From IMG/VR virus record IMGVR_UViG_2061766007_001503: a DNA stretch of 64,000 bases. One strand, given 5' to 3'. Shown one piece after another: positions 1-64,000 of the stretch (within the stretch, counting starts at the first letter, position 1; every line of letters begins with the position of its first letter). The position numbers and the translations under genes were made by a program. Below the pieces are notes generated by a model, which was not told the origin of the DNA, did no database searches, and was given only the letters and a program-made list of their open reading frames with translations. This DNA is from an uncultured virus (IMG/VR IMGVR_UViG_2061766007_001503). Its lineage: Duplodnaviria > Heunggongvirae > Uroviricota > Caudoviricetes.

Positions 1-1036
1 ATCCAGTCCAAGTTTTATCCTCCCACATGCTGGTTGACTTGTTTAAAACAGATTGAGTTGATGTATATGGATTGGAATAATAAATATTATCTCCATCAGT
101 CCAAATGTAATCTGCCACGCCACCAAAATCTAAAATTATGTCTTTACCAAACCTATAATCATCCACCCAAGCAAGAAATTCTGGCTTCGCAGACATAGTG
201 GTGTGGTGATCCCCACCGGAAGGCTTATCAATAAGATCGTTATAAGACCCACTCGTAGCAACTGTTGCGAGACTTGCAGAATCTGCCTTACTTGCAAGAA
301 GAGTATCGGTCTCAGTCTTTGTGTAATACTGGGACAGATCAATCTCGGTGCTTCCGATATGCTCCCACGCATTATTGACATAAATATACTCGTCATACGT
401 ATCCTGCGTCCCGGCAGTCTGTTTAGGGACAAGATAAATTGTCGTTGTAGAAATATCTTGCACAGGCAAGGACTGAACGACAAGAATATTAAGCGTAGAA
501 ACTGCTCCAATTGCAGCATCTACTTCAGCCTTCGTATATGTCTCAGATTTTAAGTAGTAATTTGTCAGGTTGTTGACGGTATTTGTGATAAATCCGCTGT
601 CATTAGTAAATACCGATAATGCAACGGGTTTATTAAGAATCTGTGCAACGCCGCTTTCAGCATTCCAGTCACTATTAACCTGCGCTGCAGGAATGGTGGG
701 TTTATTAAGAATCTGTGTAACTCCGCTTTCAGCATCCCAATCTGCATTTACCTGTGCTGCGGGGATTGTAGGTTTGTCAGACAAATCGTCATAAGATCCA
801 CTTGTGGCTACAGTTGCAAGATTAGGAGTATTGTCAAGGTCATTGTAGGAGCCAGAGAATGCTACGGCCTTAAGATCTGTAAAGAACTTTTTAATCTTCC
901 CGAAAAGCGTAGATACAGTTTCCCCGGAAGAGATGTTTATTCTGGAAGAAGCTTCGGTAAAATGAACCTGATCCTGATCGATGTTTCCACTTTCGCCGCC
1001 TTCTTTACCAGATGGAAATGCTTGTATTAAACTCAT
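1..1036 (-). CDS. Tail fibre/receptor-binding protein with WTDG repeats (3' end runs off window; missing from ORF track)
   Basis: Manual translation from ATG at 1036 (RBS AGGAGG): MSLIQAFPSGKEGG...VATSGSYDDLSDKPTIPAAQVNADW...YIWTDGDNIYYSNP...KTWTG; SGSYxDL/KPTIP repeats typical of tail fibres. Confidence 0.75.
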   Translation of the reverse strand, partial: MSLIQAFPSGKEGGESGNIDQDQVHFTEASSRINISSGETVSTLFGKIKKFFTDLKAVAFSGSYNDLDNTPNLATVATSGSYDDLSDKPTIPAAQVNADWDAESGVTQILNKPTIPAAQVNSDWNAESGVAQILNKPVALSVFTNDSGFITNTVNNLTNYYLKSETYTKAEVDAAIGAVSTLNILVVQSLPVQDISTTTIYLVPKQTAGTQDTYDEYIYVNNAWEHIGSTEIDLSQYYTKTETDTLLASKADSASLATVATSGSYNDLIDKPSGGDHHTTMSAKPEFLAWVDDYRFGKDIILDFGGVADYIWTDGDNIYYSNPYTSTQSVLNKSTSMWEDKTWTG

Positions 1037-1056
1037 TTTTTATTTCCTCCTTTGTT

Positions 1057-1839
1057 TTAAACAAGAACACCATAGGGACGGAGACCCGGCCCGACAGCAG
1101 AAGAAGAGTTCCAACCAGCCGTTCCATTTGGTCTAAAAGAACCAAAATGTGTTCCGTCTACGACATTTCTTAACCAAAAAACATTATCGCTTATAACCAT
1201 ATATGGTGCTAAATTAAATAACCTAAACTGACCCCATGCTGACCCTATATTAAATCCATTGGATTTTCCATTTGTGTAAGCACTGTGAATGATGTGACCA
1301 AATAACTGTGTTTCTGATGGAAGTTCAACCGTACAACTTTCCCAATTGCAGGCTGTAACCGTTCCATTGTTTACACTATTATTTACATATTCTTCGTGCG
1401 TTGCAATATGACCACTTCCGAAGAAATTTTCAAATATTGTTTTTACGATAGGTCTAAATACTGTGAAATATCGTGTGGCGACATACCCACCATTTACAGT
1501 GTCTGTGGTTCTCATATACTTGCCTGTATAACTATCTGGGGATGCAGGATATAAAACATTATCGGGCATTATAACAAGAGAAGGAGAGTCAAACTTCGGT
1601 GTTGTATCCCCACGCTTTCTAAAAATTCCTGTATTATCTACAATTCTCCATATTATATTTTGAGTTTCATCAACCCAATAATCACCATTCCAAAAATCAG
1701 AGAAGTCTCCATTTGCGAGGGCAGTTGCCTGTTCTTGAGTAAAGGAATTTCCGAGATTTTTGAAACGAAGTCCCGAAAGCCATTCTGTACTAGAACCACC
1801 ACTGCTTCCTGCGGGAAAGGTCTGTATTATATTTGCCAT
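1057..1839 (-). CDS. Putative tail/receptor-binding protein with C-terminal CLec/DUF6273-like domain
   Basis: MANIIQTFPAG leader shared with neighbours; C-terminus FWLRNVVD...GWNSSSAVGPGLRP resembles WLR...GxRP CLec-type domains. Confidence 0.5.
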   Translation of the reverse strand: MANIIQTFPAGSSGGSSTEWLSGLRFKNLGNSFTQEQATALANGDFSDFWNGDYWVDETQNIIWRIVDNTGIFRKRGDTTPKFDSPSLVIMPDNVLYPASPDSYTGKYMRTTDTVNGGYVATRYFTVFRPIVKTIFENFFGSGHIATHEEYVNNSVNNGTVTACNWESCTVELPSETQLFGHIIHSAYTNGKSNGFNIGSAWGQFRLFNLAPYMVISDNVFWLRNVVDGTHFGSFRPNGTAGWNSSSAVGPGLRPYGVLV

Positions 1840-1858
1840 AGTTTATTTCCTTTCCATA

Positions 1859-2841
1859 TCAATCCGTTGTTTTTGTATATTGAATAGTACAGTAACCAAC
1901 ACAATCAGTTCTATCAGAAGTCGTTTTAATAGTTAAACTTGTTCCTGTCAAAGGTGCAGAACTTTTTGAAACAAAATAAAACATTTCTCCAGAATGAGTA
2001 CTATCAGTTCCAGAGTAAGGTATCGGTTGAAGAGCGTGATCACTGTTTCTAATACTAAATAATTTAGTACTAAAAATCTGCTGTGCTTCCCAATTATCAA
2101 AAAGAATAATTTCTTTTGAAGAATTATTTGGTAAAGCTCCACAATCAATGGTTTTCTGATAAAGTAGTTTACCATCTATCCAAGTACCAATTATCTTTTC
2201 TGTGGTAGAATAATCTGTGTCAGAACCAATAGAAATAGGAGAATCTGTTGTTTTAGTGTATTGAAAAAAGTAAAATTTTTACTTTCAGAAGTTGTTTTAA
2301 ATATAATATTATAATCAGGAATTTCTGTAACTAAACCGCTTAATTGCCATGTACAGTTTGTGTGTGAACCTGTCCAATTAGTTTTTATTGTTACAATATC
2401 ACCAGCACTAACAGTAAGGGTAACATCATCAAGTGGCACATTGGTGTTAGGTGCAATCTTTATACTACTGGTAACCAAGGTGTTATTTACATAAAAATCA
2501 AAATAACCTTGTGTGTTACCAACATTATTGTAAGCAATCATGTTTGTAATACTTATAGTAGCAACATCATCATTCACAACAACATAATTAAATATAGTTC
2601 TAACCGCAGTATTTGAAGCTGGCAATGATTCTGAAAATATGGTAAGTTCAGTTCCACGTTGATATAAAGGTTTACCGTCAATCCATTTACCAATTATTTT
2701 CTCAGTACTATCATACAAATCACTCTTACTGAATTTGGTAGCAAGGATTTCTGGCATATTCCCAAGATAAGGGAGTATTTCACCATAAAAATCAGCAAGG
2801 TCTTGTTTTGTTACTACTCTATCGGGATTTGATACTGCCAT
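1859..2841 (-). CDS. Tail-fibre-associated protein with two YTKTTD-type modules, split by a -1 frame change near 2263-2278
   Basis: ORF 2191..2841 continues in the -1 frame as FQYTKTTDSPISIG...YSTTEKIIGTWIDGKLLYQKT...CTIQYTKTTD* ending at 1859. Confidence 0.7.
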
Positions 2842-2855
2842 TTAAATACCTCCTT

Positions 2856-4692
2856 TTAATCTGTTGTTTTGGTGTATTGAAGCGTTAAATAGTACTGAAA
2901 TGAGGTAGACCTATATGATGTTCCAACACTGATGTTTACATATGTCGCATCCATATATACCAAAGTATATCTAGTTGTGTCATAACTCGTTCCCAAAATA
3001 CCAGCAGAACCAACGGAATCAACAAAACTCCCACTTGCGCTTATTAAATTCTTAATATGTTCTGGACGAGATATGGTTATAACTGCCGCTGATGTTGCCG
3101 TTCCGCTATATGTCTTCTGATAAATAGGTTTACCGTCAATCCATTTACCAATTACTTGCTCTTCTGTGGAATAAGTAATACCACGTGTAGGTGTGGACGG
3201 AAGAGGCGTGATAACATCAGCCATATCTGTAGGCAACATACTATCTGTAGAAATAACAGTATCTTCGATTGTAATTCCATTACCAGCTTGGTATGTCGTA
3301 TCTTCATCTTGAATTACATTATTACGAATATACTTCGCTCTTGGATGAGATTCTGATAAAACATATTGAGATGATCCTTTCGAATAATATATTTCATTTC
3401 CGTCAGTCCAAGTGTATTGTCCACCATAGAAATCACCAATATTTGACCAAGTTTTATTGCTCCAAGTCCCTGTTTTAACATCTAATACTTTTTGTGTGGA
3501 ATTCTCAGAATAATATATATTATCTCCATCTGTNNNNNNNNNNTACTGTTACTGAAAAGCTTCGATGGACTATTGTTCCAAGTCTTAGCAGACCAAGTGG
3601 AAGTAGCTTTATCTAATACATACTGTTTTGAACTGTTTCCATTGGAATAATAAATATTATCTCCATCTGTCCATATACTGTTCCCGTAAAAATTTGTAAG
3701 CCCTGTCCAAGTCTTAACAGACCAAGTGGAAGTGACTTTATCTAAGACATATTGATATTCCTCATACGAATAATAAATATTCGTTCCATCAGTCCAGACA
3801 TACATACCGTCAAAATTTGTAAGCCCTGTCCAAGTTTTTGTAGACCATGTAGAAGTAGCTTTGTCGAGGATATAATTATCACCCATATATGAATAATATA
3901 TATTTGTTCCATCTGTCCAGATACTGTTCCCGTAAAAATTTGTAAGCCCAGTCCAAGTTTTAGCAGACCATGTGAAAGTTTCCTTGTCCAAGACATACTG
4001 ACTTGAACCATCCGAATAATAAATGTTTTTACCATCTGTCCAGACATTTTTTCCATTAAAATTTGTAAGGCCAGTCCACGTCTTAGCTGACCATGCAGAA
4101 GTTGCTTTATTTAGGATATATTGATTTACTCCATAAGAATAATATATGTTTTCTCCGTCAGTCCAAACTGCACTGCCATCAAAATATGGAAGCCCAGTCC
4201 AAGTTTTAACAGACCAAGTAGAGGTTGATTTGTCGAGGACATACTGACTTCCAGTGTCAGAACAATAAATATCTGTGCCATCTGTCCAGACTTTTTCGCC
4301 ATTAATATTTGTAAACCCAGTCCAAGTTTTAGCAGACCAAGTACGCGTGGCTTTATCTAAAACATACTGACTTGAACCACGAGAGTAATAAATATCCGTT
4401 CCATCTGTCCAGATATAAGAACCGCCAAGATTCGTAAATCCATTCCAAACAACATTCTGCCAAGTCATGGCCGCATTGTCCAAAATAAACTGCTTTGTAG
4501 ACCAATAGGAATAATAAATATCTGTGCCATCAGTCCAGATATTTTTTACTGATAACTGTGAGTTTATATCGGACTTTGTTTTAAAATTGGACTCAGACCA
4601 TGTAGACGTCGTTTTATCAAGAACATATTGATCTGTGGCGTTAGAATAATAAATATTCGTTCCATCAGTCCAGACATACATACCGTCAAAAT
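2856..4692 (-). CDS. WTDG-repeat (beta-propeller-like) receptor-binding protein with C-terminal YTKTTD domain; 5' end lost in N-gap
   Basis: ORFs 3482..4681 and 2856..3239 join across N-gap 3534-3543 (TDGDNIYYSENSTQKVL...STDSMLPTDMA); about 41-aa repeat WTDGxNIYYS...QYVLDKxTxTWSxKTWTG. Confidence 0.75.
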
Positions 4693-4837
4693 TNNNNNNN
4701 NNNGTATTCTCCTGCCCCTCTTTTTCTTATTTATAATTACATATAATATTGATCATTTGTTTTAGCCTCTTAAAAAATGAAGAGGAAAGCGTTAGATACA
4801 CCTTCCTCTTCATAAGGGAACGGGTAAAAATTGCGAA

Positions 4838-6460
4838 CTACTTAGCGCTGCAGGAAACCCCGACTTTGGATAGACGTTTGGTGAAAGTCAATAGAACATC
4901 TCTGTCGAAGATCCAGATATCATTTTCTCCAAAACTCGTGACTCCATTCCAAGTTACAGCAGACCATGTGGAAGTTTCCTTGTCCAAGACATACTGACTT
5001 GAACCATCCGAATAATAAATGNNNNNNNNNNCATATCTTCCAGACAATGGACGATATCCATTCCATGTTTTTGGTATCCAAGTATTTGTTGATTTGTCTA
5101 AAACATATTGCCTATCATTATATCCACCAGAATAATATATATTTATCCCATCAGTCCAAAAATCGACACCACTCGGAGACGCCGGAAGTCCTTCAAGTGT
5201 TACCTCCTCCCAAGTATCTGTTGCTTTATTTAATCTATACGAAGAAGAAGTAAATGACCAATATATATTTTCTCCGTCACTCCATACACTACTGCCAGTA
5301 AAATTCGTAAGACCATTCCATGTTTTATTACTCCATGTTTTTGTCTTTATATCAAATACTTTTTGTGTGGAATTCTCAGAATAATATATATTATCTCCAT
5401 CTGTCCATATATACGCTCCATTTAATGATGCTTGAGCGCCAGTCATTGAACACCGAGTCCACATTTTTCCACTCTTTAGTTGATATTGTGCAGAATCAAA
5501 TGAATAATAAATATTCTCGCAATCAGTCCAAACACGGATTCCATCAAAATATGCTGGGCCAGTCCAATCTTTAGCAATCCATGTTCTAGTCTCTTTGTCT
5601 AAGACATATTGTGCTTTCGAACTTACATTTGGATCGTAAGATACAGAATAATAAATATTCTCACCATCCGTCCAAACATTGGTTCCATAAAATTTACTTA
5701 ATCCAGTAAACGTAACGCTACTCCATGATTGATTTTCTACATCTAAAACATAGTTTGTAGAGTTGGCGCTATAGTATATGTTTTCACCATCAGTCCACAC
5801 ATATTGTCCATCTGGATTTGTTAAACCAGTCCAAGTAATGGAACTCCAAGTCGTAGATGTTCCACTAATAGCCGTCATTTTCTTTTGCGTCGTATCTAAT
5901 GAATAATAAACATTTGTTCCATCTGTCCAAAAAGAATTTCCGTTGCAATTTGACAGGCCAGATTTACTTGGAGTATTCCAATGACTTGTTGATTTATCTA
6001 GAACACGATGGATTGAACTATATGAATAAAAAACATTTCCATTACACAACCAAATATATTGTCCAAAAAGATTTGTCGATCCAGTCCATGTTTTTGTGCT
6101 CCACGTATCTGTTGCCTTATCTAAAACATATTGATTTTCTGTTCCGTTTGAGTAATAAATATTTGTACCATCAGTCCAAACATAATATCCGTCAAAACTC
6201 GTTAGCCCATTCCATTTCTTTTTAACCCATTTATTTGTTTCTTTATCAAATACAAGTTGATTGGTTGTAGAAGAATAGTATATATTTTCTCCATCAGTCC
6301 ATATATTTGATCCACCTAACTGTTTAAAGCCATCCCAATACCAATCTGCTTCTTGGAAAGAAAGCATTCCCGGACTAACTCGAGTTGTTTTGAGAATCGT
6401 TGTATTTTCAACATCGCCTCCGTCGCTTCCCATAGGAAATGCTTGAATTATATTTGCCAT
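4838..6460 (-). CDS. WTDG-repeat (beta-propeller-like) receptor-binding protein
   Basis: Many copies of WTDGENIYYS...YVLDK...KTWNG; MANIIQAFP leader. Confidence 0.75.
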   Translation of the reverse strand: MANIIQAFPMGSDGGDVENTTILKTTRVSPGMLSFQEADWYWDGFKQLGGSNIWTDGENIYYSSTTNQLVFDKETNKWVKKKWNGLTSFDGYYVWTDGTNIYYSNGTENQYVLDKATDTWSTKTWTGSTNLFGQYIWLCNGNVFYSYSSIHRVLDKSTSHWNTPSKSGLSNCNGNSFWTDGTNVYYSLDTTQKKMTAISGTSTTWSSITWTGLTNPDGQYVWTDGENIYYSANSTNYVLDVENQSWSSVTFTGLSKFYGTNVWTDGENIYYSVSYDPNVSSKAQYVLDKETRTWIAKDWTGPAYFDGIRVWTDCENIYYSFDSAQYQLKSGKMWTRCSMTGAQASLNGAYIWTDGDNIYYSENSTQKVFDIKTKTWSNKTWNGLTNFTGSSVWSDGENIYWSFTSSSYRLNKATDTWEEVTLEGLPASPSGVDFWTDGINIYYSGGYNDRQYVLDKSTNTWIPKTWNGYRPLSGRYXXXXIYYSDGSSQYVLDKETSTWSAVTWNGVTSFGENDIWIFDRDVLLTFTKRLSKVGVSCSAK

Positions 6461-6476
6461 GATTTATCTCCTTTCC

Positions 6477-7400
6477 TTAATCTGTAGTTTTGGTGTATTT
6501 AAGTGTTACATAGGCATTAAATGTCGTAGCGTTAAAGTTAGTCTCTAAATTGATAGTGTCTGTCGACTTTGAGAAATATATATCAACTACGGAAGTCTTA
6601 AGCCTATCACAATATGGAATGTTTATTATATTCCCATTACTTGAATTTTTAGCGAACCCTAGTAAAGATACAATAGTTTCACAATTTAAGCTAGATATTG
6701 ATACATAAGTACCAGCATTATCGGTAAGTGCCCCACAATCAATTGTCTTCTGATACAATAATTTTCCATCAGTCCAAGTTCCAATAATCTGTTCTTCTGT
6801 ACTATAATTACTTCCTGCATCCATAAAGATGTTTTTTATTGCTATACAATAAAGAACTGATGTATTAGTGGGGCGGGAAGTATATAATGGTGTATCTGAA
6901 GCAGACCCGCTTGAAGAAGATGAATACCTATTTTTAACACTAGTACCAATATTCTTATCTGCAAATGCTACAGCAATATCACTACCATATACGCTAGTTG
7001 ATGTTCCAGTACTAATTCTTGGAATACGTGTAGCACTTTGGTGAACACCAACTCCCGCACCATCTCCTTCATTTGCGTGACTGTTTGTTCCTGTGCCTCT
7101 GAGAAATTCACCTCTAAGGTCTGGAACGGCAAAAGTAGTAACACCATCTCCGCCAAAGAAATTACTTGATTCAAATTGTGTATTGAAGTAGGTAGCGAGT
7201 TCAGGATAATCTGTAATATTTACAACTTGCCCATTACAGGCAAGATAATTAGTAGGGGCTGTTTTACCCATTACTGCAATAATAGTACCAATAGGAGTAA
7301 ATCCTGTATGAGCGCTACCACCAAGATAAGGGAGTATTGCACCATAAAAGTCAGCAAGGTCTTGTTTTGTTACTACCCTATCGGGGTTTGATACTGCCAT
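6477..7400 (-). CDS. Tail fibre protein with phage tail-collar domain and C-terminal YTKTTD domain
   Basis: PIGTIIAVMGKTAPTNYLACNGQ...YPEL...FAVPDLRGEFLRG matches the tail-collar motif. Confidence 0.8.
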   Translation of the reverse strand: MAVSNPDRVVTKQDLADFYGAILPYLGGSAHTGFTPIGTIIAVMGKTAPTNYLACNGQVVNITDYPELATYFNTQFESSNFFGGDGVTTFAVPDLRGEFLRGTGTNSHANEGDGAGVGVHQSATRIPRISTGTSTSVYGSDIAVAFADKNIGTSVKNRYSSSSSGSASDTPLYTSRPTNTSVLYCIAIKNIFMDAGSNYSTEEQIIGTWTDGKLLYQKTIDCGALTDNAGTYVSISSLNCETIVSLLGFAKNSSNGNIINIPYCDRLKTSVVDIYFSKSTDTINLETNFNATTFNAYVTLKYTKTTD

Positions 7401-7415
7401 GTTTATTTCCTCCCT

Positions 7416-9191
7416 TTAGTCTGTTGTTTTGGTGTATTGAAGAGTGACTAATACAGCATTACCATTAAACGATGTCCAGTTATTACCAATAGCAACTTTA
7501 TTTCTATTAGATGAGGTAGATGCTGAATTATCATATGCTACTACTCTTATTCTTGGTATATTAGAGTCCGTTGTTTTTGCACCAACAAAATCCAATGAGG
7601 CTACTGCACCTTCGGAAAACTGTGTGGTTCCAAATATATTAACTATTTTACTTATTGTCGCACCAATACTAATAAATGATGTCGCTTCTGTTCCATTCGT
7701 AGAACAAGTGGGAGCAGTGCTTATAAAAGTTTTCTGATACAGTGGCTTTCCATCGATCCATGTCCCTACGATGTGTTCTGTCGTACTATAATTAACTTGT
7801 GTAGGATTAGCAGCATCTATCCATTCGACATCATTATCTGTGTTAGATCTCTTTGCAAGTACTTGTCCCGTAGTTCCACCAGCAGGCAACGAAGCAGAAC
7901 CACCTCCACCTCCTGCATAAAGAGTAACAGGAAGATCTGCGGAAGGAATTGTTTCACATTCAAAAGTAAATGAAGTCCCACTTACAGAAACAACATTAAT
8001 TTTTGCACTTGCATACATTTCCTTTTGTGCAGAAGTTGCAGATGCTGGCATACCAATGACACCACCCATAGCAGTATCATATCCAGTAAATGTAACTGTT
8101 TGTTGTTTAGTTGTATTATTCCATCCTGCTGCGGTAAGAGTTGCATCTATAATCGTACCAGTTCCGCCACCGCCGCCAGACGAAGGTTGGACATTTAATT
8201 GCACCCAACTATAAGTTCCGCTATTATTAACGCACTTATAGAAATAACCATTAGTGTAATTTGCATCAGTAGCACCAATGTACTGATAAACATTATCTAC
8301 TTCAGTTACACTTGCAGTTGGCATAGTTGTTACTTGAATAGAACCACTATCACTACTAGGTTGAATATTTTTTTGATTCCACACATAAGTTCCGGGATTC
8401 AAACTATCTTCAACACATTCATAAAAATATCCGTTGATATAATCAATAGTTGATGTTCCAACATATTCAATAATACGTCCTTCATCATTGCTTGTAGGAA
8501 TTGGCATTGTATCAAGCTGAATAACAGTATCTTTATCTGGCTGAGTTGAAGCTTGAACCCAAATATATGTGCCAGCAGATGAAGGATTTTCTATACATTT
8601 ATAAAAATATCCATTAGTATAATAGACATTTGTAGCCCCAATATACTGATAGATTTTATCTACTAAATTTGCAGATGCTTCTGGAAGAACTCCATATTGC
8701 ATTTTTTCTTGATAACTTGTTAAATCAATAAAAGCCGAAAGTACGTCCCACTTAATATTCGGAGTGAGTTCTGTACCAATATCTACAGCAACAATATTAG
8801 TTCCAGCAGAATAACTCTTTCCAGCTCCCTCAACGAAATCAGAAGTAGTAGTAAAATCATCTTCAATGTTGTAAACATTTCCAAGAATATTAGACGATAA
8901 TTCAGGTTTATTAATAAATAATATAGATCCGGCGGGTTTATAAACTGTTACATCAATTGAGTCACTTCCAATTGCCTTCCAACTTGCTTCAGAAGTTGGA
9001 TCAGATGCAATCAGCATATATGCTTTTTGTTCTGATTTGACAGATACAATCATTCCTATATATTTGTAAGGATAACTTGTTGCCGCCGTAAGATCCGCTT
9101 TAGTTTCTACAACTAGTCTCGCATCAAGAGGGGCGCCAGCGAGAACTTCTAGCGAACCAGAAAAATTCGCACTACCTTTACTTCGTGCCAT
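7416..9191 (-). CDS. Virion structural/fibre protein with three YQYIG...YTNGYFYKC repeats and YTKTTD C-terminus
   Basis: ORF track 591 aa; internal repeats; Gly linkers; LPAGGTTGQVLAK motif. Confidence 0.65.
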   Translation of the reverse strand: MARSKGSANFSGSLEVLAGAPLDARLVVETKADLTAATSYPYKYIGMIVSVKSEQKAYMLIASDPTSEASWKAIGSDSIDVTVYKPAGSILFINKPELSSNILGNVYNIEDDFTTTSDFVEGAGKSYSAGTNIVAVDIGTELTPNIKWDVLSAFIDLTSYQEKMQYGVLPEASANLVDKIYQYIGATNVYYTNGYFYKCIENPSSAGTYIWVQASTQPDKDTVIQLDTMPIPTSNDEGRIIEYVGTSTIDYINGYFYECVEDSLNPGTYVWNQKNIQPSSDSGSIQVTTMPTASVTEVDNVYQYIGATDANYTNGYFYKCVNNSGTYSWVQLNVQPSSGGGGGTGTIIDATLTAAGWNNTTKQQTVTFTGYDTAMGGVIGMPASATSAQKEMYASAKINVVSVSGTSFTFECETIPSADLPVTLYAGGGGGSASLPAGGTTGQVLAKRSNTDNDVEWIDAANPTQVNYSTTEHIVGTWIDGKPLYQKTFISTAPTCSTNGTEATSFISIGATISKIVNIFGTTQFSEGAVASLDFVGAKTTDSNIPRIRVVAYDNSASTSSNRNKVAIGNNWTSFNGNAVLVTLQYTKTTD

Positions 9192-9202
9192 ATGTTACCT
9201 CC

Positions 9203-10630
9203 TTATGACCATTTTAATCTAACATTACGAGAACCAGTGTCGTAGCCAAGATTAAATGTATATCTTTTATAATTAACAGCATTCCCGGCAGCATCATTGT
9301 GAGTGACATTTGTAACAGCAAACTGGTCAATAGCATCTTCGTATGCCCCAGAAAGATCGTTCTTAACTTGAATTGCAGTTACTGTCCAACTTGCAGGAAC
9401 ATCAAACACTTCAGGATTTGCAACAGTCTGCGCGGGGAATGTGAAATCTTTCTGCTTCGCTCCCTTACTAACAAGAGCAAGTTTTGCAATTGTAGCAATG
9501 TTAGATGTGTTTGCCCACAAAGCATCAACAAACTCATATGTAATTGTGTTTGTATTGACGCTACCAGCAGCAAGAGGAGTAGAATAATCTTTGCCAGAAC
9601 TATCCTTAGGTTGTTCTCCGGCTCCATATTCAACAGTTCCTCTATAAGTAAGTTGTTCGGAAGTGATAGTTCTTGAGAAAGTATTCTCTGATTGAGCATC
9701 ACCGCCATTTAATGAATATCCAGTTGCAGCACCAGATCTGTATCCACTTGTTCCATATGCGGGATTGATGCTTCCTCTATTAAATGTTACAGTAAATACA
9801 GTATTTAAAGTTGCACCAGTTTCAAGCAACTTTGCACCAGTTGCAGAAATGGTTGCGCTAGGACTTGTAAGAATAGGATACATGACGGGATCAAGCATGT
9901 CTCTCAAGATAGTCTCAAGACTTTCTCCTTCTTCATATTGCGTCCCTACAGTAATACCACCTACGGTGACAGCCGCAGTTAAATCGTCTGTAAGTACAGC
10001 GGGACCACCACCACTTCCGCCTCCGCAATAAATTTCAACGGGAAGATTTATAGAAGGTATTTCTTCACATTCAAAAGTAACAGTAGCTCCAGATTGAGAT
10101 ACTGTTCTAATAACACAATTTTTATATTCTTCCATTTGTGCGGAAGTCGCGTCTGCGGGAAGTCCTATAACACCATTATAAGCTGCACTATAATTTGTAA
10201 ATGTAACTGTTTGTTGTTTTGTTATAGAATCCCATTCACTTGCTAAAAGAGTACCAGTATAGATAGAACCTGCAGTTCCACCTCCGCCTCCACTTGGTGC
10301 AAAAATATCTGTTTTTATTCCATCTACTTCAATTTCAGCAATTTTAGTTCCTGAAGTAAGTATTTGGGTAACATTTACATCAGCACCCGGGAGTTCTCCT
10401 GCGTCTTCAGTGGTATCATCATCATAAGTGATAATCAAATGACCATTTGCATCTATTGTAGTAGATTTAATCCCTAAGCCATCTTTAGGAGTTGGAAAGG
10501 TCATAGTTAAAACTTGACCATCATTTGTTGTCATTATAAGTGTTGTACCACTGATAGAATAGGAAGCAATACCTGATACAGCTGAACTAGCAATTCGTTT
10601 TGCTAAAGCATATGCTTCTAAAGCTGTCAT
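9203..10630 (-). CDS. Putative virion structural protein
   Basis: 475 aa Thr/Gly-rich; shares the W..TKQQTVTFT.Y....GVIG.PA.ATSAQ module with 7416..9191. Confidence 0.55.
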   Translation of the reverse strand: MTALEAYALAKRIASSAVSGIASYSISGTTLIMTTNDGQVLTMTFPTPKDGLGIKSTTIDANGHLIITYDDDTTEDAGELPGADVNVTQILTSGTKIAEIEVDGIKTDIFAPSGGGGGTAGSIYTGTLLASEWDSITKQQTVTFTNYSAAYNGVIGLPADATSAQMEEYKNCVIRTVSQSGATVTFECEEIPSINLPVEIYCGGGSGGGPAVLTDDLTAAVTVGGITVGTQYEEGESLETILRDMLDPVMYPILTSPSATISATGAKLLETGATLNTVFTVTFNRGSINPAYGTSGYRSGAATGYSLNGGDAQSENTFSRTITSEQLTYRGTVEYGAGEQPKDSSGKDYSTPLAAGSVNTNTITYEFVDALWANTSNIATIAKLALVSKGAKQKDFTFPAQTVANPEVFDVPASWTVTAIQVKNDLSGAYEDAIDQFAVTNVTHNDAAGNAVNYKRYTFNLGYDTGSRNVRLKWS

Positions 10631-10642
10631 TTTATATCCTCC

Positions 10643-10837
10643 TTAAAGTTGATGCCATATTTTATCAGTTCCAAGCACCCAAACTGATGAATTTTCTAAT
10701 ACTATACAAGAACTACCAGGAGACCAATCACAATTTTCTCCAGAAGGAAGTTCTTGACGATCTGCTAATGTATCACAAACAATTTCGTATACGCCATATT
10801 GGACTGTATTTCCTTGAGTTGTTATTCTATATCCCAT
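10643..10837 (-). CDS. Small hypothetical phage protein
   Basis: RBS AGAGGAG upstream; 64 aa; first gene of the operon. Confidence 0.7.
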   Translation of the reverse strand: MGYRITTQGNTVQYGVYEIVCDTLADRQELPSGENCDWSPGSSCIVLENSSVWVLGTDKIWHQL

Positions 10838-11011
10838 ATATAAGACTCCTCTCTACCTCAGAAGGTATTTTTTCTACATTTTATATAAAAATTGCTAAAT
10901 ATTAAATATTGTATTTTGCCCAAATAAAATTGGATTTCAAAATAACTAAGAAGGCTGCGGATTTGAGTTTACGATTCTCCCGGCCAGCATCGCTCCGAGC
11001 AGCCTTACGAA

Positions 11012-11047
11012 AAAAGTGGGAGGTCATAAAAAACCTCCCACTAAAAA
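11012..11047. terminator. Bidirectional intrinsic terminator ending the tRNA operon
   Basis: AAAAAGTGGGAGGT-cataaaaa-ACCTCCCACTAAAAA. Confidence 0.7.
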
Positions 11048-11089
11048 AGAAGCCCAAGACCGAAAACAATTTCGTCCCTGAACTCCTAA

Positions 11090-11172
11090 CGCCGACACCG
11101 CGACTCGAACGCAGACAGCCAAAAGACTGGATTGATTAGCAATCAATTGAGATACCTTTACTCCATATCGGC
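11090..11172 (-). tRNA. tRNA-Ser(GCT)
   Basis: Cloverleaf; ATTGA-TT-GCT-AA-TCAAT; long variable arm; TTCGAGT T-loop. Confidence 0.9.
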
Positions 11173-11188
11173 ACATTATTTACTTGAA

Positions 11189-11260
11189 AGCCGGTAGTGG
11201 GACTCGGACCCACATCAGCGGTTTGGAAGACCACGGTGCTAACCATTACACCATACCGAC
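11189..11260 (-). tRNA. tRNA-Gly(TCC)
   Basis: GTCGGTA/TACCGGC acceptor; GTGGT-CT-TCC-AA-ACCGC. Confidence 0.9.
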
Positions 11261-11264
11261 ATAG

Positions 11265-11345
11265 TACAGGCGGAGGGACTCGAACCCTCACCTCTAGGAG
11301 GACAGATCCTTAGTCTGCTGCGTAAACCAGTTCCGCCACGCCTGC
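11265..11345 (-). tRNA. tRNA-Leu(AAG)
   Basis: GCAGA-CT-AAG-GA-TCTGT; long variable arm. Confidence 0.9.
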
Positions 11346-11351
11346 ATACAA

Positions 11352-11431
11352 TATACCCGAAGAGATTCGAACTCTTACGCCGAAGCAACAGGGTTTGAGC
11401 CTATCGTGTCTACCATTTTCACCACGGGTAC
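11352..11431 (-). tRNA. tRNA-Leu(CAA)
   Basis: ATAGG-CT-CAA-AC-CCTGT; long variable arm. Confidence 0.9.
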
Positions 11432-11434
11432 ATA

Positions 11435-11509
11435 AGATGATGACAGGATTCGAACCTGTGATAGCAGAGTTGCAGTCTGCCGTCTTAAGCCAGACTTGAC
11501 TACATCATC
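11435..11509 (-). tRNA. tRNA-Cys(GCA)
   Basis: GATGATG/CATCATC acceptor; GCAGA-CT-GCA-AC-TCTGC. Confidence 0.9.
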
Positions 11510-11520
11510 ATCATCTAGTA

Positions 11521-11608
11521 CGCGGGGAGTAGGATTCGAACCCACGGGCCCATTCCTGGACCAGCGGTTTTCAAGACCGCCGCCTTAAGCCAACTCGGCC
11601 ATCCCCGC
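11521..11608 (-). tRNA. tRNA-Ser(TGA)
   Basis: GCGGT-CT-TGA-AA-ACCGC; long variable arm. Confidence 0.92.
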
Positions 11609-11609
11609 A

Positions 11610-11909
11610 TTACTTACTTTTCATACATTTATACCAATATCTATATAAATCATCTTCATTATAACAATGACAATGCGTTGCATAATAATCGGGATTCTCA
11701 TGATACTGTTTAAGAGCATCTTCCCAAGACCAATAACTCTTAAAGTCATGAATATTCCAACTTTCATAAAATTTCTTTTTAGCATTTCCTTTAAGGGGGA
11801 GCTCTTCAATATCAAGATTTCTCACTCTTCGACTTGCTTGCTTTTTACCAAAAGACGCATATTTTGCGTTGTCGGTAATCACAGGGTGCTTACGATAACT
11901 CCTTGACAT
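11610..11909 (-). CDS. Hypothetical basic protein within tRNA cluster
   Basis: MSRSYRKHP...; strong RBS AAGGAGGA. Confidence 0.8.
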   Translation of the reverse strand: MSRSYRKHPVITDNAKYASFGKKQASRRVRNLDIEELPLKGNAKKKFYESWNIHDFKSYWSWEDALKQYHENPDYYATHCHCYNEDDLYRYWYKCMKSK

Positions 11910-11939
11910 TATGTTATCCTCCTTTTCTATTGTTTAGCG

Positions 11940-12023
11940 TGGGCGAAGAGGGAGTCGAACCCACTCGAACCCGAAGATAGCAGATTTACAGTCTGCCCAG
12001 CCTCCGTAACCGCTTACTCGCCC
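11940..12023 (-). tRNA. tRNA-Tyr(GTA)
   Basis: GCAGA-CT-GTA-AA-TCTGC; long variable arm; atypical D arm. Confidence 0.85.
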
Positions 12024-12210
12024 AAAATAAAAATGGCTATTTACTAGTCAAGAAGGTTGCCAACCTAATAGGAAGAAATTGTGGTGTCTTACTATCATCA
12101 TCCAACCTCCTGTTAACCAACCCCAGGTAGGCATGTTATTCTCGTATTAAACATTCTACGCTACTTTTTCTAGCTAAAGTAGTAAAACATTTAGGTGACT
12201 AACCCCAAAG

Positions 12211-12294
12211 TGCTGATGGTCGGACTTGAACCGACATGGGGTTGCCCCCGAGGGATTTTAAGTCCCTTGTGTCTACCATTTCCACCACACCAGC
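12211..12294 (-). tRNA. tRNA-Leu(TAA)
   Basis: AGGGA-CT-TAA-AA-TCCCT; long variable arm. Confidence 0.92.
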
Positions 12295-12348
12295 AGATCC
12301 GTAGGTCTGAGCACGCCAGCCGCAGACCTACAATTTAATATACAAGTC

Positions 12349-12715
12349 GCGAACAAGGGTTACTTTCTTTAATATAGGCGGGAAAAATAACCGAACCCAC
12401 CGCTTGCAAGCTACCTTTTCATTTTGTACGAAGTGAAAACAGTTAAAAGACTTCGACTGAAGTTATAGCACTTATCAGTTAGGCATTGGTATGCTTGTCT
12501 TAAAGGGAAAGCTCCAACATCGAAAACCTCGCCGTATTTGTTGCTGGTGTTAGAGTGGCGTTTCACCCGAGATTCCGTTGTTTCCTTCATTTTAATTCGT
12601 TAGCAAAAAGGGAACCTCACCAAAAAGCGTGGAAACTGCGTTTCTTAATCTTATTGGCACGCAAGGGCCGCACCGGTACAGTCGTCGCTCACGAGGCATC
12701 TACTAACTCGTTCGC
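12349..12715 (-). ncRNA. Candidate structured ncRNA of about 370 nt, class unknown
   Basis: No credible ORF; ends pair as GCGAACGAG/CTTGTTCGC (G-U only on minus strand); lies between tRNAs. Confidence 0.4.
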
Positions 12716-12731
12716 ATTGATTACTCTTGTT

Positions 12732-12803
12732 CAGGCGATAAAGGATTTGAACCTTTGTTTCTCCGATCTTCCTCGAAGCGTTCTACCACTAAACTAATCG
12801 CAA
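12732..12803 (-). tRNA. Degenerate tRNA-like gene (GAA in an abnormal anticodon loop)
   Basis: Good D arm (GTTT-AGTGGTA-GAAC) and T arm (AAAGG-TTCAAAT-CCTTT); anticodon loop AGGAAGAT lacks U33; acceptor end mismatched. Confidence 0.5.
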
Positions 12804-12893
12804 GGAGCATCTCCGCACAGTAATGTTAGTAGACCGCGGGGCTTCATTCCCACCTGTCATATCCTGTTAATTCAGGCATTACTCCGGTTGAAA

Positions 12894-12966
12894 TAGTGAC
12901 TATAAGACTTGCACTTATGGCCTTTCCCGTATCAGAGGAATGCTCTACTAACTGAGCTAAGTCACT
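12894..12966 (-). tRNA. tRNA-Ile(GAT)
   Basis: AGTGACT/AGTCACT acceptor; TTCCT-CT-GAT-AC-GGGAA; variant T-loop TGCAAGT. Confidence 0.85.
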
Positions 12967-12971
12967 ATAAC

Positions 12972-13042
12972 TAGGCACTAGGGTTGACTATTTTTCACTC
13001 AAATAGAAAATTATCTTGTAATAGTTTTGCTGCATGTGCCTA
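12972..13042 (-). ncRNA. Short RCAGCAA-motif stem RNA (Y-RNA-like end module), copy 1
   Basis: TAGGCAC-ATGCAGCAA...GTGCCTA terminal stem. Confidence 0.45.
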
Positions 13043-13065
13043 TTGTTAAAATAAATAAAATAAAC

Positions 13066-13126
13066 TAGACGCTTATTGTTGAAAACTTTATCAATATAAG
13101 TTATAAGATTTGCTGTTACGCGTCTA
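13066..13126 (-). ncRNA. Short RCAGCAA-motif stem RNA, copy 2
   Basis: TAGACGC-GTAACAGCAA...GCGTCTA terminal stem. Confidence 0.45.
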
Positions 13127-13332
13127 AATAATCTAATAGCTATTAACCTGGCGAGGGAGGTTGCTACCCTAGTTCTTTCTTCGATCTCCGCGGCGCAAAG
13201 AACCAATGTGCCTTAGTACTAAGGGGGTATTATAAGTGCTCGGTTAACCTCTCACGGCATAGGGTTTATTTGTTTACTTCCCAACTAGGAAGCCTGTTTT
13301 GNNNNNNNNNNNNNNNNNNNNNNNNNNNNNNN

Positions 13333-13363
13333 GTCCGGTGCATAACCGATTTGCTACAAGCGC
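13333..13363 (-). tRNA. tRNA 5' half, rest in N-gap (possibly Arg)
   Basis: GCGCTTG-TA-GCAAATCGGTTATGC-A-CCGGAC; resembles the 5' half of tRNA-Arg at 15207. Confidence 0.6.
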
Positions 13364-13372
13364 TGGATTAGA

Positions 13373-13504
13373 TTACTTGCTTTCAGCCTTACGAACCTCT
13401 CGTTTAAGTCTACGAACAACACCACCACACTTAATATTTTTTACACAATTCTCAAGTCTTGCAAGACGATCTTTCTTCAGCGCTAACTTCTGTTCAAAAG
13501 TCAT
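13373..13504 (-). CDS. Small basic hypothetical protein (43 aa)
   Basis: MTFEQKLALKKDRLARLENCVKNIKCGGVVRRLKREVRKAESK*; RBS and promoter upstream. Confidence 0.65.
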   Translation of the reverse strand: MTFEQKLALKKDRLARLENCVKNIKCGGVVRRLKREVRKAESK

Positions 13505-13665
13505 TTTCTTAATTTCCTTTCCTTAACTTTCTATATATATTATATCAAAAATTTTGATTAATTTCAACGGGGCGCCCTAGGCGGTAATGCCTATTCACAA
13601 TTATTAAAAGCGCCCCTTTTTATATTATAATCTAGGCTTGTCTTATCCCGCGCCTAGTCCGGGGA

Positions 13666-13736
13666 TAGCAGGTACCAGATTCGAACTGGTGTCTTCTGCG
13701 TATGAGGCAGACAAGGATCCACTCCTCCAACCCGCG
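13666..13736 (-). tRNA. tRNA-Met(CAT), initiator-like
   Basis: TCTGC-CT-CAT-AC-GCAGA; C1:U72 mismatch. Confidence 0.8.
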
Positions 13737-13915
13737 TTAAATCAAATATAATTTAGGCTCTCTTTTTTGTAGGGAAGCTCTTTTCATTGTATCCTACATT
13801 TTGCTGCAGACCGCTTCGACTTTTTTATCTTAACCTCGCCTCGATAAGGGGAGTCTATATCTCCCGAAAGCCATTCTTAGACCGCGTACTCTAAGTCCGT
13901 CTTATTATATTTGAG

Positions 13916-13987
13916 TACTGCCTGCGGGTGCTGACCCCGCCTGATAGCCTTGAAAGGGCTACTTCTGAACCGCTCGAATAAGGCAGC
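13916..13987 (-). tRNA. tRNA-Glu(TTC)
   Basis: TAGCC-CT-TTC-AA-GGCTA; variant T-loop GTCAGCA. Confidence 0.8.
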
Positions 13988-14243
13988 TAAATGGTAGTTT
14001 ATCTGCCTGTTTTGATTATACTCGTCTCTGCCACCATAAACTACCAAATCCTGTTTTGACGAGTCCACGATAGCCTGCCGATGCGGATCGACCACCTTCC
14101 GCTCTTTCCAGTGTAAGATTTCTCTTACTTTTGGGGAGATTAGGGTCATTTTCTCTAATCGGTTATCTACCCTTTGTGGTGAAATAAAATTGCTTTCATC
14201 TTCATGACTTCTCTTCCCGGCATCTTGCCTGCAATTTTATTAG

Positions 14244-14315
14244 TGACTCAACCAGGAATCGAACCTAGGTCTCTGCCGTGAGAGGGCAGCGTCTTAACCT
14301 CTTGACTACTGAGCC
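14244..14315 (-). tRNA. tRNA-Glu(CTC)
   Basis: CTGCC-CT-CTC-AC-GGCAG. Confidence 0.9.
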
Positions 14316-14530
14316 ATAGGGAGGAAGAGTTGTAGTTTTCTACCTCTTTCTACAAGGATTTACGGCTTTTANNNNNNNNNNNNNNNNNNNNNNTTATAGT
14401 ATACGAGTAATCAACTTACAATGGAAACTCGGTTCTTTTAAGGTGGTTTTCTCCACCAAGATTATTTATTATTTCCTTGACTTTCTATATATATTATATC
14501 AAAAATTTTTATAAAAATCAAATGGAAATA

Positions 14531-14881
14531 TTATCTGTAGCCCACCTTGTCATACATCTGGGCATAACTCTTCACACGATCATGTGTAAGAATACCCATA
14601 AGACGCTCATTGTCACCTTCCTCTTTAATGAGAATACGAGCTGAGTCAGTAGACACAGAACCTCTCCCGCGGGGACGGGTAAGTAACTTTGCACATTTCT
14701 CAATGCGCGCCATATCAGTCGTGTTTAACTCCATGCGGCCTCCGCCGCCAATAATAATGAAGATAGGTTTGCCATTCTTAAACACAGGTTTAGCATCAAG
14801 GATCTTCCCGCACCAGTCAATATGGTACTGATCCTGGACATCTGTTACAATTAAATGACTAAAGATTTTAACTTCTTCCAT
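14531..14881 (-). CDS. Hypothetical protein
   Basis: 116-aa ORF with RBS GAGGGG. Confidence 0.75.
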   Translation of the reverse strand: MEEVKIFSHLIVTDVQDQYHIDWCGKILDAKPVFKNGKPIFIIIGGGGRMELNTTDMARIEKCAKLLTRPRGRGSVSTDSARILIKEEGDNERLMGILTHDRVKSYAQMYDKVGYR

Positions 14882-15070
14882 TTATTTCCCCTCTTGTAAA
14901 GAATTAAAGAAATTTGCAACATCATCACTAACTTTTCTAGTTTCAACAGTACTTCTTGGTGCTGGCTTAGATTGATGATAAGGGTGATGTTCCTTCCAAC
15001 ATTCGAGGAAATGTTTTCTTATTGTTTCTTCTTTATAAAATTCTTGTCCGCAAGTAGGGCATATAAACAA
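14882..15070 (-). CDS. Small C2H2-like zinc-finger protein
   Basis: CPTCGQEF...RKHFLECWKEHH. Confidence 0.65.
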   Translation of the reverse strand: MFICPTCGQEFYKEETIRKHFLECWKEHHPYHQSKPAPRSTVETRKVSDDVANFFNSLQEGK

Positions 15071-15170
15071 TTTAATTTCCTCNNNNNNNNNNNNNNNNNN
15101 NNNNNNNNNNNNNNNNNNNNNNNNNNNNNNNNNNNNNNNNNNNNNNNNNNNNNNNNNNNNNNNNNNNNNN

Positions 15171-15205
15171 AAGGCACGCGCTCATCCCAGCTGAGCTACG
15201 CCAGC
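15171..15205 (-). tRNA. tRNA 5' half, anticodon T?? in N-gap
   Basis: GCTGGCG-TA-GCTC-AGCTGGGAT-GAGC-G-CGTGC-CT-T. Confidence 0.7.
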
Positions 15206-15206
15206 G

Positions 15207-15279
15207 TACAACCGGAGGGATTCGAACCCACAGTCTGCGGATTAGAAATCCGGTGCATTATCCATTATGCTACGGTTGC
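15207..15279 (-). tRNA. tRNA-Arg(TCT)
   Basis: CCGGA-TT-TCT-AA-TCCGC; TTCGAAT T-loop. Confidence 0.88.
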
Positions 15280-15283
15280 ATTT

Positions 15284-15347
15284 AGGATTGCTTTAGTCTC
15301 ACGCTCGTACAATCCTGCCGATATACCTATCGGACGCCGCCGCATCT
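15284..15347 (-). ncRNA. tRNA-leader RNA motif, copy 1
   Basis: AGATGCGGCGGCGT, hairpin, then AGGATTG-TAC...CAATCCT ending 4 nt before tRNA-Arg. Confidence 0.5.
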
Positions 15348-15597
15348 TATTATTTTTCATCTGCCCTTTTGCGGGGAGCAGGCGCCTGCGTTAAAGTCAT
15401 GAGGCTGCGACTATTGGGGCGTTCTCCTTGCAACTCAAACATTTACCACAGGATTCGTACCCGTCACCCCTTATAATTGATAGATTTTCGGCAGACGCTC
15501 AACCCTGTCTATCTCAGGACCACCCAGCATCTTCATACCCCGCCCGAGCATCTTTTGAGTATGACGCTCGTGTTAGCCGCCATCTGCCTAGCCTTTC

Positions 15598-15824
15598 GAC
15601 TTGTTAGTATTTTATTTTGGAAAGGGAATCTAACCTAACCCCTTTTCGTTTGCAAACTAGCTTACTTCATTTCGAGGCTTCAGGCGACCACCTCAGGTAG
15701 CAACATAGCTTAATTAGACCTACCGCATTTTCTTGGCATCTTTTTGCCCTTCTCGTTGGCGGGTGAGGAAAGATAATGCTCTGCAATCTCCCTTACGGTT
15801 AGCTCTGAGACACGCTAACAAGTC
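15598..15824 (-). ncRNA. Candidate structured ncRNA of about 230 nt
   Basis: Perfect 10-bp long-range stem GACTTGTTAG/CTAACAAGTC inside about 600 nt of ORF-free DNA between tRNAs. Confidence 0.4.
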
Positions 15825-15889
15825 ACTGGTCTGTTCCTATTCAACTCCAGCATCAAGTCACTCTAACGCTTTATTTGCCTTAGAGAACG

Positions 15890-16704
15890 CGGGAAGACAG
15901 GGACTTGAACCCCGATACTACGGTTAATGGATAAATGAGTACTGACCTCAAATCTTTGACCATTCTTCATTAGTGTAATTATTAATATCTGTCTTTTTTC
16001 GAGGAAGATGTTCTGCGTCACACCATTTACGAATTGCATTATCTGTCACACCATATCGTGATGCAATTTGAGTAAAAGACATTGTTCTAATTAATTGTTT
16101 TAGTTCCTCACGAGAAGGTCTTTCAGCCTTTCTAGTAGCTTGTCTATGGCATTCTTCACATAATCCTGTTATTGTTTTACCACTTAATTGTTTACCACAA
16201 TTATTACAATAATATATTGTTTTTTCTAAAAGTTTTTCTTTTTCTTCTCTTAATTGATTTGCAATATCTTCATTATAATTTTGTTTTTCCCACAATTCTT
16301 CTTCAGAATAAAGATTGTTATGTATTTCTCTATGACAATTAGCACATACTAAAACACATTTCTTTATTTCTGCTAAATCCTTTTCCAAATCATGGCAAGT
16401 TCCATTTTGAGATATAGCATAATCTTTTTCTTCAGGATTAATATGATGAAATTCTAATGCATCAGGAATTTTATCATATCCGCATAAACAACATCTACTT
16501 CCTAAAACTTTAATTAAATTTTGCTTTCTTCTTCTTCTAAAATTACTAACATCTAAAGCAGATCCCATAGTTAAAAACTCCTTTCTTTTTCTTACTATAC
16601 TTAAGTTTTTAACTATTTTAATTAATCACTAATGTCCTATGTTCAATATTTTCTTTAAACTATTATCCCACAGCCGCATGTCCTAACCATTGGACGATCA
16701 ACCC
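15890..16704 (-). tRNA. tRNA-Asn(GTT) split in the anticodon: exon 1 16671-16704, exon 2 15890-15927, 743-nt insert
   Basis: Joined halves give GGGTTGA-TC-GTCC-AATGGTTA-GGAC-A-TGCGG-CT-G|TT-AA-CCGTA-GTAT-CGGGG-TTCAAGT-CCCTG-TCTTCCC-G. Confidence 0.85.
15948..16568 (-). CDS. HNH endonuclease with zinc finger and C-terminal HTH, encoded inside tRNA-Asn
   Basis: CCLCGY...LEFHHINP...VCANCHREIH; CNNC...CEEC; SFTQIASRYGVTDNAIRKW. Confidence 0.85.
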   Translation of the reverse strand: MGSALDVSNFRRRRKQNLIKVLGSRCCLCGYDKIPDALEFHHINPEEKDYAISQNGTCHDLEKDLAEIKKCVLVCANCHREIHNNLYSEEELWEKQNYNEDIANQLREEKEKLLEKTIYYCNNCGKQLSGKTITGLCEECHRQATRKAERPSREELKQLIRTMSFTQIASRYGVTDNAIRKWCDAEHLPRKKTDINNYTNEEWSKI

Positions 16705-16849
16705 AAAATTATAACCAACAGTACAAGCCATCATCTTGCCAAATGCGGCATCCACCCCTCGGAAGCAGTGAGCGTAGCTGATGAGGCTACGGCTTCCAAC
16801 CACTGCTTGCGGATTCGAACCACTACACTACATTCCTGCTAATTATAAG

Positions 16850-16923
16850 CGATGACAGAGGGACTTGAACCCTCGACCTCTAGCGTGACAGGCTAGCGTT
16901 CTAACCAACTGAACTATGCCACC
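16850..16923 (-). tRNA. tRNA-Asp(GTC)
   Basis: CTAGC-CT-GTC-AC-GCTAG; canonical arms. Confidence 0.93.
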
Positions 16924-16927
16924 AATG

Positions 16928-16984
16928 GGTGCGATTTTGATACCGGTGTACGCACCGCCCCTTATGGGGGACACCGCCGCATCT
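16928..16984 (-). ncRNA. tRNA-leader RNA motif, copy 2
   Basis: AGATGCGGCGGTGT, hairpin, then GGTGCG-TAC...CGCACC ending 4 nt before tRNA-Asp. Confidence 0.5.
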
Positions 16985-17103
16985 CTTATTTATACTCTCT
17001 CAGCGTGGGGAGTAAGAGGGGCTTCCTTCAGGAAACTTGAGCATTGCCGAGCCCTCAGCTGGTGCCAGCCAACTCCCGAGTTTGAGCGTCCTCAAAAGTG
17101 AGC

Positions 17104-17262
17104 AGTTCTGAAATCAAGTTTCCATAGCAACCATAACCAACTTTTAGATGTTCTAACCGATTATAAACTACTCGCTCTTTTTAAGAGCAAGAGAGGATTT
17201 GAACCTCTTCCTTTCTAATCATCAGAAATGGTCACTTATTAATTTTTGCTATACTCAGAACT
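17104..17262 (-). ncRNA. YrlA-like Y RNA (circularly permuted tRNA-like domain on a long stem)
   Basis: TTAGA-AAGGA-[AGAGG TTCAAAT CCTCT]-[CTTGCTC TTAAAAA GAGCGAG]-TA-[GTTT ATAATCGGTTA GAAC]-A-TCTAA, flanked by GTGACCAT/ATGGTTGC and AGTTCTGA/TCAGAACT stems. Confidence 0.75.
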
Positions 17263-17674
17263 AATCAAAACTGAGTACTTGCAAGTATATAATAAGAAGT
17301 GCAAGCAACCTAAAAGGGAATGACGGAGCATTTCACGCCCGCACTTTTATTACCGAATAAAGCAAGTTTTTTAATGGGAAAACTTGCAAAACCGAGTAGA
17401 ATTAAATGCAGGAATCGCTTCCCGCCCCGTTACTCGTTGAACGAGAAAGTCACCCCCAGAGGCTAGGGGACAGCCACAAAGCTTACTGCGAAGTTACAAA
17501 ATGTAAGAAATAAGGTTTTCCTTTTTGAACTTTCTTACATATTTATTATATCATATTTTTTTGATAAAATCAAATGGTTGATATTTTATCTAAAAATAAG
17601 ATATACACACTTAAAAACCGCTGACCAACTTTTTTTCTTTCTTTATCTTATGAAANNNNNNNNNNNNNTAAAAA

Positions 17675-17974
17675 TCAAATAAAGAACTTATGATCACGAG
17701 CATACTTATTAATGTAGAGTACAAAAGCGTGCATCTTGTGATAGTTCTCTGGCTTCCAACTATAAAGAAGCGTCTTACCGTCAAAAGAAATCTGATCAGG
17801 GCTGTATTTATCTACTAACCATTGGATATAATCGACGGGCGCCATACCGAGCATACGAGCTGGAACCCACCACATACCGGCTAGACCTGCGAGATCGGAC
17901 ACATCGTTACAGTGCCACCCACTCACACTTTCCCACTCTGTATATTTTAAGATTGCTTTCTGCGCCCTTGCCAT
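17675..17974 (-). CDS. Hypothetical protein
   Basis: 99-aa ORF. Confidence 0.7.
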   Translation of the reverse strand: MARAQKAILKYTEWESVSGWHCNDVSDLAGLAGMWWVPARMLGMAPVDYIQWLVDKYSPDQISFDGKTLLYSWKPENYHKMHAFVLYINKYARDHKFFI

Positions 17975-17976
17975 AA

Positions 17977-18168
17977 TTATAACCCCAAATTTTTCATTAA
18001 GTTCTGAACATTCTTGATTTCTTCCTCAGTAGGAGGAGCAACATCTGCGGCGGTCGATGCTGAACCTTCGGCGCTTTCAACCTGCGTCGCCGCATTTCCG
18101 CCACCAACAACATCTTTAGCACAAGTAACAGTTACTTTTAATTCAATTTTGGTGCCGTCCTCTATCAT
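17977..18168 (-). CDS. Hypothetical protein (start may lie further upstream)
   Basis: 63-aa ORF abutting next gene. Confidence 0.6.
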   Translation of the reverse strand: MIEDGTKIELKVTVTCAKDVVGGGNAATQVESAEGSASTAADVAPPTEEEIKNVQNLMKNLGL

Positions 18169-18267
18169 AGGAATTCTAATTTCTTTTTCGCCATTATAAA
18201 GAAAAGAACCTTCAAATGTTTCTAAAAGTTTAGTATAAAAAATCTTNNNNNNNNNNNNNNNNNNNNN

Positions 18268-19153
18268 NTCCTTTATAAATATATTGACTTGTTTCTAATA
18301 ATAAATCTTCAATTTTAATATCGTTTAAATGTGTGTATGGTATACGAATAAGTGGAATATTATTTTTTATACACCAATTATTTTTAATTTCATCATTCTT
18401 TTGATTTTCTTGTAATTGTTTTTCTCCACCAAAATATTNNNNNNNNNNNNNNNNATTGATTATTAATATAAAAATCAAATCTATACATTGAATTAGTAAT
18501 TGGTGACCTACAACTATCAAAAGATTTTTCTTTTTCATATAAAATATTATTATCTTTTAATAATTGTTCAATTAATAATTCCCCTCTTGATTGGTGAGAG
18601 CACCCGCAAGAAAGCGTTCTATTTTGAGTCAATGAGTTAATATCAACTTCACATTCATTACCACAATCACATATACACTTNNNNNNNNNNNNNNNNNNNN
18701 NNNNNNNNNNNNTAATTTACCAAAACGCTGTCCTGTAATATCAAATTTTTGTGCAGCACGAATATTATTTATTTCTGATAACAAACATCCACAAGAAGTG
18801 GTATGACCACTCCTTAAATTACTTCCAAATACAGAAACTATATTTCCACAATCACATTGGCATTTCCATTTTGCAAGGCCCGTGTTTGAAGAACCATCTC
18901 TTTCTAAAACTAATAATCTACCAAATTTTTGTCCTACTAAATCTAGGCATTGTTTTTTTGCAGCTTCTATTCTTAAGCAGCCACAAGATCGAGTTTCTCC
19001 ATTTCGTAATTTTGAACCAATAACAATTGTAGTGTTTCCACAGTCACATTTACATAACCAATAAGCATTTTTTTGAGATCCTTTTTTTGAATAATCTCTT
19101 TGTAAAACTGTTAATTTACCATATTTATTTCCTGTTTCATCAATTGCGCCCAT
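18268..19153 (-). CDS. Homing-type endonuclease: repeated CxCDCG zinc modules plus C-terminal DUF559/Vsr-like nuclease (broken by N-gaps)
   Basis: GKLTVLQRD...WLCKCDCGN repeats; SRGELLIEQLL...YRFDFYI...NDEIKNNWCIKNNIPLIRIPY. Confidence 0.7.
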
Positions 19154-19286
19154 ATATTATTTCCTTCCTTTCGATAAAGTATTCGGTTCGCCTTATCATA
19201 TATGAAAAAAGGAAATTGAAAAATATATTAGATTGTCCAACTTTCTTTATCTTACATATATATTATAACAAAAATTTTTATAAAAA

Positions 19287-20021
19287 TCAATAGGGAGATA
19301 ATGGCGTAAGTGACAGCGATGTATATCTAGGAGTATACTTAAAATATTCAGCACTATCCGCATCTTGTAGCATCTTAGTCACTTGCCTGATTGTAGCGAA
19401 CATCCAATTTAAATGTAATAATTCAATATTAGTATGTTCATTTTCATAACCAATAGAAAGATTCNNNNNNNNNNNNNNNNNNNNNNNNNNNNAAATATCA
19501 GAAAAAGTCCCAAAATCTTCTTCAAAACCAAATTTCTCAACATACTTTACAAAATCTGGATTGTCTAGGCCATAGAAAACGCAATCCCGCTGGCCTTGAC
19601 GATCAAGCTGAATAATATATTTCAAATCAAAAGGAGCAGTTGAGTGTTTAATAACAAGCAGATTAGATCCAACACATCCTAACTCTTCATCTGTTGTAAA
19701 GATTATATGCGGGCGGTATCCGGCCTCAATGATCTGGATAATGGCAAATATACCAGCCCTATCATCTGCACCAAGCAACTGCGGAGACCACATTACCTGT
19801 TGTTCTTTGTCAAAATAAATATCATGCGGCGGCTCGGAGTTCACAGTGTCCATATGTGCGACTAACGCGATTGGAATGGTGCCTTCCGCCATAATAAAAA
19901 ATTCATCATTGTAAACTTTATCATATTTAGTCAGTAAATATTTATACAATATCCGCTTTAATTGTTGCTGAGGTTGATAGCATATATTTTTTAATAGTGT
20001 TATCTGTTGTTTCTTCTGCAT
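19287..20021 (-). CDS. M28/M20-family zinc peptidase-like protein
   Basis: LVAHMDTV, LGADDRAG, TDEELG, QLDR, EH metal-binding motifs. Confidence 0.75.
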   Translation of the reverse strand: MQKKQQITLLKNICYQPQQQLKRILYKYLLTKYDKVYNDEFFIMAEGTIPIALVAHMDTVNSEPPHDIYFDKEQQVMWSPQLLGADDRAGIFAIIQIIEAGYRPHIIFTTDEELGCVGSNLLVIKHSTAPFDLKYIIQLDRQGQRDCVFYGLDNPDFVKYVEKFGFEEDFGTFSDIXXXXXXXXXXNLSIGYENEHTNIELLHLNWMFATIRQVTKMLQDADSAEYFKYTPRYTSLSLTPLSPY

Positions 20022-20818
20022 TACTTCGTCTTCCTTTTGATCATATGCAAATCCTTTTCAGTTAATACATCACTCACATCTACAATGCGTTGACAAATGT
20101 GGCAATGACCATATGTGCATTTCTTTCTACACCCGATCCTTGATTGACCAAAAGAAGGAATTACAGTTGTATTATCAATATGCTCAAGACCAAGAATCAA
20201 GTCATCAAGATTTCCATTCCATCTTTCATCTTTATATATTTTATATAAAATATCCTGTTTTTCAAGATTGTCAACTTTAAATTCAATAACATCAATATAA
20301 TTCTTGTAAATATAAAGGTCATCTGGACGAACAAAGAAATCTGTGATAGGTCTAGGACCACCATCAGTACAGCTGTTCTGCGCAATATTCGCATATACTC
20401 TTATGCGGATCTCCGCCTTTTGACATACCGGCGCGATCTGTTCAAGGAAAAATCCTAATGAATTCCCAATATAAATGTCAGAAACTGGTTTAGAAATAAT
20501 ATAGCTAAATTCATCAAGGCTAGATACGACTTTATCAAAGAAGAATGGAATTTCTTCATTTATAAAGATAGAATAATCTTGATTATATGAGCATAAGATC
20601 GCTATATCACCTTTTGTCAATTTCGCAGCTTTAAAGATTTCTACATCATCATCAGAAATTTCTTCTAACTCAGTAATATCAATGATTACTCGCTGAAATG
20701 CGGGGACTTCTTTCACGAAATAAATCAATTCCGCAGAAGTTTCATTGTATTTAATTATAATTTCTTCAACCTTATTCATTTCAAGGCACTTTTTATAATA
20801 TCGAAAAGCGTATTTCAT
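20021..20818 (-). CDS. Hypothetical protein with Cys-rich C-terminus
   Basis: 265 aa; CRKKCTYGHCHIC. Confidence 0.7.
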   Translation of the reverse strand: MKYAFRYYKKCLEMNKVEEIIIKYNETSAELIYFVKEVPAFQRVIIDITELEEISDDDVEIFKAAKLTKGDIAILCSYNQDYSIFINEEIPFFFDKVVSSLDEFSYIISKPVSDIYIGNSLGFFLEQIAPVCQKAEIRIRVYANIAQNSCTDGGPRPITDFFVRPDDLYIYKNYIDVIEFKVDNLEKQDILYKIYKDERWNGNLDDLILGLEHIDNTTVIPSFGQSRIGCRKKCTYGHCHICQRIVDVSDVLTEKDLHMIKRKTK

Positions 20819-20920
20819 CTTAAAAAACCTCCATTCTTTTCTATATTATAACATAAAAATTAGGGATTGTCAAGTGACAATCCCTAACCAAAACTTTTAT
20901 AGTTTATAGATTACTCAGCG

Positions 20921-21319
20921 TCAGCAGCGTCTTCCTGGGGAATCCGATACACCACACNNNNNNNNNNNNNNNNNNNNNNNNNNNNNNNNNNNNNNNNNNN
21001 TAAGACGAGCGATGACCTTAGCACGAGTCACATCCCCGTAGCCCTCGACAGCCTGTACAGCCGCAGTGATCTCATCAGCGGTCTGCCAATCAGCAACCAG
21101 AGCAGCCTCGACCTCACCTCTCAGAGCATCGCCCTCAGCCTTCTTCGCAGCAGCACGCTCCTTAGCCTTCGCAGCCTTGCCATCGAGCAGAGCCAGCTCC
21201 TTGTCGATGAACTCCAGGACCTCGTCAGCGCTGTACTCGCCGACAGCCTCGACGCCCTCAACATAAGCGCGGATCGCATTGAAATAATCTCTCTTAGTAA
21301 CTTTCTTAGTGTTTGCCAT
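20921..21319 (-). CDS. Small coiled-coil/winged-helix-like protein, paralog family 1 (3' end uncertain)
   Basis: MANTKKVTKRDYFNAI similar to 32801..33160 and 37633..37968. Confidence 0.7.
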   Translation of the reverse strand: MANTKKVTKRDYFNAIRAYVEGVEAVGEYSADEVLEFIDKELALLDGKAAKAKERAAAKKAEGDALRGEVEAALVADWQTADEITAAVQAVEGYGDVTRAKVIARLXXXXXXXXXXXXXXXCGVSDSPGRRC

Positions 21320-21642
21320 AATTTTTTTCTCCTCTTGTTTTGTTGTTTGTTGTTTTTTTGTTATTTGTTTTCTTTACTTCTTACATCTTTATTATATCAT
21401 ATTTTTTTTGAAAAAGCAAATTAATTTTTTTATCATTTTCATTTGCCATTTCNNNNNNNNNNNNNNNNNNNNNNNNNNNNNNNNNNNNNNNNNNNNNNNN
21501 NNNNNNNNNNNNNNNNNNNNNNNNNNNNNNNNNNNNNNNNNNNNNNNNNNNNNNNNNNNNNNNNNNNNNNNNNNNNNNNNNNNNNNNNNNNNNNNNNNNN
21601 NNNNNNNNNNNNNNNNNNNNNNNNNNNNNNNNNNNNNNNNNN

Positions 21643-23358
21643 CAAATACCTGCGTGGTTGCCTTAATTTTTATACTATCTTCCCAATTATAATATGCGGG
21701 AATGTCAACATCTTCAAAAGTGATTCCGGCGGGAGGCGCCAAAACCAGATTATGTGCGCATTGCTCACAAGCACAAAGTCGAGCATAAGGATAACCATCA
21801 AGTGTTGTAGTTTTATCGGCCCAAATAGCTCTTATATCTCTAGAATGAGGATTTAATAAGTCAGGAACATCTCCTTGCGACCGAGGCTTCATTCTTACAA
21901 ATGGATACCAAATATAACTACCTACCCAGTGTGTTATCTCAAAAGGCTTTCCGCAATCAGGACAAGACCGAATAAATTTCTCCCAACATTCTCGACAAAA
22001 ATATTTTCCATTAAACATTGTGATATTTTCTTTTGCTACTGTACGATCACAATAAGAACAAGTTCTTTGCTGTGAACAATAAGGGCAGACCAAACTATTG
22101 GCGTGAAGGTACTCATCTTCATCGTCATCATAAAGATATTCATTATATTCAATAACCTGTTCTCCGCAACATAAGCATGGTGCTTTGCCAGAATATGTAA
22201 TAATGGTGTTTTTCTTAACTTTATTTCTTACACAAAAGTAACGAGTTCCCTCCTCCTGATCATGGTCATGGAACATATCATTATACATTCCTTTTGCATA
22301 AAAAATAATATTATGCTTTTTAGTGTTATTATATTCCCGCCACCGCTTGTTTTGATCCATGCGGTAATGGCTACCAATGTGATCCATATCATGATATTCT
22401 TCAATACCATAAGTGTAAGTCTGGTTCCAATTCTTCTTTGCGAGATCTCTAAGGATAGTTAAAATATCCTTAGTAATATCTTCATTCTTAATTGGATAAG
22501 ACTTACCGCTGGCAATGATTTCGGGGGTACAATAGAAAAGCTGCCTGTAACTTTTACTATTCCATTCCATTTCCCCATCAAATTTAAAGCGATGATCTGG
22601 ATTTTCAAGGTACGCACAGATAACATTATTAGAGTTCATCATTTCAACAGAACCAATTCTATAGCATCCTTTATCTACCCAAGACATACAAGATGACCAA
22701 CCATTAGCATTATCACTCATAGTTAAGAAATCCATTGGGTGAATGGAAAGACAAAGCTGACCGGAGAACTCTCTATCATTAAATGCCATAGAAATAGCAG
22801 TACAAAATTCATCAAACTGATGCATAATGTCAGGGTTTTCGTCTGTTAATTTGAAATATTCAATTACTTTGCGGATAACCTTCATAGGCTTCATNNNNNN
22901 NNNNNNNNNNNNNNNNNNNNNNNNNNNGAAATCGAAATTTCACTCCAAAATCAATTCTATTATTAAAATATACTGTATGCATAATTAATCTATCCAGTAT
23001 ATCATTAGGATACTGAATAGATGAATTTGCATAATCAGATACAAAAATCTTACTAAAATTTTGTCCACTGATGCGAGGATATAATTCTTTCCTAGCTTCG
23101 GCATCTTTTATTTTTTCCTTATCAGGCTCAAGAGCAAAAAATAGTTTTCTATAAAAAGCTGAACGAAAACTATTAAAAAATGATGTATCCCAAATTATTT
23201 CTTGCACCGCAGCCTTAATCTCATCTTCGCTTTTGTGGTACTTATAGGGCATTTTACAAATAAGTTGTCCACCAAGTAATCTGAACAGCTTCTTATTGCT
23301 CTCTGCCCAGTCATACAGATACTCATCTATACCGATGAAATCCTCGCCGACCCCGCCG
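21643..23358 (-). CDS. Large hypothetical protein with several CxxC motifs (pieces joined across N-gaps; ends uncertain)
   Basis: ORFs 22860..23252 and 21392..22894; LSIHPMDFLTMSDNANGWSSCMSW; CLCC, CPYC, CSYC, CREC, CPDC. Confidence 0.65.
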
Positions 23359-23432
23359 NNNNNNNNNNNNNNNNNNNNNNNNNNNNNNNNNNTTCCTATC
23401 TTCTTCTGTCAAATAGTCAAAAAGATTAAGCA

Positions 23433-23690
23433 TTATCTTCTCCCTCTATATTTCTGGCTCTCCCAAATAGCGGATACAGTATCTTCTATTCTGCGGCGGT
23501 CAGGTTCTGAGATCTCAGAGCCATCAATACCGAGCTGACGGAAGATCTGCATCTGCACTTCAAGAGTCGGAGCAAAACCCTGCTCAATAGCGGATTCGTA
23601 TAACTCGATAACATTATCCGCCACTTCTGAACTATTCATGATGTAACAATCAAAACCTGTACCAAGTCCGAACATTCCACCATCAAACAT
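23433..23690 (-). CDS. Hypothetical protein
   Basis: 85 aa; RBS AAGGAG; own promoter. Confidence 0.75.
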   Translation of the reverse strand: MFDGGMFGLGTGFDCYIMNSSEVADNVIELYESAIEQGFAPTLEVQMQIFRQLGIDGSEISEPDRRRIEDTVSAIWESQKYRGRR

Positions 23691-23802
23691 AACATTATAC
23701 TCCTTTATTTTTCTATAAATATTATATCATAATTTTTATAAAAAATCAAAAAAGTGCGGCGGGCCNNNNNNNNNNNNNNNNNNNNNNNNNNNNNNNNNNN
23801 NN

Positions 23803-23957
23803 TTCACCGTAGGAATAAAAAACTCACAATTCTTTGCATTGGGATCATAAAACAAGCTCACCGTGTAAATTCCCGGAGCGTGTTTCCTACCTCTCTCGCA
23901 CTCCTCTTTGTGAGGACACTCCTGACTTCCGCAAAGACAAATATCATACTCAAACAT
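23803..23957 (-). CDS. Small Cys-rich hypothetical protein (3' end in N-gap)
   Basis: MFEYDICLCGSQECPHKEECER. Confidence 0.65.
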
Positions 23958-23966
23958 ACTCTCTCC

Positions 23967-24464
23967 TTAATTATCAAAATAGTAAACAATGTAAGCATTA
24001 GCAGGGATCTGATTATCAACAAGATAACTAAAAAGCCATCTAGCATTGTCATAATCATTATAAAACTCAATAAAGTGCCAATCTTCGATGCGGGCATCTT
24101 CAGGAAGGGTATGATAAACATCTTCAGGCATGATGCATTTGTGTTCCCAGCACCACTTATCATAGGTAGTAACCCAACCTGCATCAATGTCAGGCTTATA
24201 AGTTCTATACCACTCGATATAATCACAAACCTTAATGCTGTGGAAACCAAAGTAAAATTTCTCACGAAGTTTCTCTACATCGAGGTCTTCAGACAGCTTC
24301 GCAGCAAAAGCAGGAATACCGCGCATAGCAGGAAGATAATTATATTCTTCATCTTCACCTTCACCCATCATATTATCAAACCAAGATCTATTTCTGCCGG
24401 GGAAGATATCCTCAGCAATAATCTTATTTTCATCAATTATATACATAGTAATGTCCATACCCAT
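23967..24464 (-). CDS. Hypothetical protein (MGMD...YYFDN type)
   Basis: 165 aa; RBS AGGAGG. Confidence 0.75.
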   Translation of the reverse strand: MGMDITMYIIDENKIIAEDIFPGRNRSWFDNMMGEGEDEEYNYLPAMRGIPAFAAKLSEDLDVEKLREKFYFGFHSIKVCDYIEWYRTYKPDIDAGWVTTYDKWCWEHKCIMPEDVYHTLPEDARIEDWHFIEFYNDYDNARWLFSYLVDNQIPANAYIVYYFDN

Positions 24465-24479
24465 ATCACATTCCTCCTA

Positions 24480-24695
24480 TTAGCTCAAATAATTTGTTTG
24501 ACTTTCAAAAATCTCAACCATTCTGTTGCATAGTTCGTCACACTGCTCTTCGGTAATCTTGCGCCACTTCCAGCACCAATCGATCCTGTCAGAAAGCCAA
24601 GACAGAGTGCGCGGATGAAACTGTCTATGCTCTTCATAAGACTTAATGGCTTGGTCAATTTCTCTATAATAATCCTCATTAGTGTATCTTTTCAT
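24480..24695 (-). CDS. Hypothetical protein
   Basis: 71 aa; RBS and promoter upstream. Confidence 0.75.
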   Translation of the reverse strand: MKRYTNEDYYREIDQAIKSYEEHRQFHPRTLSWLSDRIDWCWKWRKITEEQCDELCNRMVEIFESQTNYLS

Positions 24696-24784
24696 AATTC
24701 CTCTTCCCTTTTCATCTTACATATATATTATAACAAAAATTTTAATAAAAATCAAAGCAGGCATTATAGCCTGCTTTGAAGTTA

Positions 24785-24997
24785 TCATAAATGAGTATAG
24801 AGGAAATATATTGCAAATCCGAAGATATTAATGAGGAAGTAAACAACTGTGTCGTCCTCAAACCCGCACCGGCGAGAATCATTCATCTTCCAGAACCAAT
24901 AGTTCATATCGAATGTCTTATAGACATCTTTGAATGCGGGGATCCCGCACACCACTTCAAAAAGAAGAACAATTCCAATTAAAAATACCTTTCCCAT
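24785..24997 (-). CDS. Small membrane protein
   Basis: Two hydrophobic segments. Confidence 0.6.
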   Translation of the reverse strand: MGKVFLIGIVLLFEVVCGIPAFKDVYKTFDMNYWFWKMNDSRRCGFEDDTVVYFLINIFGFAIYFLYTHL

Positions 24998-25871
24998 TTA
25001 TTCAGCCTCCCGCAGCTTGCATCTAGTAAGGACAGTTACGCGCGCTCCATTCTCATATTTATCTTCAACAAGTTCCTTAATAGTACCATTGAGGTAAAGT
25101 TCGCTGCCAATTTCAAAAGGAATATTGACAGTAGTGAACCACTTCACGATGTCACCTGTCTCGGTTTCAAATCTAACGATCTGGCTAAAGCCATATCTGG
25201 TTTCAAAGCCGCGAACTGCGGTGAGCTTGACCTTGAGATTCTCGATCTTATCCTTAACTGCTCCGATGTACTCAGAGGGAGGTACAGGACGGGCCGCCGC
25301 GATCAGTCGCTCAACCTTCTCCTTTGCTCCAAGAATATAACCTCCTCTGCCGAACGCATTAAATTCAACAACATCGTTAAGATCCACCTTAACAACCTGA
25401 TCAGCGAAACCTTCAGGAACAGTAGCAGTATGCCAAAGAAGTGTATAATTAAAGCGGAAACCATTATCCTTCAGTTCTTCCTTTCTATCATAACTATCTG
25501 TGGGAAAGTAGACATAAGTGACGCCGTCCTCAGAGAAGCCATTATCCTCGATCCATTTCTTGCGGATATTAGCATATTCCCGCTTAATCTTCTCCTCTTG
25601 TTCAGCTATTTTCTTATCTTTTGCCTTCTCGTTTGCGGCTTCCATGCGCTCGAATTCNNNNNNNNNNNNNNNNNNNNNNNNNNNNNNNNNNNNNNNNNNN
25701 NNNNNNNNNNNNNNNNNNNGGGACAGGCTGACCATTTTCAATTCTGCACACAAAGACGCCATTTATGCATCTATCACACTTCGTGCGGGCGTGTACATAC
25801 ATCTTACCGCCTTTTTCAAAGGCTTTGCTTTCATCAAACTGATAATGTTGATAACTTTTAGCAACTTTCAT
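24998..25871 (-). CDS. Hypothetical protein with N-terminal CxxC and probable C-terminal OB-like domain (joined across N-gap)
   Basis: ORFs 25614..25871 and 24998..25762; SEYIGAVKDKI...VKWFT...VTVLTRCK. Confidence 0.6.
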
Positions 25872-26035
25872 AATTTATCCCTCACTTTCTATAAATATTA
25901 TATAATATTTTTTNNNNNNNNNNNNNNNNNNNNNNNNNNNNNNNNNNNNNNNNNNNNNNNNNNNNNNNNNNNNNNNNNNNNNNNNNNNNNNNNNNNNNNN
26001 NNNNNNNNNNNNNNNNNNNNNNNNNNNNNNNNNNN

Positions 26036-26467
26036 TTCAGAGAGCTTTCCAGTTTCTCTTACAAAATCACAGTAGTACTTGTAAAGACGGGTAAGCATAC
26101 TAATTGCTTCAGCAATGCCCGGAACCATCTGATACCACTCCCACATAGATTCGGAGTGTCTGTTCCAGTATTCTTCATCAAGGAACGGTTTAAGTACATC
26201 AAGAATGTTAGGAATATCTGCCATTCTGTAAACAATTTCCTGCTTTTCGAGATCATAATGATAACCGCCACCAGGGGTGTTCTCCTCGATGTTAGCATCT
26301 TCAATAAATGCATCACGAATGTTATGGCACTTCCGCCAATAAGCAATTTCATATGCATCTTCATACTCATCATAGTTATCTTTACTAAGATGCATTCCAA
26401 GAAAATACTTACCAAGATCACTTTTAGCTCGAAGTAAAATTCCGTTGTCAAGTCCCATTCTAATCAC
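26036..26467 (-). CDS. Hypothetical protein (MGLD...AYWRK type; 3' end in N-gap)
   Basis: ORF track; RBS GAGGTG. Confidence 0.7.
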
Positions 26468-26474
26468 CTCTTCC

Positions 26475-26675
26475 TTAATAACTCATAGCGAGTCCAATTT
26501 CATAATCTTCATGTAGATCCGCAGCGCTAACCAGATCCTTCATCAAATCCATATTAACAATAGTAGTAATACCACCATTGTCGGAAGGAATCCGCATACC
26601 AACATCAAGCATAGCCATAGATTTAAAGCAAGTCTTAACACCTACATCATCAATGCACCAATAAATGAAAGTCAT
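26475..26675 (-). CDS. Hypothetical protein
   Basis: 66 aa; RBS and promoter. Confidence 0.65.
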   Translation of the reverse strand: MTFIYWCIDDVGVKTCFKSMAMLDVGMRIPSDNGGITTIVNMDLMKDLVSAADLHEDYEIGLAMSY

Positions 26676-26759
26676 ATTAAATCCCTTCCTTTCTTTATCT
26701 TACATATATATTATAACAAAAATTTTATTAATTTTCAAGTCTGAGTTTCATAGGTTTTT

Positions 26760-27485
26760 TTAATCTCTCCACCCAGCCCAATCGATCAACACGGGGCGAC
26801 CATCGGTTGCCGCATAACCAACATTTCCGCTATGCATATCAGTGTATCTCTCATTCTTAGTGTACTCAAAGAACTCAATGGCTCTTTCTTCGCCATAGTA
26901 GTCGATAACGCTCATCGCCCAGGCTACAGGGAAGGTATTGATGTCCTTGCATCTGCTATCATATACACCCTCCGCATTAGGGGAATGTTTCACAAGGCTT
27001 CTTTCATTCTCGTCCTGAGAATAGCGAGCGCTCTCAAGAGAAACAGCCTTTTCCTGAGCGTAAAGAGGATAATCGTTAAATTTACCGAGGAAGCGGGTAT
27101 CCGCAAAGAACTCTGCGAAACCATCTTCTTCCGCCTGTTCGAACTTAGCAAGCTCATTCTCGCAGTAGTCCCAAACACTCCCGCATTCATCAAGATCATT
27201 AGCGTGAGTATATTCGCTCCAACAATCGTCCTCAAAATCATCGTTCTCATCGTAGGTAGCATACCACATTCCGCTGAAGGGGATCTTGATAACATAGTCC
27301 ATATCGTCATTCACGAGAACGCACTTGCTAGCTCCGGTATAGACACTGGCGCCCGCATTGCGAACCATTTCATAGACATTTTCATCATCATCTTCATAGG
27401 GGCCGAAGCACTCTGGCAGATCAAGCATTTCCGCCATGTACTTAAGACTTTCGATATTCTTTTCGAAAAGTTTATTATCTGCCAT
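26760..27485 (-). CDS. Protein-kinase-like fold protein
   Basis: GASKCV...YVIKIP...CENE...DMHSGNVG...PVLIDWAG (Gly-loop-like, beta3 Lys, alphaC Glu, catalytic loop, DxG-like). Confidence 0.65.
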   Translation of the reverse strand: MADNKLFEKNIESLKYMAEMLDLPECFGPYEDDDENVYEMVRNAGASVYTGASKCVLVNDDMDYVIKIPFSGMWYATYDENDDFEDDCWSEYTHANDLDECGSVWDYCENELAKFEQAEEDGFAEFFADTRFLGKFNDYPLYAQEKAVSLESARYSQDENERSLVKHSPNAEGVYDSRCKDINTFPVAWAMSVIDYYGEERAIEFFEYTKNERYTDMHSGNVGYAATDGRPVLIDWAGWRD

Positions 27486-27897
27486 AATTGCTCTCCNNNN
27501 NNNNNNNNNNNNNNNNNNNNNNNNNNNNNNNNNNNNNNNNNNNNNNNNNNNNNNNNNNNNNNNNNNNNNNNNNNNNNNNNNNNNNNNNNNNNNNNNNNNN
27601 NNNNNNNNNNNNNNNNNNNNNNNNNNNNNNNNNNNNNNNNNNNNNNNNNNNNNNATCCTCAACTACATAAATCGTAATGTAGTTTTCATTTTGATTGAGA
27701 TAAATGGCTTCACCATTTTCATTTACATGGAGGTACATGTCAGCGATCCACCAGGGAATATCGAAAGGNNNNNNNNNNNNNNNNNNNNNNNTCTTCTTCT
27801 CTGTCAATGTATGCATCCATTTGGACAATTTTTACATTACAAGCAAAATCCATATAAGGGATCAACTCTCTTAAAGTCATTTTATGATTTGCTTTTC

Positions 27898-28134
27898 TCA
27901 TTTTATTTTATTCTCCCTCACTTTTTCTACTTTGTTATTAATTAAATGAGTTTTNNNNNNNNNNNNNNNNNNNNNNNNNNNNNNNNNNNNNNNNNNNNGA
28001 TCATCTGCTAATGCTTTTACAGCCATTATTAGTGCTTCTTCCGTTTCATCATACTCCCAAATATGACTAACTTTATTCATTTTCATATTAAAGAGCATTT
28101 TTTCAATAATATTACTTGCTTGCTCTCTTGTCAT
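27898..28134 (-). CDS. Hypothetical protein (3' end uncertain)
   Basis: MTREQASNIIEKML...EALIMAVKAL resembles N-terminus of 28428..29024. Confidence 0.6.
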   Translation of the reverse strand: MTREQASNIIEKMLFNMKMNKVSHIWEYDETEEALIMAVKALADDXXXXXXXXXXXXXXXKTHLINNKVEKVRENKIK

Positions 28135-28424
28135 TATATATTTTCCTTCTCATAAGGCGCTTCCCACCATTTTCTGCGAAATGACATATCATCATATCCA
28201 ACCCATACAGTATGTGACATTTCATCTATACGAAAATTTGGAAATAATGCTTTTATTACATCTCCATTTGTTGCATTCTTAGGAATCCATCCATCACTCA
28301 TTTGTTTTTCAAGAACATCCATCAGATTAACCAAAAACTTACACACTTCCTGCTGTGTGCTAGTTCCGTTGTTGTCGCGCATTTCGATGATGGTTTCTTT
28401 TAATTCTTGCCATTGTTCTGTCAT
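28134..28424 (-). CDS. Hypothetical protein
   Basis: 96 aa, coupled to neighbours. Confidence 0.7.
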   Translation of the reverse strand: MTEQWQELKETIIEMRDNNGTSTQQEVCKFLVNLMDVLEKQMSDGWIPKNATNGDVIKALFPNFRIDEMSHTVWVGYDDMSFRRKWWEAPYEKENI

Positions 28425-28427
28425 TTC

Positions 28428-29024
28428 TTATCCTTTCATCTGCTCCAATACTTCTGTAATCTGTGAAAAGTGTTTGCCTGTTTTCTTATATGTAGATATT
28501 GAGGAATGACCAACAGCACCGCTTGGATATAGAACACACAGCTCATCACCATCATTTTGTGTGACATAGCCTCTATCTCCGAAAATGCTAATCACTTCAT
28601 CACCGACTTTAATTTCATCATCGGTGTCATCTTTTTCTATCATCTTTGCACCGCAGTTTCTGCAAAACTTATCTTTGCCAAATGCGGTTCCATCACCACC
28701 GCAACAAGAGCAGGTGCAAATCATTTTGGTAGCCGAGTTGGGAAACACCCAATACCCTATCTTCTGCTTCGGTGTGACGGAAGGTAATTCTTTCAACTCG
28801 CTGGTTATCTTAATAACATCACAGAAATGCACTCTATTTTTTGTCAGCACATCAATGACAGATTTTCTGCTGATAGCGTCCTCGCAAGGCTCTGCAAATA
28901 ATGCTTCGATTGCCATTAGTACAGCTTCTTCTACTTCATCTTGTGTTCCAATAGGAGTAATATTAGACATTCTTGATGCAAATAACATTGTATTTAATAT
29001 TCTAACTGCTTCTTCTTTTGTCAT
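28428..29024 (-). CDS. Mosaic hypothetical phage protein with zinc ribbon
   Basis: EPCEDAISRK...LPSVTP...CSCC...FCRNCGAKM. Confidence 0.7.
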   Translation of the reverse strand: MTKEEAVRILNTMLFASRMSNITPIGTQDEVEEAVLMAIEALFAEPCEDAISRKSVIDVLTKNRVHFCDVIKITSELKELPSVTPKQKIGYWVFPNSATKMICTCSCCGGDGTAFGKDKFCRNCGAKMIEKDDTDDEIKVGDEVISIFGDRGYVTQNDGDELCVLYPSGAVGHSSISTYKKTGKHFSQITEVLEQMKG

Positions 29025-29160
29025 AATTTCTTATCTCCTTTTACTTTTCTATAATAATTATAACAAAAATTTATATAAAAATCAATGTGGCGGCGATGGN
29101 NNNNNNNNNNNNNNNNNNNNNNNNNNNNNNNNNNNTAATATAAGAAAGGAAGGTGATAAA

Positions 29161-29463
29161 ATGAGTACAGTAATTTGTAAAATAAACTGCCCATATCAGA
29201 AAAGTGAATTTTGTACAAAAAACTTTGTGGTGATATGCGGGNNNNNNNNNNNNNNNNNNNNNNNNNNNNNNNNNNNNNNNNCGGACACGGAGATCTATTC
29301 TGACCCAAGTTATCACGGGGTAGAGGAAGAGATAGAGGAAACTGAACCTGAAGTAGCGAGTGAGCAAGCATCGCCGCATGAAAATTTAGATGGGGAAGCT
29401 GAGACGGAAACTGAGTCCGTTCCTTCGGAAAAGTCGGAAGATGACAAATCGAGAGAGGATTAA
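29161..29463 (+). CDS. Hypothetical protein, Cys-rich N-terminus and acidic C-terminus
   Basis: ATG at 29161 with RBS GAAGGTG. Confidence 0.6.
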   Translation: MSTVICKINCPYQKSEFCTKNFVVICGXXXXXXXXXXXXXXDTEIYSDPSYHGVEEEIEETEPEVASEQASPHENLDGEAETETESVPSEKSEDDKSRED

Positions 29464-29479
29464 TGATCTTCTCCCGTTT

Positions 29480-30560
29480 CGTTAATTTTTTGGATAGGCT
29501 TTTACAAGTTCTATGAAAAAGTGTTAAAAATTTGGATAAGCTTGTCTTTGNNNNNNNNNNNNNNNNNNNNNNNNNNNNNNNNNNNNNNNNNNNNNNNNNN
29601 NNNNNNNNNNNNNNNNNNNNNNNNNNNNNNNNNNNNNNNNNNNNNNNNNNNNNNNNNNNNNNNNNNNNNNNNNNNNNNNNNNNNNNNNNNNNNNNNNNNN
29701 NNNNNNNNNNNNNNNNNNNNNNNNNNNNNNTGTTAATTTTTTGGATAAGCTTGTCTTTTGTTAGGGGTTGGACAAAAATTTGTAAAGACTATAACAAAAA
29801 ATTGAAATACTTTTGTAGGGGTAACCTTAAATAAAAAAGAAGGAGTAATATTATGAGTAATCAAAGACAAGTACCTCAAACAAAAGAATATTTATCTAAT
29901 CCCTTGTATTGGGATATTGTATATGGATATATTCAAGTTAATTCTGAATGGGACGGTATTGAGGGGCATCCTCGTATTCTCCCAAAAAGAAAGGCGGTAT
30001 TTTCAAAAATTGGGGAGTATTTAGGGCTAAGCAGGCAAACAGTTTCAAAACATTTCCTGGATTTAGGGGAAGGGTCTACAAAAAATGGAACTGGATTAAA
30101 ACTCATTCGAAAATTAGAGAATGGTGATTATGAAGTAGAAATTTTGGATAAAAATGATGCTACTTTAATAAATGTTGATACATTAAGGGTATTGACTAGT
30201 GCAGTTAATGAACATACTATTTCAATTTATGTGTATTTATATAGTAGGTGGAAAGCTAATCAGGAAAAGGATTTTCAGTTTACTTATGAACAATTAAAGA
30301 AAGTTATTGGTATTGGATCAAATAGTACGAGTAATAACTATATTATACAGGATATATTAACGGTTTTGTATAAGATGGAGTTACTTGAATTTGAAACGGA
30401 TACTGATGTGTTGTCAGATTATGGCGGATATAGGACTNNNNNNNNNNNNNNNNNNNNNNNNNNNNNNNNNNNNNNNNNNNNNNNNNNNNNNNNNNNNGTT
30501 AGTAAATAAAAGTGTTAAAAATTTGGATAAGTTGATGGTGTGTTAAAAATTTGGATAAAG
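29480..30560 (+). repeat. Iteron-like direct repeats (GTGTTAAWWWTTTGGATAAG) flanking the HTH gene
   Basis: Copies near 29481, 29521, 29731, 30512, 30540; N-gap 29551-29730 lies between two copies. Confidence 0.6.
29853..30509 (+). CDS. HTH DNA-binding protein, candidate replication initiator
   Basis: FSKIGEYLGLSRQTVSKHF HTH; second wHTH-like segment IYVYLY...FTYEQLKKVIG. Confidence 0.55.
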   Translation: MSNQRQVPQTKEYLSNPLYWDIVYGYIQVNSEWDGIEGHPRILPKRKAVFSKIGEYLGLSRQTVSKHFLDLGEGSTKNGTGLKLIRKLENGDYEVEILDKNDATLINVDTLRVLTSAVNEHTISIYVYLYSRWKANQEKDFQFTYEQLKKVIGIGSNSTSNNYIIQDILTVLYKMELLEFETDTDVLSDYGGYRTXXXXXXXXXXXXXXXXXXXXVSK

Positions 30561-30686
30561 GTTCGTTAATTTTATAGAAACCTATATAATAGAGTATTTA
30601 ATAAAAGAGCGTGATGAAACATCTTTCGCACTTCGTGCTCAAGAAGTTTCATCACTTGATCGTGACGAGTTTGATGAAAGGAGAAT

Positions 30687-30917
30687 ATGAAGATGGTTAC
30701 GAGGGATAATATTGAAGATGCAGCTAGAGATATTATAGATTTGTTTACAGATATACAGGTAAAAGAAAAAGAGTGGAGAGAAATATTAGATCAGAATTTA
30801 GGAAAGAATACTGAAGCATATCTCAATATAGAGGATCAACTCATGAATGATTTATGGGGAGATAGATTATTTCATGGGATAGTGGAAATTTTAGTAGATC
30901 TCTACCAAAATGGATAG
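30687..30917 (+). CDS. Hypothetical protein
   Basis: 76 aa; RBS AAAGGAG. Confidence 0.75.
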   Translation: MKMVTRDNIEDAARDIIDLFTDIQVKEKEWREILDQNLGKNTEAYLNIEDQLMNDLWGDRLFHGIVEILVDLYQNG

Positions 30918-31751
30918 TTTACTTTAACATATGCGTGGCGAGAGGGTAAATTATGAATATTGTGGTAAATTGTTGAAATTGTGAATATTGCAGATATTGC
31001 GGTGTAGGGGTGGCCGCGCCTCCTACCCAATACTTTCCCTTATTTAGAAAAACGATCACGTCCGTAATCCGCATACCTCCACTCCCGCGCCCCACCCGCC
31101 ACTATTATTTGANNNNNNNNNNNNNNNNNNNNNNNNNNNNNNNNNNNNNTAAGATGGAGAAGAGGCATTCCCGCTTGCTCTGTTCTCTTGTTATAACTAT
31201 TTTTTTATATAAAAAAGAGTAGGGTGAGTGTTTGCAACCCTCTTTTATACCCCGCCAGTGTCGTTCCCTGATAGCGGCTCTCTTTTTCTTTTGTTCCTTT
31301 CTCATCTTCTATATTTATTATATCATAAATTTTAATAAAAATCAAATGGTAGATCATTCATCCAAATTCATAAATTTCACGCTGGCCGGCCTTTCCAAAA
31401 TATAATAGCGTAGTTAGGCTCTAATTCTTTCTATTGTAATCATTGGTGGATTTACGGATATTTTTACGTAAGCCTCCGCGGAAAAATGTAATTTGGTTTA
31501 ACTCAAGGTGCCGGTCCATTCTTGCATGCGGGCGCTGGCGTGCCGGCCTTTCCTTGGGTGCACTTTGTGGGAAAATGAGCGCCATATGCTAGGCCACTTT
31601 TGGCAGCGAAAAAATGCCATATGGGAGTACAGGTGTAGAGTACGGCAGCGCATGTACGTCTGCGCGCCGCCAAACGCTTGTTATGTAACAAGCGTTATTT
31701 TTTAGGCAAAAAAATGAGCGAAAACTCTTGTTTTCGCTCAGAATTGTCAGA

Positions 31752-32318
31752 TTATTTGGCTAAAATTGCTTCAAAAATTGAATTTAAACCTTCATAACCA
31801 TAAATTTCAATTAATTTTTGATAATTTTGGTTTAATTTTGCAAAATTTTCATCTCTATTTATACAATTTTGTCTTTGAGTAACCCAACGTAAGTTATTTA
31901 ATCTATTATCTGATTTAATTCCATTAATATGATCAGCGACCATTGTGTCATCATTATCAATTGGACAAAAAGTTTCCAATACCATACGATTTACACGATA
32001 ATATTTTGTAGGTGTTTGTGTTTGGTCTGTTACCATAATATAACCATTGGTTGTTTTACCACCCACAATTCTACCTTCTTTAGTTTTTACTCTTCCTTTA
32101 TCAGAAACTAAATAACGAGTGTTTTTTGGATATTCTCGCCATTGTTCATCTTTTTCAGTAACATCTGATATTATTTGAAAATAAGTACTTCCTTTTTTAA
32201 AGGCTTTTTCAATAATAACACCTCTATTTTTAGCATAAATAATTTGTTTTTCTATGCCACCTTCAGAAGTATTCCACCCGTATTTTTCTTTTAATTGATT
32301 AAATGTAAAATATTCCAT
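31752..32318 (-). CDS. NUMOD4/HNH homing endonuclease
   Basis: EQWREYP...YLVSDKGRVK; YRVNRMVLETF...ADHINGIKSDNRLNNLRWVT...N. Confidence 0.85.
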   Translation of the reverse strand: MEYFTFNQLKEKYGWNTSEGGIEKQIIYAKNRGVIIEKAFKKGSTYFQIISDVTEKDEQWREYPKNTRYLVSDKGRVKTKEGRIVGGKTTNGYIMVTDQTQTPTKYYRVNRMVLETFCPIDNDDTMVADHINGIKSDNRLNNLRWVTQRQNCINRDENFAKLNQNYQKLIEIYGYEGLNSIFEAILAK

Positions 32319-32396
32319 AATTTTATTACCTCCGTTATTATATACAAAAATAAGGGCAATCTTTTTTATCAAGATTGCCCAAAAAACAAAGGTTTT

Positions 32397-32738
32397 TTAG
32401 TCTAAATTTTTTGTACGAGTTTCGATTACATCAATTTTGAAGATTTTTCCGCCAATTTCGACCTCAATCAGCTTATTTTCACGCAAAACCGCCAAATTGT
32501 CGAAATTTTCAGACAAAAAATCCAGAATTGCATTAAATAACTGCTGTTTTTCTGCGGAAACCGCCTTCTTCGGGGCAGTTTTCTTGACAGGCTTGTCAAT
32601 ATCCCGCTCATAACGGGTGTTTTCTTTTGCGCCCTGCTCCATTCTCGCCATCTCTTCGGCGTCCTCACGGGTGACAGGTTCGCCGTCTTTCTCGGCGTCA
32701 CGCATAATAGATAACACAAGTTTTTCAAAATCAGTCAT
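32397..32738 (-). CDS. Hypothetical protein, paralog family 2
   Basis: DGEPVTREDAEEMARME matches DGEPVTEAEALEMAKME in 36940..37287. Confidence 0.75.
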   Translation of the reverse strand: MTDFEKLVLSIMRDAEKDGEPVTREDAEEMARMEQGAKENTRYERDIDKPVKKTAPKKAVSAEKQQLFNAILDFLSENFDNLAVLRENKLIEVEIGGKIFKIDVIETRTKNLD

Positions 32739-32800
32739 TATTTAATCTCCCATTTTGGGGCGGTTTTTAGAGCAACCGCCCCGACACCGTTGTCAGAAAC

Positions 32801-33160
32801 TCACTTCGCAATAGCGAAGTAAGAAACCCGCTTTTCCACGGACTTGACAACCTCGCCAGTTCCCTTGTCGCCCAACTGAGTGAGCAGAGCGGAAACCTTT
32901 TGAGTAGTGAAACCGCTGAAACGCTCATCAGACTTGATGATTTCGGAAACGGTGACAGGCTTGTCAACCTTTGCAAGAACCTCAAGGATAGCGGTCTTGA
33001 TGTCCTCGTTCTCCGCCTGAACCTTGGTCGGCTTGCGGTTTGCGCTCTTCTTGTCAAGGGCGGCGATCCGCTCGTCACAGAAAGCGACAATGCCAGCATT
33101 GTCGGCGCACAGGGTCTTAATCTCGTTAAAATAGTCACGCTGGGTTTTCTTGTTTGCCAT
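32801..33160 (-). CDS. Coiled-coil/winged-helix-like protein, paralog family 1
   Basis: MANKKTQRDYFNE...LDKKSANRKPTKVQ...TVSEIIKSDERF...TTQKVSALL...VEKRVSYF. Confidence 0.75.
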   Translation of the reverse strand: MANKKTQRDYFNEIKTLCADNAGIVAFCDERIAALDKKSANRKPTKVQAENEDIKTAILEVLAKVDKPVTVSEIIKSDERFSGFTTQKVSALLTQLGDKGTGEVVKSVEKRVSYFAIAK

Positions 33161-33469
33161 AATCAACACCTCTTTCTTAAAATTAGTTGTTTGTTTGTTA
33201 CAAGAACATTTTAGCACTTTTTGGAACATCTGTCAAGTACTTTTTTTATTTAATTTTCAAGGAGCAAGTGGGGTTTTCTTTCTTTACCTTACATACTTAT
33301 TATATCATAAGTTTTTAAGGAAGTCAAGAAGTTTTTTTTGAAGTGGGATTTTTATTTTTTTCTTTCCCTTACCTTCAAATACATTATATCAAAATTTTTA
33401 TAAAAAATCAAGTACAAAAAAATGATCCAAACAGGTGTGATTTTTGTGCAAGATGCACAAAAGAAAAAA

Positions 33470-33640
33470 GTCAATGGTAATGTTGCACAAATTTTAGGAA
33501 AAATCTGGCAAAAAATTTGTGCAAATTTACTATTGACAAATTTCTGCGGAGGTGGTATAATGGAAAATTCGGCGCTCGCACGACTGAAAGGAGTCGCGCT
33601 CGCGCCGACAAAAGGCCCGCCCATTAGAGGGCAGGCCTAT
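33470..33640 (+). promoter_or_regulatory. Composite repeat unit A
   Basis: TTGCACAAA..TTTGTGCAA; TTGACA 33533, TATAAT 33556; hairpin 33569-33608; terminator-like stem follows. Confidence 0.8.
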
Positions 33641-33788
33641 TTTCTTCAGATGGTTGAATTTCCTCAATTTTCCAAATTTCAGTCTGTGAATAATTTTCCT
33701 CAAAACACAAGTAAGCAATTAAATCATAAATACCATTACAATGAAAATTCCTTCGGTTGCCGTCAGTAAAGTATACTCTATAATCCAT
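33624..33788 (-). CDS. Small hypothetical protein
   Basis: MDYRVYFTDGN...; RBS AAGGAG. Confidence 0.65.
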   Translation of the reverse strand: MDYRVYFTDGNRRNFHCNGIYDLIAYLCFEENYSQTEIWKIEEIQPSEENRPAL

Positions 33789-33811
33789 TTTTTCTCCTTC
33801 CTTGTGGGCGG

Positions 33812-34510
33812 TTAATCCGCCCACAGTTTAGCGTCAAAGCGCTTGCGCTTGCGATAGCAATAGGCAAGAATTTCTTTCTCAATAAGACAATCATCAAGCC
33901 CCTTGTGTTCCTCTTTGAAGGTGTTGTCTTTGCTGATGAAGCGGTAGAGGATTTCTGCGGTAAGTCTAGGTCTAGGGATTGAGTGCTTGGTCATATAGCC
34001 ATTTTCTCTGCAAAACTTTCGATAAGTGGGCATAGGTGCAATTAACTGTTTCGCCGCCTTGAGCGTGTCACAAATTTCAACGCCATAAGGAAGAAAATAG
34101 CGATATTTGGACTTTGTGAGCCAACGCTCGGTGTTGTTAAGAGAGCCATCATCAAACCGCATATTGTGGGCATACACCTGCTTGACTTCATAATCCGCAA
34201 TATCCTGTAAGAGTGCTTTGCGGATATTGTAGAAACTTGTCAAAATGCGGGTTCCCGCCTTAATATCTTCCCAATATTCAGGAATTTTCTTTGCATAGTA
34301 AGCACTTTGCATTAATTCCTTTTCATCAAGGAAAATATCTGCATTTACGAAACTTCTTGTTTCATAAATGTTTCCGTGCTTATCAGTTACTACCCACCCT
34401 AAATCATATACGAGGGAGTTTGCGGGAAGCACTCCCTTATACTCTCTATCGCAGGGCGCGGTTTCACAATCTAAAACAATCTTATAATTCCTGCGTCTGT
34501 CAATACCCAT
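33812..34510 (-). CDS. DEDDh 3'-5' exonuclease (DnaQ-like)
   Basis: VLDCETA, YAHNMRFD, EHKGLDD motifs. Confidence 0.85.
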   Translation of the reverse strand: MGIDRRRNYKIVLDCETAPCDREYKGVLPANSLVYDLGWVVTDKHGNIYETRSFVNADIFLDEKELMQSAYYAKKIPEYWEDIKAGTRILTSFYNIRKALLQDIADYEVKQVYAHNMRFDDGSLNNTERWLTKSKYRYFLPYGVEICDTLKAAKQLIAPMPTYRKFCRENGYMTKHSIPRPRLTAEILYRFISKDNTFKEEHKGLDDCLIEKEILAYCYRKRKRFDAKLWAD

Positions 34511-34609
34511 TCTCTTTCTATCCATTCCTTTCTGTTGGTGCGTCAACCTCATTGACAAGTACAGTATAACATACCCTTCAAAGTGTGTCAACCTTTTTCA
34601 CAGAAAAAA

Positions 34610-34724
34610 TTGCACAAATTTCGGGATCAAAATAATGAAAATTTTGTGCAACTTTTTGCTTGACAAATTTTGCGGGATGTAGTATAATGAAAAATTCGCG
34701 CCGTGTGCACTTCGACACGGCGCG
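34610..34724 (+). promoter_or_regulatory. Composite repeat unit B
   Basis: TTGACA 34660, TATAAT 34683; hairpin CGCGCCGTGT-GCACTTCG-ACACGGCGCG. Confidence 0.8.
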
Positions 34725-34786
34725 GCAAAAAACAGATGTTATTTTTTTGGTAAAAAGAGAGGTGGCGGGAAACCGCCACCTGTTAT

Positions 34787-34987
34787 TTATTTAAAAAGGT
34801 CATCTTCGACTTCCGCACTAGACCAACAGAAGACACCACCGCATCGAATGAATTTTGCAACTGCAAAATCGCAACCCCATTCAAAGCAATAATTGATAAG
34901 TTCTTTTGCGCTTCGTTTAGTAAGCGCGTATCTATCTCCGAGAGTGACATCATACTTACCTTTTGTTAAAATTGTTACTTTGTACAT
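34787..34987 (-). CDS. Small hypothetical protein
   Basis: MYKVTILTKGKY...; RBS AAGGAG. Confidence 0.65.
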   Translation of the reverse strand: MYKVTILTKGKYDVTLGDRYALTKRSAKELINYCFEWGCDFAVAKFIRCGGVFCWSSAEVEDDLFK

Positions 34988-34991
34988 TTTT

Positions 34992-35213
34992 TTATCTCCT
35001 TTCCATAATCCGCTTCCACACTTCGCCACAGATAGCATCGAAGATGTCCGCCCACTGCTCTTCGGTGATGATGTAGTCCTCAACAACCTCATCGGTATCG
35101 GTATCTCCGAGGACATTAGCAACCGCCTGCTCTGCTTCGCAGTCTTCGGCGAGCATTTCATCAACAACCGCCTCAATATCAATGTCAACAACAGTAGTGA
35201 TTTCAAACTTCAT
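34992..35213 (-). CDS. Small acidic hypothetical protein
   Basis: 73 aa, very acidic; RBS GAGGT. Confidence 0.7.
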   Translation of the reverse strand: MKFEITTVVDIDIEAVVDEMLAEDCEAEQAVANVLGDTDTDEVVEDYIITEEQWADIFDAICGEVWKRIMERR

Positions 35214-35330
35214 TTTATTTTACCTCTCTTTTGTAATAAAGAAATGAAAGACCTGAACCAATAATAAAACCAATGATAAACAATATTGCAATAATCATTT
35301 TTATTTCCCTCACTTTCTGAAATAAGTATA

Positions 35331-35594
35331 TCACATTCCCGCAGGTGTGTCAAGTAGTTTTCTAAACTTTTCATAAAATTCTTCATAAAGTTTCTTGATG
35401 ACCTCATACTCGATCCCGCACTCCTGGACGAAGAAACACACACCCAGGCAACGAGAAAGTGCGCAATTCACGGTATGATTAATGATGTCAAAGGACGCTC
35501 CCTTTTCACGCTCACGGGCAACCGCTCTTTCGGTGTCGCGATATTCGTGCTGATAGTAGTGTCTGATAGCGTTAAGCGTAATAACCTTATCCAT
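35331..35594 (-). CDS. Hypothetical protein
   Basis: 87 aa; RBS GAGGT. Confidence 0.7.
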   Translation of the reverse strand: MDKVITLNAIRHYYQHEYRDTERAVAREREKGASFDIINHTVNCALSRCLGVCFFVQECGIEYEVIKKLYEEFYEKFRKLLDTPAGM

Positions 35595-35675
35595 TTTGAA
35601 CCTCTCTATTGTTGTGCTATCTCTTTATTACAAGTATAGTATAAGCCTTTTTGCGGAAAATGTCAACAGGTAATA

Positions 35676-35756
35676 TTGCACAAAATGCGTGTGAAAATTT
35701 TGTTGAAATTGCCTATTGACAAAAATGCGGGTCGCGCCGAACTGCGCGCGGCCCGC
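35676..35756 (+). promoter_or_regulatory. Composite repeat unit C (-10 box absent)
   Basis: TTGACA 35716 followed directly by hairpin GCGGGTCGCGC-CGAACTGC-GCGCGGCCCGC. Confidence 0.75.
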
Positions 35757-35815
35757 CAAACAGGTGTTATTTTATTTGCCAAAAAAAACAGGTGGAATTA
35801 AATCCACCTGTTATC

Positions 35816-35974
35816 TTACTCGACGGGAATACGCTTGCGCTCCTGTCGGGTCGGGTACTTCGCACTTTTCATAGTGCGGGTTCCCGTGTTGAACCCATTG
35901 GTTCCCCGCTGGATTTTCTGCAAAGCCTTGTAGGCTTTCTTTGTCATTCCCTTGCGATTTCCGATACTAGCCAT
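35816..35974 (-). CDS. Small basic protein (52 aa, not in ORF track)
   Basis: MASIGNRKGMTKKAYKALQKIQRGTNGFNTGTRTMKSAKYPTRQERKRIPVE*; RBS GAGGG. Confidence 0.6.
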   Translation of the reverse strand: MASIGNRKGMTKKAYKALQKIQRGTNGFNTGTRTMKSAKYPTRQERKRIPVE

Positions 35975-35978
35975 TGTT

Positions 35979-36500
35979 TTATCCCTCACTTTCTAAATCA
36001 ATGATACCATTTTTTTCATAAAAAGTCAAGAGTGCTTCTTGCATATTTTCCCACATTTTCTTGACTTTCTTCGGGTGTGCTTTTGCATACGCTACAGCCC
36101 AGGCGGTTGCCATAATCTCGTCAGGCAGGTTGAAATACTGCCATTCAAGAGCCTTTGAGCGGTCTGCGTCTGCGGTTTCCATTTCACGCTCAATGCGCTC
36201 TTTTTCTGCGATACAGAAATCATATACTTCGCCGTCAACATCATCATTTGCCTTGTGGTGTCCGACTTCGTGAAGCAAAGACATCACAAAAGGAAATCTG
36301 ACATCATAATCAAAACGCTCTTTGATGAATTCGATGAACCACTTGTCCTCAATGCCATTCTCCGTCAGTTTGAAAGTGACGGTAGCGTCATCAAAGAAGT
36401 ATGCATAAGCGGTGTCCACCTTTGCGCCCTTGATACCAAACGGCGCAAGTTCCTTGCCGATAGCCTTGTTCAGTTTTGCCTTGCCCTTAACCTTTGCCAT
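35979..36500 (-). CDS. HExxH zincin-like metallopeptidase, paralog family 3
   Basis: SLLHEVGHH...QYFNLPDEIMATAWA. Confidence 0.7.
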   Translation of the reverse strand: MAKVKGKAKLNKAIGKELAPFGIKGAKVDTAYAYFFDDATVTFKLTENGIEDKWFIEFIKERFDYDVRFPFVMSLLHEVGHHKANDDVDGEVYDFCIAEKERIEREMETADADRSKALEWQYFNLPDEIMATAWAVAYAKAHPKKVKKMWENMQEALLTFYEKNGIIDLESEG

Positions 36501-36562
36501 TGTCTGTCCCTCACTTTCTGTACTTATTATAGCGCACCCAAACAGATTTTGCAAGTAGCAAA

Positions 36563-36678
36563 TTGCACAAAATTTTGGGATCATTTTTGTGCAATTTTTT
36601 TTCAAAAAATGCTTGACAAAAATCTGGCGGTATGGTATAATAGAAAAATTCGGCGCGTGTTGAACTGCACACGCGCCG
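36563..36678 (+). promoter_or_regulatory. Composite repeat unit D
   Basis: TTGACA 36613, TATAAT 36636; hairpin CGGCGCGTGT-TGAACTGC-ACACGCGCCG. Confidence 0.8.
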
Positions 36679-36754
36679 CCAAACGCATGTTATTAAAACA
36701 TTTGTTATTTTTTGAATAAAAAATAACGGGCAGGATCATTCCCGCCCGTGGTGT

Positions 36755-36925
36755 CTATTTGACCTTGACACCTGCGACAACACCCGAAGGGAGATAGACA
36801 TTCTCCCCGATGACAGCGAAGCCGAAAACCTCGCCCCAATTGCGGAAGACATAGTCTTCACGCCACTTCCGCACGAACTCCTTGCGGGTGCGGGGACACA
36901 TTGCATAAAACTTCTGTTTGGTCAT
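36755..36925 (-). CDS. Small hypothetical protein (56 aa, not in ORF track)
   Basis: MTKQKFYAMCPRTRKEFVRKW...; RBS AAGGAG. Confidence 0.6.
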   Translation of the reverse strand: MTKQKFYAMCPRTRKEFVRKWREDYVFRNWGEVFGFAVIGENVYLPSGVVAGVKVK

Positions 36926-36939
36926 AGTCTTGTTCTCCT

Positions 36940-37287
36940 TTACTTTGCGTTGCGGTGTTTGATAAGTTTCAGTGAATACGAAGTGCCATTGTAGGTAAAA
37001 TGCACATCGGTTTCGTTCTGCAAGGTAATGTCAGAAGCGTTTTCGAGGTCGGCAAGCATTTCCGCGCACTCCTCAAGAATAAACTTCTTTTCGTTGTCAA
37101 CCTTGCGCTCCCTAGGCTTCTTTACTTTTCTTTCGGGGCTAGCCTGGGTGTAGTTCTTGATTTCCTCTGCTCCCATCTCCATCTTTGCCATCTCAAGGGC
37201 TTCCGCTTCAGTCACGGGTTCGCCATCTGCTTTGGCTTCAAGAAAAATCTGGCGGGCAAGGTCTTCGATAGTCTTTGCTTTTGCCAT
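36940..37287 (-). CDS. Hypothetical protein, paralog family 2
   Basis: MAKAKTIEDLARQIF...DGEPVTEAEALEMAKME. Confidence 0.75.
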   Translation of the reverse strand: MAKAKTIEDLARQIFLEAKADGEPVTEAEALEMAKMEMGAEEIKNYTQASPERKVKKPRERKVDNEKKFILEECAEMLADLENASDITLQNETDVHFTYNGTSYSLKLIKHRNAK

Positions 37288-37437
37288 TCTGTATCCCTCA
37301 CTTTCTAGATACATTGTAGCACTTTTTGGGGTGCTTGTCAACAGTTACTTTTAAGAAATTTTCGGGGTGTAGAGCATTTCCTCATTTCTTATATATAAAT
37401 TATAGCAAAAATTTTTAAAAAAATCAAGTAGGCAATT

Positions 37438-37551
37438 TTAACAAATTTTGGGATCTTACCACCTAAAAATTTGTGCAACTTGCCTATTGACAAAAATGCG
37501 GGGATGTGATATAATGGAAATTTCGCGCCGCGGCGGTTCATCAGCGGCGCG
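37438..37551 (+). promoter_or_regulatory. Composite repeat unit E
   Basis: TTGACA 37487, TATAAT 37510; hairpin CGCGCCGC-GGCGGTTCATCA-GCGGCGCG. Confidence 0.8.
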
Positions 37552-37632
37552 NNNNNNNNNNNNNNNNNNNNNNNNNNNNNNNNNNNNNNNNNNNNNNNNN
37601 NNNNNNNNNNNNNNNNNNNNNNNNNNNNNNNN

Positions 37633-37968
37633 GGACACCCGCTTCTCAACGGTCTTGACCACAGTCCCCGCATCAACCATCTGCTTGAGCAGTGCAGTGA
37701 CCTTCTGGGTCGTCATACCCTCGAAACGGTCATCGGACTTGATAACCTCGGAAACGGTCATCTTCTTGCCATCGGCAAGCACCTCGGCAACCGCCACCTT
37801 CAGACCCTCGTTCTCGGTCTGCACCTTCGTAGGCTTGCGGTTAGCGGACTTCTTGTCGAGCAGGGCAATTCTAGCCTCTGCCATCTCGATCAGGTCGGGT
37901 CTGCCTGCGACCTCGAACACCTTAATAGCCTCGTTAAAGAAATCTCTCTGCGTCATCTTGTTTGCCAT
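37633..37968 (-). CDS. Paralog family 1 protein (3' end in N-gap)
   Basis: MANKMTQRDFFNE...LDKKSANRKPTKVQ...TTQKVTALL...VEKRVS. Confidence 0.75.
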
Positions 37969-38364
37969 AATCAACACCTCTTTCTTTTGTTAGGTTTTAG
38001 GGGTCATCCCCTTTGTTACAAGAACATTGTAGCACATCTTTATTCAGTTGTCAAGGAATTTTTGAAGTTTTTTTCCGAGACTTCAAACTCACGGAATTGA
38101 CTGTCACAGGTTTTCTCTTAATGCCCGCGCGGTAGTTCTAACATCATAGGAGTTTTCCTTGCGCTCTTTCAAGTCGCTTCCTTTATCTTATGTACTTATT
38201 ATATCAGAAGTTTGGTGGAAAGTCAAGCGCTTTTTTTATTTTTTATTGCCCGAACCGTTGTTCCTACGGCAAGGCGGGGAGAGCCGTTCTGCCCACTCTT
38301 TTATCTTTCCCTTAACTTCTATAAAGATTATATCAAAAATTATTTAAAAAATCAAGTTGGCATT

Positions 38365-38489
38365 TTGCACAAAATTTTGGGAAAAATGATCTAGATCTTT
38401 GTGCATTTTTTCTCTTGACAAAAGTGTGCGAAATGTGGTATAATGGAATTTCGGCGCGCGGCGTGGCACTTCATACGTTCGCGCGCCGA
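38365..38489 (+). promoter_or_regulatory. Composite repeat unit F
   Basis: TTGACA 38415, TATAAT 38439; hairpin 38451-38489 with loop GCACTTCA. Confidence 0.8.
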
Positions 38490-38527
38490 CAAATAAAAAA
38501 GGCGCCCCGTAGGGCGCCAAAGAGAGG

Positions 38528-38692
38528 TCATCTGAGGCGGATTCGCCTAGCTTCCTGAAGCGGGAGCAGGGGCGCCGACTTGTCAACGATAACATCTTCA
38601 AAGTCAACCGTGTACTTCTGTCCAGAGGCTTTAGCCTCGTTCATCGTGCGAACTACAGTGCCATCAGCAAGAACATAGATAAGATTTCTCAT
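38528..38692 (-). CDS. Small hypothetical protein (54 aa, not in ORF track)
   Basis: MRNLIYVLADGTVVRTMNEAKASGQKY...; RBS GAGGT. Confidence 0.65.
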   Translation of the reverse strand: MRNLIYVLADGTVVRTMNEAKASGQKYTVDFEDVIVDKSAPLLPLQEARRIRLR

Positions 38693-38774
38693 TTTTTTTA
38701 CCTCTCATTGAAAGTGTGTTTAAGGGGTTTTCCCTTTGTTTCTAAAATCATTATAACATTATTTTTTTTAATTG

Positions 38775-39017
38775 TCAACCCCTTTTCGCAAAAAAGTTGA
38801 AAAGGATTAAGCCGAGCGTGATTGCAAAGCAAGCGCAATCTTTAACCTTGTCCGCCATGGGACGCTTGAGGACGAAACAACGAATTGCAGAAATGGTATT
38901 GCACCCGAGATAGATACCCTGCCCGAGATAAAAATTCTCACCCACTACGCATTGTGCCACGATAAGCCCGATAAGCACTACAAACTGAAGATTTTCAAAA
39001 AACTTTTTCATACTCAT
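38775..39017 (-). CDS. Small membrane protein
   Basis: Three hydrophobic segments; RBS GAGGT. Confidence 0.7.
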   Translation of the reverse strand: MSMKKFFENLQFVVLIGLIVAQCVVGENFYLGQGIYLGCNTISAIRCFVLKRPMADKVKDCACFAITLGLILFNFFAKRG

Positions 39018-39082
39018 TACCTCTCTTTCTCTCTCTTGACAATAACAGTATAACACATTATGGGATAAATGCAATGTACAAA

Positions 39083-39163
39083 TTGCACAAAATTTGAATT
39101 GCATTTTTGTGCAAGATCACTATTGACAAAAAATACGCGGCGTGTGGGTTCATACACGCCGCG
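39083..39163 (+). promoter_or_regulatory. Composite repeat unit G (-10 box absent)
   Basis: TTGACA 39123; hairpin CGCGGCGTGT-GGGTTCAT-ACACGCCGCG. Confidence 0.75.
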
Positions 39164-39215
39164 CTCAAAAAAAGAGGTGCGGAGAGTTTCCGCACCTTTT
39201 AATCTTGGCTCTTTG

Positions 39216-39671
39216 TTATGCGAGGGAATAAAGACTATCTCTCACCTCGATTTCCTTCGCTACTGTTACTACCTTGGGTCCAGAGTAATCATAATCTCTA
39301 ACAGTAATCTTGTAAGGGTCTGAGTATCTCTGCTTCAAAAAGCCGCCTGCACAAAGTCTACGGCAAGTCGCGGTAGTTCTCTGCACCGTCCAACGGATAC
39401 CATTTTCTTTAAGATATTTTACAATATCCTTAATCTTACATTCTCCCTCTAACTTCTCAAAAAATTCCATAATCACGGAGATATCCTTGCCAAGCCGAAC
39501 CATTTCCATAAAATTGCTAGAAGAAACCGAGCTATCCAATGAAGCATCGATCACATGGATGCTTCCGCTATAATTGCGATAATTGCGCCAGTAAAATGCA
39601 TATCTATCACACATTACCGCAAGTCCAATCATTTCAAGGTTCTCTTTTGTCATAAAATCTCTAACTTCCAT
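39216..39671 (-). CDS. Hypothetical protein, possible winged helix
   Basis: CKIKDIVKYL...TVQRTTATCRRLCAGGFL. Confidence 0.65.
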   Translation of the reverse strand: MEVRDFMTKENLEMIGLAVMCDRYAFYWRNYRNYSGSIHVIDASLDSSVSSSNFMEMVRLGKDISVIMEFFEKLEGECKIKDIVKYLKENGIRWTVQRTTATCRRLCAGGFLKQRYSDPYKITVRDYDYSGPKVVTVAKEIEVRDSLYSLA

Positions 39672-39722
39672 TTTTATTTACCTCGCTTTCTATAACTACT
39701 TTATCATATAAAGGCTTTTTTG

Positions 39723-40163
39723 TCAAGCCCCTTTTTTAAATTTTTTAATTTGTTTTGTGGTCAGAAGGGTTGCACCGTCAAATTTGATTTGCACTTCTCT
39801 TCCGTTGATATTAATATCACCCTGCACCCAAAAAGGAATTGTATCTTTTTCCCAGGTCTGCCCATAATATTCGGTGACAAGTTTCTCGAAAATTTCACCC
39901 TTATTATACTTATCATCAACCAACTGGCACTCCGAACCTAAGCACACAGGATTTTTTTTCATAAGTTGCGCCTTATAGGCTTTCTTGACGCGGAGGCGGA
40001 GATTGTCGCCCTGATTGCGGCTTGCTTCCTCTGCGGAAAGATATCTAGGCATGATCTCTGCAACATTTACCATATAAATATTTTTATCATAGGTAAAGCC
40101 TAAAATATAACTATCCGCCGCCGACTTATCTCTATACCATTTCATCATCGTTTTCTTTGTCAT
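39723..40163 (-). CDS. Hypothetical protein, possible PD-(D/E)XK-like nuclease
   Basis: NKGEIFE...GDINING...QIKF. Confidence 0.5.
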   Translation of the reverse strand: MTKKTMMKWYRDKSAADSYILGFTYDKNIYMVNVAEIMPRYLSAEEASRNQGDNLRLRVKKAYKAQLMKKNPVCLGSECQLVDDKYNKGEIFEKLVTEYYGQTWEKDTIPFWVQGDININGREVQIKFDGATLLTTKQIKKFKKGA

Positions 40164-40238
40164 TTGTTAAGTACCTCTCTTTCCCTTACCTTGTAAATAC
40201 ATTATACTCCCCGGCAGGTAAAAATGCAATAGGGCAAA

Positions 40239-40364
40239 TTGCACAAAATTTTGGGATAAAATTTGTGCATTTTGCCGATTAAAAAGTGCTTGACAAAATG
40301 CTGAAGGTGTGGTATAATATAAAATTCGGCGCGCACCGGCTTTAGCCATTCGGGTGCGCGCCGA
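40239..40364 (+). promoter_or_regulatory. Composite repeat unit H
   Basis: TTGACA 40290, TATAAT 40313; hairpin 40326-40364 with loop containing GCCATTCG. Confidence 0.8.
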
Positions 40365-40380
40365 CATAAAGAGAGGGCGG

Positions 40381-40836
40381 TCAAGCGACCGCCCGAAGTG
40401 CTTCGATGATGTTGTGGGTGGCGTCCACGGTGGCGCCCAAGTCCCAAGCGTTGCGGTTCTGCTCCTCATCGTCCACGAGGACGCCCGCACCGTAGGCTCT
40501 GCAAGTGTCGGCTTTCCGTACTCCGTAGGGCGTGACGATGATTTCATCGAGTAAGTCGCTAAGGCAACGCTCCCAAAGCCACTCACGCTTTACCTTTGCG
40601 ACAGCCTTGTCATACTCTGCGTTGTTCTCCTTGCTACCCCACGAAATGATACCGAGGTTATAGCCCTTCATTTTGAGTTCTGCGAAAAGCATCAAGAGGT
40701 CGATTTCTGCGTAGAGAGGACGAGCCTTTGCGTAAGGGCGAGTGTTGTGTGCGAGTAAATCATCAAGCCAACCTTCCACGCCATACAGGTCTGCGATAGT
40801 GCCGTCCATGTCGAACCAAATCCACTTGTTATCCAT
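40381..40836 (-). CDS. HAD-family phosphatase (5'-nucleotidase-like)
   Basis: WFDMDGTIAD motif I; IISW; K; LVDD motif IV. Confidence 0.8.
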   Translation of the reverse strand: MDNKWIWFDMDGTIADLYGVEGWLDDLLAHNTRPYAKARPLYAEIDLLMLFAELKMKGYNLGIISWGSKENNAEYDKAVAKVKREWLWERCLSDLLDEIIVTPYGVRKADTCRAYGAGVLVDDEEQNRNAWDLGATVDATHNIIEALRAVA

Positions 40837-40900
40837 AGCCCTTACTCCTTTCTGACAATAACAGTATAGCACCGCCTACAATAGAAGTCAACTAGTAATA

Positions 40901-41016
40901 TTGCACAAATTTTGGGATCCACCGGACTGAATTTTTGTATATTTTGCCTATTGACAAATTTTTCGGCAGGGTGTATAATGGAAAATACGCGTCGCAGTGA
41001 ACCATTTGCGACGCGT
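40901..41016 (+). promoter_or_regulatory. Composite repeat unit I
   Basis: TTGACA 40951, TATAAT 40974; hairpin ACGCGTCGCA-GTGAACCATT-TGCGACGCGT. Confidence 0.8.
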
Positions 41017-41047
41017 CAATAAAAAAATCCTCGGAGCCGGGGGGATC

Positions 41048-41251
41048 CTACCTCTCAAAGAGGTAGGGAGCCAGTTTGGCTCTGACCACGGCGAGGTCAC
41101 CCTTGGACAACTCACAGCCGTTGTCGGGGTCGAAAGCCTCAACCGTGAAGATGTCTTCGTTGACATCTCTGGTGAGGACGAGCCAGCCCCGCAGGACGCA
41201 GTTCTCAATGACTGCGGGAGACACCTTTGCGTAATCACACACGAATTCCAT
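41048..41251 (-). CDS. Small hypothetical protein
   Basis: MEFVCDYAKV...; RBS GAGGT. Confidence 0.65.
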   Translation of the reverse strand: MEFVCDYAKVSPAVIENCVLRGWLVLTRDVNEDIFTVEAFDPDNGCELSKGDLAVVRAKLAPYLFER

Positions 41252-41503
41252 ATTTCTTACCTCTCTTTCTGAAGCCATTATATTATTTTTATTTTGGAGT
41301 GTCAAGAACTTTTTTTGAGGTAGTTTCCGTCGGGTGGTCAGGCTTTCAAGTACCAGTTTCGGCTTTGTCAAGTCAATTCCGCTACCCTATTCACTCTGTC
41401 AGTGCCAACTATCTCTTCGAGAGTATCCGCTACCTCATTTCCCTCTCTGTGATTATAGTATACTGCTAGCCTTCCCTACTGTCAAGAGAAAGTGTAAAAA
41501 ATA

Positions 41504-41618
41504 TTGCACAAATTTTGGGATCCTTTGAAGTGAAAATTTGTGCAAATTGTCTATTGACAAAATGGCCGAGAATGTGATATAATGAAAATTCGCGGCGCAT
41601 CGAACCATTTGCGCCGCG
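41504..41618 (+). promoter_or_regulatory. Composite repeat unit J
   Basis: TTGACA 41554, TATAAT 41578; hairpin CGCGGCGCA-TCGAACCATT-TGCGCCGCG. Confidence 0.8.
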
Positions 41619-41639
41619 CCCAAAAGACGCGGCAAATGG

Positions 41640-41940
41640 TTTTTACTCTCTTTCGCGCCTGTTCTCTGGCACAGGATTAAGCCATTCCCCCGACCGTGCT
41701 CGCTAGGTCAACATCGGCAATCAGTGGCTCGTTAGGTGAGCCCGCCCATACGCCAACATCTTTTAGGCAGTCGTGGCGTTGACTCCGCGGGATTCACTGG
41801 GTGTATGTATTCTGCGCTCGGACTACCTACACGCGCCTGCGTGTGTGTCTGCTCGTCAGCGCCTACCCTGTCGGCTCCGCCCGTTCCGAATGGAAGTTTC
41901 TCGCTCCCTCAAAGGGGTTCTGTCCTTTGCCCCTCGGACA
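41640..41940 (-). ncRNA. Candidate GC-rich ncRNA of about 300 nt occupying a whole cassette
   Basis: No RBS-led ORF; minus-strand promoter TTGCAA-17-TATTCT at about 41946-41974 in the position where other cassettes start a gene. Confidence 0.45.
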
Positions 41941-41983
41941 AGTATAGAATACCACACCCTCTGATGTATTGCAAGTAGTAATG

Positions 41984-42172
41984 TTGCACAAAAATTTCGG
42001 GATAATTGGATCAAAATTTGTGCAAAATTTCTCTTGACAAAAAATCTGCGGGTATGATATAATGGTAAAATACGCCGCTCGCATGATTCGTGCTCGCGGC
42101 GCCCAGAGGATTTGTCAATAGTAAAAATGCACAAAAATCATTAAAAATTTTTGTGCATTTTACCTATTGCAA
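41984..42172 (+). promoter_or_regulatory. Composite repeat unit K with a second TGCACAAA palindrome after the hairpin
   Basis: TTGACA 42034, TATAAT 42058; hairpin 42073-42101 with loop TGATTCG; palindrome 42113-42172. Confidence 0.8.
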
Positions 42173-42562
42173 TTTTTGAATTGCCCGTACCAAATCAAGG
42201 TGCTCATTGCAAAAATCAATCGCCCAATCAGTCGCCGCAAATTCCTCGTCAAGATAGAAGTACTGTTCAAGCGTAAGGGCGTTTTTGAATTCGGGGTCGA
42301 AACAATCATCATCAAATTCGTCGATAGTTTCACAATGCCCCAGCTCGTGGAAGAACGAAATAGTGAAAGCGTCCACAATCTTATTTAGACCATTTTCTCT
42401 TGCAAGGGCAAGAAATGCTAAATCCATCTCGCTAGGTTCGGCGATTTCCGCAACCTCGATCTTGCTTTCAAAGTGATAGTAGTTGAAAGAGTCGCCCAAA
42501 GTAACAGAGCAATCAAATTCTTTTGCAATTTTATTCAGAAGTTTGAGAAGTGCCTTTTTCAT
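42164..42562 (-). CDS. HExxH zincin-like metallopeptidase, paralog family 3
   Basis: SFFHELGHC...QYFYLDEEFAATDWA. Confidence 0.7.
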   Translation of the reverse strand: MKKALLKLLNKIAKEFDCSVTLGDSFNYYHFESKIEVAEIAEPSEMDLAFLALARENGLNKIVDAFTISFFHELGHCETIDEFDDDCFDPEFKNALTLEQYFYLDEEFAATDWAIDFCNEHLDLVRAIQKLQ

Positions 42563-42609
42563 TTTTTCTCTCCTGTTTGGTCTGTTATTTTGGGGGTGTC
42601 CCCCTTCCC

Positions 42610-42711
42610 CTAGTCGAGGAAGAGGTCCACGAAAGCCTTGTAGGCTTCCCACGCCACCGCAAGGGTGTTCTCCCTGCGGAGCGCTCTCCAGTAAGCATAA
42701 TCTCTAACCAT
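42610..42711 (-). CDS. Micro-protein (33 aa)
   Basis: MVRDYAYWRALRRENTLAVAWEAYKAFVDLFLD*; RBS GAGGTG. Confidence 0.55.
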   Translation of the reverse strand: MVRDYAYWRALRRENTLAVAWEAYKAFVDLFLD

Positions 42712-42762
42712 GGTAATCACCTCTCTTTCTATTACTTATTATAGTATTGAAATTTTATTTTG

Positions 42763-42960
42763 TCAATACTTTTTTTCCTTAATTGTTACAATAATTCTAC
42801 GGATAATTGCAACAGGTAAAAGAATTATCCAAAGAAGATTTGCAATTAAATCTTCCAGATCACAAAGGTAGCAATCGCAGGCAATACTAACGAAATTCAT
42901 TATGTGAGCAATAATAAAATAAGAAAGAGCAATGAGGAGGATAATTTCAAGAGTAGTCAT
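42763..42960 (-). CDS. Small membrane protein
   Basis: Two hydrophobic helices. Confidence 0.7.
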   Translation of the reverse strand: MTTLEIILLIALSYFIIAHIMNFVSIACDCYLCDLEDLIANLLWIILLPVAIIRRIIVTIKEKKY

Positions 42961-43029
42961 TTTATTTATTTCCTTTCTTTAACTTTAAATAGAGTATACC
43001 ATTATTTATTAGATTTTACAATAGTAAAT

Positions 43030-43145
43030 TTGCACAAATTTTGGGATCCCCAGGTTAAAATTTTTGTGCAAATTGCCTATTGACAAAATGTGGCGGAAAT
43101 GGTATAATGAAAATTTCGGCGCGCGTGGGTCGTGCGCGCGGCGCC
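43030..43145 (+). promoter_or_regulatory. Composite repeat unit L
   Basis: TTGACA 43080, TATAAT 43103; hairpin with loop TGGGTCG. Confidence 0.8.
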
Positions 43146-43162
43146 AATAAAAAAGGCTAGGC

Positions 43163-43447
43163 TTAAAGCCTAGCCATAGCCCTCTCAAGGACATCCTCAA
43201 GAGTGTCATCCTCGAACTCCTCGTCCCAGTCCTCATCAGGCTCCTCGCCGAAGATAGAGGACTGGCAAGCGGGACACATCCCAGAGATGAGGGCTTCCCG
43301 CTCGGTGGCGTTCAGGTACGGAAACACATTCTGTACCAGATACTCGCCAGTAACAAAGCGGTTGTAATCCGCTTCCCGCACGAGTACAGAGTGCATTTTT
43401 CCGCAGATAGGGCAGACAATAGTAAGTTCAAGATTTCTATTCATCAT
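43163..43447 (-). CDS. Zinc-ribbon protein with acidic tail
   Basis: CPICG...VQNVFPYLNATEREALISGMCPACQ. Confidence 0.75.
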   Translation of the reverse strand: MMNRNLELTIVCPICGKMHSVLVREADYNRFVTGEYLVQNVFPYLNATEREALISGMCPACQSSIFGEEPDEDWDEEFEDDTLEDVLERAMARL

Positions 43448-43509
43448 AGTGGTTTACCTCTCTTTCTGAAACCATTGTATCATTTCCTATTGTGGATGTC
43501 AAGCACTTT

Positions 43510-43701
43510 TTAAAAAATTTGTGCTTCTTTTGCACTAAGATAGAAACCGTTCTCAGTAATGAGTGCACCACCCATAATTTTCGCAAAGCTTGCACCGAGG
43601 CGGATTGCGCGACCCTCGTTGAAACGGAACGCGATAGTGTGTCCATTATTGATGACTTTGTAACCGTGCTTGGTGTTAAGGATGATGATGTTCTTGCTCA
43701 T
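43510..43701 (-). CDS. Small hypothetical protein
   Basis: MSKNIIILNTKHGY...; RBS GAGGT. Confidence 0.65.
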   Translation of the reverse strand: MSKNIIILNTKHGYKVINNGHTIAFRFNEGRAIRLGASFAKIMGGALITENGFYLSAKEAQIF

Positions 43702-43787
43702 AGTGTTTACCTCTCTGTTGTGCTTTGCTTTCCTTACCTTGTAAACATAGTATAGCACCTAACTGAAATAAATGCAATAGGTAATAA

Positions 43788-43899
43788 TGCACAAATTTTA
43801 GGATCATTTAAAGAGATTTTTTGTGCAATTTGCCTATTGACAAAATACTGAAACCTATGATATAATGAAAATACGCGCGCGAGAGGACCATTCGCGCGC
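43788..43899 (+). promoter_or_regulatory. Composite repeat unit M
   Basis: TTGACA 43837, TATAAT 43861; hairpin GCGCGCGA-GAGGACCAT-TCGCGCGC. Confidence 0.8.
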
Positions 43900-43964
43900 C
43901 ACCGCAAGTCGTTATTTTTACATTTGCGCAAAAGAAAAAACTGCGCTTTCCGCAGTTTTCTCTC

Positions 43965-44159
43965 TTACTCCTCGAAGTCATCCATCTCTGCAGTGTAGTA
44001 CTGGTCAAGGCTGTGGTAGCCAGTCCGCACATACACAACCGCGTTAAGTACCTGTTCCCAAGAGCCTTCCATCAGATTGCGTGCCAGATTCAACTCGTCA
44101 GCGGTTGCGATTCCAAGTTCTACAATCTGGTCATAATCCATCATTTCCTTCTGTGTCAT
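43965..44159 (-). CDS. Small acidic hypothetical protein
   Basis: 64 aa; ELGIATADEL...VRTGYHSLDQ. Confidence 0.7.
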   Translation of the reverse strand: MTQKEMMDYDQIVELGIATADELNLARNLMEGSWEQVLNAVVYVRTGYHSLDQYYTAEMDDFEE

Positions 44160-44229
44160 AGTGTTTGCCTCTCTTGTTTTTGCTATTGTTCTTTTGATGA
44201 TTTTATTCTATCATCTTTTGTTGAATGTG

Positions 44230-44484
44230 TCAAGCATTTTTTTTCTGTGCTTTGACTAACCGATTTGCTTCTGCATAAGTCGTATTCTCGTTGATACCTT
44301 CTCTTTCGTATCTCTCAAAGCCCCAACCAAGATTGAGCAATCTTGCATCTTTGCGAACGATTGCGATGACATCGCCTGCATACTCATTGATCGATCCTTC
44401 TCTAGTCAATCTCTCTTCTACGAAGATGACTTCCTCATTATCATTCATTCCTGCGATTGCCTTTTTGATTTCTGCTACGGTCAT
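44230..44484 (-). CDS. Small hypothetical protein
   Basis: MTVAEIKKAIAGMNDNEEV; RBS GAGGT. Confidence 0.7.
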   Translation of the reverse strand: MTVAEIKKAIAGMNDNEEVIFVEERLTREGSINEYAGDVIAIVRKDARLLNLGWGFERYEREGINENTTYAEANRLVKAQKKNA

Positions 44485-44581
44485 TTTATTTACCTCTCTT
44501 TTTGTTTTTGTTCTGTCCCCTTGTTTCTGAATTAATAATACACCCAAAAGAAAAAAGTGTCAACACTTTTTAAAGAAAAAG

Positions 44582-44736
44582 TTGCACAAAATACACAGAT
44601 CTTTTTTGTGCATTTTGTACACATTTTAGGACTTTTTGCTCTGCATCTTTGTGCATTTTGCCTATTGACAAAAGTTGAAAGATGTGGTATAATGGAAGAA
44701 CGGCGCTTGACGTGATGTGACACCCGCCTGCGCGCC
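44582..44736 (+). promoter_or_regulatory. Composite repeat unit N (last copy, weak hairpin)
   Basis: TTGACA 44665, TATAAT 44688; GGCGC...GCGCC. Confidence 0.7.
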
Positions 44737-45072
44737 TAGCAAATTATTCCAATCTAATTATAGTTATTTGATTTTCAATCATTTTGTTCTGTTGTTTATC
44801 TTATCTTATTTATTTACTTTTGATACGCTTGTTATTTATTTATTGTCTTTTTCTTTTATTTTGTGGCGGGGTCTGTTTTTAGAGAGGGTTGNNNNNNNNN
44901 NNNNNNNNNNNNNNNACTTTTTTCCGGGGGGAGTATTTTCGGGAAAATTTAAAATTAAGATTGTAAAACGTTTTTTCCTCCACAACTCCCGCACCAAAAA
45001 TTTTTCTCATTTCGAACAACACCAAAAAATTCTTAGACAAACAAAAACACGAAGTATTTTTGTTTAGTCCCT

Positions 45073-45100
45073 TGACTTTAGCCAAAATTTTTGGTATAAT
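45073..45100 (+). promoter_or_regulatory. Sigma-A-type promoter upstream of the morphogenesis region
   Basis: TTGACT-17-TATAAT with extended -10 TG. Confidence 0.7.
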
Positions 45101-45167
45101 TAGTTTAAAGATGAATCTTACAGGTTCATCTTTAACTTAGATAATACTACACAGGAGAAATAAATAA

Positions 45168-46252
45168 ATGGACGACTATATTAAAATGGACTATTCACTC
45201 ACTTCCGCAGAAGAAAGAGTGAAAAAAGTAGAAGAAATANNNNNNNNNNNNNNNNNNNNNNNNNNNNNNNNNNNNNNNTTATATTTAAACAAATTAGCAG
45301 AATACATTGTAGACCCCGTAACAAAAGAAGAAAAGAAACAAAAAAATATTTTAACTAAAAATCAAATGGTAACAGTCAATAGAAGAGAGTTATCTCTCGA
45401 AGGTTTGGTATCCAAACTAGAGAATGGCGAAGATGGCATCTACAACATGATAGCCAACGACAAGAATATTCTCTTTCAACCTAAAACTCCCATAACAGAA
45501 GAGGAAATAGAATCAATTCCCCCTCTTAAAAAACTTGTTGAAGAAATAAAAAAAGTTGAAGCAATTGCGGCGACCGCTCGGGGAGCTCGAGCCTACGCCN
45601 NNNNNNNNNNNNNNNNNNNNNNNNNNATAAAGACCAGTATGTTATTAGAGCGGCATACCGCCCTACTATTTATAGTACGCATCTCCTTAAAACCGCTTCC
45701 CGCCTCGATTTATCAGAGCGGATAACCATTGATAAAAAGACAGGTAAAGTATCAAGCAATGGCCTTATTAACTTTTTCAATGAGGAGCACGTCTCCGCAC
45801 TTCTTTGCAATTACTCTAAAATAAAAGAAGATTGCTGGGACTGTTTCAACAGTGATATGAAATGGATGATGGAAGACTTTGATGCTCTTGTTGATGCGGC
45901 GCTCAAAGACAAATATCCAATTTATTATGATATTGTTATTTATAAAATAGATGGCAAACAAAATGCGGAAATTCAGGAATTATTATATGAAACTTATGGT
46001 ATAAAACACTCTGTTGAATATATCTCTTCCCTTTGGCGGAATAAGATTCCAAAATTAATAGTTCAACAAGCAGAAAATGATTATCTTATATGGTACTATA
46101 CTAATGTCGAATATGGTCNNNNNNNNNNNNNNNNNNNNNNNNNNAAGTTAGCCCATAATAATTTCTTTTCAAAAAATAGTACAAGCAAAGATGGTTACTA
46201 TAGTATATGTAAAGAATGCCGAAATGCAAAGACTAAACAAAAGAAAGAATAA
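45168..46252 (+). CDS. Hypothetical regulator with HTH-like region and C-terminal zinc finger (joined across N-gaps)
   Basis: ORFs 45168.. and 45857..46252; KIDGKQNAEIQELL...SVEYISSLW; SKDGYYSICKEC. Confidence 0.55.
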
Positions 46253-46264
46253 AGGAGGACTAAC

Positions 46265-47500
46265 ATGGCTCAAGGAATTGAAGTAGGGGCGGGTAATCAA
46301 ATTTATTGCAGTAAGTGTAAAAAAACAATGAATGCAATAAATTTTTACCAATATAAAGATGGCTCTAAATGTGAATTATGCAAAAGTTGTTTAACAATGC
46401 ATATAAATAACTGGGAGCCGGAAACTTTCCTCTGGCTTTTAGAAAAATTTGATGTACCTTGGATCCCTGCGGAATGGAATGTGTTGCGGGATCGCGCTTA
46501 TCAAAAAGATCCATATAAAATGAATGGTATGTCTGTTTTTGGGAAATACCTATCCAAAATGAAATTGAAACAATGGAAACAATTTACATGGGCGGATACC
46601 GAGAGATTGAAAGCGGAAGCGGAAGAAAAGGCTAAGGAGTGTGGTCAGCCTTCTGAAATTGCTGAACAGCAATTAAAGGAAATGGAAGAGGCCTTTCATA
46701 ATGGGGAAATTACTGAGGCTCAGTACATGACCTATAAACAACTTGAAGAACCTGCGGCGACCCCGGAGCCCTTACCTGACCCTTTTGCAGCATCAAACCA
46801 AGCTTCCCCCTACCCTGTAAATGCGCATCCATTTGAAGAAATTGATCTTCCAGATGTCGGGGCAGAGCTTACACAAGAGGATAAGATATATCTTGCAACT
46901 AAGTGGGGGCAACTTTACTCTGCCGCGGATTGGGTTTACTTAGAAGGAAAATATAATGATTTTATGAATTCATTTGATATTCAAGGTGCAGCGAGAGTAG
47001 ATACATTAATTCAGATTTGTAAACTTTCTCTTAAATGTAATCAAGCATTAGACAGCGGAGATATGGATTCATACGCAAAGCTGGCGCGTGCTTATGATTT
47101 ACTTATGAAGAGTGCAAAATTTACAGAAGCTCAGCGTAAAGAAGAAAAATCTGGTGAATTTGATTCTGTTGGACAGATAGTATATTTTGCGGAGAAGGAA
47201 GGCGGAAAGATTCCTAGACATGATATATCTACTCCTCTTGATATAGTAGATAAATCTATTAATAATTTAAAGAAATATAATCATGATTTGATAGTTAATG
47301 ATCCAACCCTTTCACAAATGTTAGAGAACCTTATTAAACGTCGTGAGAGTGCGGCGGCGCAAAGGGAGGATTTGGCTAAGGCGGAAGCCGAGGGNNNNNN
47401 NNNNNNNNNNNNNNNNNNNNNNNNNNTAGCATTTAATGATATTCTTGCAGAACAAAAGAAAACAGATGCAGAGTTAATAGAGGAGGAAAGTGAAGAATGA
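46265..47500 (+). CDS. Zinc-finger protein preceding TerL, possible terminase small subunit
   Basis: CSKC...CKSC; overlaps TerL start; position only. Confidence 0.5.
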   Translation: MAQGIEVGAGNQIYCSKCKKTMNAINFYQYKDGSKCELCKSCLTMHINNWEPETFLWLLEKFDVPWIPAEWNVLRDRAYQKDPYKMNGMSVFGKYLSKMKLKQWKQFTWADTERLKAEAEEKAKECGQPSEIAEQQLKEMEEAFHNGEITEAQYMTYKQLEEPAATPEPLPDPFAASNQASPYPVNAHPFEEIDLPDVGAELTQEDKIYLATKWGQLYSAADWVYLEGKYNDFMNSFDIQGAARVDTLIQICKLSLKCNQALDSGDMDSYAKLARAYDLLMKSAKFTEAQRKEEKSGEFDSVGQIVYFAEKEGGKIPRHDISTPLDIVDKSINNLKKYNHDLIVNDPTLSQMLENLIKRRESAAAQREDLAKAEAEXXXXXXXXXXXXAFNDILAEQKKTDAELIEEESEE

Positions 47501-49233
47501 GTTTACAATCCATTTTAGACCTTTCCGCCTCTCATTCTTTACTTGCTAAAGATGAGGTATCTGCGGAAAGGCTTAGAGCAAATTTAGATGGTATTAGAGC
47601 TAGAATTGCTTTTTATAGAGAATATCCTGATATATTTGTAGATGATANNNNNNNNNNNNNNNNNNNNNNNNNNNNNNNNNNNNNNNNNNCACAAAGAATA
47701 TTCTTACGCGCGATCATGCGCCATCGCTATGTCTATTGTGTATTCACTCGTGGTTTCAGTAAATCTTTTCTAGCTATCATGGGATTAATGTTAAAAGCAA
47801 TCCTGTTTCCTGGAAGTAAAGTATTTGTTACTACAGGAGGTAAAGAGCAGGCTGCTTTAATTACAATGTCAAAAGTAGAAGAAATATGTAAATTAATTCC
47901 TGCTTTTGCAAATGAAATTAACTGGGATCGTGGAGCTTCTAAGAAATCTAAAGATAATGTTAAATATTTGTTTAAGAATGGTTCTGAATTAGACATCTTG
48001 GCGGCAAGGGAATCTACTCGTGGTCAGCGTAGAAATGGTGGAGTTATAGAAGAGGTTATTCTAGTGGACGAGACCGCATTGAATGAAATTATTTTGCCTA
48101 CCATGAACGTTGATAGAAACCTTCCTGATGGGACAACAGACCCAGATGAAATTATTAATCAGTCACAAGTTTACATTACAAGCGCAGGTTGGAAAAATAG
48201 TTTTGCTTATGGTAGATTAATTGAAATTTTACTTAACTCAATTTTATTTCCAGATAAATACATGGTTCTTGGCGGAGATTATAAATTAGCTATTCTTGAA
48301 GGCGCGGTTAAAGAAGATATGGTTGAGGAAATGAAGATTAATGGTACTTATGATGAGTCTTCTTTTGACCGTGAGTATGGTAGTGTCTGGAGCGGAGATG
48401 CGCAAAATGCATACTTTTCAAATGATACTTTTGAAAAATATCGTGTATTACTTCAACCTGAAAAAGAATTTAGTGGTAGAACCGCGAAGAATGGGTATTA
48501 TGTTATTGGTGTGGACGTTGGACGTAAAGGATGTAATTCCGAGTGCGTTATAGTTAAAGTTACACCGCAGCCACAGGGTGATTCTATCAAGTCTATTGTC
48601 AATATTTATTCATTGGCGGCAGAGCACTTTGAAGAACAAGCAATTCATATTAAAAAGTTGTATTATAAATATAAAGCAAGGACAGTTATCATTGATGCTA
48701 ATGGTATTGGTGCTGGTTTGATTGACTTTATGGTTAAAGCGCAAGTTGATCCGGAAACTGGTGATACTCTTGTTCCATTCGGTGTTGAAGGTGGAACTTA
48801 TGAAGAAGCAACTTCAGATTATAAGAAATATAGAACTGATGATATGGAAAGAGATGCTATGTATCTAATTAAGGCTAACGCACCTATTAATACAGAAGCG
48901 CATGCTTATGTTCAGACGCAAATGAGTAGTGGTAAGGTTAAATTTTTAATAGATGAACAAACCGCAAAGGCTAAATTGTTGGCAACAAAAGTAGGACAAA
49001 ATATGACACCTGACGATAGAAATGAATATTTAANNNNNNNNNNCAAGAATCAAATGTTAAATTTAATTGAAGATAATGAAGGTGTTAATATTATTTTAAA
49101 ACAAAATAATAAAGGTATTCCTAAGGATAAGTTCTCAGCTTTTGAATATGCTTTGTATTATATCAAACAAGATGAAGCTAGAAGAAAGAAAAGAAAAACA
49201 AGTTCAATTGCGGATTTGTTATTTTTCACTTAA
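47497..49233 (+). CDS. terL: Terminase large subunit
   Basis: FTRGFSKS Walker A, RGQRR, VIEE Walker B, YITSA motif III, IGVDVGR RNase-H-like nuclease, KDKFSA. Confidence 0.9.
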   Translation: MSLQSILDLSASHSLLAKDEVSAERLRANLDGIRARIAFYREYPDIFVDDXXXXXXXXXXXXXXXQRIFLRAIMRHRYVYCVFTRGFSKSFLAIMGLMLKAILFPGSKVFVTTGGKEQAALITMSKVEEICKLIPAFANEINWDRGASKKSKDNVKYLFKNGSELDILAARESTRGQRRNGGVIEEVILVDETALNEIILPTMNVDRNLPDGTTDPDEIINQSQVYITSAGWKNSFAYGRLIEILLNSILFPDKYMVLGGDYKLAILEGAVKEDMVEEMKINGTYDESSFDREYGSVWSGDAQNAYFSNDTFEKYRVLLQPEKEFSGRTAKNGYYVIGVDVGRKGCNSECVIVKVTPQPQGDSIKSIVNIYSLAAEHFEEQAIHIKKLYYKYKARTVIIDANGIGAGLIDFMVKAQVDPETGDTLVPFGVEGGTYEEATSDYKKYRTDDMERDAMYLIKANAPINTEAHAYVQTQMSSGKVKFLIDEQTAKAKLLATKVGQNMTPDDRNEYLXXXXKNQMLNLIEDNEGVNIILKQNNKGIPKDKFSAFEYALYYIKQDEARRKKRKTSSIADLLFFT

Positions 49234-49299
49234 ATTCTTAGGGCAATTTTTATTAAATTTGTAAAGTTTATTTTTAAATATATCAGTGAGGAAAAGTTT

Positions 49300-49646
49300 A
49301 TGAAGTCAAGTAGAGGAGAAATTAAAATTTGTGATATTCTTGATATGGCGGGNNNNNNNNNNNNNNNNNNNNNNNNNNNNNNNNNNNNNNNNNNNNNNTT
49401 CGATTTGATTTTTGTATTTTTGATGATAATGGGGATATTGATTTTCTTTTAGAGTATCAGGGTATTCAGCATTATCAAGCAAAGTCAAAATTTGGTGGTG
49501 CTAGAGGTTTGTATCAGCAAAAATATAATGATGCACAAAAGAGAGAGTATTGTAAAGCTCATGGGTATAAGTTGGTTTGTGTGCCTTATTGGGATGAAAA
49601 TATTCTAGATTATGATTATATTATGAAAGCTGCTAATGACTGGTAA
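49300..49646 (+). CDS. DUF559/Vsr-like endonuclease (N-gap inside; not in ORF track)
   Basis: MKSSRGEIKICDIL...LLEYQGIQHY...NDAQKREYCKAHGYKLVCVPYW. Confidence 0.65.
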
Positions 49647-49717
49647 CTAGTAATTTGACTTTTAAAGAAATTTTTGGTATAATTATACCAAGATTGGTGA
49701 GGAGGTATCTCTAAAGA

Positions 49718-51318
49718 ATGAATGACAGAACTAAAGAAATAAAAGAAAAAGGTTTTGATATTGTTCATAGAGACGCAGACGCCAACCTTTCCGAGGGTTA
49801 TTCTGGTTATAGCCCGCAGACTTCTGTTCCTGTAAATTTTAATAAAATTAAAATTGGTTTAAAGACATTAGATGATGCAATTTTAGATTTAGGTACTTAT
49901 AAAAAAGTTAACTCTCGATTAGCGGATAAACAGACTGTTTTAAATGCAATAGATAAGTATGATTTAACTACTATGAGAGAGATATCTGATTTCTTCTATA
50001 AAACATCTGGTATTTATAGTCGTATATTAAGATACTTAGCTTTTATGTATAGATACGATTGGTATGTTACTCCTTATGTTAATGATAAGAAAATGAAACA
50101 AGATAAAATTCTTGAAGGCTTTTATGGTAGTTTAAGAATTTTAGATAACTTTCATATTAAAAAGATGCTTGGTGATATTGCTTTAAAAGTATTGCGGGAT
50201 GGCGCTTATTATGGATATAAGGTAGAGGTTACTGATACTTATACTTTACAAGAGTTGCCTATTAAGTATTGCAGAAGTCGTTTCTTTTGCGGAGACCAGC
50301 CTGCTGTAGAGTTTAATATGAAGTATTTTGACGATACTTTTAAAGATACTGAACAGCGTATGAGAATTATTAAGATGTTCCCAAAAGAATTCGCAAAGGG
50401 ATATGCTTTATACAAACAGGGAAAATTAGTTGGTGATTTTCCTGGTGATGAAAAAGGTTGGTATCTATTAGATCCAAAATTTACTGTTAAGTTTAATATT
50501 ATGGCAGAAGATTATCCAGCTTTTATTTCAGTAATTCCTCATATTATTGATTTAGATGAAGGACAAGATTTGGATCGTAAAAAAACTATGCAAAGATTAT
50601 TAAAAATTATCATTCAAAAGATGCCTTTAGATAAAAATGGTGATTTAATCTTTGATGTTGATGAAGCACAACAATTACATAATAATGCGGTTAGAATGCT
50701 TAGTAAAGCAATAGGTGTTGATGTATTAACTACATTTGCGGATGTCGAGGTTGCGGATCTCGCAGATTCGTCAGTAGCTTCCGCACAGACGGATGACCTT
50801 GAAAGATTAGAAAGACAGGTTTATAATGAAGCCGGTGTTTCTCAAATGCAATTTAATACAGATGGAAATATTGCTTTAGAGAAATCAATTTTAAATGATG
50901 AGGCAACAATTTATACTTTAATCTTGCAATTTGAAGCGTTTTTAAATACTTTAATTAAGAATTTTAATAAGCAGCCTAAGAAGATTGAATATAAAGCACA
51001 AATTTTAAGTACAACTATTTATAATTATAAAGAGTTAGCTAANNNNNNNNNNNNNNNNNNNNAGGTTATTCAAAGATGTTACCGCAGATTGCCTTAGGAC
51101 AGTCACAGAGTAGTATCTTAGCAAATGCTTATTTTGAGAATGATGTTCTTGATTTGGTTAACGTATTTATACCTCCTCTTATGAGTTCTACAATGAACGC
51201 AGATGTTTTGAATAGGAAACAAAATGGAAGCGGCGATGGTGAAGGCGCCGGCCGCAAGGAGTTACCTAATGATCAGAAGACAGAGAAAACTATTCAAAAT
51301 GAAGAGAGTAAAGGGTAA
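49718..51318 (+). CDS. Portal protein (joined across N-gap at about 51043-51062)
   Basis: Position after TerL; about 530 aa; ORFs 49718..51097 and 51076..51318. Confidence 0.7.
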
Positions 51319-51329
51319 GGAGATAAATT

Positions 51330-52688
51330 ATGAATAATAGACAAAGTGTTGCTACTATTGATAATGTTCAATTTATAGACTTACAGCAATCAGATGTGAA
51401 TCCTTTAATGAGCAAATGTATTGTTAAGGTATTTTACATTGGGCAGAATAGAAATGGTAGTTTTATCAACAAAGAGACTGCAACTAGAATGGCGGCAACC
51501 CTTCGTGGTTGCCCTATTGTAGGGCAATATATTAAGGAAAAACAAGACTTTGGTGATCATGGCGATCAGTTAGTTATTAATGGCCAAGGGGTAACTTGGG
51601 AATGCTTAACTAAGCCTTATGGATTTGTAGCTCCTGATGCTAAAGTCTGGTTCCAGAATTTTGAAGATACAGATGAATTTGGAAATACTGTAATAAGAGA
51701 GTATCTCTGTGCGGAGGGTTATATCTGGACTGGTCAGTTTGAGGAAGCCAAGAGGGTTTTAGATAACCACAATCCGCAATCTATGGAATTAGATAATGAA
51801 AGTGTACAAGGACATTGGGCAACAGATAATAATTCTGGTCTTGAATTTTTCATTATTAATGACGCAGTAATTTCTAAGTTATGTATTTTAGGAGAAGATG
51901 TAGAACCTTGTTTTGAGGGCGCTAGTTTTCTTCCATCAGAGTTTGCAAAGAACACTTTTATGAAAGATTTGCTTACTATGGTAGAACAATTAAAATTCGC
52001 TTTAGAAAATGCAAATAATGAAGGAGGAATTTCAATGGAAGACCAAGCAATTATCCAAACGGTCGAGGAAGAGCAGGCACCTGCAGTTGAAGAAACAGTT
52101 GTAGAAACTCCTGAGATTCCTGTTGAAAATTCTTTATCTGAAGAGGACAAAACTAATGAAACTGAATCTTTAGAAAATCAAAATACTGTAGAAGATAATT
52201 TTGAGAAGAAAGAAGAGGAAGAGAAGAAAGAAGAAGCTCCTCAAGAAGAAAAGAAAGAGGAAGAGAAGGAAGAAGATGCTGAAAAGGAAGAGGAAAAGCC
52301 TAAGGCTAAGCACTCTGTTGAAGAACTTGAGCAAACTCTTGCTGATCTTCAAGTTGCTTATTCTTTATTAGAGAAAGAGAATGCAGAATTAGTTGCATTT
52401 AAGAATCAGATTGAAAATAAGCAGAAAGATGATTTAATTGCTTCTTTCTATATGCTTTCTGATGAAGATAAGCAAGAAGTTGTAGCAAATAAAGAGAAAT
52501 TCTCTTTAGAGCAAATTGAAGAAAAATTATCTGTTATTTGTGTTAGAAAGAAAGTAAACTTTACAGAGCATGAATCAGAAGATGAAAAGCCTGTTGTAAC
52601 TACTTTTAATTTAAACACAACAGAAGCAGACGCTTTACCTGCTTGGCTTAGAGCAGTTGAAGATGTTAGAAAAAATCGTAACAATTAA
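51330..52688 (+). CDS. Prohead protease/scaffold fusion
   Basis: N-terminal NRNGS...PIVG...H...QSMEL...LCILG..VEPCF domain; acidic coiled-coil C-terminus; between portal and capsid. Confidence 0.7.
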   Translation: MNNRQSVATIDNVQFIDLQQSDVNPLMSKCIVKVFYIGQNRNGSFINKETATRMAATLRGCPIVGQYIKEKQDFGDHGDQLVINGQGVTWECLTKPYGFVAPDAKVWFQNFEDTDEFGNTVIREYLCAEGYIWTGQFEEAKRVLDNHNPQSMELDNESVQGHWATDNNSGLEFFIINDAVISKLCILGEDVEPCFEGASFLPSEFAKNTFMKDLLTMVEQLKFALENANNEGGISMEDQAIIQTVEEEQAPAVEETVVETPEIPVENSLSEEDKTNETESLENQNTVEDNFEKKEEEEKKEEAPQEEKKEEEKEEDAEKEEEKPKAKHSVEELEQTLADLQVAYSLLEKENAELVAFKNQIENKQKDDLIASFYMLSDEDKQEVVANKEKFSLEQIEEKLSVICVRKKVNFTEHESEDEKPVVTTFNLNTTEADALPAWLRAVEDVRKNRNN

Positions 52689-52706
52689 TTTAGGAGGAAT
52701 TTTAGA

Positions 52707-53378
52707 ATGGCAGCATTTACAAGAAATGGCTTCGGTCAGGTAGAGCCTAATCAGCTTTCTGCTCAAAAGACCGGACAGATTTATGCTAGTCTTCCTCTTG
52801 ATAGCACTGTCGAGATTCTCCAGAATGGTGAATTTATGTATTATGACTATGCTAACAAGAAAGTAGACGCTGGTGTTTCTACACCGATTGCTACTCAGGG
52901 CGAGCCAATGCTCGTTTTTAATGAAATTAAATTATATGAAGAGTTCTGGAGAACAAGTTATAAAGATTTTGCTATGATCAAGGTCGGCGATAACTATGTT
53001 ACTTCTAGATTAGCAACTGAAAAGTATGGCGAGAACACTGATATTCAGCAGGCTTCTTATCAGGCTCATGGTACAGAGTATCAGTATCGTATGACTGGTT
53101 ATGCTCCTCGTCTCTTCAAGACAAATGTTGGTGATATTTATACCACAAATATGGTTGCATTAGTTGATAGCAACGATGATCCTATTACTTATGCACAGGG
53201 CAATATCCTTGCTCCCGAGAAGGTTGAGCACACTGGGGCTGATGGAACAAGTAAGTATTATACTTTAGTTCTTACTCCTCAGAATTCTATGCCAGCTTCT
53301 GGAATGGCTTGGATGGTTGTTGATGTTTACACTATGCCAGACGGACAGCCTGGACTTAAGATTCAGAGAGTACAGTAA
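52707..53378 (+). CDS. Putative head decoration/structural protein
   Basis: Immediately upstream of MCP; strong codon bias. Confidence 0.55.
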   Translation: MAAFTRNGFGQVEPNQLSAQKTGQIYASLPLDSTVEILQNGEFMYYDYANKKVDAGVSTPIATQGEPMLVFNEIKLYEEFWRTSYKDFAMIKVGDNYVTSRLATEKYGENTDIQQASYQAHGTEYQYRMTGYAPRLFKTNVGDIYTTNMVALVDSNDDPITYAQGNILAPEKVEHTGADGTSKYYTLVLTPQNSMPASGMAWMVVDVYTMPDGQPGLKIQRVQ

Positions 53379-53392
53379 AGGAGGAAAAAACA

Positions 53393-54415
53393 ATGGCATT
53401 AGAATTTGATCAACTTTTAAAATTAGCTAAGACTGTTGCTAAGGCAAATCCTTCTTCTACTTATTCTTTTGAAGATAAGAAGTATAACTATGACGAGATG
53501 AATGAAGCTCTTCGTCTTGAGTTTAAGGCTTTAGCTCCGGATTTTAGAACTTATAAGATTAATCAGAATACAATTTTCAGCTTAATTGAGCAGACTATTG
53601 ATGATGTCCTTCCTGCAAAGGTTATGGAACAGTATTCTGCATTTGCTGATATTAAGACTTTTGGACAGGGCGATAAGCCTATCTTTACTCAGAAGATTAC
53701 CACTGCTTCTCGTAGACGTGCTCAGAGATTCATCGGTAAGGTCGGCCTTGCTGGCTTATACGAGGTCTTCAAGCTTGATGGAAAGAGTTATGAAGTAACA
53801 ACCAACGCAATCGGTGGCGCTGCTCAGATCGGATTTGAGGAGTTCCTTGATGGCCGCGTTGATTTTGCGGATGTTCTTGACATCGTTATGGAAGGTCTTG
53901 ATCGTTGCATTTACAAGGAGATTGAGGCTCAGTTAATTGGTGCTATCTCTCATATGCAGGGTTCTAACTTTGTTACTCATAATGACTTCCAAGAGAAGGA
54001 TATGGATAAATTACTTTCCATCGCTGATTCTTATGGAACAGCAGTTATCTACTGCACATTTGAGTTCGCTGCTACTATGTGGCCTAGCGATGCTCGTATG
54101 TCTGATGCCATGAAGGATACGAGATGGACTGGAAATGGTTATGTTGCAACTTATAAGGGTCACAGAGTTGTTGTATTACCTCAGAGCTATGATGATGAGA
54201 ATAACTCAATCAAGACTATTGATCCTTCATTTGCATACATTATGCCTATTGGTGCTGAGAAGCCTGTTAAGATCGCTTTCGAGGGCGGCACAATTGTTGA
54301 CGAGTATACCAATTATGATCGTTCTAGAGAGGTTCAGGTTTACAAGAAGGTTGGTGTTAGAGCTATCTTCTCTAATGCAATCTGTGTATATCAGCAAACT
54401 GATCTTCATAGATAA
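53393..54415 (+). CDS. Major capsid protein
   Basis: 340 aa; position; strong codon bias; GYVATYKGHRVV; followed by terminator. Confidence 0.8.
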   Translation: MALEFDQLLKLAKTVAKANPSSTYSFEDKKYNYDEMNEALRLEFKALAPDFRTYKINQNTIFSLIEQTIDDVLPAKVMEQYSAFADIKTFGQGDKPIFTQKITTASRRRAQRFIGKVGLAGLYEVFKLDGKSYEVTTNAIGGAAQIGFEEFLDGRVDFADVLDIVMEGLDRCIYKEIEAQLIGAISHMQGSNFVTHNDFQEKDMDKLLSIADSYGTAVIYCTFEFAATMWPSDARMSDAMKDTRWTGNGYVATYKGHRVVVLPQSYDDENNSIKTIDPSFAYIMPIGAEKPVKIAFEGGTIVDEYTNYDRSREVQVYKKVGVRAIFSNAICVYQQTDLHR

Positions 54416-54430
54416 GATTTTTTATAATGA

Positions 54431-54468
54431 AAAAGTGGGGAAGTGCAGTTTGCTTCCCCAGCTTTTTT
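54431..54468 (+). terminator. Intrinsic terminator after MCP
   Basis: GGGGAAG-tgcagtttg-CTTCCCC-agcTTTTTT. Confidence 0.7.
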
Positions 54469-54500
54469 GTATCATTTGAGATAAAAGGAGAAAATATAAT

Positions 54501-55109
54501 ATGGCAGAAGATAAAATGGTTTTAGTGAGAAATCGAAACGTTGGTGTTACAGGTTATACACTTGAAAATGGTTTTCAAAGACGTTTTGAAATTGGAGAGG
54601 AAAAAAGAGTTCCTCTCGAAGAATTAAGACAATTAAGTTTTAGTAGCGGCGGTGAATATATCTTAAAGCATTGCTTGGTTATCGAGGATCAGAGTGCATT
54701 AGATTATTTAAATATGGAAGTAGAGCCAGAATATTTTTATTCAGAAGATGATATTAAAAAAGTTCTTTTTGAAGGAACACTTGATCAGCTTGAAGATACT
54801 TTAAATTTTGCTCCTCAAGGCGCAATTGAAATTTTAAAGAAAATGGCTGTTGAATTAGAAGTTCCTGATACTAGAAAAAGAGATATGATCTCTGAGAAAA
54901 CTGGATTTGATGTTAATGGTGCAATTAATGTAAATCATATCCTCGCGGCAGGTGAAGAAGAAGAGGAAACTGCGGCGGCCCAGCCTAAGAGAAAGGCAGC
55001 TCCAATTACAGAGAGTAAAACAGCAGGAACAACTCAGCGTAAAGCAGCACCTGTAGAATCTAGCAAGCCAGCACCTCCGCCTAAGAACAAATATACAATC
55101 GTTGGGTAA
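54501..55109 (+). CDS. Hypothetical morphogenesis protein
   Basis: 202 aa; position after MCP. Confidence 0.6.
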   Translation: MAEDKMVLVRNRNVGVTGYTLENGFQRRFEIGEEKRVPLEELRQLSFSSGGEYILKHCLVIEDQSALDYLNMEVEPEYFYSEDDIKKVLFEGTLDQLEDTLNFAPQGAIEILKKMAVELEVPDTRKRDMISEKTGFDVNGAINVNHILAAGEEEEETAAAQPKRKAAPITESKTAGTTQRKAAPVESSKPAPPPKNKYTIVG

Positions 55110-55124
55110 AGAGAGGTTTGAAGA

Positions 55125-55694
55125 ATGATGGGGACTGTTACAACTACACCATTCTCAACCATTTATGACAGTTTTTTAACAAGAGTTACTTCGGATATGT
55201 ATATGGAATTAACTGAACTTGATACACTTGAATTGTTACAAGAATTACTTATTGATTCTGTTGCAAGATTTGAATTTCCTAGATTTGATCCATTCGATTA
55301 TGATGAAGGATTTTTAACAGGTTTAGGAACTTATTCAGGTGTTGAAAGTGATTATAAAGAAGTGCCGGCTACCGGTTGGGTAGGCGGCTCTTTTAATTCA
55401 GTATTAACAAAAGAAGAGATTAATATACTGTCATTATGTATGCTGATTGAATGGTTTTGGCAGCAATTAGCTGTTACTGAAAATACAAAAATGAAATATT
55501 CCGGTAGTGACTTTAAGTTCACTAGTCAAGCGAATCATATGGCGAAGTTAAAGACTCTTATTGATGCAGCCCATAAAGATTGTTTTCATTTACAAAGACT
55601 CTATAAGAGAAGAATCAATGTAAATGGTGAGATTCGCTCAACAGCGGGATTGATTATGACAACTCCTCATTATGGCTTAGGTATTAAAGACTAA
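55125..55694 (+). CDS. Putative head-tail adaptor
   Basis: TPFSTIYDSFL...SDFKFTSQANH; synteny. Confidence 0.5.
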   Translation: MMGTVTTTPFSTIYDSFLTRVTSDMYMELTELDTLELLQELLIDSVARFEFPRFDPFDYDEGFLTGLGTYSGVESDYKEVPATGWVGGSFNSVLTKEEINILSLCMLIEWFWQQLAVTENTKMKYSGSDFKFTSQANHMAKLKTLIDAAHKDCFHLQRLYKRRINVNGEIRSTAGLIMTTPHYGLGIKD

Positions 55695-55710
55695 AGAGGA
55701 GGAATAACAT

Positions 55711-56025
55711 ATGATAATAAAAACAAATGCTGATATTCAGAATGAGGCAATACTTAAAAATATTGATAGAATTACTAATCAAATTTTTAAGTTATTACCT
55801 AGCAGAGAAGAAAATTTAGATTGGCAAACTCCGCTTCAGAATTTAATTACTGAAATATCTGGAATGAGTATTTTGTTACAAGATCATACTGATTTATTTC
55901 CTTTATTATGCAAATTACAAGCATTGACTTTGCTAACAGGAGAAGATGACTTTGTTATATTTAGAAAAGTTATTTTTGAATGTTTAGGACTTTGCAATGA
56001 CTTGAAGAAAGTTGTGAGAATATGA
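55711..56025 (+). CDS. Hypothetical protein
   Basis: 104 aa helical ORF with RBS. Confidence 0.7.
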   Translation: MIIKTNADIQNEAILKNIDRITNQIFKLLPSREENLDWQTPLQNLITEISGMSILLQDHTDLFPLLCKLQALTLLTGEDDFVIFRKVIFECLGLCNDLKKVVRI

Positions 56026-56927
56026 ATGGCTTAGATAGAATGAAAAAGCGCATGGACTATTATGGCGGAGATACTTCGGATGGTAGGAATGTAAGAGGTA
56101 AGTGGTTATCTTTTAATAGTGCTTTAAATAATTCTTATCAAGCCGAAGATATAACTTTTAATGAGCAAAAATGTAGATGTTTAATTAATCCAGATAAGTT
56201 AAAAGCTGATTATGATCAAAAGGTAATTAGTATTGATTTCAAATATGGAATGAAAAATGGTGATGTTTTTTATTGGGATAGAACTGGTTATTATTGGCTA
56301 GTCTATTTACAAGACCATTGTGAAGAAGCCTATTTTAGGGCGGAAATCAGAAGATGTGATTATGAAATTGAAATTAATAAACACAGATATTGGGTTTATT
56401 TGCGGGGACCGGTGGAAACCGCGATTGTCTGGCGTCAAAAGCACCAGATTGAAATGAATGATTTAAATTATTCAATTCTTTTATATATCACAAAAAATAA
56501 AGAAACATTACAGTTCTTTAGTAGATTTCAAATAGTTAAATTTGATGGTCATAATTGGCGGGTTGCCGCAACAGATAAGTATTCACAAAATGGTATTATT
56601 GAAGTATACTTAGAAGAGTATTATGATAATACTATGGAAGACAATATGGTTATTCCTGAGATAGTAGAACCAGATAAGATGCATCCATACATTGATGGTC
56701 CGCAAGTCGTAAGGCCATATGATGCGGAAGTCGCTTATTCTATTGTTGGATATACTTCTGGAAAGTTTGTAGTTAATTCTAGTAAAGTTGAAATTATTAA
56801 AACGGACGAGAAATCGTGCAAGTTAAATATTTTAACAGGAAGAGCTGGAGAGTTTATTTTGACCTTCACTTCAAGTGATGATCCAGAAAAGAAAGTAGAA
56901 TTACCTATAAAGATTAAAAGTCTTTAA
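56022..56927 (+). CDS. Putative head-closure/neck protein
   Basis: 301 aa; synteny in neck region. Confidence 0.45.
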   Translation: MNGLDRMKKRMDYYGGDTSDGRNVRGKWLSFNSALNNSYQAEDITFNEQKCRCLINPDKLKADYDQKVISIDFKYGMKNGDVFYWDRTGYYWLVYLQDHCEEAYFRAEIRRCDYEIEINKHRYWVYLRGPVETAIVWRQKHQIEMNDLNYSILLYITKNKETLQFFSRFQIVKFDGHNWRVAATDKYSQNGIIEVYLEEYYDNTMEDNMVIPEIVEPDKMHPYIDGPQVVRPYDAEVAYSIVGYTSGKFVVNSSKVEIIKTDEKSCKLNILTGRAGEFILTFTSSDDPEKKVELPIKIKSL

Positions 56928-56950
56928 AAAAATAAAGGAGATAAAAGGAT

Positions 56951-57532
56951 ATGAGAGTTCTAAAGAATTTTGTTGGAGATTTTGATTCATCATTTCTCTC
57001 TTGTGAGAAGGATGCTGAATTAATTATAAAAAAATTATTTGCTGAAAGTAGACCTTATAGTGATGAACTTAAAAGGTTATTATTAATTAATACAAAAGAT
57101 TGCCTTGATGATAGAACTAATCCTGTTTATAAGAAAATGATTGAAGAAACTTCAGTTGCAGATCTTGTAGACCAAGGTTATATTAGATTACAGCCAAGAT
57201 TAAAGTTTGGTGAAAATCAAGAAGTTATGTCCTATATTCTACTTTCTTTTGATAATTTTACTCAAACAAGTAATTTACAATTTAGAGATTGTATTATTGA
57301 AATAGATATTTTATGTCATATAAGCGCTTGGGATTTAGGTAATTTTAGACAAAGACCTTTAAAAATTGCAGGTTATATTGATGGCATTTTAGCAGGAAAT
57401 AGACTTACGGGTATTGGTACTCTTGAGTTTCTCGGATGTAATGAAATTGTTTTGAGTGAAGAATTAGCTGGATATTGTTTGATGTATAGAGCGGTTCATG
57501 GTGATGATGATACTATTCCTCCTGAGGAATAA
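56951..57532 (+). CDS. Putative tail terminator/neck protein
   Basis: IEIDILCH...RPLKIAGYIDGIL; synteny. Confidence 0.45.
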   Translation: MRVLKNFVGDFDSSFLSCEKDAELIIKKLFAESRPYSDELKRLLLINTKDCLDDRTNPVYKKMIEETSVADLVDQGYIRLQPRLKFGENQEVMSYILLSFDNFTQTSNLQFRDCIIEIDILCHISAWDLGNFRQRPLKIAGYIDGILAGNRLTGIGTLEFLGCNEIVLSEELAGYCLMYRAVHGDDDTIPPEE

Positions 57533-57535
57533 TAT

Positions 57536-58261
57536 ATGAATAATGAACTCGCTTTAATTACTGGTGTTGATATTCCATTCCCAGAAGCGCGTGTTACTAT
57601 ACATCAACCTACAATGGCTGAGATTTCTTTAATCGGAGAAGAAAATTTTTTTGCAGGCTGTCAGTTTTTAAATTTTTCTAAATCAAAATTATCTGACGAG
57701 GACAAAATAGGTTTAGAAGATAAGTCAGATTTTGAAATATTTATGTCAATGATAAGTAATCAAAAAAGAGTACAATATCAGAATTGTTTTGAAATGATTT
57801 TGGCTTTGATTTTTCCAGAGTATCAAATTAAGTTTACAAAAACAGATATTGTATTAGTCAATGACAATTCTTCAGCAAGCATAAACTATCAGAATTTTGA
57901 TATTTTTAAAGATATTATAAATTCTATGTTTGTGACTGATGATATAGAATCAAGTGAATACAATCCTGTAGATGCAAAGGCAAAGAAAATTGCTGAAAAG
58001 TTAAAAAAGGGAAAACAACGAGTAGAACATCAGCATGAGGGAACTCATAAAATTGCAATTTTTAGTCGTTACATTTCTATTTTGGCGGTTGGTGAACATA
58101 GGGATATGAAAAGTTTTTCAAATTATACTGTTTATCAATTAAAAGAAGAATTTGCAAGATGGCAAAAGAAAATGGCATTTGATATATATCTTCAAGCTAA
58201 AATGGCGGGCGCTGAAGGGTTAGAAGAAGCAGAAGATTGGATGCAAGATCTTCATTCTTAA
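57536..58261 (+). CDS. Hypothetical tail-assembly protein
   Basis: 241 aa; YTVYQL...QAKMAGA. Confidence 0.5.
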   Translation: MNNELALITGVDIPFPEARVTIHQPTMAEISLIGEENFFAGCQFLNFSKSKLSDEDKIGLEDKSDFEIFMSMISNQKRVQYQNCFEMILALIFPEYQIKFTKTDIVLVNDNSSASINYQNFDIFKDIINSMFVTDDIESSEYNPVDAKAKKIAEKLKKGKQRVEHQHEGTHKIAIFSRYISILAVGEHRDMKSFSNYTVYQLKEEFARWQKKMAFDIYLQAKMAGAEGLEEAEDWMQDLHS

Positions 58262-58301
58262 AAATTTAAAANNNNNNNNNNNNNNNNNNGGAGGAAACAA
58301 A

Positions 58302-59297
58302 ATGGTAACAAGATTCGGTTCAAGGGAAATTTGTGATGTTACCTTTAAAGCTCTTACAAATGATTTTGTTGTTGGTACAAAGACTTTCGCAGCTGGTCAG
58401 CCGGTTTTCGTTATTGATACAGCAACAGCTTCTAGTATGGAGCAAGCTACCACAACTGTTTATGCACAAGGTGGTAGAGGTTATAACCGTTTAATTGCTT
58501 GGGAAGGTGAGAAGACGATGACCTTTAACGTTACTGATGCGTTAATGAGCCCTCTTGGTCTTAAGATCCTTACTGGTGCAGGTCTTTCTGATGCTGCTGT
58601 TAGCGATGTTAAGCATATTCATACGACTTACGATGTTGCTTTAACAAGCGGTGCTGCAGATATTACATTTGCAGAATTAAAGAATGAACTTGGTTTACCT
58701 GCAAAAACTGATCACATCAGAGTTTGTAATGATACTGCATTAAAGCCTTATGCAACAGTACTTGATAATAATGGCGCTATTATTGATTGGGTTAGCGCAA
58801 TTACTCTTAGCGGAGATTCTGATAAAGTAGTTTCTACTGGTGATGATGCAGATCCTGCAGGATATGCCGCAAAAAGCAATATTGTTTTTGTTGATGCAAC
58901 TCATCCTTTACATGTTGTAGCTACAGATTTAACAAGTGAAACTATTAAGTTAGATTTCTATGTTTATATGATTGCTGGTGCAACTGAAATTACGATTGCT
59001 CCTGATGACTTCGGTGGATACTTCTATGTTGAAGCTGATACTCTTTACAGAAATCAAGATGGTAAAGATATGGCTGCTACTCTTACCTTCCCTAAGGTTA
59101 AGATTCAGTCTGGATTTACTCTTTCTATGGCTCCTACTGGAGATCCTAGTACCTTTGATTTCGTAATGGATGCATTCCCTGGATATACCTTCTTTGATAA
59201 GGCTCACAAGGTTGTTTGTGACATTACAGTTGTTGGTGGAGCTCAGGGCGAGAGCAGCGTATTCCATAGTGATCCGGTGTCACACCCAAACGCGTAA
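58302..59297 (+). CDS. Major tail (tube) protein
   Basis: 331 aa; AQGGRG..RLIAW, FPKVKIQSGFTLSMAPTGDPSTFDF; strong codon bias; position before TMP. Confidence 0.7.
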   Translation: MVTRFGSREICDVTFKALTNDFVVGTKTFAAGQPVFVIDTATASSMEQATTTVYAQGGRGYNRLIAWEGEKTMTFNVTDALMSPLGLKILTGAGLSDAAVSDVKHIHTTYDVALTSGAADITFAELKNELGLPAKTDHIRVCNDTALKPYATVLDNNGAIIDWVSAITLSGDSDKVVSTGDDADPAGYAAKSNIVFVDATHPLHVVATDLTSETIKLDFYVYMIAGATEITIAPDDFGGYFYVEADTLYRNQDGKDMAATLTFPKVKIQSGFTLSMAPTGDPSTFDFVMDAFPGYTFFDKAHKVVCDITVVGGAQGESSVFHSDPVSHPNA

Positions 59298-59764
59298 CGC
59301 CTGAACCAATTGATATTGATACAGTAGTTCCTGCAGTGATTAACGTTCCTGCGGGAACTACTGATACTGATAAATTAATGGCTCAGGCTAACCAGAGCGT
59401 ACTTCAAGTAGTTAAGTCTGGTAATGATTATACTCTTTCTGTAACTGGCACTGCTACATACACCGATCCGACCACATCAGATCCTGTTGCAGCAGCTACT
59501 GATGAAGGATTATTTAAGTTTACTTCTGCTGATCAGGCAGCTAGAGGAGATCAAGAATGGGTTGCAATATTAATTCCAACTGATGAAGTTTTAACTAATG
59601 TTACTTTAGATGGAAATGCTTTAACACAGAGTGATATTGATGCAGCTCAAAGCGTTGGTGCAACAGATAATAAGACAATGGTACTTTGGTCAGTATTTAC
59701 AGATATTGCAACTACTACCAGAAATGTTGTTATTGGAACTGTTGATGGTAGTAAGGGAAGTGTT
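59285..59764 (+). CDS. -1 frameshift C-terminal extension of the major tail protein (end in N-gap)
   Basis: Slippery C-CCA-AAC at 59285-59291 leads into open frame PKRVTPEPIDIDTVVPAVINVPAG... Confidence 0.65.
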
Positions 59765-60294
59765 NNNNNNNNNNNNNNNNNNNNNNNNNNNNNNNNNNNN
59801 NNNNNNNNNNNNNNNNNNNNNNNNNNNNNNNNNNNNNNNNNNNNNNNNNNNNNNNNNNNNNNNNNNNNNNNNNNNNNNNNNNNNNNNNNNNNNNNNNNNN
59901 NNNNNNNNNNNNNNNNNNNNNNNNNNNNNNNNNNNNNNNNNNNNNNNNNNNNNNNNNNNNNNNNNNNNNNNNNNNNNNNNNNNNNNNNNNNNNNNNNNNN
60001 NNNNNNNNNNNNNNNNNNNNNNNNNNNNNNNNNNNNNNNNNNNNNNNNNNNNNNNNNNNNNNNNNNNNNNNNNNNNNNNNNNNNNNNNNNNNNNNNNNNN
60101 NNNNNNNNNNNNNNNNNNNNNNNNNNNNNNNNNNNNNNNNNNNNNNNNNNNNNNNNNNNNNNNNNNNNNNNNNNNNNNNNNNNNNNNNNNNNNNNNNNNN
60201 NNNNNNNNNNNNNNNNNNNNNNNNNNNNNNNNNNNNNNNNNNNNNNNNNNNNNNNNNNNNNNNNNNNNNNNNNNNNNNNNNNNNNNNNNNNNGA

Positions 60295-60832
60295 ATGAGT
60301 GCTTTTAAATTAAGAGCAAGCGCAAATAAATCTGATTTTATTCAAGAGTATAATAGGCAAAAAGATTTAATAGAGCAACAAATATATGGTTTGCAATCTT
60401 TATATCCTAAAGTTAGAGAAGTTATTTTAGGGAGTTCTAAAAATCACAAAGCTAATGAAGGAAATATGTATGAAGTTTATATGAATTTAAAACATGCTGG
60501 ATATGCAGATCATCCTCCAGATAGAATAAATCCTGATGAATTATCTGCTGATGATATTATTGAAAAATATATAAGTGTAAAAAGTGGAATTCAAAGCTTC
60601 GTTTCTGGAGGCGATTTAGGTTTNNNNNNNNNNNNNNNTCATTAGCTACTTTAAATACAATCGGAAGAGCATTAAAATTAATTTTATCATATATTTACGA
60701 GGGTGAATCCGCAGATATTACTATTGAGCATATTAAACAAAATGTATTCTCTGATCAATTTGATAAATTATCAAGAGAAGGTTTAGAAGATTTATTAAAA
60801 GATGTAAATGAACAGCTTCAATTAGAAACTTG
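60295..60832 (+). CDS. Hypothetical protein (partial; N-gaps)
   Basis: Coding-like sequence; boundaries uncertain. Confidence 0.4.
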
Positions 60833-60887
60833 ACAAAATTAAAAAATTTTGTTATAATATAAAAAAGGATATTAAAGGAGGCTAATT

Positions 60888-61418
60888 ATGGCAACAAATA
60901 AAATTACTTTTACAAAACTTGCTTTAAAAAAGCAAGATAAAACAGTAATAATTGATATTGGTGATGCGGAAGTTGAAGTTAAACAATATCTTCCAATTGA
61001 AGATAAAATTAAAATTGTTGAAAGTGTTTTAAGGAATTCCGCAGATGATAATAATTTTGCAAATCCTATTAAAGTAGAGGTTTATTTTAATCTTGAAATA
61101 ATTTATAATTATACAAATATAACTTTTACAGAAAAGCAGAAGGAAAATCCTACAAAGTTATATGATTTACTTGAAGAGAATGGTATCTTTGAGGCAGTAA
61201 TCGCCGCGATCCCTGAAAGAGAATATTCAAATCTTTTCTCTTGGGTAAAGGAAGTAATTGATGCTTTTTATAAGTATCGTAATTCTGTAATGGGAATTAT
61301 GGAGCAGATTTCAACTGATTACTCTAATATGAATTTAGATGCAACTCAAATTCAAGAAAAAATTGCAGATCCTAATAATCTTACTTTATTAAAAAATATT
61401 GTAGATAAGTTAGGGTAA
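60888..61418 (+). CDS. Putative tail assembly chaperone
   Basis: EVEVKQYLPIEDK; directly upstream of tape measure; own promoter TTGACA/TATAAT at about 60830-60858. Confidence 0.55.
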   Translation: MATNKITFTKLALKKQDKTVIIDIGDAEVEVKQYLPIEDKIKIVESVLRNSADDNNFANPIKVEVYFNLEIIYNYTNITFTEKQKENPTKLYDLLEENGIFEAVIAAIPEREYSNLFSWVKEVIDAFYKYRNSVMGIMEQISTDYSNMNLDATQIQEKIADPNNLTLLKNIVDKLG

Positions 61419-61538
61419 AATACATTCATCATTCTATTACTGTTTTTAATTATAATAAGAGTGATGAAAAGGAGAATGGCTAGAGTATTTCACTCTAGCC
61501 ATTTTTTTGCTATATAAAGATAGAAAAGGAGAAAATTG

Positions 61539-64000
61539 ATGGCTAAACAATTGAATGTAAATCTTCAATTTACTGCTGATACTAAACAAGCTCAGCGTGA
61601 ATTGCAATCATTACAAAGTCAATTAACCCAATTAATAAATAAGCCACCTGCTATATCAAGCTTAGGTATTACAAAAGAGATTAAAGAAGCTAGTGCTGCT
61701 GCAGCGACTTTAAAAACTCAGCTTGAAAATGCTATTAATGTAGATACTGGAAAATTAGATTTAGGCAAATTTAGTCAATCATTAAAACAGGGTCAGTATC
61801 AATTAGTAGATTATAAAAATGCATTAATGGCATTAGGGCCTCAAGGGCAACAAGTTTTTTCTTCTTTAGCAAATGCTATTACAACAGCAGAAATGCCTTT
61901 GAGAAGAAGCAGCGCTTTATTAAAAGAATTTGGGACGACATTAAAAAATACTGCTAGATGGCAAATTTCCTCAACTATTTTACATGGTTTTATGGGTTCT
62001 ATTCAATCTGCATATCATTATGCTCAGGATTTAAATGAATCTTTAAATAGTATTAGAATAGTTACAGGACAAAGTGCAGACCAAATGGCAATTTTTGCCA
62101 AACAAGCAAATAAAGCTGCACAAGAATTAAGTACGACTACAACTGCATATACTGATGCTGCTCTTATTTTCTATCAGCAAGGTTTAACAGGCAAGGATGT
62201 TACTGAAAGAACTGATGCAGTTATTAAATTGGCAAATGTTACAGGACAATCTGCAGAAGAAGTTTCTTCTTATATGACTGCAATTTGGAATAACTTTGAT
62301 GATGGAAGTGAAAGTCTTGAACACTATGCTGATGTAATTACCGCACTTGGCGCAAGTACTGCATCTAGTTCTGAAGAAATTGCGCAAGGTTTGGAAAAAT
62401 TTGCTGCTATTGGTCAAACAGTTGGTTTAAGTTATGATTATGCAACATCCGCATTAGCAACTGTTGTTGCGAATACTCGTCAAAGCGCGGATACTGTTGG
62501 TACAGCATTTAAAACTATTTTTGCTCGTATTCAAGGTTTATCATTAGGCGAAACACTTGAAGATGGAGTTGATTTAAATAAATATTCTAAAGCTCTTAAT
62601 GCAGTAGGAGTTTCTGTTTTAGATACTACTGGAAACATGAGAGATTTAGATGATATTCTTGATGATTTAGCTGCTAAATGGAAAACTTTATCTTCTGCTC
62701 AACAAACTGCCTTAGCACAAACTGTCGCGGGAACTCGTCAATATAACCAATTAGTATCTTTAATGAGTAATTGGGATGATATGCAACAGAATTTATTAAC
62801 CGCGCAAGGTGCTGAAGGCTCTTTACAAGAGCAAGCTGATATTTATGCTGAATCATGGGAAGCTGCAAGTAAAAGAGTTAGAGCCGCTTGGCAAGAAGTT
62901 TATGCTCAATTATTAGATGATAAATTTTTTATTGAACTTACAAACGGTTTTGCTTCTATTGTTAAAGGAATTAGTAATTTAATTTCTGGTTTGGGCGGAG
63001 TTCCTGGAGTTTTATTTAGTTTAGGAAATGTCTTTATGACTATTTTCAGAGAACAAATGGTAACATCTATTGATAACGCCATTTATTCTTTACAAATGAT
63101 GACTCAGGCTGGAAGAGATGCAGTAGAACAAACTAGAAATACCACAAATGAAGCATTACAAAATATGTTTGCGTCTTCTAAAAATCCTATTGATCAACAA
63201 TTAGGAAAAGCATATGCTAGCCAGGCGCAAGTTCAAGAAACTTTAATTAAAAATGCAGATAGGCTTACTGATCAACAAAAACAAATTGCTCAAATTTTAT
63301 TAGATCAACATCATGCTTTAATTCAACAGACAGCAGATCAAGCTGAATTGACAAAACAGGCAGAAGCTCAAATGTCTATTCAACAAAGAAAATTAAATGG
63401 GCAAGCAAAACAAATTTCAACTTCTGTTATTAATTCTGGGAATCAAGATATTCAATTAGCAAATAATGTCGCTCCTATTTTACAAGATATTAATGGATTA
63501 ATTACCTCTGGGGCAGAGGCAGAAGATATTTTATTACAATTAGATGATTATTTTAAAAATTTAATAATTACAGAAAATCAATTTGGACAAACTGGATCTG
63601 ATGTTTTAACAGATTTAAAAATAAAAATATTAACAGCATTTTCTCAAGATTCTGTAGATAATTATATAACTGAACTTGAAGTTTGTGAACAAGCAGTTGA
63701 TGATGCTACATCTTCTATGCAGAATTATACTCAAGCTGTTAAAGAAAATATATCTATTCAAAGTAATAGAGATGTTTTAAAAGAACAAGCTAATTCTTAT
63801 AGAGAATTAACAACTCAATCAATGAGATTGCATACTGTTATAAATGATTTATTTTCAAATCCAGAAGAATCTGCTGATCAATATTTAAATAAATTAAAGA
63901 GTTTAAAAGAACAAATACCAAATTTAATTGTTGCTTTTGGTGAAGAGGGCGCAACTGCTTTAGATAAATTTGAACAAGAATTACAAGATATAGTTAATTC
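61539..64000 (+). CDS. Tape measure protein (runs off window; missing from ORF track)
   Basis: ATG 61539 with RBS AAAGGAG; MAKQLNVNLQFTADT...; Ala/Gln-rich helical; TVVANTRQSADTVGTAFKTIFARIQG...AQTVAGTRQYN core. Confidence 0.85.
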   Translation, partial: MAKQLNVNLQFTADTKQAQRELQSLQSQLTQLINKPPAISSLGITKEIKEASAAAATLKTQLENAINVDTGKLDLGKFSQSLKQGQYQLVDYKNALMALGPQGQQVFSSLANAITTAEMPLRRSSALLKEFGTTLKNTARWQISSTILHGFMGSIQSAYHYAQDLNESLNSIRIVTGQSADQMAIFAKQANKAAQELSTTTTAYTDAALIFYQQGLTGKDVTERTDAVIKLANVTGQSAEEVSSYMTAIWNNFDDGSESLEHYADVITALGASTASSSEEIAQGLEKFAAIGQTVGLSYDYATSALATVVANTRQSADTVGTAFKTIFARIQGLSLGETLEDGVDLNKYSKALNAVGVSVLDTTGNMRDLDDILDDLAAKWKTLSSAQQTALAQTVAGTRQYNQLVSLMSNWDDMQQNLLTAQGAEGSLQEQADIYAESWEAASKRVRAAWQEVYAQLLDDKFFIELTNGFASIVKGISNLISGLGGVPGVLFSLGNVFMTIFREQMVTSIDNAIYSLQMMTQAGRDAVEQTRNTTNEALQNMFASSKNPIDQQLGKAYASQAQVQETLIKNADRLTDQQKQIAQILLDQHHALIQQTADQAELTKQAEAQMSIQQRKLNGQAKQISTSVINSGNQDIQLANNVAPILQDINGLITSGAEAEDILLQLDDYFKNLIITENQFGQTGSDVLTDLKIKILTAFSQDSVDNYITELEVCEQAVDDATSSMQNYTQAVKENISIQSNRDVLKEQANSYRELTTQSMRLHTVINDLFSNPEESADQYLNKLKSLKEQIPNLIVAFGEEGATALDKFEQELQDIVN

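Follow-up and report, generated by a model that had tools for sequence, protein, structure and literature searches.

A Two-Copy Structured Motif 4 nt Upstream of tRNA Genes in a Gut Phage Array, Read as a Candidate 3'-Terminal Module of Non-Coding RNAs

Two copies of a structured motif, each placed shortly before a tRNA gene, were analyzed on the minus strand of a phage tRNA array. On balance, the motif is probably a portable folded module that forms the 3' end of non-coding RNAs in the phage tRNA operon, these RNAs being released by RNase P. The earlier note on this DNA had proposed an unrecognised ribozyme or a processing or protective element acting at tRNA leaders. A processing or protective role is retained here as the best reading, but it is more likely that the motif serves the upstream RNA, as its 3' end, than the tRNA. 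As far as sequence comparison reaches, the motif is an unrecognised structured RNA outside every family tested, in agreement with that note: the Rfam search returned no match, and paired positions covary.

Genomic Setting and Parts of the Motif

The window analyzed was a 64,000-nt stretch of IMG/VR record IMGVR_UViG_2061766007_001503, and motif copies were counted within these 64 kb. Terminase and portal genes at 47.5–51.1 kb mark it as part of a large tailed phage, and the source labels of the runs containing the stretch were bovine, sheep, goat, and unspecified gut. A minus-strand array of 15 tRNAs was found with ARAGORN at 11089–16923, and a 16th, tRNA-Asn, was found once introns were allowed. 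The motif lies on the same strand as the tRNAs, in a gene-poor array and behind one promoter-like site, from which a single transcript would run over copy 2, tRNA-Asp, tRNA-Asn, copy 1, and tRNA-Arg. The next promoter-like site of equal strength, again a consensus match only, was located at 14521. The features, in the direction of this putative transcript, are as follows.

17545..17573, minus strand, promoter-like site of sigma-70 type (TTGATT-17-TATAAT, extended -10), consensus match only
16993..17014, minus strand, hairpin preceding copy 2, loop containing CGC, perhaps equivalent to the hairpin at 15361..15381
16971..16984, minus strand, copy 2, conserved head
16958..16970, minus strand, copy 2, middle hairpin (CCCC/GGGG)
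16957, minus strand, copy 2, single C
16928..16956, minus strand, copy 2, terminal stem (GGTGCG/CGCACC, 6 bp)
16924..16927, minus strand, copy 2, leader of 4 nt, U last, before tRNA-Asp
16849..16923, minus strand, tRNA-Asp(GTC), downstream of copy 2
15889..16704, minus strand, tRNA-Asn(GTT), anticodon interrupted by a 743-nt insertion, 3' end bordering the large RNA
15948..16568, minus strand, HNH endonuclease gene inside the tRNA-Asn insertion
15361..15872, minus strand, large structured RNA terminated by copy 1 (about 590 nt with the motif), no Rfam match
15648..15657, minus strand, self-complementary 10-mer within the large RNA
15361..15381, minus strand, hairpin upstream of copy 1, 6 bp, with the loop YCGCA at 15374–15370
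15334..15347, minus strand, copy 1, conserved head (AGAUGCGRCGGYGU)
15318..15333, minus strand, copy 1, middle hairpin (CCGATA/TATCGG)
15317, minus strand, copy 1, single C between the hairpins
15284..15316, minus strand, copy 1, terminal stem (AGGATTG/CAATCCT, 7 bp)
15280..15283, minus strand, copy 1, leader of 4 unpaired nt, U last, before tRNA-Arg
15206..15279, minus strand, tRNA-Arg(TCT), downstream of copy 1

The two-copy motif was thus found as it had been described, with all parts present on the minus strand and each copy 4 nt before a tRNA. The terminal loop of copy 1 measures 19 nt, starts with UAC, and has an A-rich end. The hairpin at 15361–15381 enlarges the motif past the limits first given to it. 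The RNase P site following copy 1 would fall at 15280/15279.

Homology and Rarity

Copies 1 and 2 are judged from several sequence comparisons to be truly homologous, and the motif not to be a product of chance. The head 14-mer has two exact matches in the 64 kb, both of them the motif sites. In related phages, a GC-containing 14-mer with at most one mismatch was shared in 3 of 2,300 within-locus leader pairs, and the other two of these three were tRNA-like fragments. With a covariance model built on copy 1 and its ortholog, copy 2 was the top non-training match in 1,151,637 bases, at a score of 15.9 bits that is weak on this scale (rough E 0.68; E 0.0048 in 8 kb).

Relatives were gathered via three phage proteins, and their tRNA arrays were then compared; 65 loci were chosen initially, and the covariance model was run on 48 records forming part of them. 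The motif was detected in one of the 48. This third genomic copy, in the related phage L149 (record G003), stands 4 nt before tRNA-Gly, so that the same leader is kept and a different tRNA follows. The link to tRNA 5' ends put forward in the earlier note is therefore upheld in three of three copies, all ending 4 nt before tRNAs of three isotypes (Arg, Asp, Gly). All or part of a copy-1-type motif is also covered by contigs of four sequencing runs (X4, X5, X6, and X17).

Searches over wider collections were largely negative. A pattern scan of IMG/VR matched at least 117 loci, and none among the matches listed had the motif structure; a further scan gave no true copy among 25 matches, while two others returned the L149 copy (1 of 32) and the same contig again (1 of 1). 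No true copies were present among 33 matches from metagenomes or 26 from GTDB. These scans demand exact matches, and diverged copies would escape them. A structural descriptor run over 46 loci (792,866 bases) yielded 21 matches, with the head in the three known copies only; a three-hairpin descriptor applied to 421 leaders recovered only copy 2, copy 1 being lost to the descriptor's own G+C filter. BLAST against GenBank phages produced only tRNA, HNH, or chance pieces, and Rfam gave no match to the motif in 10800–17800, either at the gathering threshold or with E relaxed to 10. Neither the motif nor the large RNA was described in the literature searched, although supplements beyond that search could contain a description; the motif strings were absent from the available parts of the supplements of PMC8040213 and PMC10879173.

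Taken as sequence relationships, these data indicate that the motif family is real but rare, its covariation resting on two lineages. Since the three genomic copies come from two phages, conserved positions are indistinguishable from recent shared ancestry.

Fold of the Motif

The middle hairpin and the terminal stem are considered secure because copies 1 and 2 differ in them completely in sequence and yet retain the pairing. In L149, an A-U pair of the copy 1 middle hairpin is changed to G-C, and the 5' side of this change is also present at 15328 in runs X4 and X6. Copy 1 and L149 are distinguished by two compensatory pairs of changes, all other changes falling in unpaired positions. When the two sequences were aligned, 52 of 52 cells were paired with two compensatory changes, an anecdotal figure equaled by 124 of 500 shuffles. 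Folding z-scores were modest, amounting to -2.7 for copy 1 and -0.4 for copy 2, the latter no better than shuffles.

Three pairings are available to the conserved head. In option a, the head and the next C form a 5-bp hairpin with a GRCG loop in all three copies, with a pair probability under nested folding of 0.74–0.92 in the copy-1 type and 0.22 in copy 2, and an energy of -5.6, -5.6, and -3.0 kcal/mol for copy 1, L149, and copy 2, respectively. In option b, YGU pairs with ACR in the terminal loop; the copy-1 type has 3 bp here and copy 2 has 6 bp, a C-G pair of copy 1 is U-A in copy 2, and the duplex energies were estimated at -3.4, -2.8, and -9.1 kcal/mol in the same order. In option c, the loop (15374–15370) of the hairpin 14–34 nt upstream of the head forms 5 bp with the UGCGR of the head (15344–15340); a compensatory C-G to U-A change separates the window from L149, and the estimates were -10.7, -8.7, and -7.2 kcal/mol. 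The upstream hairpin of copy 2 pairs with the head only in a different register. Options b and c can coexist, in which case they would form a double pseudoknot of about 100 nt; option a excludes both.

The pseudoknot claimed in the earlier note accordingly holds in part: the back-pairing is present, with 6 bp in copy 2, but it comprises only 3 bp in copy 1, and rival folds compete. As the fold of the motif, the YGU/ACR pairing was not upheld: it has rivals in the head hairpin and in the upstream-loop pairing, the latter with its compensatory change.

Leaders in Related tRNA Arrays

The spacing was evaluated on 421 distinct 70-nt leaders from 54 related loci, which are not independent events. 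Leaders of tRNAs less than 80 nt from the previous one, leaders with N or with T-loop-like words, and tRNAs without a fixable start were dropped. Strong stems ending 3, 4, 5, and 6 nt upstream of the tRNA numbered 18, 24, 26, and 18, respectively. Stem ends at 3–6 nt were recorded in 78 of 421 leaders, compared to 9 of 421 when the windows were moved 70 nt upstream, while at 0–2 nt the counts were 10 and 18. Position -1 was U in 314 leaders and position -2 was A in 246.

A gap of exactly 4 nt, which had been taken as special, is consequently a generic property of these arrays, found in 24 of 421 leaders and within the 3–6 nt range in 78. According to the available text of PMC10731613, RNase P favors U at -1, position -4 is read by the enzyme's protein, and with a stem-loop only 2 nt from the site, cleavage becomes about 10-fold slower. 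In view of the leader statistics and these preferences, the gap is most simply understood as an open leader for RNase P. All three copies have a leader of the expected kind, short, unpaired, and with U at -1.

The Large RNA Upstream of Copy 1

Copy 1 is contiguous with the large RNA and constitutes its 3' end. L149 conserves the entire segment of approximately 600 nt that separates tRNA-Asn from tRNA-Arg, and full homologs were also found in L360 (G035), L363 (G038), and L407; all five full instances lie in tRNA arrays beside tRNA-Asn. An IMG/VR scan for the large RNA gave 27 matches, of which only L149, L360, L363, and L407 were full. RNAalifold applied to four full instances showed two-sided changes in 18 of 51 predicted pairs. 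One domain was also found alone in other relatives, with two-sided changes in 7 of 12 pairs across nine sequences. No Rfam match was obtained for the large RNA in the window or in its four homologs at E up to 10.

The palindromic 10-mer is perfect in seven of eight matches, in three sequence forms, the eighth containing a G-U pair, and its inner positions covary. No pairs emerged from consensus folding around the palindrome, where the flanks align poorly. This covarying palindrome suggests that the large RNA may form dimers or oligomers. Whether it should be regarded as a new oligomer-forming family devoid of catalysis is a tentative matter, such an assignment being possible but held with less than even confidence.

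The homologs in L360, L363, and L407 are without the small motif and carry other hairpin modules at their end, near a tRNA; that of L360 also stops 4 nt before its tRNA. As distant homologs end in other hairpin modules, the end module is interchangeable.

RNA-Library Contigs

Four runs were compared as contigs at 80% likeness: three metatranscriptomes (X5, X6, and X17) and X4, guessed to be DNA. Neither transcript ends nor strand nor level can be read from contigs, and DNA can be present in RNA libraries, so these data give a weak hint. Within this limit, the contigs fit the excision of a separate RNA, about 590 nt long, from between two tRNAs. In two studies, the large RNA and the motif were recovered in one piece (X5 contig 15740–15291 and X6 contig 15872–15298), and both contigs stop flush within the last stem, at 15291 and 15298. 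On the far side of the large RNA, contigs of X6 and X17 are bounded at 15872/15871. X4 contigs continue beyond both boundaries.

Two further stops occur inside heads: an X17 contig ends at 15343 (head position 5 of copy 1, depth 2.5) and an X5 contig at 16976 (head position 9 of copy 2, depth 8.3). These stops fit a cut there as well as a loss of cover. The X5 and X6 contigs, by contrast, read through the copy 1 head, which argues against complete cleavage in the head.

No RNA cover was observed over the HNH gene, or over 16924–16975 in X5; there are relatives without the insertion, and this is not counted as evidence.

Proposed Mechanism and Alternative Explanations

In the favored reading, host RNase P, which in established biology cuts precursors at tRNA 5' ends, would do so here, the 4 unpaired bases ending in U supplying the short open leader that it needs. 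This need would be the reason why stems in the arrays stop about 3–6 nt short of the tRNA. The same cut would leave the upstream RNA with its 3' end, which may be shielded from 3'-to-5' exonucleases by the stacked hairpins or the pseudoknot together with the 4-nt tail. At copy 1, an RNA of about 590 nt would be released from between tRNA-Asn and tRNA-Arg, and the end module would be reused before tRNA-Asp as copy 2. A comparable arrangement is known from MALAT1 and mascRNA, where an RNase P cut at a downstream tRNA or tRNA-like unit gives a long RNA a 3' end that is then shielded by a terminal structure; that system is eukaryotic and uses a triple-helix cap, whereas the phage case is bacterial, would rely on hairpins or a pseudoknot, and has a mechanism proposed by inference. 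Several points stand against this reading: the genomic copies number three and come from two phages, a plain 3' cap requires no conserved 14-mer, so the head is left unexplained, two RNA contigs stop inside a head, copy 2 folds no better than shuffles, and the sequence upstream of copy 2 is only a putative discrete RNA.

The conserved head is the starting point for the reading as a binding or switching element, in which the head would bind a protein or ligand and alternative pairings would tune folding or processing of the precursor. The head sequence is indeed kept while both stems change completely, and its three alternative pairings are of similar estimated strength; yet GC-rich 14-mers easily find alternative partners, no riboswitch family in Rfam was matched, and there is no gene or terminator under the motif's control, leaving this reading unlikely though worth some weight. 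Improbable as well is a new small self-cleaving ribozyme, modeled as two pseudoknots, one joining the upstream loop to UGCGR and one joining YGU to the terminal loop, with the conserved CGG and C lying between them; it would cut in or near the head and separate the upstream RNA from the pre-tRNA. Its size of 65–110 nt, the mutual compatibility of the two pseudoknots, the C-G to U-A change in the YGU/ACR pairing, the fully paired if anecdotal two-sequence alignment, and the two RNA contigs ending within a head are all in keeping with such an activity, as are theta-like elements in relatives, by which the arrays appear to use ribozymes. Against it, the contig stops fall at unlike head positions (5 and 9), contigs of X5 and X6 pass through the copy 1 head, copy 2 does not retain the register of the upstream pairing, and RNase P is required for the tRNA 5' end anyway. 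Nor was any known ribozyme recovered: hammerhead, twister, twister-sister, pistol, hatchet, and glmS had no Rfam match at E up to 10 in 10800–17800, short ribozyme core motifs were absent bar trivial A-rich matches, and the available text of the permuted-ribozyme paper PMC10085705 contained nothing similar. The more elaborate version, in which the element of about 100 nt would be a new double-pseudoknot ribozyme class, a mirror of theta, freeing an oligomerising RNA of about 590 nt, is given little credence.

A roadblock to a 5'-to-3' exonuclease, similar to xrRNAs, would instead shield the downstream pre-tRNA, and is quite improbable. Compact pseudoknot potential does lie directly 5' of the tRNAs, and xrRNAs depend on pseudoknots (available text of PMC10321173); the same source describes coremin/xrRNA-C elements that the motif resembles in two ways: a short hairpin with a loop of 4 nt stands at the 5' side, and the hairpins after it keep their structure and not their sequence. 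The defining features of that class are nevertheless missing, the GRCG loop (GGCG or GACG) not being YGAD/YGNNAD, and the next hairpin directly adjoining with no spacer of about 10 nt and no CUAC. The RNA contigs link the motif with the upstream RNA and not with the tRNA, and a role for RNase J would presume a Bacillota host. It is equally doubtful that the motif is a functionless relic, a piece of leader that was copied along with a tRNA and now drifts, constrained only to keep clear of it. Its rarity (1 of 48 related records and no true matches in the metagenome and GTDB scans) and the visible shuffling of the arrays are compatible with this, but the replacement of both stems with pairing kept, and the confinement of the changes in L149 to two compensatory pairs and unpaired positions, count against it.

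The parallel with theta ribozymes failed in both position and fold. These ribozymes, described in the available text of PMC10879173, act at tRNA 3' ends in gut phages and have an HDV-like fold. Both are small structured RNAs directly next to phage tRNA genes, in Caudoviricetes of the animal gut; theta, however, lies at the tRNA 3' end, has its cut site (G1) within about 5 nt of that end, and is built as a nested double pseudoknot (P1-P2-P3-L3-P1.1) with a catalytic C in J4/2, whereas the motif is 5' of the tRNA and lacks this fold. All three copies are either at least 500 nt from the previous tRNA 3' end or have no tRNA upstream. A theta/HDV descriptor following the available supplement of PMC10879173 gave no matches in the three copies on either strand and none in the array of the window, while in related arrays it produced 12 theta-like matches, 4 of them directly after tRNAs. 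A looser HDV descriptor matched twice, on the antisense strand of copy 2 only, with 1 of 60 shuffles also matching; no HDV-like fold was found on the sense strand.

Implications and Relation to Known RNAs

If the favored reading is true, gut and rumen phages use tRNAs as punctuation that releases uncatalogued structured RNAs, and the spacing rule of stems about 3–6 nt before a tRNA marks RNA 3' ends, minable across phage arrays. Should the small motif turn out to cleave itself, it would represent a new ribozyme class. The large RNA would add to ROOL and GOLLD a third family found in these arrays, its palindrome predicting self-assembly, and would offer another handle on what large tRNA-island RNAs do.

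The large RNA shares with ROOL and GOLLD a length of 500–600 nt, covarying helices, and a place in a phage tRNA island in the rumen, and both of those RNAs have been shown to oligomerise (available text of bioRxiv 10.1101/2024.12.08.627333). It is not a ROOL, as neither the window nor the four homologs matched RF03087 at E up to 10, while the same model scored true ROOLs in L354, L335, and L360 at 230–307 bits. Because G035 has a true ROOL elsewhere in the same array, the large RNA is treated as a separate family. The Rfam GOLLD model also gave no match.

A precedent exists in phage T4, whose species I and II RNAs derive from its tRNA precursor (available text of PMC2330249), and the two cases are alike in having non-tRNA RNAs derived from a tRNA-cluster precursor with homing endonuclease genes nearby. 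They differ in that T4 has a different host group and the RNA of the window is much larger.

The large RNA also contains a UAG-N-N-UGCA-N-N-CG stretch, which we take to resemble the resume region of tmRNA. The tmRNA candidate was rejected: the large RNA has no domain resembling a tRNA, neither RF00023 nor the permuted model matched it, the frames after the UAG stretch vary in length and sequence, and the stretch covaries as a palindrome. True tmRNAs were found in L143, L363 (G038), and L337.

Interrupted and unassigned tRNA genes

The tRNA-Asn gene of the window was found to be split in the anticodon by an insertion (15927-16669, minus strand), as was that of a related phage at L332:18853-18911 (minus strand; L-numbers denote tRNA-array loci of relatives). 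The two ends of the insertion pair with each other, and no group I or group II match was obtained for it in Rfam. The window version is 743 nt long and carries an HNH gene; the version of about 60 nt in the related record G001 has the same ends and lacks the gene, and at L149 tRNA-Asn is intact, lacking the insertion. This element looks like a candidate mobile tRNA intron. Further tRNA genes of the relatives are interrupted in the anticodon loop, by short or ORF-sized insertions.

tRNA genes with an anticodon-loop insertion
L143:360-908
L143:4520-4637
L149:8492-9412
L150:13990-15606

At window 12731-12804 (minus strand), a gene resembling a tRNA has an anticodon loop of 8 bases and was left without assignment by ARAGORN; similar genes, likewise unassigned, are present in L149 and L152.

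Additional structured RNAs

Another uncatalogued tRNA-leader family was observed in the relatives, consisting of ACCACC ... GAACUCC, a hairpin and a terminal stem, with GUU in the terminal-stem loop able to pair back with AAC. Its members end at most about 6 nt from tRNAs for Asn, Tyr, Ser, Trp or Glu. The 3' architecture resembles that of the motif preceding tRNA-Arg and tRNA-Asp in the window, whereas the sequence is unrelated.

Members of the ACCACC ... GAACUCC family
L360:12620-12712
L149:11890-11979
L332 near 12031, minus strand
L411:14200-14288
L407:2860-2942
L143:3850-3939

Modules of the large RNA that ends in the tRNA-Arg copy of the motif recur as a partial second copy in the window (12370-12530, minus strand), including the palindrome in covaried form (12411-12402). 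Similar modules stand alone in L332 and L337. The pseudoknot-like middle domain was also found alone in several relatives, as an RNA of about 130 nt. It covaries strongly, and scanning of these loci with Rfam yielded no match at the gathering score.

Stand-alone middle domain
L335:7110-7205
L332:17055-17150
L336, L354 and L366

Between the tRNA-Asp copy of the motif and the promoter-like site, about 500 nt are without genes (window 16990-17520, minus strand). This stretch contains remnants resembling tRNA arms and a long-range 10-bp stem around 17122-17030, is covered by contigs of metatranscriptome run X5, and has almost no homology in the related phages compared. Five further inter-tRNA spacers, each conserved in related records G001, G003 or G038 and without Rfam matches, are likely additional structured RNAs.

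Conserved window spacers, minus strand
10840-11090
12295-12895
13735-13915
13990-14245
14315-14470

Theta-like ribozyme candidates were present in the relatives, four of them directly 3' of tRNA-Cys, -Gln or -Thr, as were catalogued RNAs, with RAGATH-33 and DUF3800-XI in L152.

Theta-like candidates and catalogued RNAs in related tRNA arrays
Theta-like: L343:9750; L399:17781; L399:19515; L400:17781; L349; L356
ROOL: L354:17094-17689; L335:8963-9563; L360:13511-14133
Phage tmRNA: L143:8342-8687; L363:18416-18763; L337:2019-2334

Follow-up and report, generated by a model that had tools for sequence, protein, structure and literature searches.

Group I introns carrying homing endonucleases occur in the anticodon loops of bacterial tRNA genes, and one paper is said to deal with introns at position 35/36 of tRNA-Asn in Patescibacteria. 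Archaeal BHB introns are removed by a nuclease and a ligase, have paired termini, and can hold a homing endonuclease ORF. In phages, Devoto et al. (2019) remarked of a tRNA-Thr intron of the Lak phages that it 'itself may encode a tRNA'; in the part of that paper concerned with them the Lak tRNA introns are called enigmatic, no mechanism is given, and three of the four types have no Rfam hit (PMC6784885). As read here, the 3' end of each Lak intron listed there is made up of a T arm, then an acceptor strand, then a single discriminator base.

Here we describe a 743-nt insert in a tRNA-Asn gene of an uncultured virus (IMGVR_UViG_2061766007_001503), analysed within a stretch of 64,000 nucleotides that is called the window below. 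Like the Lak introns it is placed in the anticodon loop of a phage tRNA, whereas the Lak inserts, as listed, have a leader of about 30 nt and no ORF, and the window insert is flush at both ends and has a nuclease gene within it. A second parallel is with mascRNA and menRNA, which are also anticodon-independent tRNA mimics within a longer RNA; in the parts of the sources that treat them, mascRNA is excised by RNase P and RNase Z together (PMC4919922, PMC10424219). By analogy, the insert would resemble a mascRNA-type processing signal in the role of an intron, although mascRNA and menRNA, as treated there, are eukaryotic, their flanks are not rejoined and no mobile nuclease is involved. The phage T4 tRNA cluster likewise contains an endonuclease gene, that of SegB, and many of the HNH relatives described below are equally free-standing; however, SegB is a GIY-YIG enzyme, its gene lies between tRNA genes and it recognises a T-loop motif, according to part of PMC2330249, whereas the window HNH gene is inside a tRNA gene. 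With the bacterial group I introns the insert shares the tRNA-Asn site, a related HNH domain and the gain and loss of the endonuclease, but it lacks both the ribozyme core and the terminal G, and has a tRNA frame instead. With the archaeal BHB introns it has in common the terminal pairing, the internal ORF and, as predicted here, splicing by nuclease and ligase. It differs in that it has no BHB, its signal is wholly intronic, and the predicted chemistry is 3'-OH/5'-phosphate rather than cyclic phosphate/5'-OH.

The split tRNA-Asn gene and the frame of its insert

The window belongs to a tailed phage, with genes for terminase, portal, tail fibres and a sigma factor, and the sequencing runs that contain it are bovine and sheep gut metagenomes. 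There are 15 intact tRNA genes on its minus strand; none decodes Asn, and CCA is encoded by 0/15.

Excision of exactly 743 nt restores a tRNA-Asn(GUU), and ARAGORN in intron mode likewise calls Asn with a 743-nt intron, in agreement with the earlier note, which had joined the two halves into a complete tRNA. There are two possible registers for the excision, 15928-16670 or 15927-16669. The insertion had earlier been placed between G34 and U35, and is moved here to 35/36. This is the only one of four registers with a tRNA frame at the insert ends (score 15, against 9-11 for the others), and the only one in which the ends of the frame are the ends of the excision. A score of 15 was reached by 24 of 113,796 random 743-nt stretches of the window. 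With the site at 35/36, the analogy with colicin E5, which cuts at 34/35, is no longer needed. The coordinates are given in Table 1.

Table 1. Features of the split tRNA-Asn gene in the window, and of the corresponding gene in phage phiM12
Feature	Position	Strand	Remark
5' exon of tRNA-Asn(GUU), G1 to U35	16670..16704	-	U35 directly 5' of predicted RNase P cut
tRNA-shaped intron, 743 nt, anticodon position 35/36	15927..16669	-	
Inner acceptor stem 5' strand, then U8 A9	16663..16669	-	G1.A72 mismatch common to CCA-less Asn relatives
Inner D-arm-like hairpin	16641..16660	-	loop without GG
14-bp hairpin extending into HNH start codon	16567..16616	-	predicted limit on translation
HNH endonuclease gene, 206 aa	15948..16568	-	stop codon inside inner T stem
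Inner T arm	15935..15951	-	4/5 pairs, 7-nt loop
Inner acceptor 3' strand and discriminator U73	15927..15934	-	without CCA
3' exon, U36 to discriminator G73	15890..15926	-	CCA not encoded
phiM12 split tRNA-Asn	L429:2496-2615		antisense HNH gene adjoins

The insert has the order of a tRNA, namely a 7-nt acceptor strand, U8, A9, a D arm, the HNH gene, a T arm, the second acceptor strand and finally the discriminator, with the gene occupying the place of the inner anticodon arm. This nested tRNA-like architecture is established. No complete decoding tRNA was found inside the window insert by ARAGORN or Rfam, its anticodon arm being absent, and the weak points of the window copy are a non-canonical inner T loop and an inner D loop that lacks GG. 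The AT-rich flanks around the ORF are short, as had been noted, but they turn out to be the D-arm, T-arm and acceptor elements. Similarly, the complementarity of the insert ends is real but represents the inner acceptor stem, not an extension of the anticodon stem of the archaeal type, and as a nested acceptor stem it implicates specific enzymes, of the RNase P and RNase Z types. The 14-bp hairpin is overlapped by a weak sigma-70-like site (16621-16594), although such sites were no commoner than chance in our scan.

The 3' junction is bridged by contigs from one study and the 5' junction by contigs from a second, independent one, in each case with more than 31 nt on either side, which excludes an assembly artefact. 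There are DNA contigs with a joint that skips exactly 743 nt; their sides are shorter than 30 nt with 85% likeness, making this a weak result, and the joint may derive from the tRNA-Asn of another organism. No joint at the tRNA-Asn site appears in four metatranscriptome assemblies, whose data are contigs only, leave the exons uncovered and are weak either way, and one RNA assembly has contigs on the interior of the ORF, which shows neither transcription nor splicing. A 19-nt 5'-exon probe matched no viral contig.

In the rebuilt tRNA-Asn, two U.U mismatches interrupt the acceptor stem, which pairs at 5/7 positions and is the weakest outer stem among the 26 elements described below, so that the window copy, even if spliced, may yield a poor tRNA. 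The outer acceptor stem at L095 is also mismatched, and in both genes the halves look as if they came from different alleles, which is possibly a footprint of homing co-conversion.

Several other features of the window were observed. Immediately after the tRNA-Asn gene, a stretch of about 600 nt (15285-15885, minus strand) contains no ORF-like gene; it has partial relatives of 85-99% likeness in contigs from four RNA libraries, no Rfam match, and a folding z of only -0.98; this is possibly a large non-coding RNA of the tRNA cluster. A tRNA-like gene at 12731-12804 (minus strand) has an 8-nt anticodon loop, is called '???' by ARAGORN and scores 39 bits with Rfam. Two further HNH-type endonuclease genes lie at 18230-19153 and 31752-32372 (minus strand), the first of them interrupted by runs of N.

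The earlier observation that an HNH ORF fills most of the insert was confirmed, with a PHROGs HNH match at E 6e-22; Pfam gave no match above its cut-off. The protein consists of a Cys-zinc HNH domain, a zinc ribbon and a C-terminal helix-turn-helix, and in 62 sequences H41, H42, N77, H79 and four Cys are invariant. Its structure is predicted with a pLDDT of 90.6, and the top Foldseek matches are HNH nucleases, none of them at E<=0.001.

There are 1,077 homologs at E<=0.001, which occur in three contexts: free-standing in phage tRNA clusters, in group I introns, and in tRNA-shaped inserts. The free-standing relatives have tRNA-Asn(GUU) at 38 of 124 adjacent positions, compared with 56 of the 658 tRNAs in those loci. 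In a quick version of the protein tree, 5 changes account for the nested copies, where shuffling gives 15.3, and the Asn-type and Lys-type nucleases are mostly in separate clades. The homologs in group I introns are short and lie at tRNA-Asn 35/36 in bacterial genomes, many of which are labelled Patescibacteria. The annotation of the homologs from Raoultella Ro1 and Bacillus SDFMU_Pbc contains no split tRNA. L178, L181, L185, L032, L223, L230, L249 and about 55 similar loci are group I introns at tRNA-Asn 35/36.

A family of tRNA-shaped inserts in phage tRNA genes

Loci were gathered from viral, metagenome and genome scans, together with motif scans that were independent of the ORF. A scan for split tRNAs that made no assumption about the frame yielded 341 distinct candidates, in which the frame score is bimodal, most scoring 5-13 and 34 of them 15-17. 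From 31 rows, five were dropped, namely two register duplicates (L277 GCC, L377 CCA), one of uncertain register (L026) and two of Lak type in a chance register (L125, L161), leaving 26 distinct elements; additional members of the family were seen beyond these. The elements are 44-906 nt long and occur in tRNAs for Asn, Lys, Gly, Thr, Ile, Arg and Gln, inserted at 34/35, 35/36 or 36/37.

The inner acceptor strands of the 26 elements pair at 97.8% of positions, compared with 43-58% when one strand is slid, these percentages being inflated and not independent, because pairing counted towards the score by which the elements were chosen, and because many of them are relatives of one another. At acceptor positions 2-7 there are 3-6 pair types per position, that is, compensatory changes. 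Four inserts without an ORF (L262, L276, L252 and L277) are matched by the Rfam tRNA model from their first base, and the 44-46-nt versions consist of an acceptor stem and a T arm only, as minihelices. A stop triplet in the T stem is found in 22/26 elements. L305 is a deletion derivative, in which the last codons of the ORF remain and the frame is perfect, and in two inserts, with TAG read as Gln, a GIY-YIG gene takes the place of HNH. The G1.A72 mismatch and U73 of the window insert are retained in Asn relatives that lack both ORF and CCA, and are therefore traits of the subfamily and not signs of decay.

The Lak-type inserts differ in being flush with the frame at the 3' end only, as in L125:2698-2839 against L003:2803-2877. 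By comparison with an uninterrupted allele, the L125 insert is in tRNA-Asn at 35/36. Table S6 of Devoto et al. lists an insert much like it for a gene designated Tyr, an assignment that may have to be checked again.

Members of the family also occur in cultured phages. A 46-nt minihelix interrupts tRNA-Asn in the Sinorhizobium phages phiM12, phiM7 and phiM19, where the gene is annotated as a pseudo-tRNA in phiM12 and as Thr in phiM7. The uninterrupted homolog in Ochrobactrum phage ORM_20 is a tRNA-Asn, which fixes both the Asn identity and the 35/36 position for phiM12. No intact tRNA-Asn was found in phiM12 among 8 ARAGORN calls around 11 Rfam tRNA matches. An intronless allele in a related phage, as the earlier note had envisaged, is thus available for phiM12 but not for the gut and rumen elements, for which no close uninterrupted allele was found among the loci examined (best 78-83% identity); the L262 element has no match in a cultured phage.

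A 161-kb TAG-recoding phage (G004, comprising L111 and L114) has four inserts, in Asn, Lys, Gly and Glu tRNAs, three of them with nuclease genes. The RNAs ROOL, RAGATH-33 and cow-rumen-3 were seen in the same tRNA clusters (L105:5249-5852, L121:1730-1841, L025:1709-1835 and L101:5269-5414).

Proposed excision and ligation, and competing explanations

Cleavage by RNase P generates a 3'-OH on the fragment before the cut, and cleavage by RNase Z a 5'-phosphate on the fragment after it; ends of this kind are joined by ATP-dependent ligases of the Rnl1/Rnl2 type and not by RtcB. In the route that we propose, RNase P would free the 5' end of the insert and a nuclease of the RNase Z type its 3' end. 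Exon 1 would then end in a 3'-OH and exon 2 begin with a 5'-phosphate, and a phage ATP-dependent RNA ligase would seal them to give tRNA-Asn. Where a co-infecting phage has an uninterrupted tRNA-Asn gene, the HNH enzyme would cut it and so spread the intron by homing. We regard it as somewhat likely that the tRNA-shaped HNH intron is excised and joined in this way. The earlier suggestion of a nuclease plus a ligase stands as the best reading.

E. coli RNase P accepts an acceptor plus T-stem hairpin as a minimal substrate and favours U at -1, according to part of PMC4919922. In the window insert this hairpin has 6/7 acceptor pairs, 4/5 T-stem pairs and a 7-nt loop, and a U stands 5' of the junction in 24/26 elements, matching the U(-1) preference. 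U at the 5' splice site is also a group I trait (here U35), and RNase P predicts the same. At the 3' end, RNase Z cleaves precursors that lack CCA just 3' of the discriminator (PMC10424219, in part); for a cut after CCA, the sole example in the sources used is the Thermotoga tRNase Z (PMC1540738, in part). In the same sense, CCA-tailed inserts lie in outer genes that encode CCA in 18/20 cases and one-base-tailed inserts in 0/6. In the window subfamily both insert ends fall exactly on the canonical cut sites.

RNA-ligase-like genes were found in 16/18 carrier records, including 9/9 of those at least 90% complete, the two records without one being 17% and 19% complete, and in 5/5 further carriers; phiM12 has both an Rnl1-like and an Rnl2-like gene. 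These genes are not diagnostic, since they also occur in 16/24 comparison phages, and many of the matches are below curated cut-offs. Of the two kinds of ligase named in the earlier note, those found in the carriers are Rnl-like, with RtcB in 0/18. The window itself, which includes 2,289 N, has no RNA ligase among its 63 ORFs. A search of 17 records for a phage RNase P RNA gave no match, which implies the host enzyme, and only 1/17 has an RNase Z-fold match.

The 3' tails vary, being 1 nt, 2 nt (L097, L101), NCCA, or 4 nt without CCA (phiM12). A strict RNase Z rule accounts for neither the 2-nt tails nor the phiM12 tail, so there is no single rule for the 3' end, and the Lak-type 5' junction, with about 30 nt of leader before the frame, goes beyond what RNase P could do alone. 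Tails of 1, 2 and 4 nt and the Lak leader are more than fixed RNase P and RNase Z rules allow, and speak for a variant in which the insert is still spliced by way of its tRNA shape, but a phage nuclease makes one or both cuts, or exonucleases trim after RNase P until a 7-nt loop is ligated. We consider this variant rather doubtful: the ends in the window subfamily sit exactly on canonical sites, and the scarcity of RNase P RNA and RNase Z-like genes in the phage records also counts against it. Taken together, the two routes that depend on the tRNA shape make splicing quite probable.

It is also conceivable, but unlikely, that the gene is never spliced. Phage tRNAs are often dispensable, and in this case the tRNA-Asn would be dead and the frame would serve only to free the nuclease mRNA from the cluster transcript, or as a decoy RNA. 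The RNA contigs without a junction and the two U.U mismatches of the window copy are consistent with this. On the other hand, the exons rebuild normal tRNAs, with a median ARAGORN score of 116.6 for 29 rebuilt tRNAs (which were score-filtered) against 114.0 for 162 intact ones, the outer acceptor stem pairs 7/7 in 24/26 elements, and the frames stay intact where there is no ORF to release. The dead insertion raised as an option in the earlier note is thus weakened for the family, in which both exons and frames remain intact after loss of the nuclease gene, but is possible for the window copy with its outer acceptor stem of 5/7 pairs. A further explanation, that the nuclease broke a tRNA gene and supplied a working tRNA of its own, is rated as very improbable. 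The inner frame cannot decode, since the place of its anticodon arm is taken by an ORF or left empty. In addition, six phage records examined over their whole length contain nine split tRNAs, and no intact copy with the same anticodon was found for any of them, which also favours splicing.

The remaining candidates are a degenerate group I intron and an archaeal-type BHB intron. Distant HNH-domain homologs do lie in group I introns, at tRNA-Asn 35/36, with an RF00028 match in 7/7 tested, but intron models matched 0/13 and 0/18 phage loci, and 0/26 elements end in G (the window insert ends in U, as had been seen earlier), against 61/61 of the group I type, whose frame scores are 11 or less. The full BHB is present in 0/26. 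An Rfam search over 15700-17000 gave no match to a group I core (RF00028) even at E<=10, with the positive control found in 7/7, nor to a group II intron, in line with the earlier exclusion of group I and group II introns; for group II, there was no Rfam match to domain V/VI with conserved termini in the window or in 18 phage loci. For the BHB 3-4-3 motif, which had earlier been described as not evident in canonical form, the best central helix in the window insert has 3/4 pairs and no outer helix. An intron of either known type is highly unlikely here.

Implications for phage tRNA genes

No description of a tRNA-shaped intron class was found in the literature searched, with subscription papers and bioRxiv supplements mostly outside the search; the main text of PMC7162821 does not contain the word 'intron'. 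On balance, we favour the view that these inserts are a new class of intron, in which tRNA mimics parasitise tRNA maturation in gut, rumen and rhizobial phages by means of RNase P, a 3' nuclease and a phage RNA-repair ligase, and which HNH and GIY-YIG genes invade and abandon. As a speculation, such introns could have originated when RNA repair mis-ligated a mature tRNA into an anticodon loop cut by an anticodon nuclease, which would account both for ends that are flush and for how often Lys(UUU) and Asn are affected.

If spliced as predicted, the insert would follow an undescribed route beside those of group I, group II, BHB/tRNA and spliceosomal introns, built from near-universal bacterial enzymes and one ligase. 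The presence of the element in a cultured phage makes the question directly testable. If the proposal is true, the 'enigmatic' Lak tRNA introns would be explained, annotations of phage tRNAs would be corrected (the pseudo-tRNA of phiM12 and the Thr of phiM7), and a 44-nt splicing cassette that is independent of its exons could become available for RNA engineering. Phage RNA ligases would also gain a role beyond repair.

What the first reader, a model, noticed from the sequence alone, without database searches (positions are those of the whole stretch)
33470..44736. Array of 14 palindrome + antisense promoter + GC-hairpin elements dividing 11 kb into gene cassettes
Seen: 14 units (near 33480, 34610, 35676, 36563, 37440, 38365, 39083, 40239, 40901, 41504, 41984, 43030, 43788, 44582) share one order: TTGCACAAA-(often TTTTGGGATC)-TTTGTGCAA inverted repeat, then CTATTGACAAA, usually 17-18 nt then TGnTATAAT-GGAAAAT, then a CGCG-rich hairpin of about 25-40 nt, an A-tract, and often a second terminator hairpin. 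These promoters face the plus strand, opposite to every cargo gene, and point only at the hairpin. The cargo genes have their own minus-strand promoters on the other side of the palindrome. Stem sequences differ between copies but keep pairing. Established: PeSL promoter-stem-loop cassettes shuffle early genes in T4-type phages, but those face their genes. Inference: an undescribed system, either a dispersed family of short hairpin sRNAs co-regulated with early genes through a shared operator, or recombination/cassette-boundary sites.
Basis: partly seen in the sequence, partly recalled or inferred. Interest (0 to 1): 0.9.

Follow-up and report, generated by a model that had tools for sequence, protein, structure and literature searches.

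The report
Backward promoter-hairpin joints between phage cassettes
An uncultured cattle-rumen phage separates its small early genes with 14 copies of a two-way promoter unit whose stronger promoter points away from the genes and straight into a GC-rich hairpin, a conserved design related to known phage promoter/stem-loop cassettes but with an unexplained backward promoter.

Summary
All 14 units are at the stated places, and 22 of 22 exact half-sites in the window lie in the array.

Each unit is a divergent promoter pair. A TTTGTGCAA box sits 8-9 or 18-19 nt upstream of each -35, so the "palindrome" is two upstream boxes. The boxes are 14 or 24-25 bp apart, in steps of one helical turn.

The gene-facing promoters are sub-consensus. 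The 12 intact backward promoters are all perfect and end 6-9 nt before a GC hairpin. Two units have lost the -10 but keep the hairpin.

The hairpin lies just beyond the upstream cassette's own terminator. It covaries strongly, is about 96% Watson-Crick and shows no G-U strand bias.

The design recurs in 61 IMG/VR contigs. A model finds 54 of 54 full units on the capsid-gene strand in six genomes.

Relatives differ by cassette order, and one lacks exactly one cassette between two units.

Best reading: a PeSL-like cassette joint, a new variant. The backward promoter probably acts in cis on the upstream cassette's 3' end. No RNA data exist, so this role is inferred and a trans-acting hairpin RNA is not excluded.

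The parts
33383..33640 (.). Unit U1. Minus promoter 33411-33383. Boxes 33483-33491 and 33516-33524 (24 bp apart), with an extra box pair at 33443/33453. Plus promoter 33533-33561. Hairpin 33569-33608. Upstream cassette's terminator about 33613-33640.
   Evidence: (dG -25.1, 0 of 200 shuffles); model hit 58.8 bits
34563..34790 (.). Unit U2. Minus promoter 34591-34563. Boxes 34610 and 34643. Plus promoter 34660-34688. Hairpin 34696-34725. Terminator 34760-34781, terminator-like on both strands.
   Evidence: 66.1 bits
35638..35815 (.). Unit U3, a variant without the -10. Minus promoter 35666-35638. Left box 35676; right half degenerate. -35 at 35716-35721 abuts hairpin 35727-35756. Terminator 35787-35812.
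   Evidence: partial model hit 26.7 bits
36526..36752 (.). Unit U4. Minus promoter 36554-36526. Boxes 36563 and 36586 (14 bp apart; 18 nt to the -35). Plus promoter 36613-36641. Hairpin 36651-36678. Terminator 36726-36749.
   Evidence: 66.9 bits
37399..37633 (.). Unit U5. Minus promoter 37427-37399. Right box 37470; left half degenerate. Plus promoter 37487-37515. Hairpin 37524-37551, which runs into masked N at 37552-37632.
   Evidence: 63.8 bits
38327..38520 (.). Unit U6. Minus promoter 38355-38327. Boxes 38365 and 38398. Plus promoter 38415-38444. Hairpin 38451-38489. Terminator 38501-38518.
   Evidence: 69.6 bits
39040..39200 (.). Unit U7, a variant without the -10. Boxes 39083 and 39106. 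-35 at 39123-39128. Hairpin 39136-39163, followed on the minus strand by a T-run. Terminator 39175-39197.
   Evidence: partial model hit 28.3 bits
40195..40396 (.). Unit U8. Boxes 40239 and 40262 (18 nt to the -35). Plus promoter 40290-40318. Hairpin 40326-40364. Terminator 40375-40394.
   Evidence: 69.2 bits
40863..41075 (.). Unit U9. Minus promoter 40891-40863. Left box 40901; right half degenerate. Plus promoter 40951-40979. Hairpin 40987-41016.
   Evidence: 60.4 bits
41457..41640 (.). Unit U10. Minus promoter 41485-41457. Boxes 41504 and 41537. Plus promoter 41554-41583. Hairpin 41592-41617, whose 3' arm can also pair with the next segment.
   Evidence: 69.4 bits
41945..42166 (.). Unit U11. 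Boxes 41984 and 42017. Plus promoter 42034-42063. Hairpin 42073-42101. Beyond the hairpin lie a mirrored -35 without a -10 and a second box pair at 42127/42150.
   Evidence: 51.8 bits
42993..43176 (.). Unit U12. Minus promoter 43021-42993. Boxes 43030 and 43063. Plus promoter 43080-43108. Hairpin 43118-43145. Terminator 43155-43175.
   Evidence: 78.8 bits
43745..43965 (.). Unit U13. Boxes 43787 and 43820. Plus promoter 43837-43866. Hairpin 43875-43899. Terminator about 43937-43960.
   Evidence: (18 of 200 shuffles as stable); 58.0 bits
44535..44740 (.). Unit U14, the last unit. Minus promoter 44563-44535. Boxes 44582, 44605 and 44648. Plus promoter 44665-44693. No convincing hairpin at 44702-44736. 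It faces the 0.4-kb non-coding gap and the plus-strand structural genes.
   Evidence: (z = +1.3); 44.1 bits; conserved in G001

Best explanation
The 14 units are composite regulatory joints between self-contained early-gene cassettes of a large rumen phage. The phage is about 142 kb, judged from a complete relative.

Shown from sequence:
- Each joint is a divergent pair of host sigma-70/sigma-A-type promoters.
- Each promoter has a TTTGTGCAA box one or two helical turns upstream of its -35. This fits one DNA-binding regulator acting on every joint.
- The weaker promoter drives the next cassette of small genes of unknown function.
- The perfect-consensus promoter points the other way, and its -10 ends 6-9 nt before a perfect GC hairpin.
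- That hairpin lies directly behind the U-tract of the upstream cassette's own terminator. On the gene strand it is followed by a short U-rich stretch supplied by the backward promoter's start region and -10, or by the -35 in the variants that have lost the -10.

Inferred:
- The hairpin is a second barrier to read-through from the upstream cassette.
- The backward promoter acts in cis on that cassette's 3' end. RNA polymerase bound or firing head-on blocks read-through, and the transcript starts flush with a stabilising 5' hairpin and is antisense to the 3' end of the upstream mRNA.
- Each cassette is thereby insulated and answers only to its own box-controlled promoter.
- Because the joints are alike, they also serve as recombination sites at which cassettes are lost, gained and reordered.
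For: Anatomy and its non-random nature.

Promoter asymmetry: the 12 intact backward promoters score 12 of 12. Of the 14 gene-facing unit promoters, 10 were picked up by the scan, at 9-11 of 12, and none reaches 12.

Helical phasing: box-box spacing is 14 (13 cases) or 24-25 (27 cases), and nothing else with 0-45 allowed. Box-to-(-35) spacing is mostly 8-9 (57) or 18-19 (16).

Hairpin:
- 86.6% of cells are paired against 61.7 +/- 1.6 in shuffles (0 of 500), and 10 of 10 pairs covary.
- In 68 unique stems, 676 of 702 pairs are Watson-Crick. G-U counts are 10 on the promoter strand and 8 on the other. This is as expected if both strands are transcribed.

Terminator placement: the first terminator has a U-tract on the gene strand in 32 of 36 cases. 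Three window GC hairpins, at three units, pass a terminator scan on the gene strand.

Loss of the backward promoter: 14 of 68 units have lost the -10 by a precise deletion yet keep the hairpin, now with a better U-run.

Conservation:
- The pattern occurs at 77 loci in 61 IMG/VR contigs.
- It is confined to one region of at most about 12 kb in each of five relatives, with 0 control matches.
- 54 of 54 full model hits lie on one strand per genome, the capsid-gene strand. Cargo genes are on the opposite strand in the four genomes inspected.

Cassette behaviour:
- Cassette order differs between the window and G001, and two cassettes are absent there.
- X5 record 11 joins 39096 to 40368 with 75 other letters, which removes one two-gene cassette between U7 and U8.
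- Cargo is small genes of unknown function.
Against: - No transcript data were examined, so neither the backward RNA nor termination at the GC hairpin is shown.
- On the gene strand the tail after the hairpin in units with an intact promoter starts with A's and has only about 4 U. Only three of the 13 window hairpins pass the terminator scan.
- In relatives (G002 at L090 4233-4426; L029, L036, L069, L063, L013, L038) and at U11 in the window, a second promoter or -35 in the gene direction abuts the other side of the same hairpin at 4-7 nt. Insulation does not explain this; a purpose-made hairpin RNA would.
- Block ends against G001 are not enriched at units: 9 of 20, P = 0.18.
- The hairpin sets were selected for having a stem. 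The relatives' loci were found with a pattern that required the box and TTGACAAA, so conservation of those letters outside the window is partly by ascertainment.
- Palindromes can change both arms in one template-switch event, so covariation does not prove selection on RNA.
Confidence: 0.5

Rival explanations
1. The promoter-hairpin modules are genes for abundant, stable small hairpin RNAs. These would carry a 5'-triphosphate and a GC stem of 10-16 bp and act in trans. Examples are decoys or sponges for a host RNA-binding nuclease or an RNA-sensing defence, or regulators of early mRNAs. The hairpin is the product rather than a barrier.
For: - The promoters are perfect consensus and the stem starts 6-9 nt after the -10, so the RNA would begin flush with the stem.
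- The same tight spacing (4-7 nt) is seen for second promoters converging on the same hairpin in relatives.
- Stems are near-perfect Watson-Crick on both strands.
- The design is conserved down to 48% capsid-protein identity.
- Several loops share a short motif (seen by eye).
Against: - Stem sequences are not conserved, even between orthologous units whose flanks are about 85% identical. Any partner would have to read shape only.
- Only 10 of 36 second hairpins offer a U-rich 3' end on this strand.
- 14 of 68 units have lost the promoter but kept the hairpin.
- No Rfam family matches.
Confidence: 0.2
2. The backward promoters are the start points of rightward transcription toward the structural genes. 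Their 5' hairpins would act as stabilisers or as sites where a phage factor controls elongation. Long transcripts would run antisense through the early array, silencing it by collision and duplex formation, and on toward the packaging and head genes.
For: - 54 of 54 full units are on the capsid-gene strand in six genomes and lie upstream of it.
- Most first terminators are one-directional and would not stop plus-strand transcripts: 26 of 36 lack a tail with at least 5 T.
- The last unit, U14, has no hairpin and faces the structural block.
Against: - The promoters are host-consensus and would fire from the start of infection, against the early genes.
- The first plus-strand gene has its own promoter at 45072.
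- In G003 the capsid gene is about 52 kb from the array.
- No antiterminator or recognisable regulator was found among the cargo.
- Co-orientation with late genes is equally described as early genes pointing away from them.
Confidence: 0.13
3. The element works at the DNA level. The perfect palindromes, with promoters firing into them, would be recombination or replication-initiation sites (cruciform or R-loop) that drive cassette shuffling. The RNAs would be by-products.
For: - There is no G-U bias and stems are near-perfect Watson-Crick.
- A loop inversion separates an orthologous pair, window 34660 unit versus L019.
- Stem tops turn over rapidly.
- Cassettes are reordered and lost at or near units.
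Against: - Rearrangement junctions also lie at box-less promoters, and there is no enrichment at units.
- A DNA-level role does not explain why -35, spacer length, TG and -10 are all kept perfect.
- Convergent transcription puts positive, not negative, supercoils on the palindrome (established twin-domain model; recalled).
Confidence: 0.1
4. The backward promoter has no function of its own. The unit would be a symmetric promoter cassette spread by duplication, with the unused side capped by a hairpin.
For: - The same box-plus-promoter drives ordinary genes in other relatives (L005, L023, L026, L034, L044+, L045, L065, L066).
- Two window units, and 14 of 68 overall, do without the -10.
Against: - The unused side is better conserved than the used side: 12 of 12 consensus in all 12 intact window units while their spacers differ.
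- The orientation rule holds in 54 of 54 units in six genomes.
Confidence: 0.07

Closest known systems
PeSLs (promoter-early stem-loops) of T4-type phages RB49/phi1, PST and nt-1. Sources: PMC2839356 (passages and section 14 read); PMC4122927 (abstract read).
   Same: - A strong sigma-70-type early promoter with an A/T-rich upstream region, joined to a stable stem-loop thought to stop upstream transcription.
- Many copies between small genes of unknown function in a plastic region.
- Copies coincide with gain, loss and reordering of cassettes between relatives.
- One PeSL subclass also has the stem-loop just downstream of the -10.
   Different: - Here the promoter welded to the stem-loop faces away from the cargo and has no ribosome site or gene behind it. 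A separate, weaker promoter drives the cargo.
- Two phased upstream boxes are present.
- A separate canonical terminator precedes the stem-loop.
- The phage is unrelated to T4: the nearest capsid proteins are in Phass-1 and roughly 140-kb Enterococcus phages.
- Mini-circles and terminator activity, shown for PeSLs, are untested here.
Cis-antisense and convergent-promoter control (all recalled, not read here): lambda oop RNA against the cII 3' end; countertranscripts of pT181/pIP501; convergent PQ/PX of pCF10.
   Same: A short transcript from a strong constitutive promoter runs convergently into the 3' end or leader of a neighbouring transcript. It combines polymerase collision with RNA pairing.
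   Different: Those are single loci with defined terminators and conserved RNA sequence. Here there are 12 copies per genome with variable stems, mostly no terminator of their own, and no experimental evidence.
phi29 p4-controlled divergent early/late promoters (recalled, not read here)
   Same: Divergent host-type promoters with phased binding sites for one regulator between them, in a phage of Gram-positive (Firmicutes) bacteria.
   Different: phi29 has one such region, and both of its promoters drive genes. Here the unit is repeated 14 times, one side drives only a hairpin, and the binding protein is unknown.
Backward-promoter/hairpin units noted earlier in this scan in other uncultured phages (e1-6045080, e1-6071751; AI notes, unchecked)
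   Same: A textbook host-type promoter pointing against the genes and fused to a hairpin that belongs to the genes' mRNA end.
   Different: Those are other genomes with fewer copies (four in e1-6045080), or with mostly weak mirror-image promoters (e1-6071751). The notes shown do not mention box pairs. No sequence likeness to this window was found.

Membership tests
PeSL (promoter-early stem-loop) cassettes | [quoted passage not shown] | tested here: met
   55 promoter-like sites against 22.0 +/- 5.3 in shuffles. There are 12 perfect plus-strand promoters, and 10 of the 14 units' minus-strand promoters are picked up at 9-11 of 12. The upstream sequence is A/T-rich around the boxes.
PeSL (promoter-early stem-loop) cassettes | Stable stem-loop within or beside the promoter, placed to stop transcription from upstream | tested here: inconclusive
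   A stable hairpin is present in 13 of 14 units, just after the upstream cassette's terminator. Termination activity cannot be tested here, and only three window hairpins pass the U-tail rule.
PeSL (promoter-early stem-loop) cassettes | The composite promoter faces the downstream gene, with a Shine-Dalgarno site and start codon at its 3' end (PMC2839356, fig. 2 legend) | tested here: not met
   The promoter fused to the stem-loop is on the strand opposite to all cargo and has no ribosome site or ORF behind it. In G005 the same dichotomy holds.
PeSL (promoter-early stem-loop) cassettes | Located in a plastic region among small genes of unknown function | tested here: met
   Of 23 cargo ORFs, 0 reach a Pfam cut-off and 4 match a PHROG. 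Gene content and order differ from G001.
PeSL (promoter-early stem-loop) cassettes | Insertions, deletions and replacements between close relatives have their ends in the repeats | tested here: inconclusive
   One clean case exists: X5 record 11 skips 39097-40367 between U7 and U8. Overall, 9 of 20 block ends against G001 lie within 30 nt of a unit, with 33% expected and P = 0.18.
PeSL (promoter-early stem-loop) cassettes | Excised cassette mini-circles; occurrence in T4-type myoviruses | not testable with these tools
   Mini-circles need inverse PCR. The lineage is not T4-like: capsid protein is 46% identical to Phage Phass-1 and 34% to Enterococcus phages.
Canonical intrinsic terminator (for the GC hairpin on the gene strand) | GC-rich stem, short loop, and a U-tract directly after the stem | tested here: inconclusive
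   Stem and loop are met (median 10 bp and 7 nt). The tail on the gene strand averages AAUUUUCC (flank table). The scan accepts the hairpins at 39164, 36678 and 34724, two with an intact backward promoter and one of the variants without a -10.
Any described RNA family (Rfam 15) | Match at the gathering score | tested here: not met
   Only 14 tRNA hits in the window. Nothing in 33300-45200 comes near a gathering score at E up to 1.
RNA anti-CRISPR / solitary CRISPR-repeat mimic (recalled concept) | Copies share the sequence of a host CRISPR repeat | tested here: not met
   Stem sequences differ between copies. Cross-pairing of arms from different units gives 40.7% Watson-Crick against 96.7% for true partners. 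No host repeat was compared.

The most novel reading that the evidence does not exclude
The promoter-hairpin modules are dedicated factories for very abundant, 5'-triphosphate, perfectly paired GC-hairpin RNAs, made from one or both strands in the first minutes of infection. The RNAs would be recognised by shape, not sequence. They would act in trans, for example to saturate a host double-strand-RNA nuclease or an RNA-sensing defence. Their position at cassette joints would be secondary.
Probability: 0.15. Interest if true: 0.85.

Novelty: new variant of a known kind. Interest (0 to 1): 0.6.

Why it matters
Host-takeover regions of large phages are built from small genes of unknown function, and the rules of their expression and shuffling are known for very few phages, all cultured.

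This finding adds a clear rule conserved across a clade of uncultured rumen phages. Every cassette joint carries a two-way, box-controlled promoter, and its perfect side fires backward into a hairpin.

If the backward promoter insulates cassettes, it is a compact natural design for stopping read-through with a head-on promoter. That would be useful for synthetic operon design. It would also explain how dozens of strong promoters can sit in tandem.

If the hairpin RNAs act in trans, this would be a new class of phage small RNA.

The phased boxes point to a single regulator, from host or phage, that could switch the whole early programme at once. The same repeat at the same 14-bp spacing in Clostridia genomes hints at the host group.

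All of this can be tested on a 250-bp synthetic fragment.

Tried and rejected
Searches that found nothing:
- RNA evidence: no RNA holder was listed for 37700-44800. The 18 runs are DNA or of unknown kind, so expression could not be examined.
- Megablast of the array against 50,697 phage records: no match.
- No whole genome is held for the window.
- Rfam: nothing for the units or for five bacterial loci.
- Phage Phass-1, the nearest named relative by capsid protein, has 0 promoter-plus-GC-run matches.
- Earlier notes of this scan: none by place or by sequence.

Tests that did not discriminate:
- G-U versus A-C strand test: 10 versus 8.
- Enrichment of homology-block ends at units: not significant.
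- The many short-sided joints (21-35 letters), table 5, were not used. They probably come from unit-to-unit matches of other phages. The depth figures of that call were not used either.

Side questions:
- The cargo-less cassette at 41630-41960 is not unusually structured (z = -1.32, 11 of 100 shuffles) and gains no convincing ORF under code 15.
- Bacterial copies of the box pair: the neighbouring genes in 5 genomes have nothing in common, so the binding protein could not be named.

Ideas rejected by reasoning:
- CRISPR-repeat mimic: rejected because stems differ between copies.
- lambda-N/put-type antitermination site: set aside because the promoters face no genes and the stems are not conserved.
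- N4-type hairpin promoters and single-strand origins: set aside because the promoter is ordinary duplex consensus.

Corrected slip: one search failed on a wrong coordinate and was corrected.

Full report
**What is there**

The region 33.4-44.7 kb holds 14 repeated joints between short runs of minus-strand genes. The half-site TTGCACAAA occurs 61 times in the window at up to one mismatch, against 30.8 +/- 5.1 in shuffles. All 22 exact copies lie in the array.

Twelve joints carry a plus-strand TTGACA-17/18-TATAAT promoter, and all 12 score 12 of 12. The other two, at 35716 and 39123, lack the -10, and their TTGACAAAA runs directly into the hairpin.

The -10 ends 6-9 nt before a GC hairpin of 25-40 nt. 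Against 200 shuffles, 8 units have none as stable, 4 have 5-10, U13 has 18, and U14 is not a hairpin.

To the right of the array come a 0.4-kb non-coding gap and then plus-strand terminase, portal, capsid-like and tape-measure genes. The window also holds 15 tRNA genes. It is a large tailed phage. DNA holders of the stretch are bovine gut metagenomes.

**Anatomy re-read**

Read on the gene strand, each joint runs in this order:
- stop codon of the upstream gene;
- a canonical terminator with a U-run;
- the GC hairpin;
- a short U-rich stretch, which is the complement of the backward promoter's start region and -10;
- the complement of the -35;
- box, 14 or 24 bp, box;
- 8 or 18 nt, then a sub-consensus promoter;
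- ribosome site and the next gene.

The "palindrome" is therefore two upstream boxes, one for each of two divergent promoters. In the window and five relatives' arrays, box-box spacing is 14 (13 cases) or 24-25 (27 cases), with nothing else when 0-45 is allowed. Box-to-(-35) spacing clusters at 8-9 (57) and 18-19 (16). Steps of one helical turn argue for a protein bound on one face of the DNA.

The promoters are asymmetric. The backward ones are perfect. Of the 14 gene-facing unit promoters, 10 are listed by the scan, at 9-11 of 12, and none is perfect.

**The hairpin**

I collected 68 unique stems that directly follow a box-associated promoter or -35.
- 676 of 702 pairs are Watson-Crick. There are 10 G-U pairs on the promoter strand, 8 that would be G-U on the other strand, and 8 other mismatches. 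There is no strand bias.
- True arm partners pair at 96.7%. Arms swapped between units pair at 40.7% (maximum 50.7% in 500 trials).
- On a 52-sequence alignment, 86.6% of cells pair against 61.7 +/- 1.6 in shuffles (0 of 500). All 10 pairs show double changes, and slid registers give 26-59%.

These sets were chosen for having a stem, so the figures show covariation, not frequency.

Orthologous joints of the window and G001 have flanks about 85% identical but quite different stem tops. One pair differs by an inverted loop. Such changes can arise by template switching in palindromes.

**Flanking terminator**

The first terminator has at least 5 A in the 8 nt before its core on the promoter strand, which is a U-tract on the gene strand, in 32 of 36 distinct cases. 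It has at least 5 T after the core in only 10 of 36, and at least 4 T in 20 of 36. Most backward transcripts therefore have no obvious terminator.

On the gene strand, three of the window's GC hairpins pass a terminator scan.

**Spread**

The full pattern (box, box, TTGACAAA) is found at 77 loci in 61 IMG/VR contigs by my count of the table. Many of these contigs are 120-180 kb long.
- In most, the promoter is followed by a GC hairpin.
- In some (L005, L023, L026, L034, L044+, L045, L065, L066) it drives an ordinary gene.

In five relatives the box-promoter pattern is confined to one region of at most about 12 kb, with no control matches.

A covariance model built from the alignment finds 54 full hits at 36.9 bits or more:
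- window, 12;
- G001, 10;
- G002, 7;
- G003, 9;
- G004, 9;
- G005, 7.

All hits in each genome lie on one strand, which is the strand of the capsid-like gene. Many of these hits were in the training set.

In the window, G001, G002 and G005 I checked that the cargo genes lie on the other strand. G005 shares only 48% capsid-protein identity with the window, so the design is old.

**Cassette behaviour**

G001 is a complete 141,935-bp contig. Shared genes are 82-92% identical.
- It has the same joints but a different cassette order: the window's c4-c5-c6 against c5-c6-c4 in G001.
- The two genes of c4 are swapped.
- Two window cassettes are missing, and one extra cassette is present.

Only 9 of 20 block ends lie within 30 nt of a joint, with 33% expected (P = 0.18). 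By eye, most of the others lie at box-less gene promoters.

A cleaner case comes from another sample. X5 record 11 is 1,347 nt long. It matches 38591-39096 and 40368-40825 with 75 other letters between. This removes the two-gene cassette between U7 and U8 and leaves one joint.

**Points that do not fit a pure insulator**

In G002 the same hairpin is flanked by two converging box-promoters (L090 4233-4426). In L029, L036, L069, L063 and L013 a gene-direction promoter sits between the first terminator and the hairpin, with its -10 only 4-7 nt from the stem. L038, and U11 in the window, have the form without a -10. A promoter placed flush against the hairpin thus seems to be selected from either side. 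This keeps the hairpin-RNA reading alive.

**The box in bacteria**

A scan of one genome per species found 122 matches to the inverted repeat with 13-25 bp between the halves. Of these, 47 have exactly 14 bp, against 2-14 at each other spacing.

Of the 28 matches at 14 bp whose record titles were shown, 26 come from Clostridia-type records and 2 from one Paludibacteraceae locus.

In 3 of 47 the repeat lies 4-10 nt before a TTGAC[AT] hexamer. In three of five inspected genomes that promoter precedes a small conserved ORF. The neighbouring genes are otherwise unrelated. Some MAG contigs may be mis-binned phage (L191 looks phage-like). This is a weak pointer to Clostridia hosts and to a host-type DNA-binding protein.

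**Comparison with what is known**

PeSLs of T4-type phages are the closest known kind: strong sigma-70 promoter, A/T-rich upstream region, stem-loop terminator, flanking genes of unknown function, and mediation of shuffling. Sources are PMC2839356 (passages and section 14) and PMC4122927 (abstract). A PeSL ends in the ribosome site and start codon of the next gene, and that feature is not met by the hairpin-fused promoter here.

Four full-text searches found no description of backward promoter-hairpin joints. Supplements were not consulted.

Earlier AI notes of this scan report similar backward promoter-hairpin units in two other uncultured phages. They are leads only and were not checked here.

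The parallels to lambda oop, plasmid countertranscripts, pCF10 and phi29 p4 are recalled, not read.

**Verdict**

This is a real, conserved, non-random element. It is best filed as a new variant of promoter/stem-loop cassette joints. It has a phased operator pair and a so far unexplained, strongly conserved backward promoter whose mechanism needs RNA data.

Noticed in passing
window 41306-41458 (minus strand); L089 3274-3424 (minus); L090 4457-4600 and 6167-6312 (plus): A conserved non-coding transcript of about 125-150 nt follows a joint's gene-facing promoter in the window, in G001 and twice in G002. It has a closing helix with a compensatory change and ends in an A-run. It is a candidate small RNA carried as cargo.
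   Followed up: partly
window 41630-41960 (minus strand): The cassette between U10 and U11 has a promoter but no ORF under table 11 or 15. It is GC-rich and absent from G001-G005, though part of it appears in another sample's contig (X5 record 12). Its fold is not unusual (z = -1.32).
   Followed up: partly
window 11089-16923 (minus strand): A cluster of 15 tRNA genes. One, at 12731-12804, ARAGORN reads with a four-base anticodon and no assigned amino acid; Rfam scores it at 39 bits.
   Followed up: no
G003:C1:68694-69695 and G005:C1:108237-109274: The capsid-like genes of two relatives each contain one in-frame TAG. The nearest named phage, Phass-1, is filed in a 'code 15' clade. Some relatives may therefore read TAG as a residue in late genes. 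The window's own copy has no stop.
   Followed up: no
Bacterial loci from L095 upward, for example L216 2489-2520, L217 2501-2532, L218 2035-2066: The same inverted repeat at exactly 14 bp spacing is over-represented in Clostridia genomes (47 of 122 matches). In three genomes it precedes a consensus promoter and a conserved ORF of about 43 codons. This could be the operator of an unidentified regulator.
   Followed up: partly
window 38040-38340 (minus strand): About 300 nt with two or three consensus minus-strand promoters (38226, 38172, 38054) but no convincing ORF. This may be further non-coding cargo.
   Followed up: no
window 44740-45170: An A/T-rich non-coding gap with short T-rich repeats lies between the last joint and the first plus-strand gene. 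It is partly masked (44892-44915). It is the divergence point of the early and structural genes, and may lie near the packaging site or genome end.
   Followed up: no
L090 2800-9000 (G002) and L092 3000-16500 (G005): In the relatives' arrays almost every small gene has its own TTGACA-17-TGnTATAAT promoter. G005 has about 38 on the gene strand in 13 kb. This is an unusually high density of consensus promoters.
   Followed up: partly
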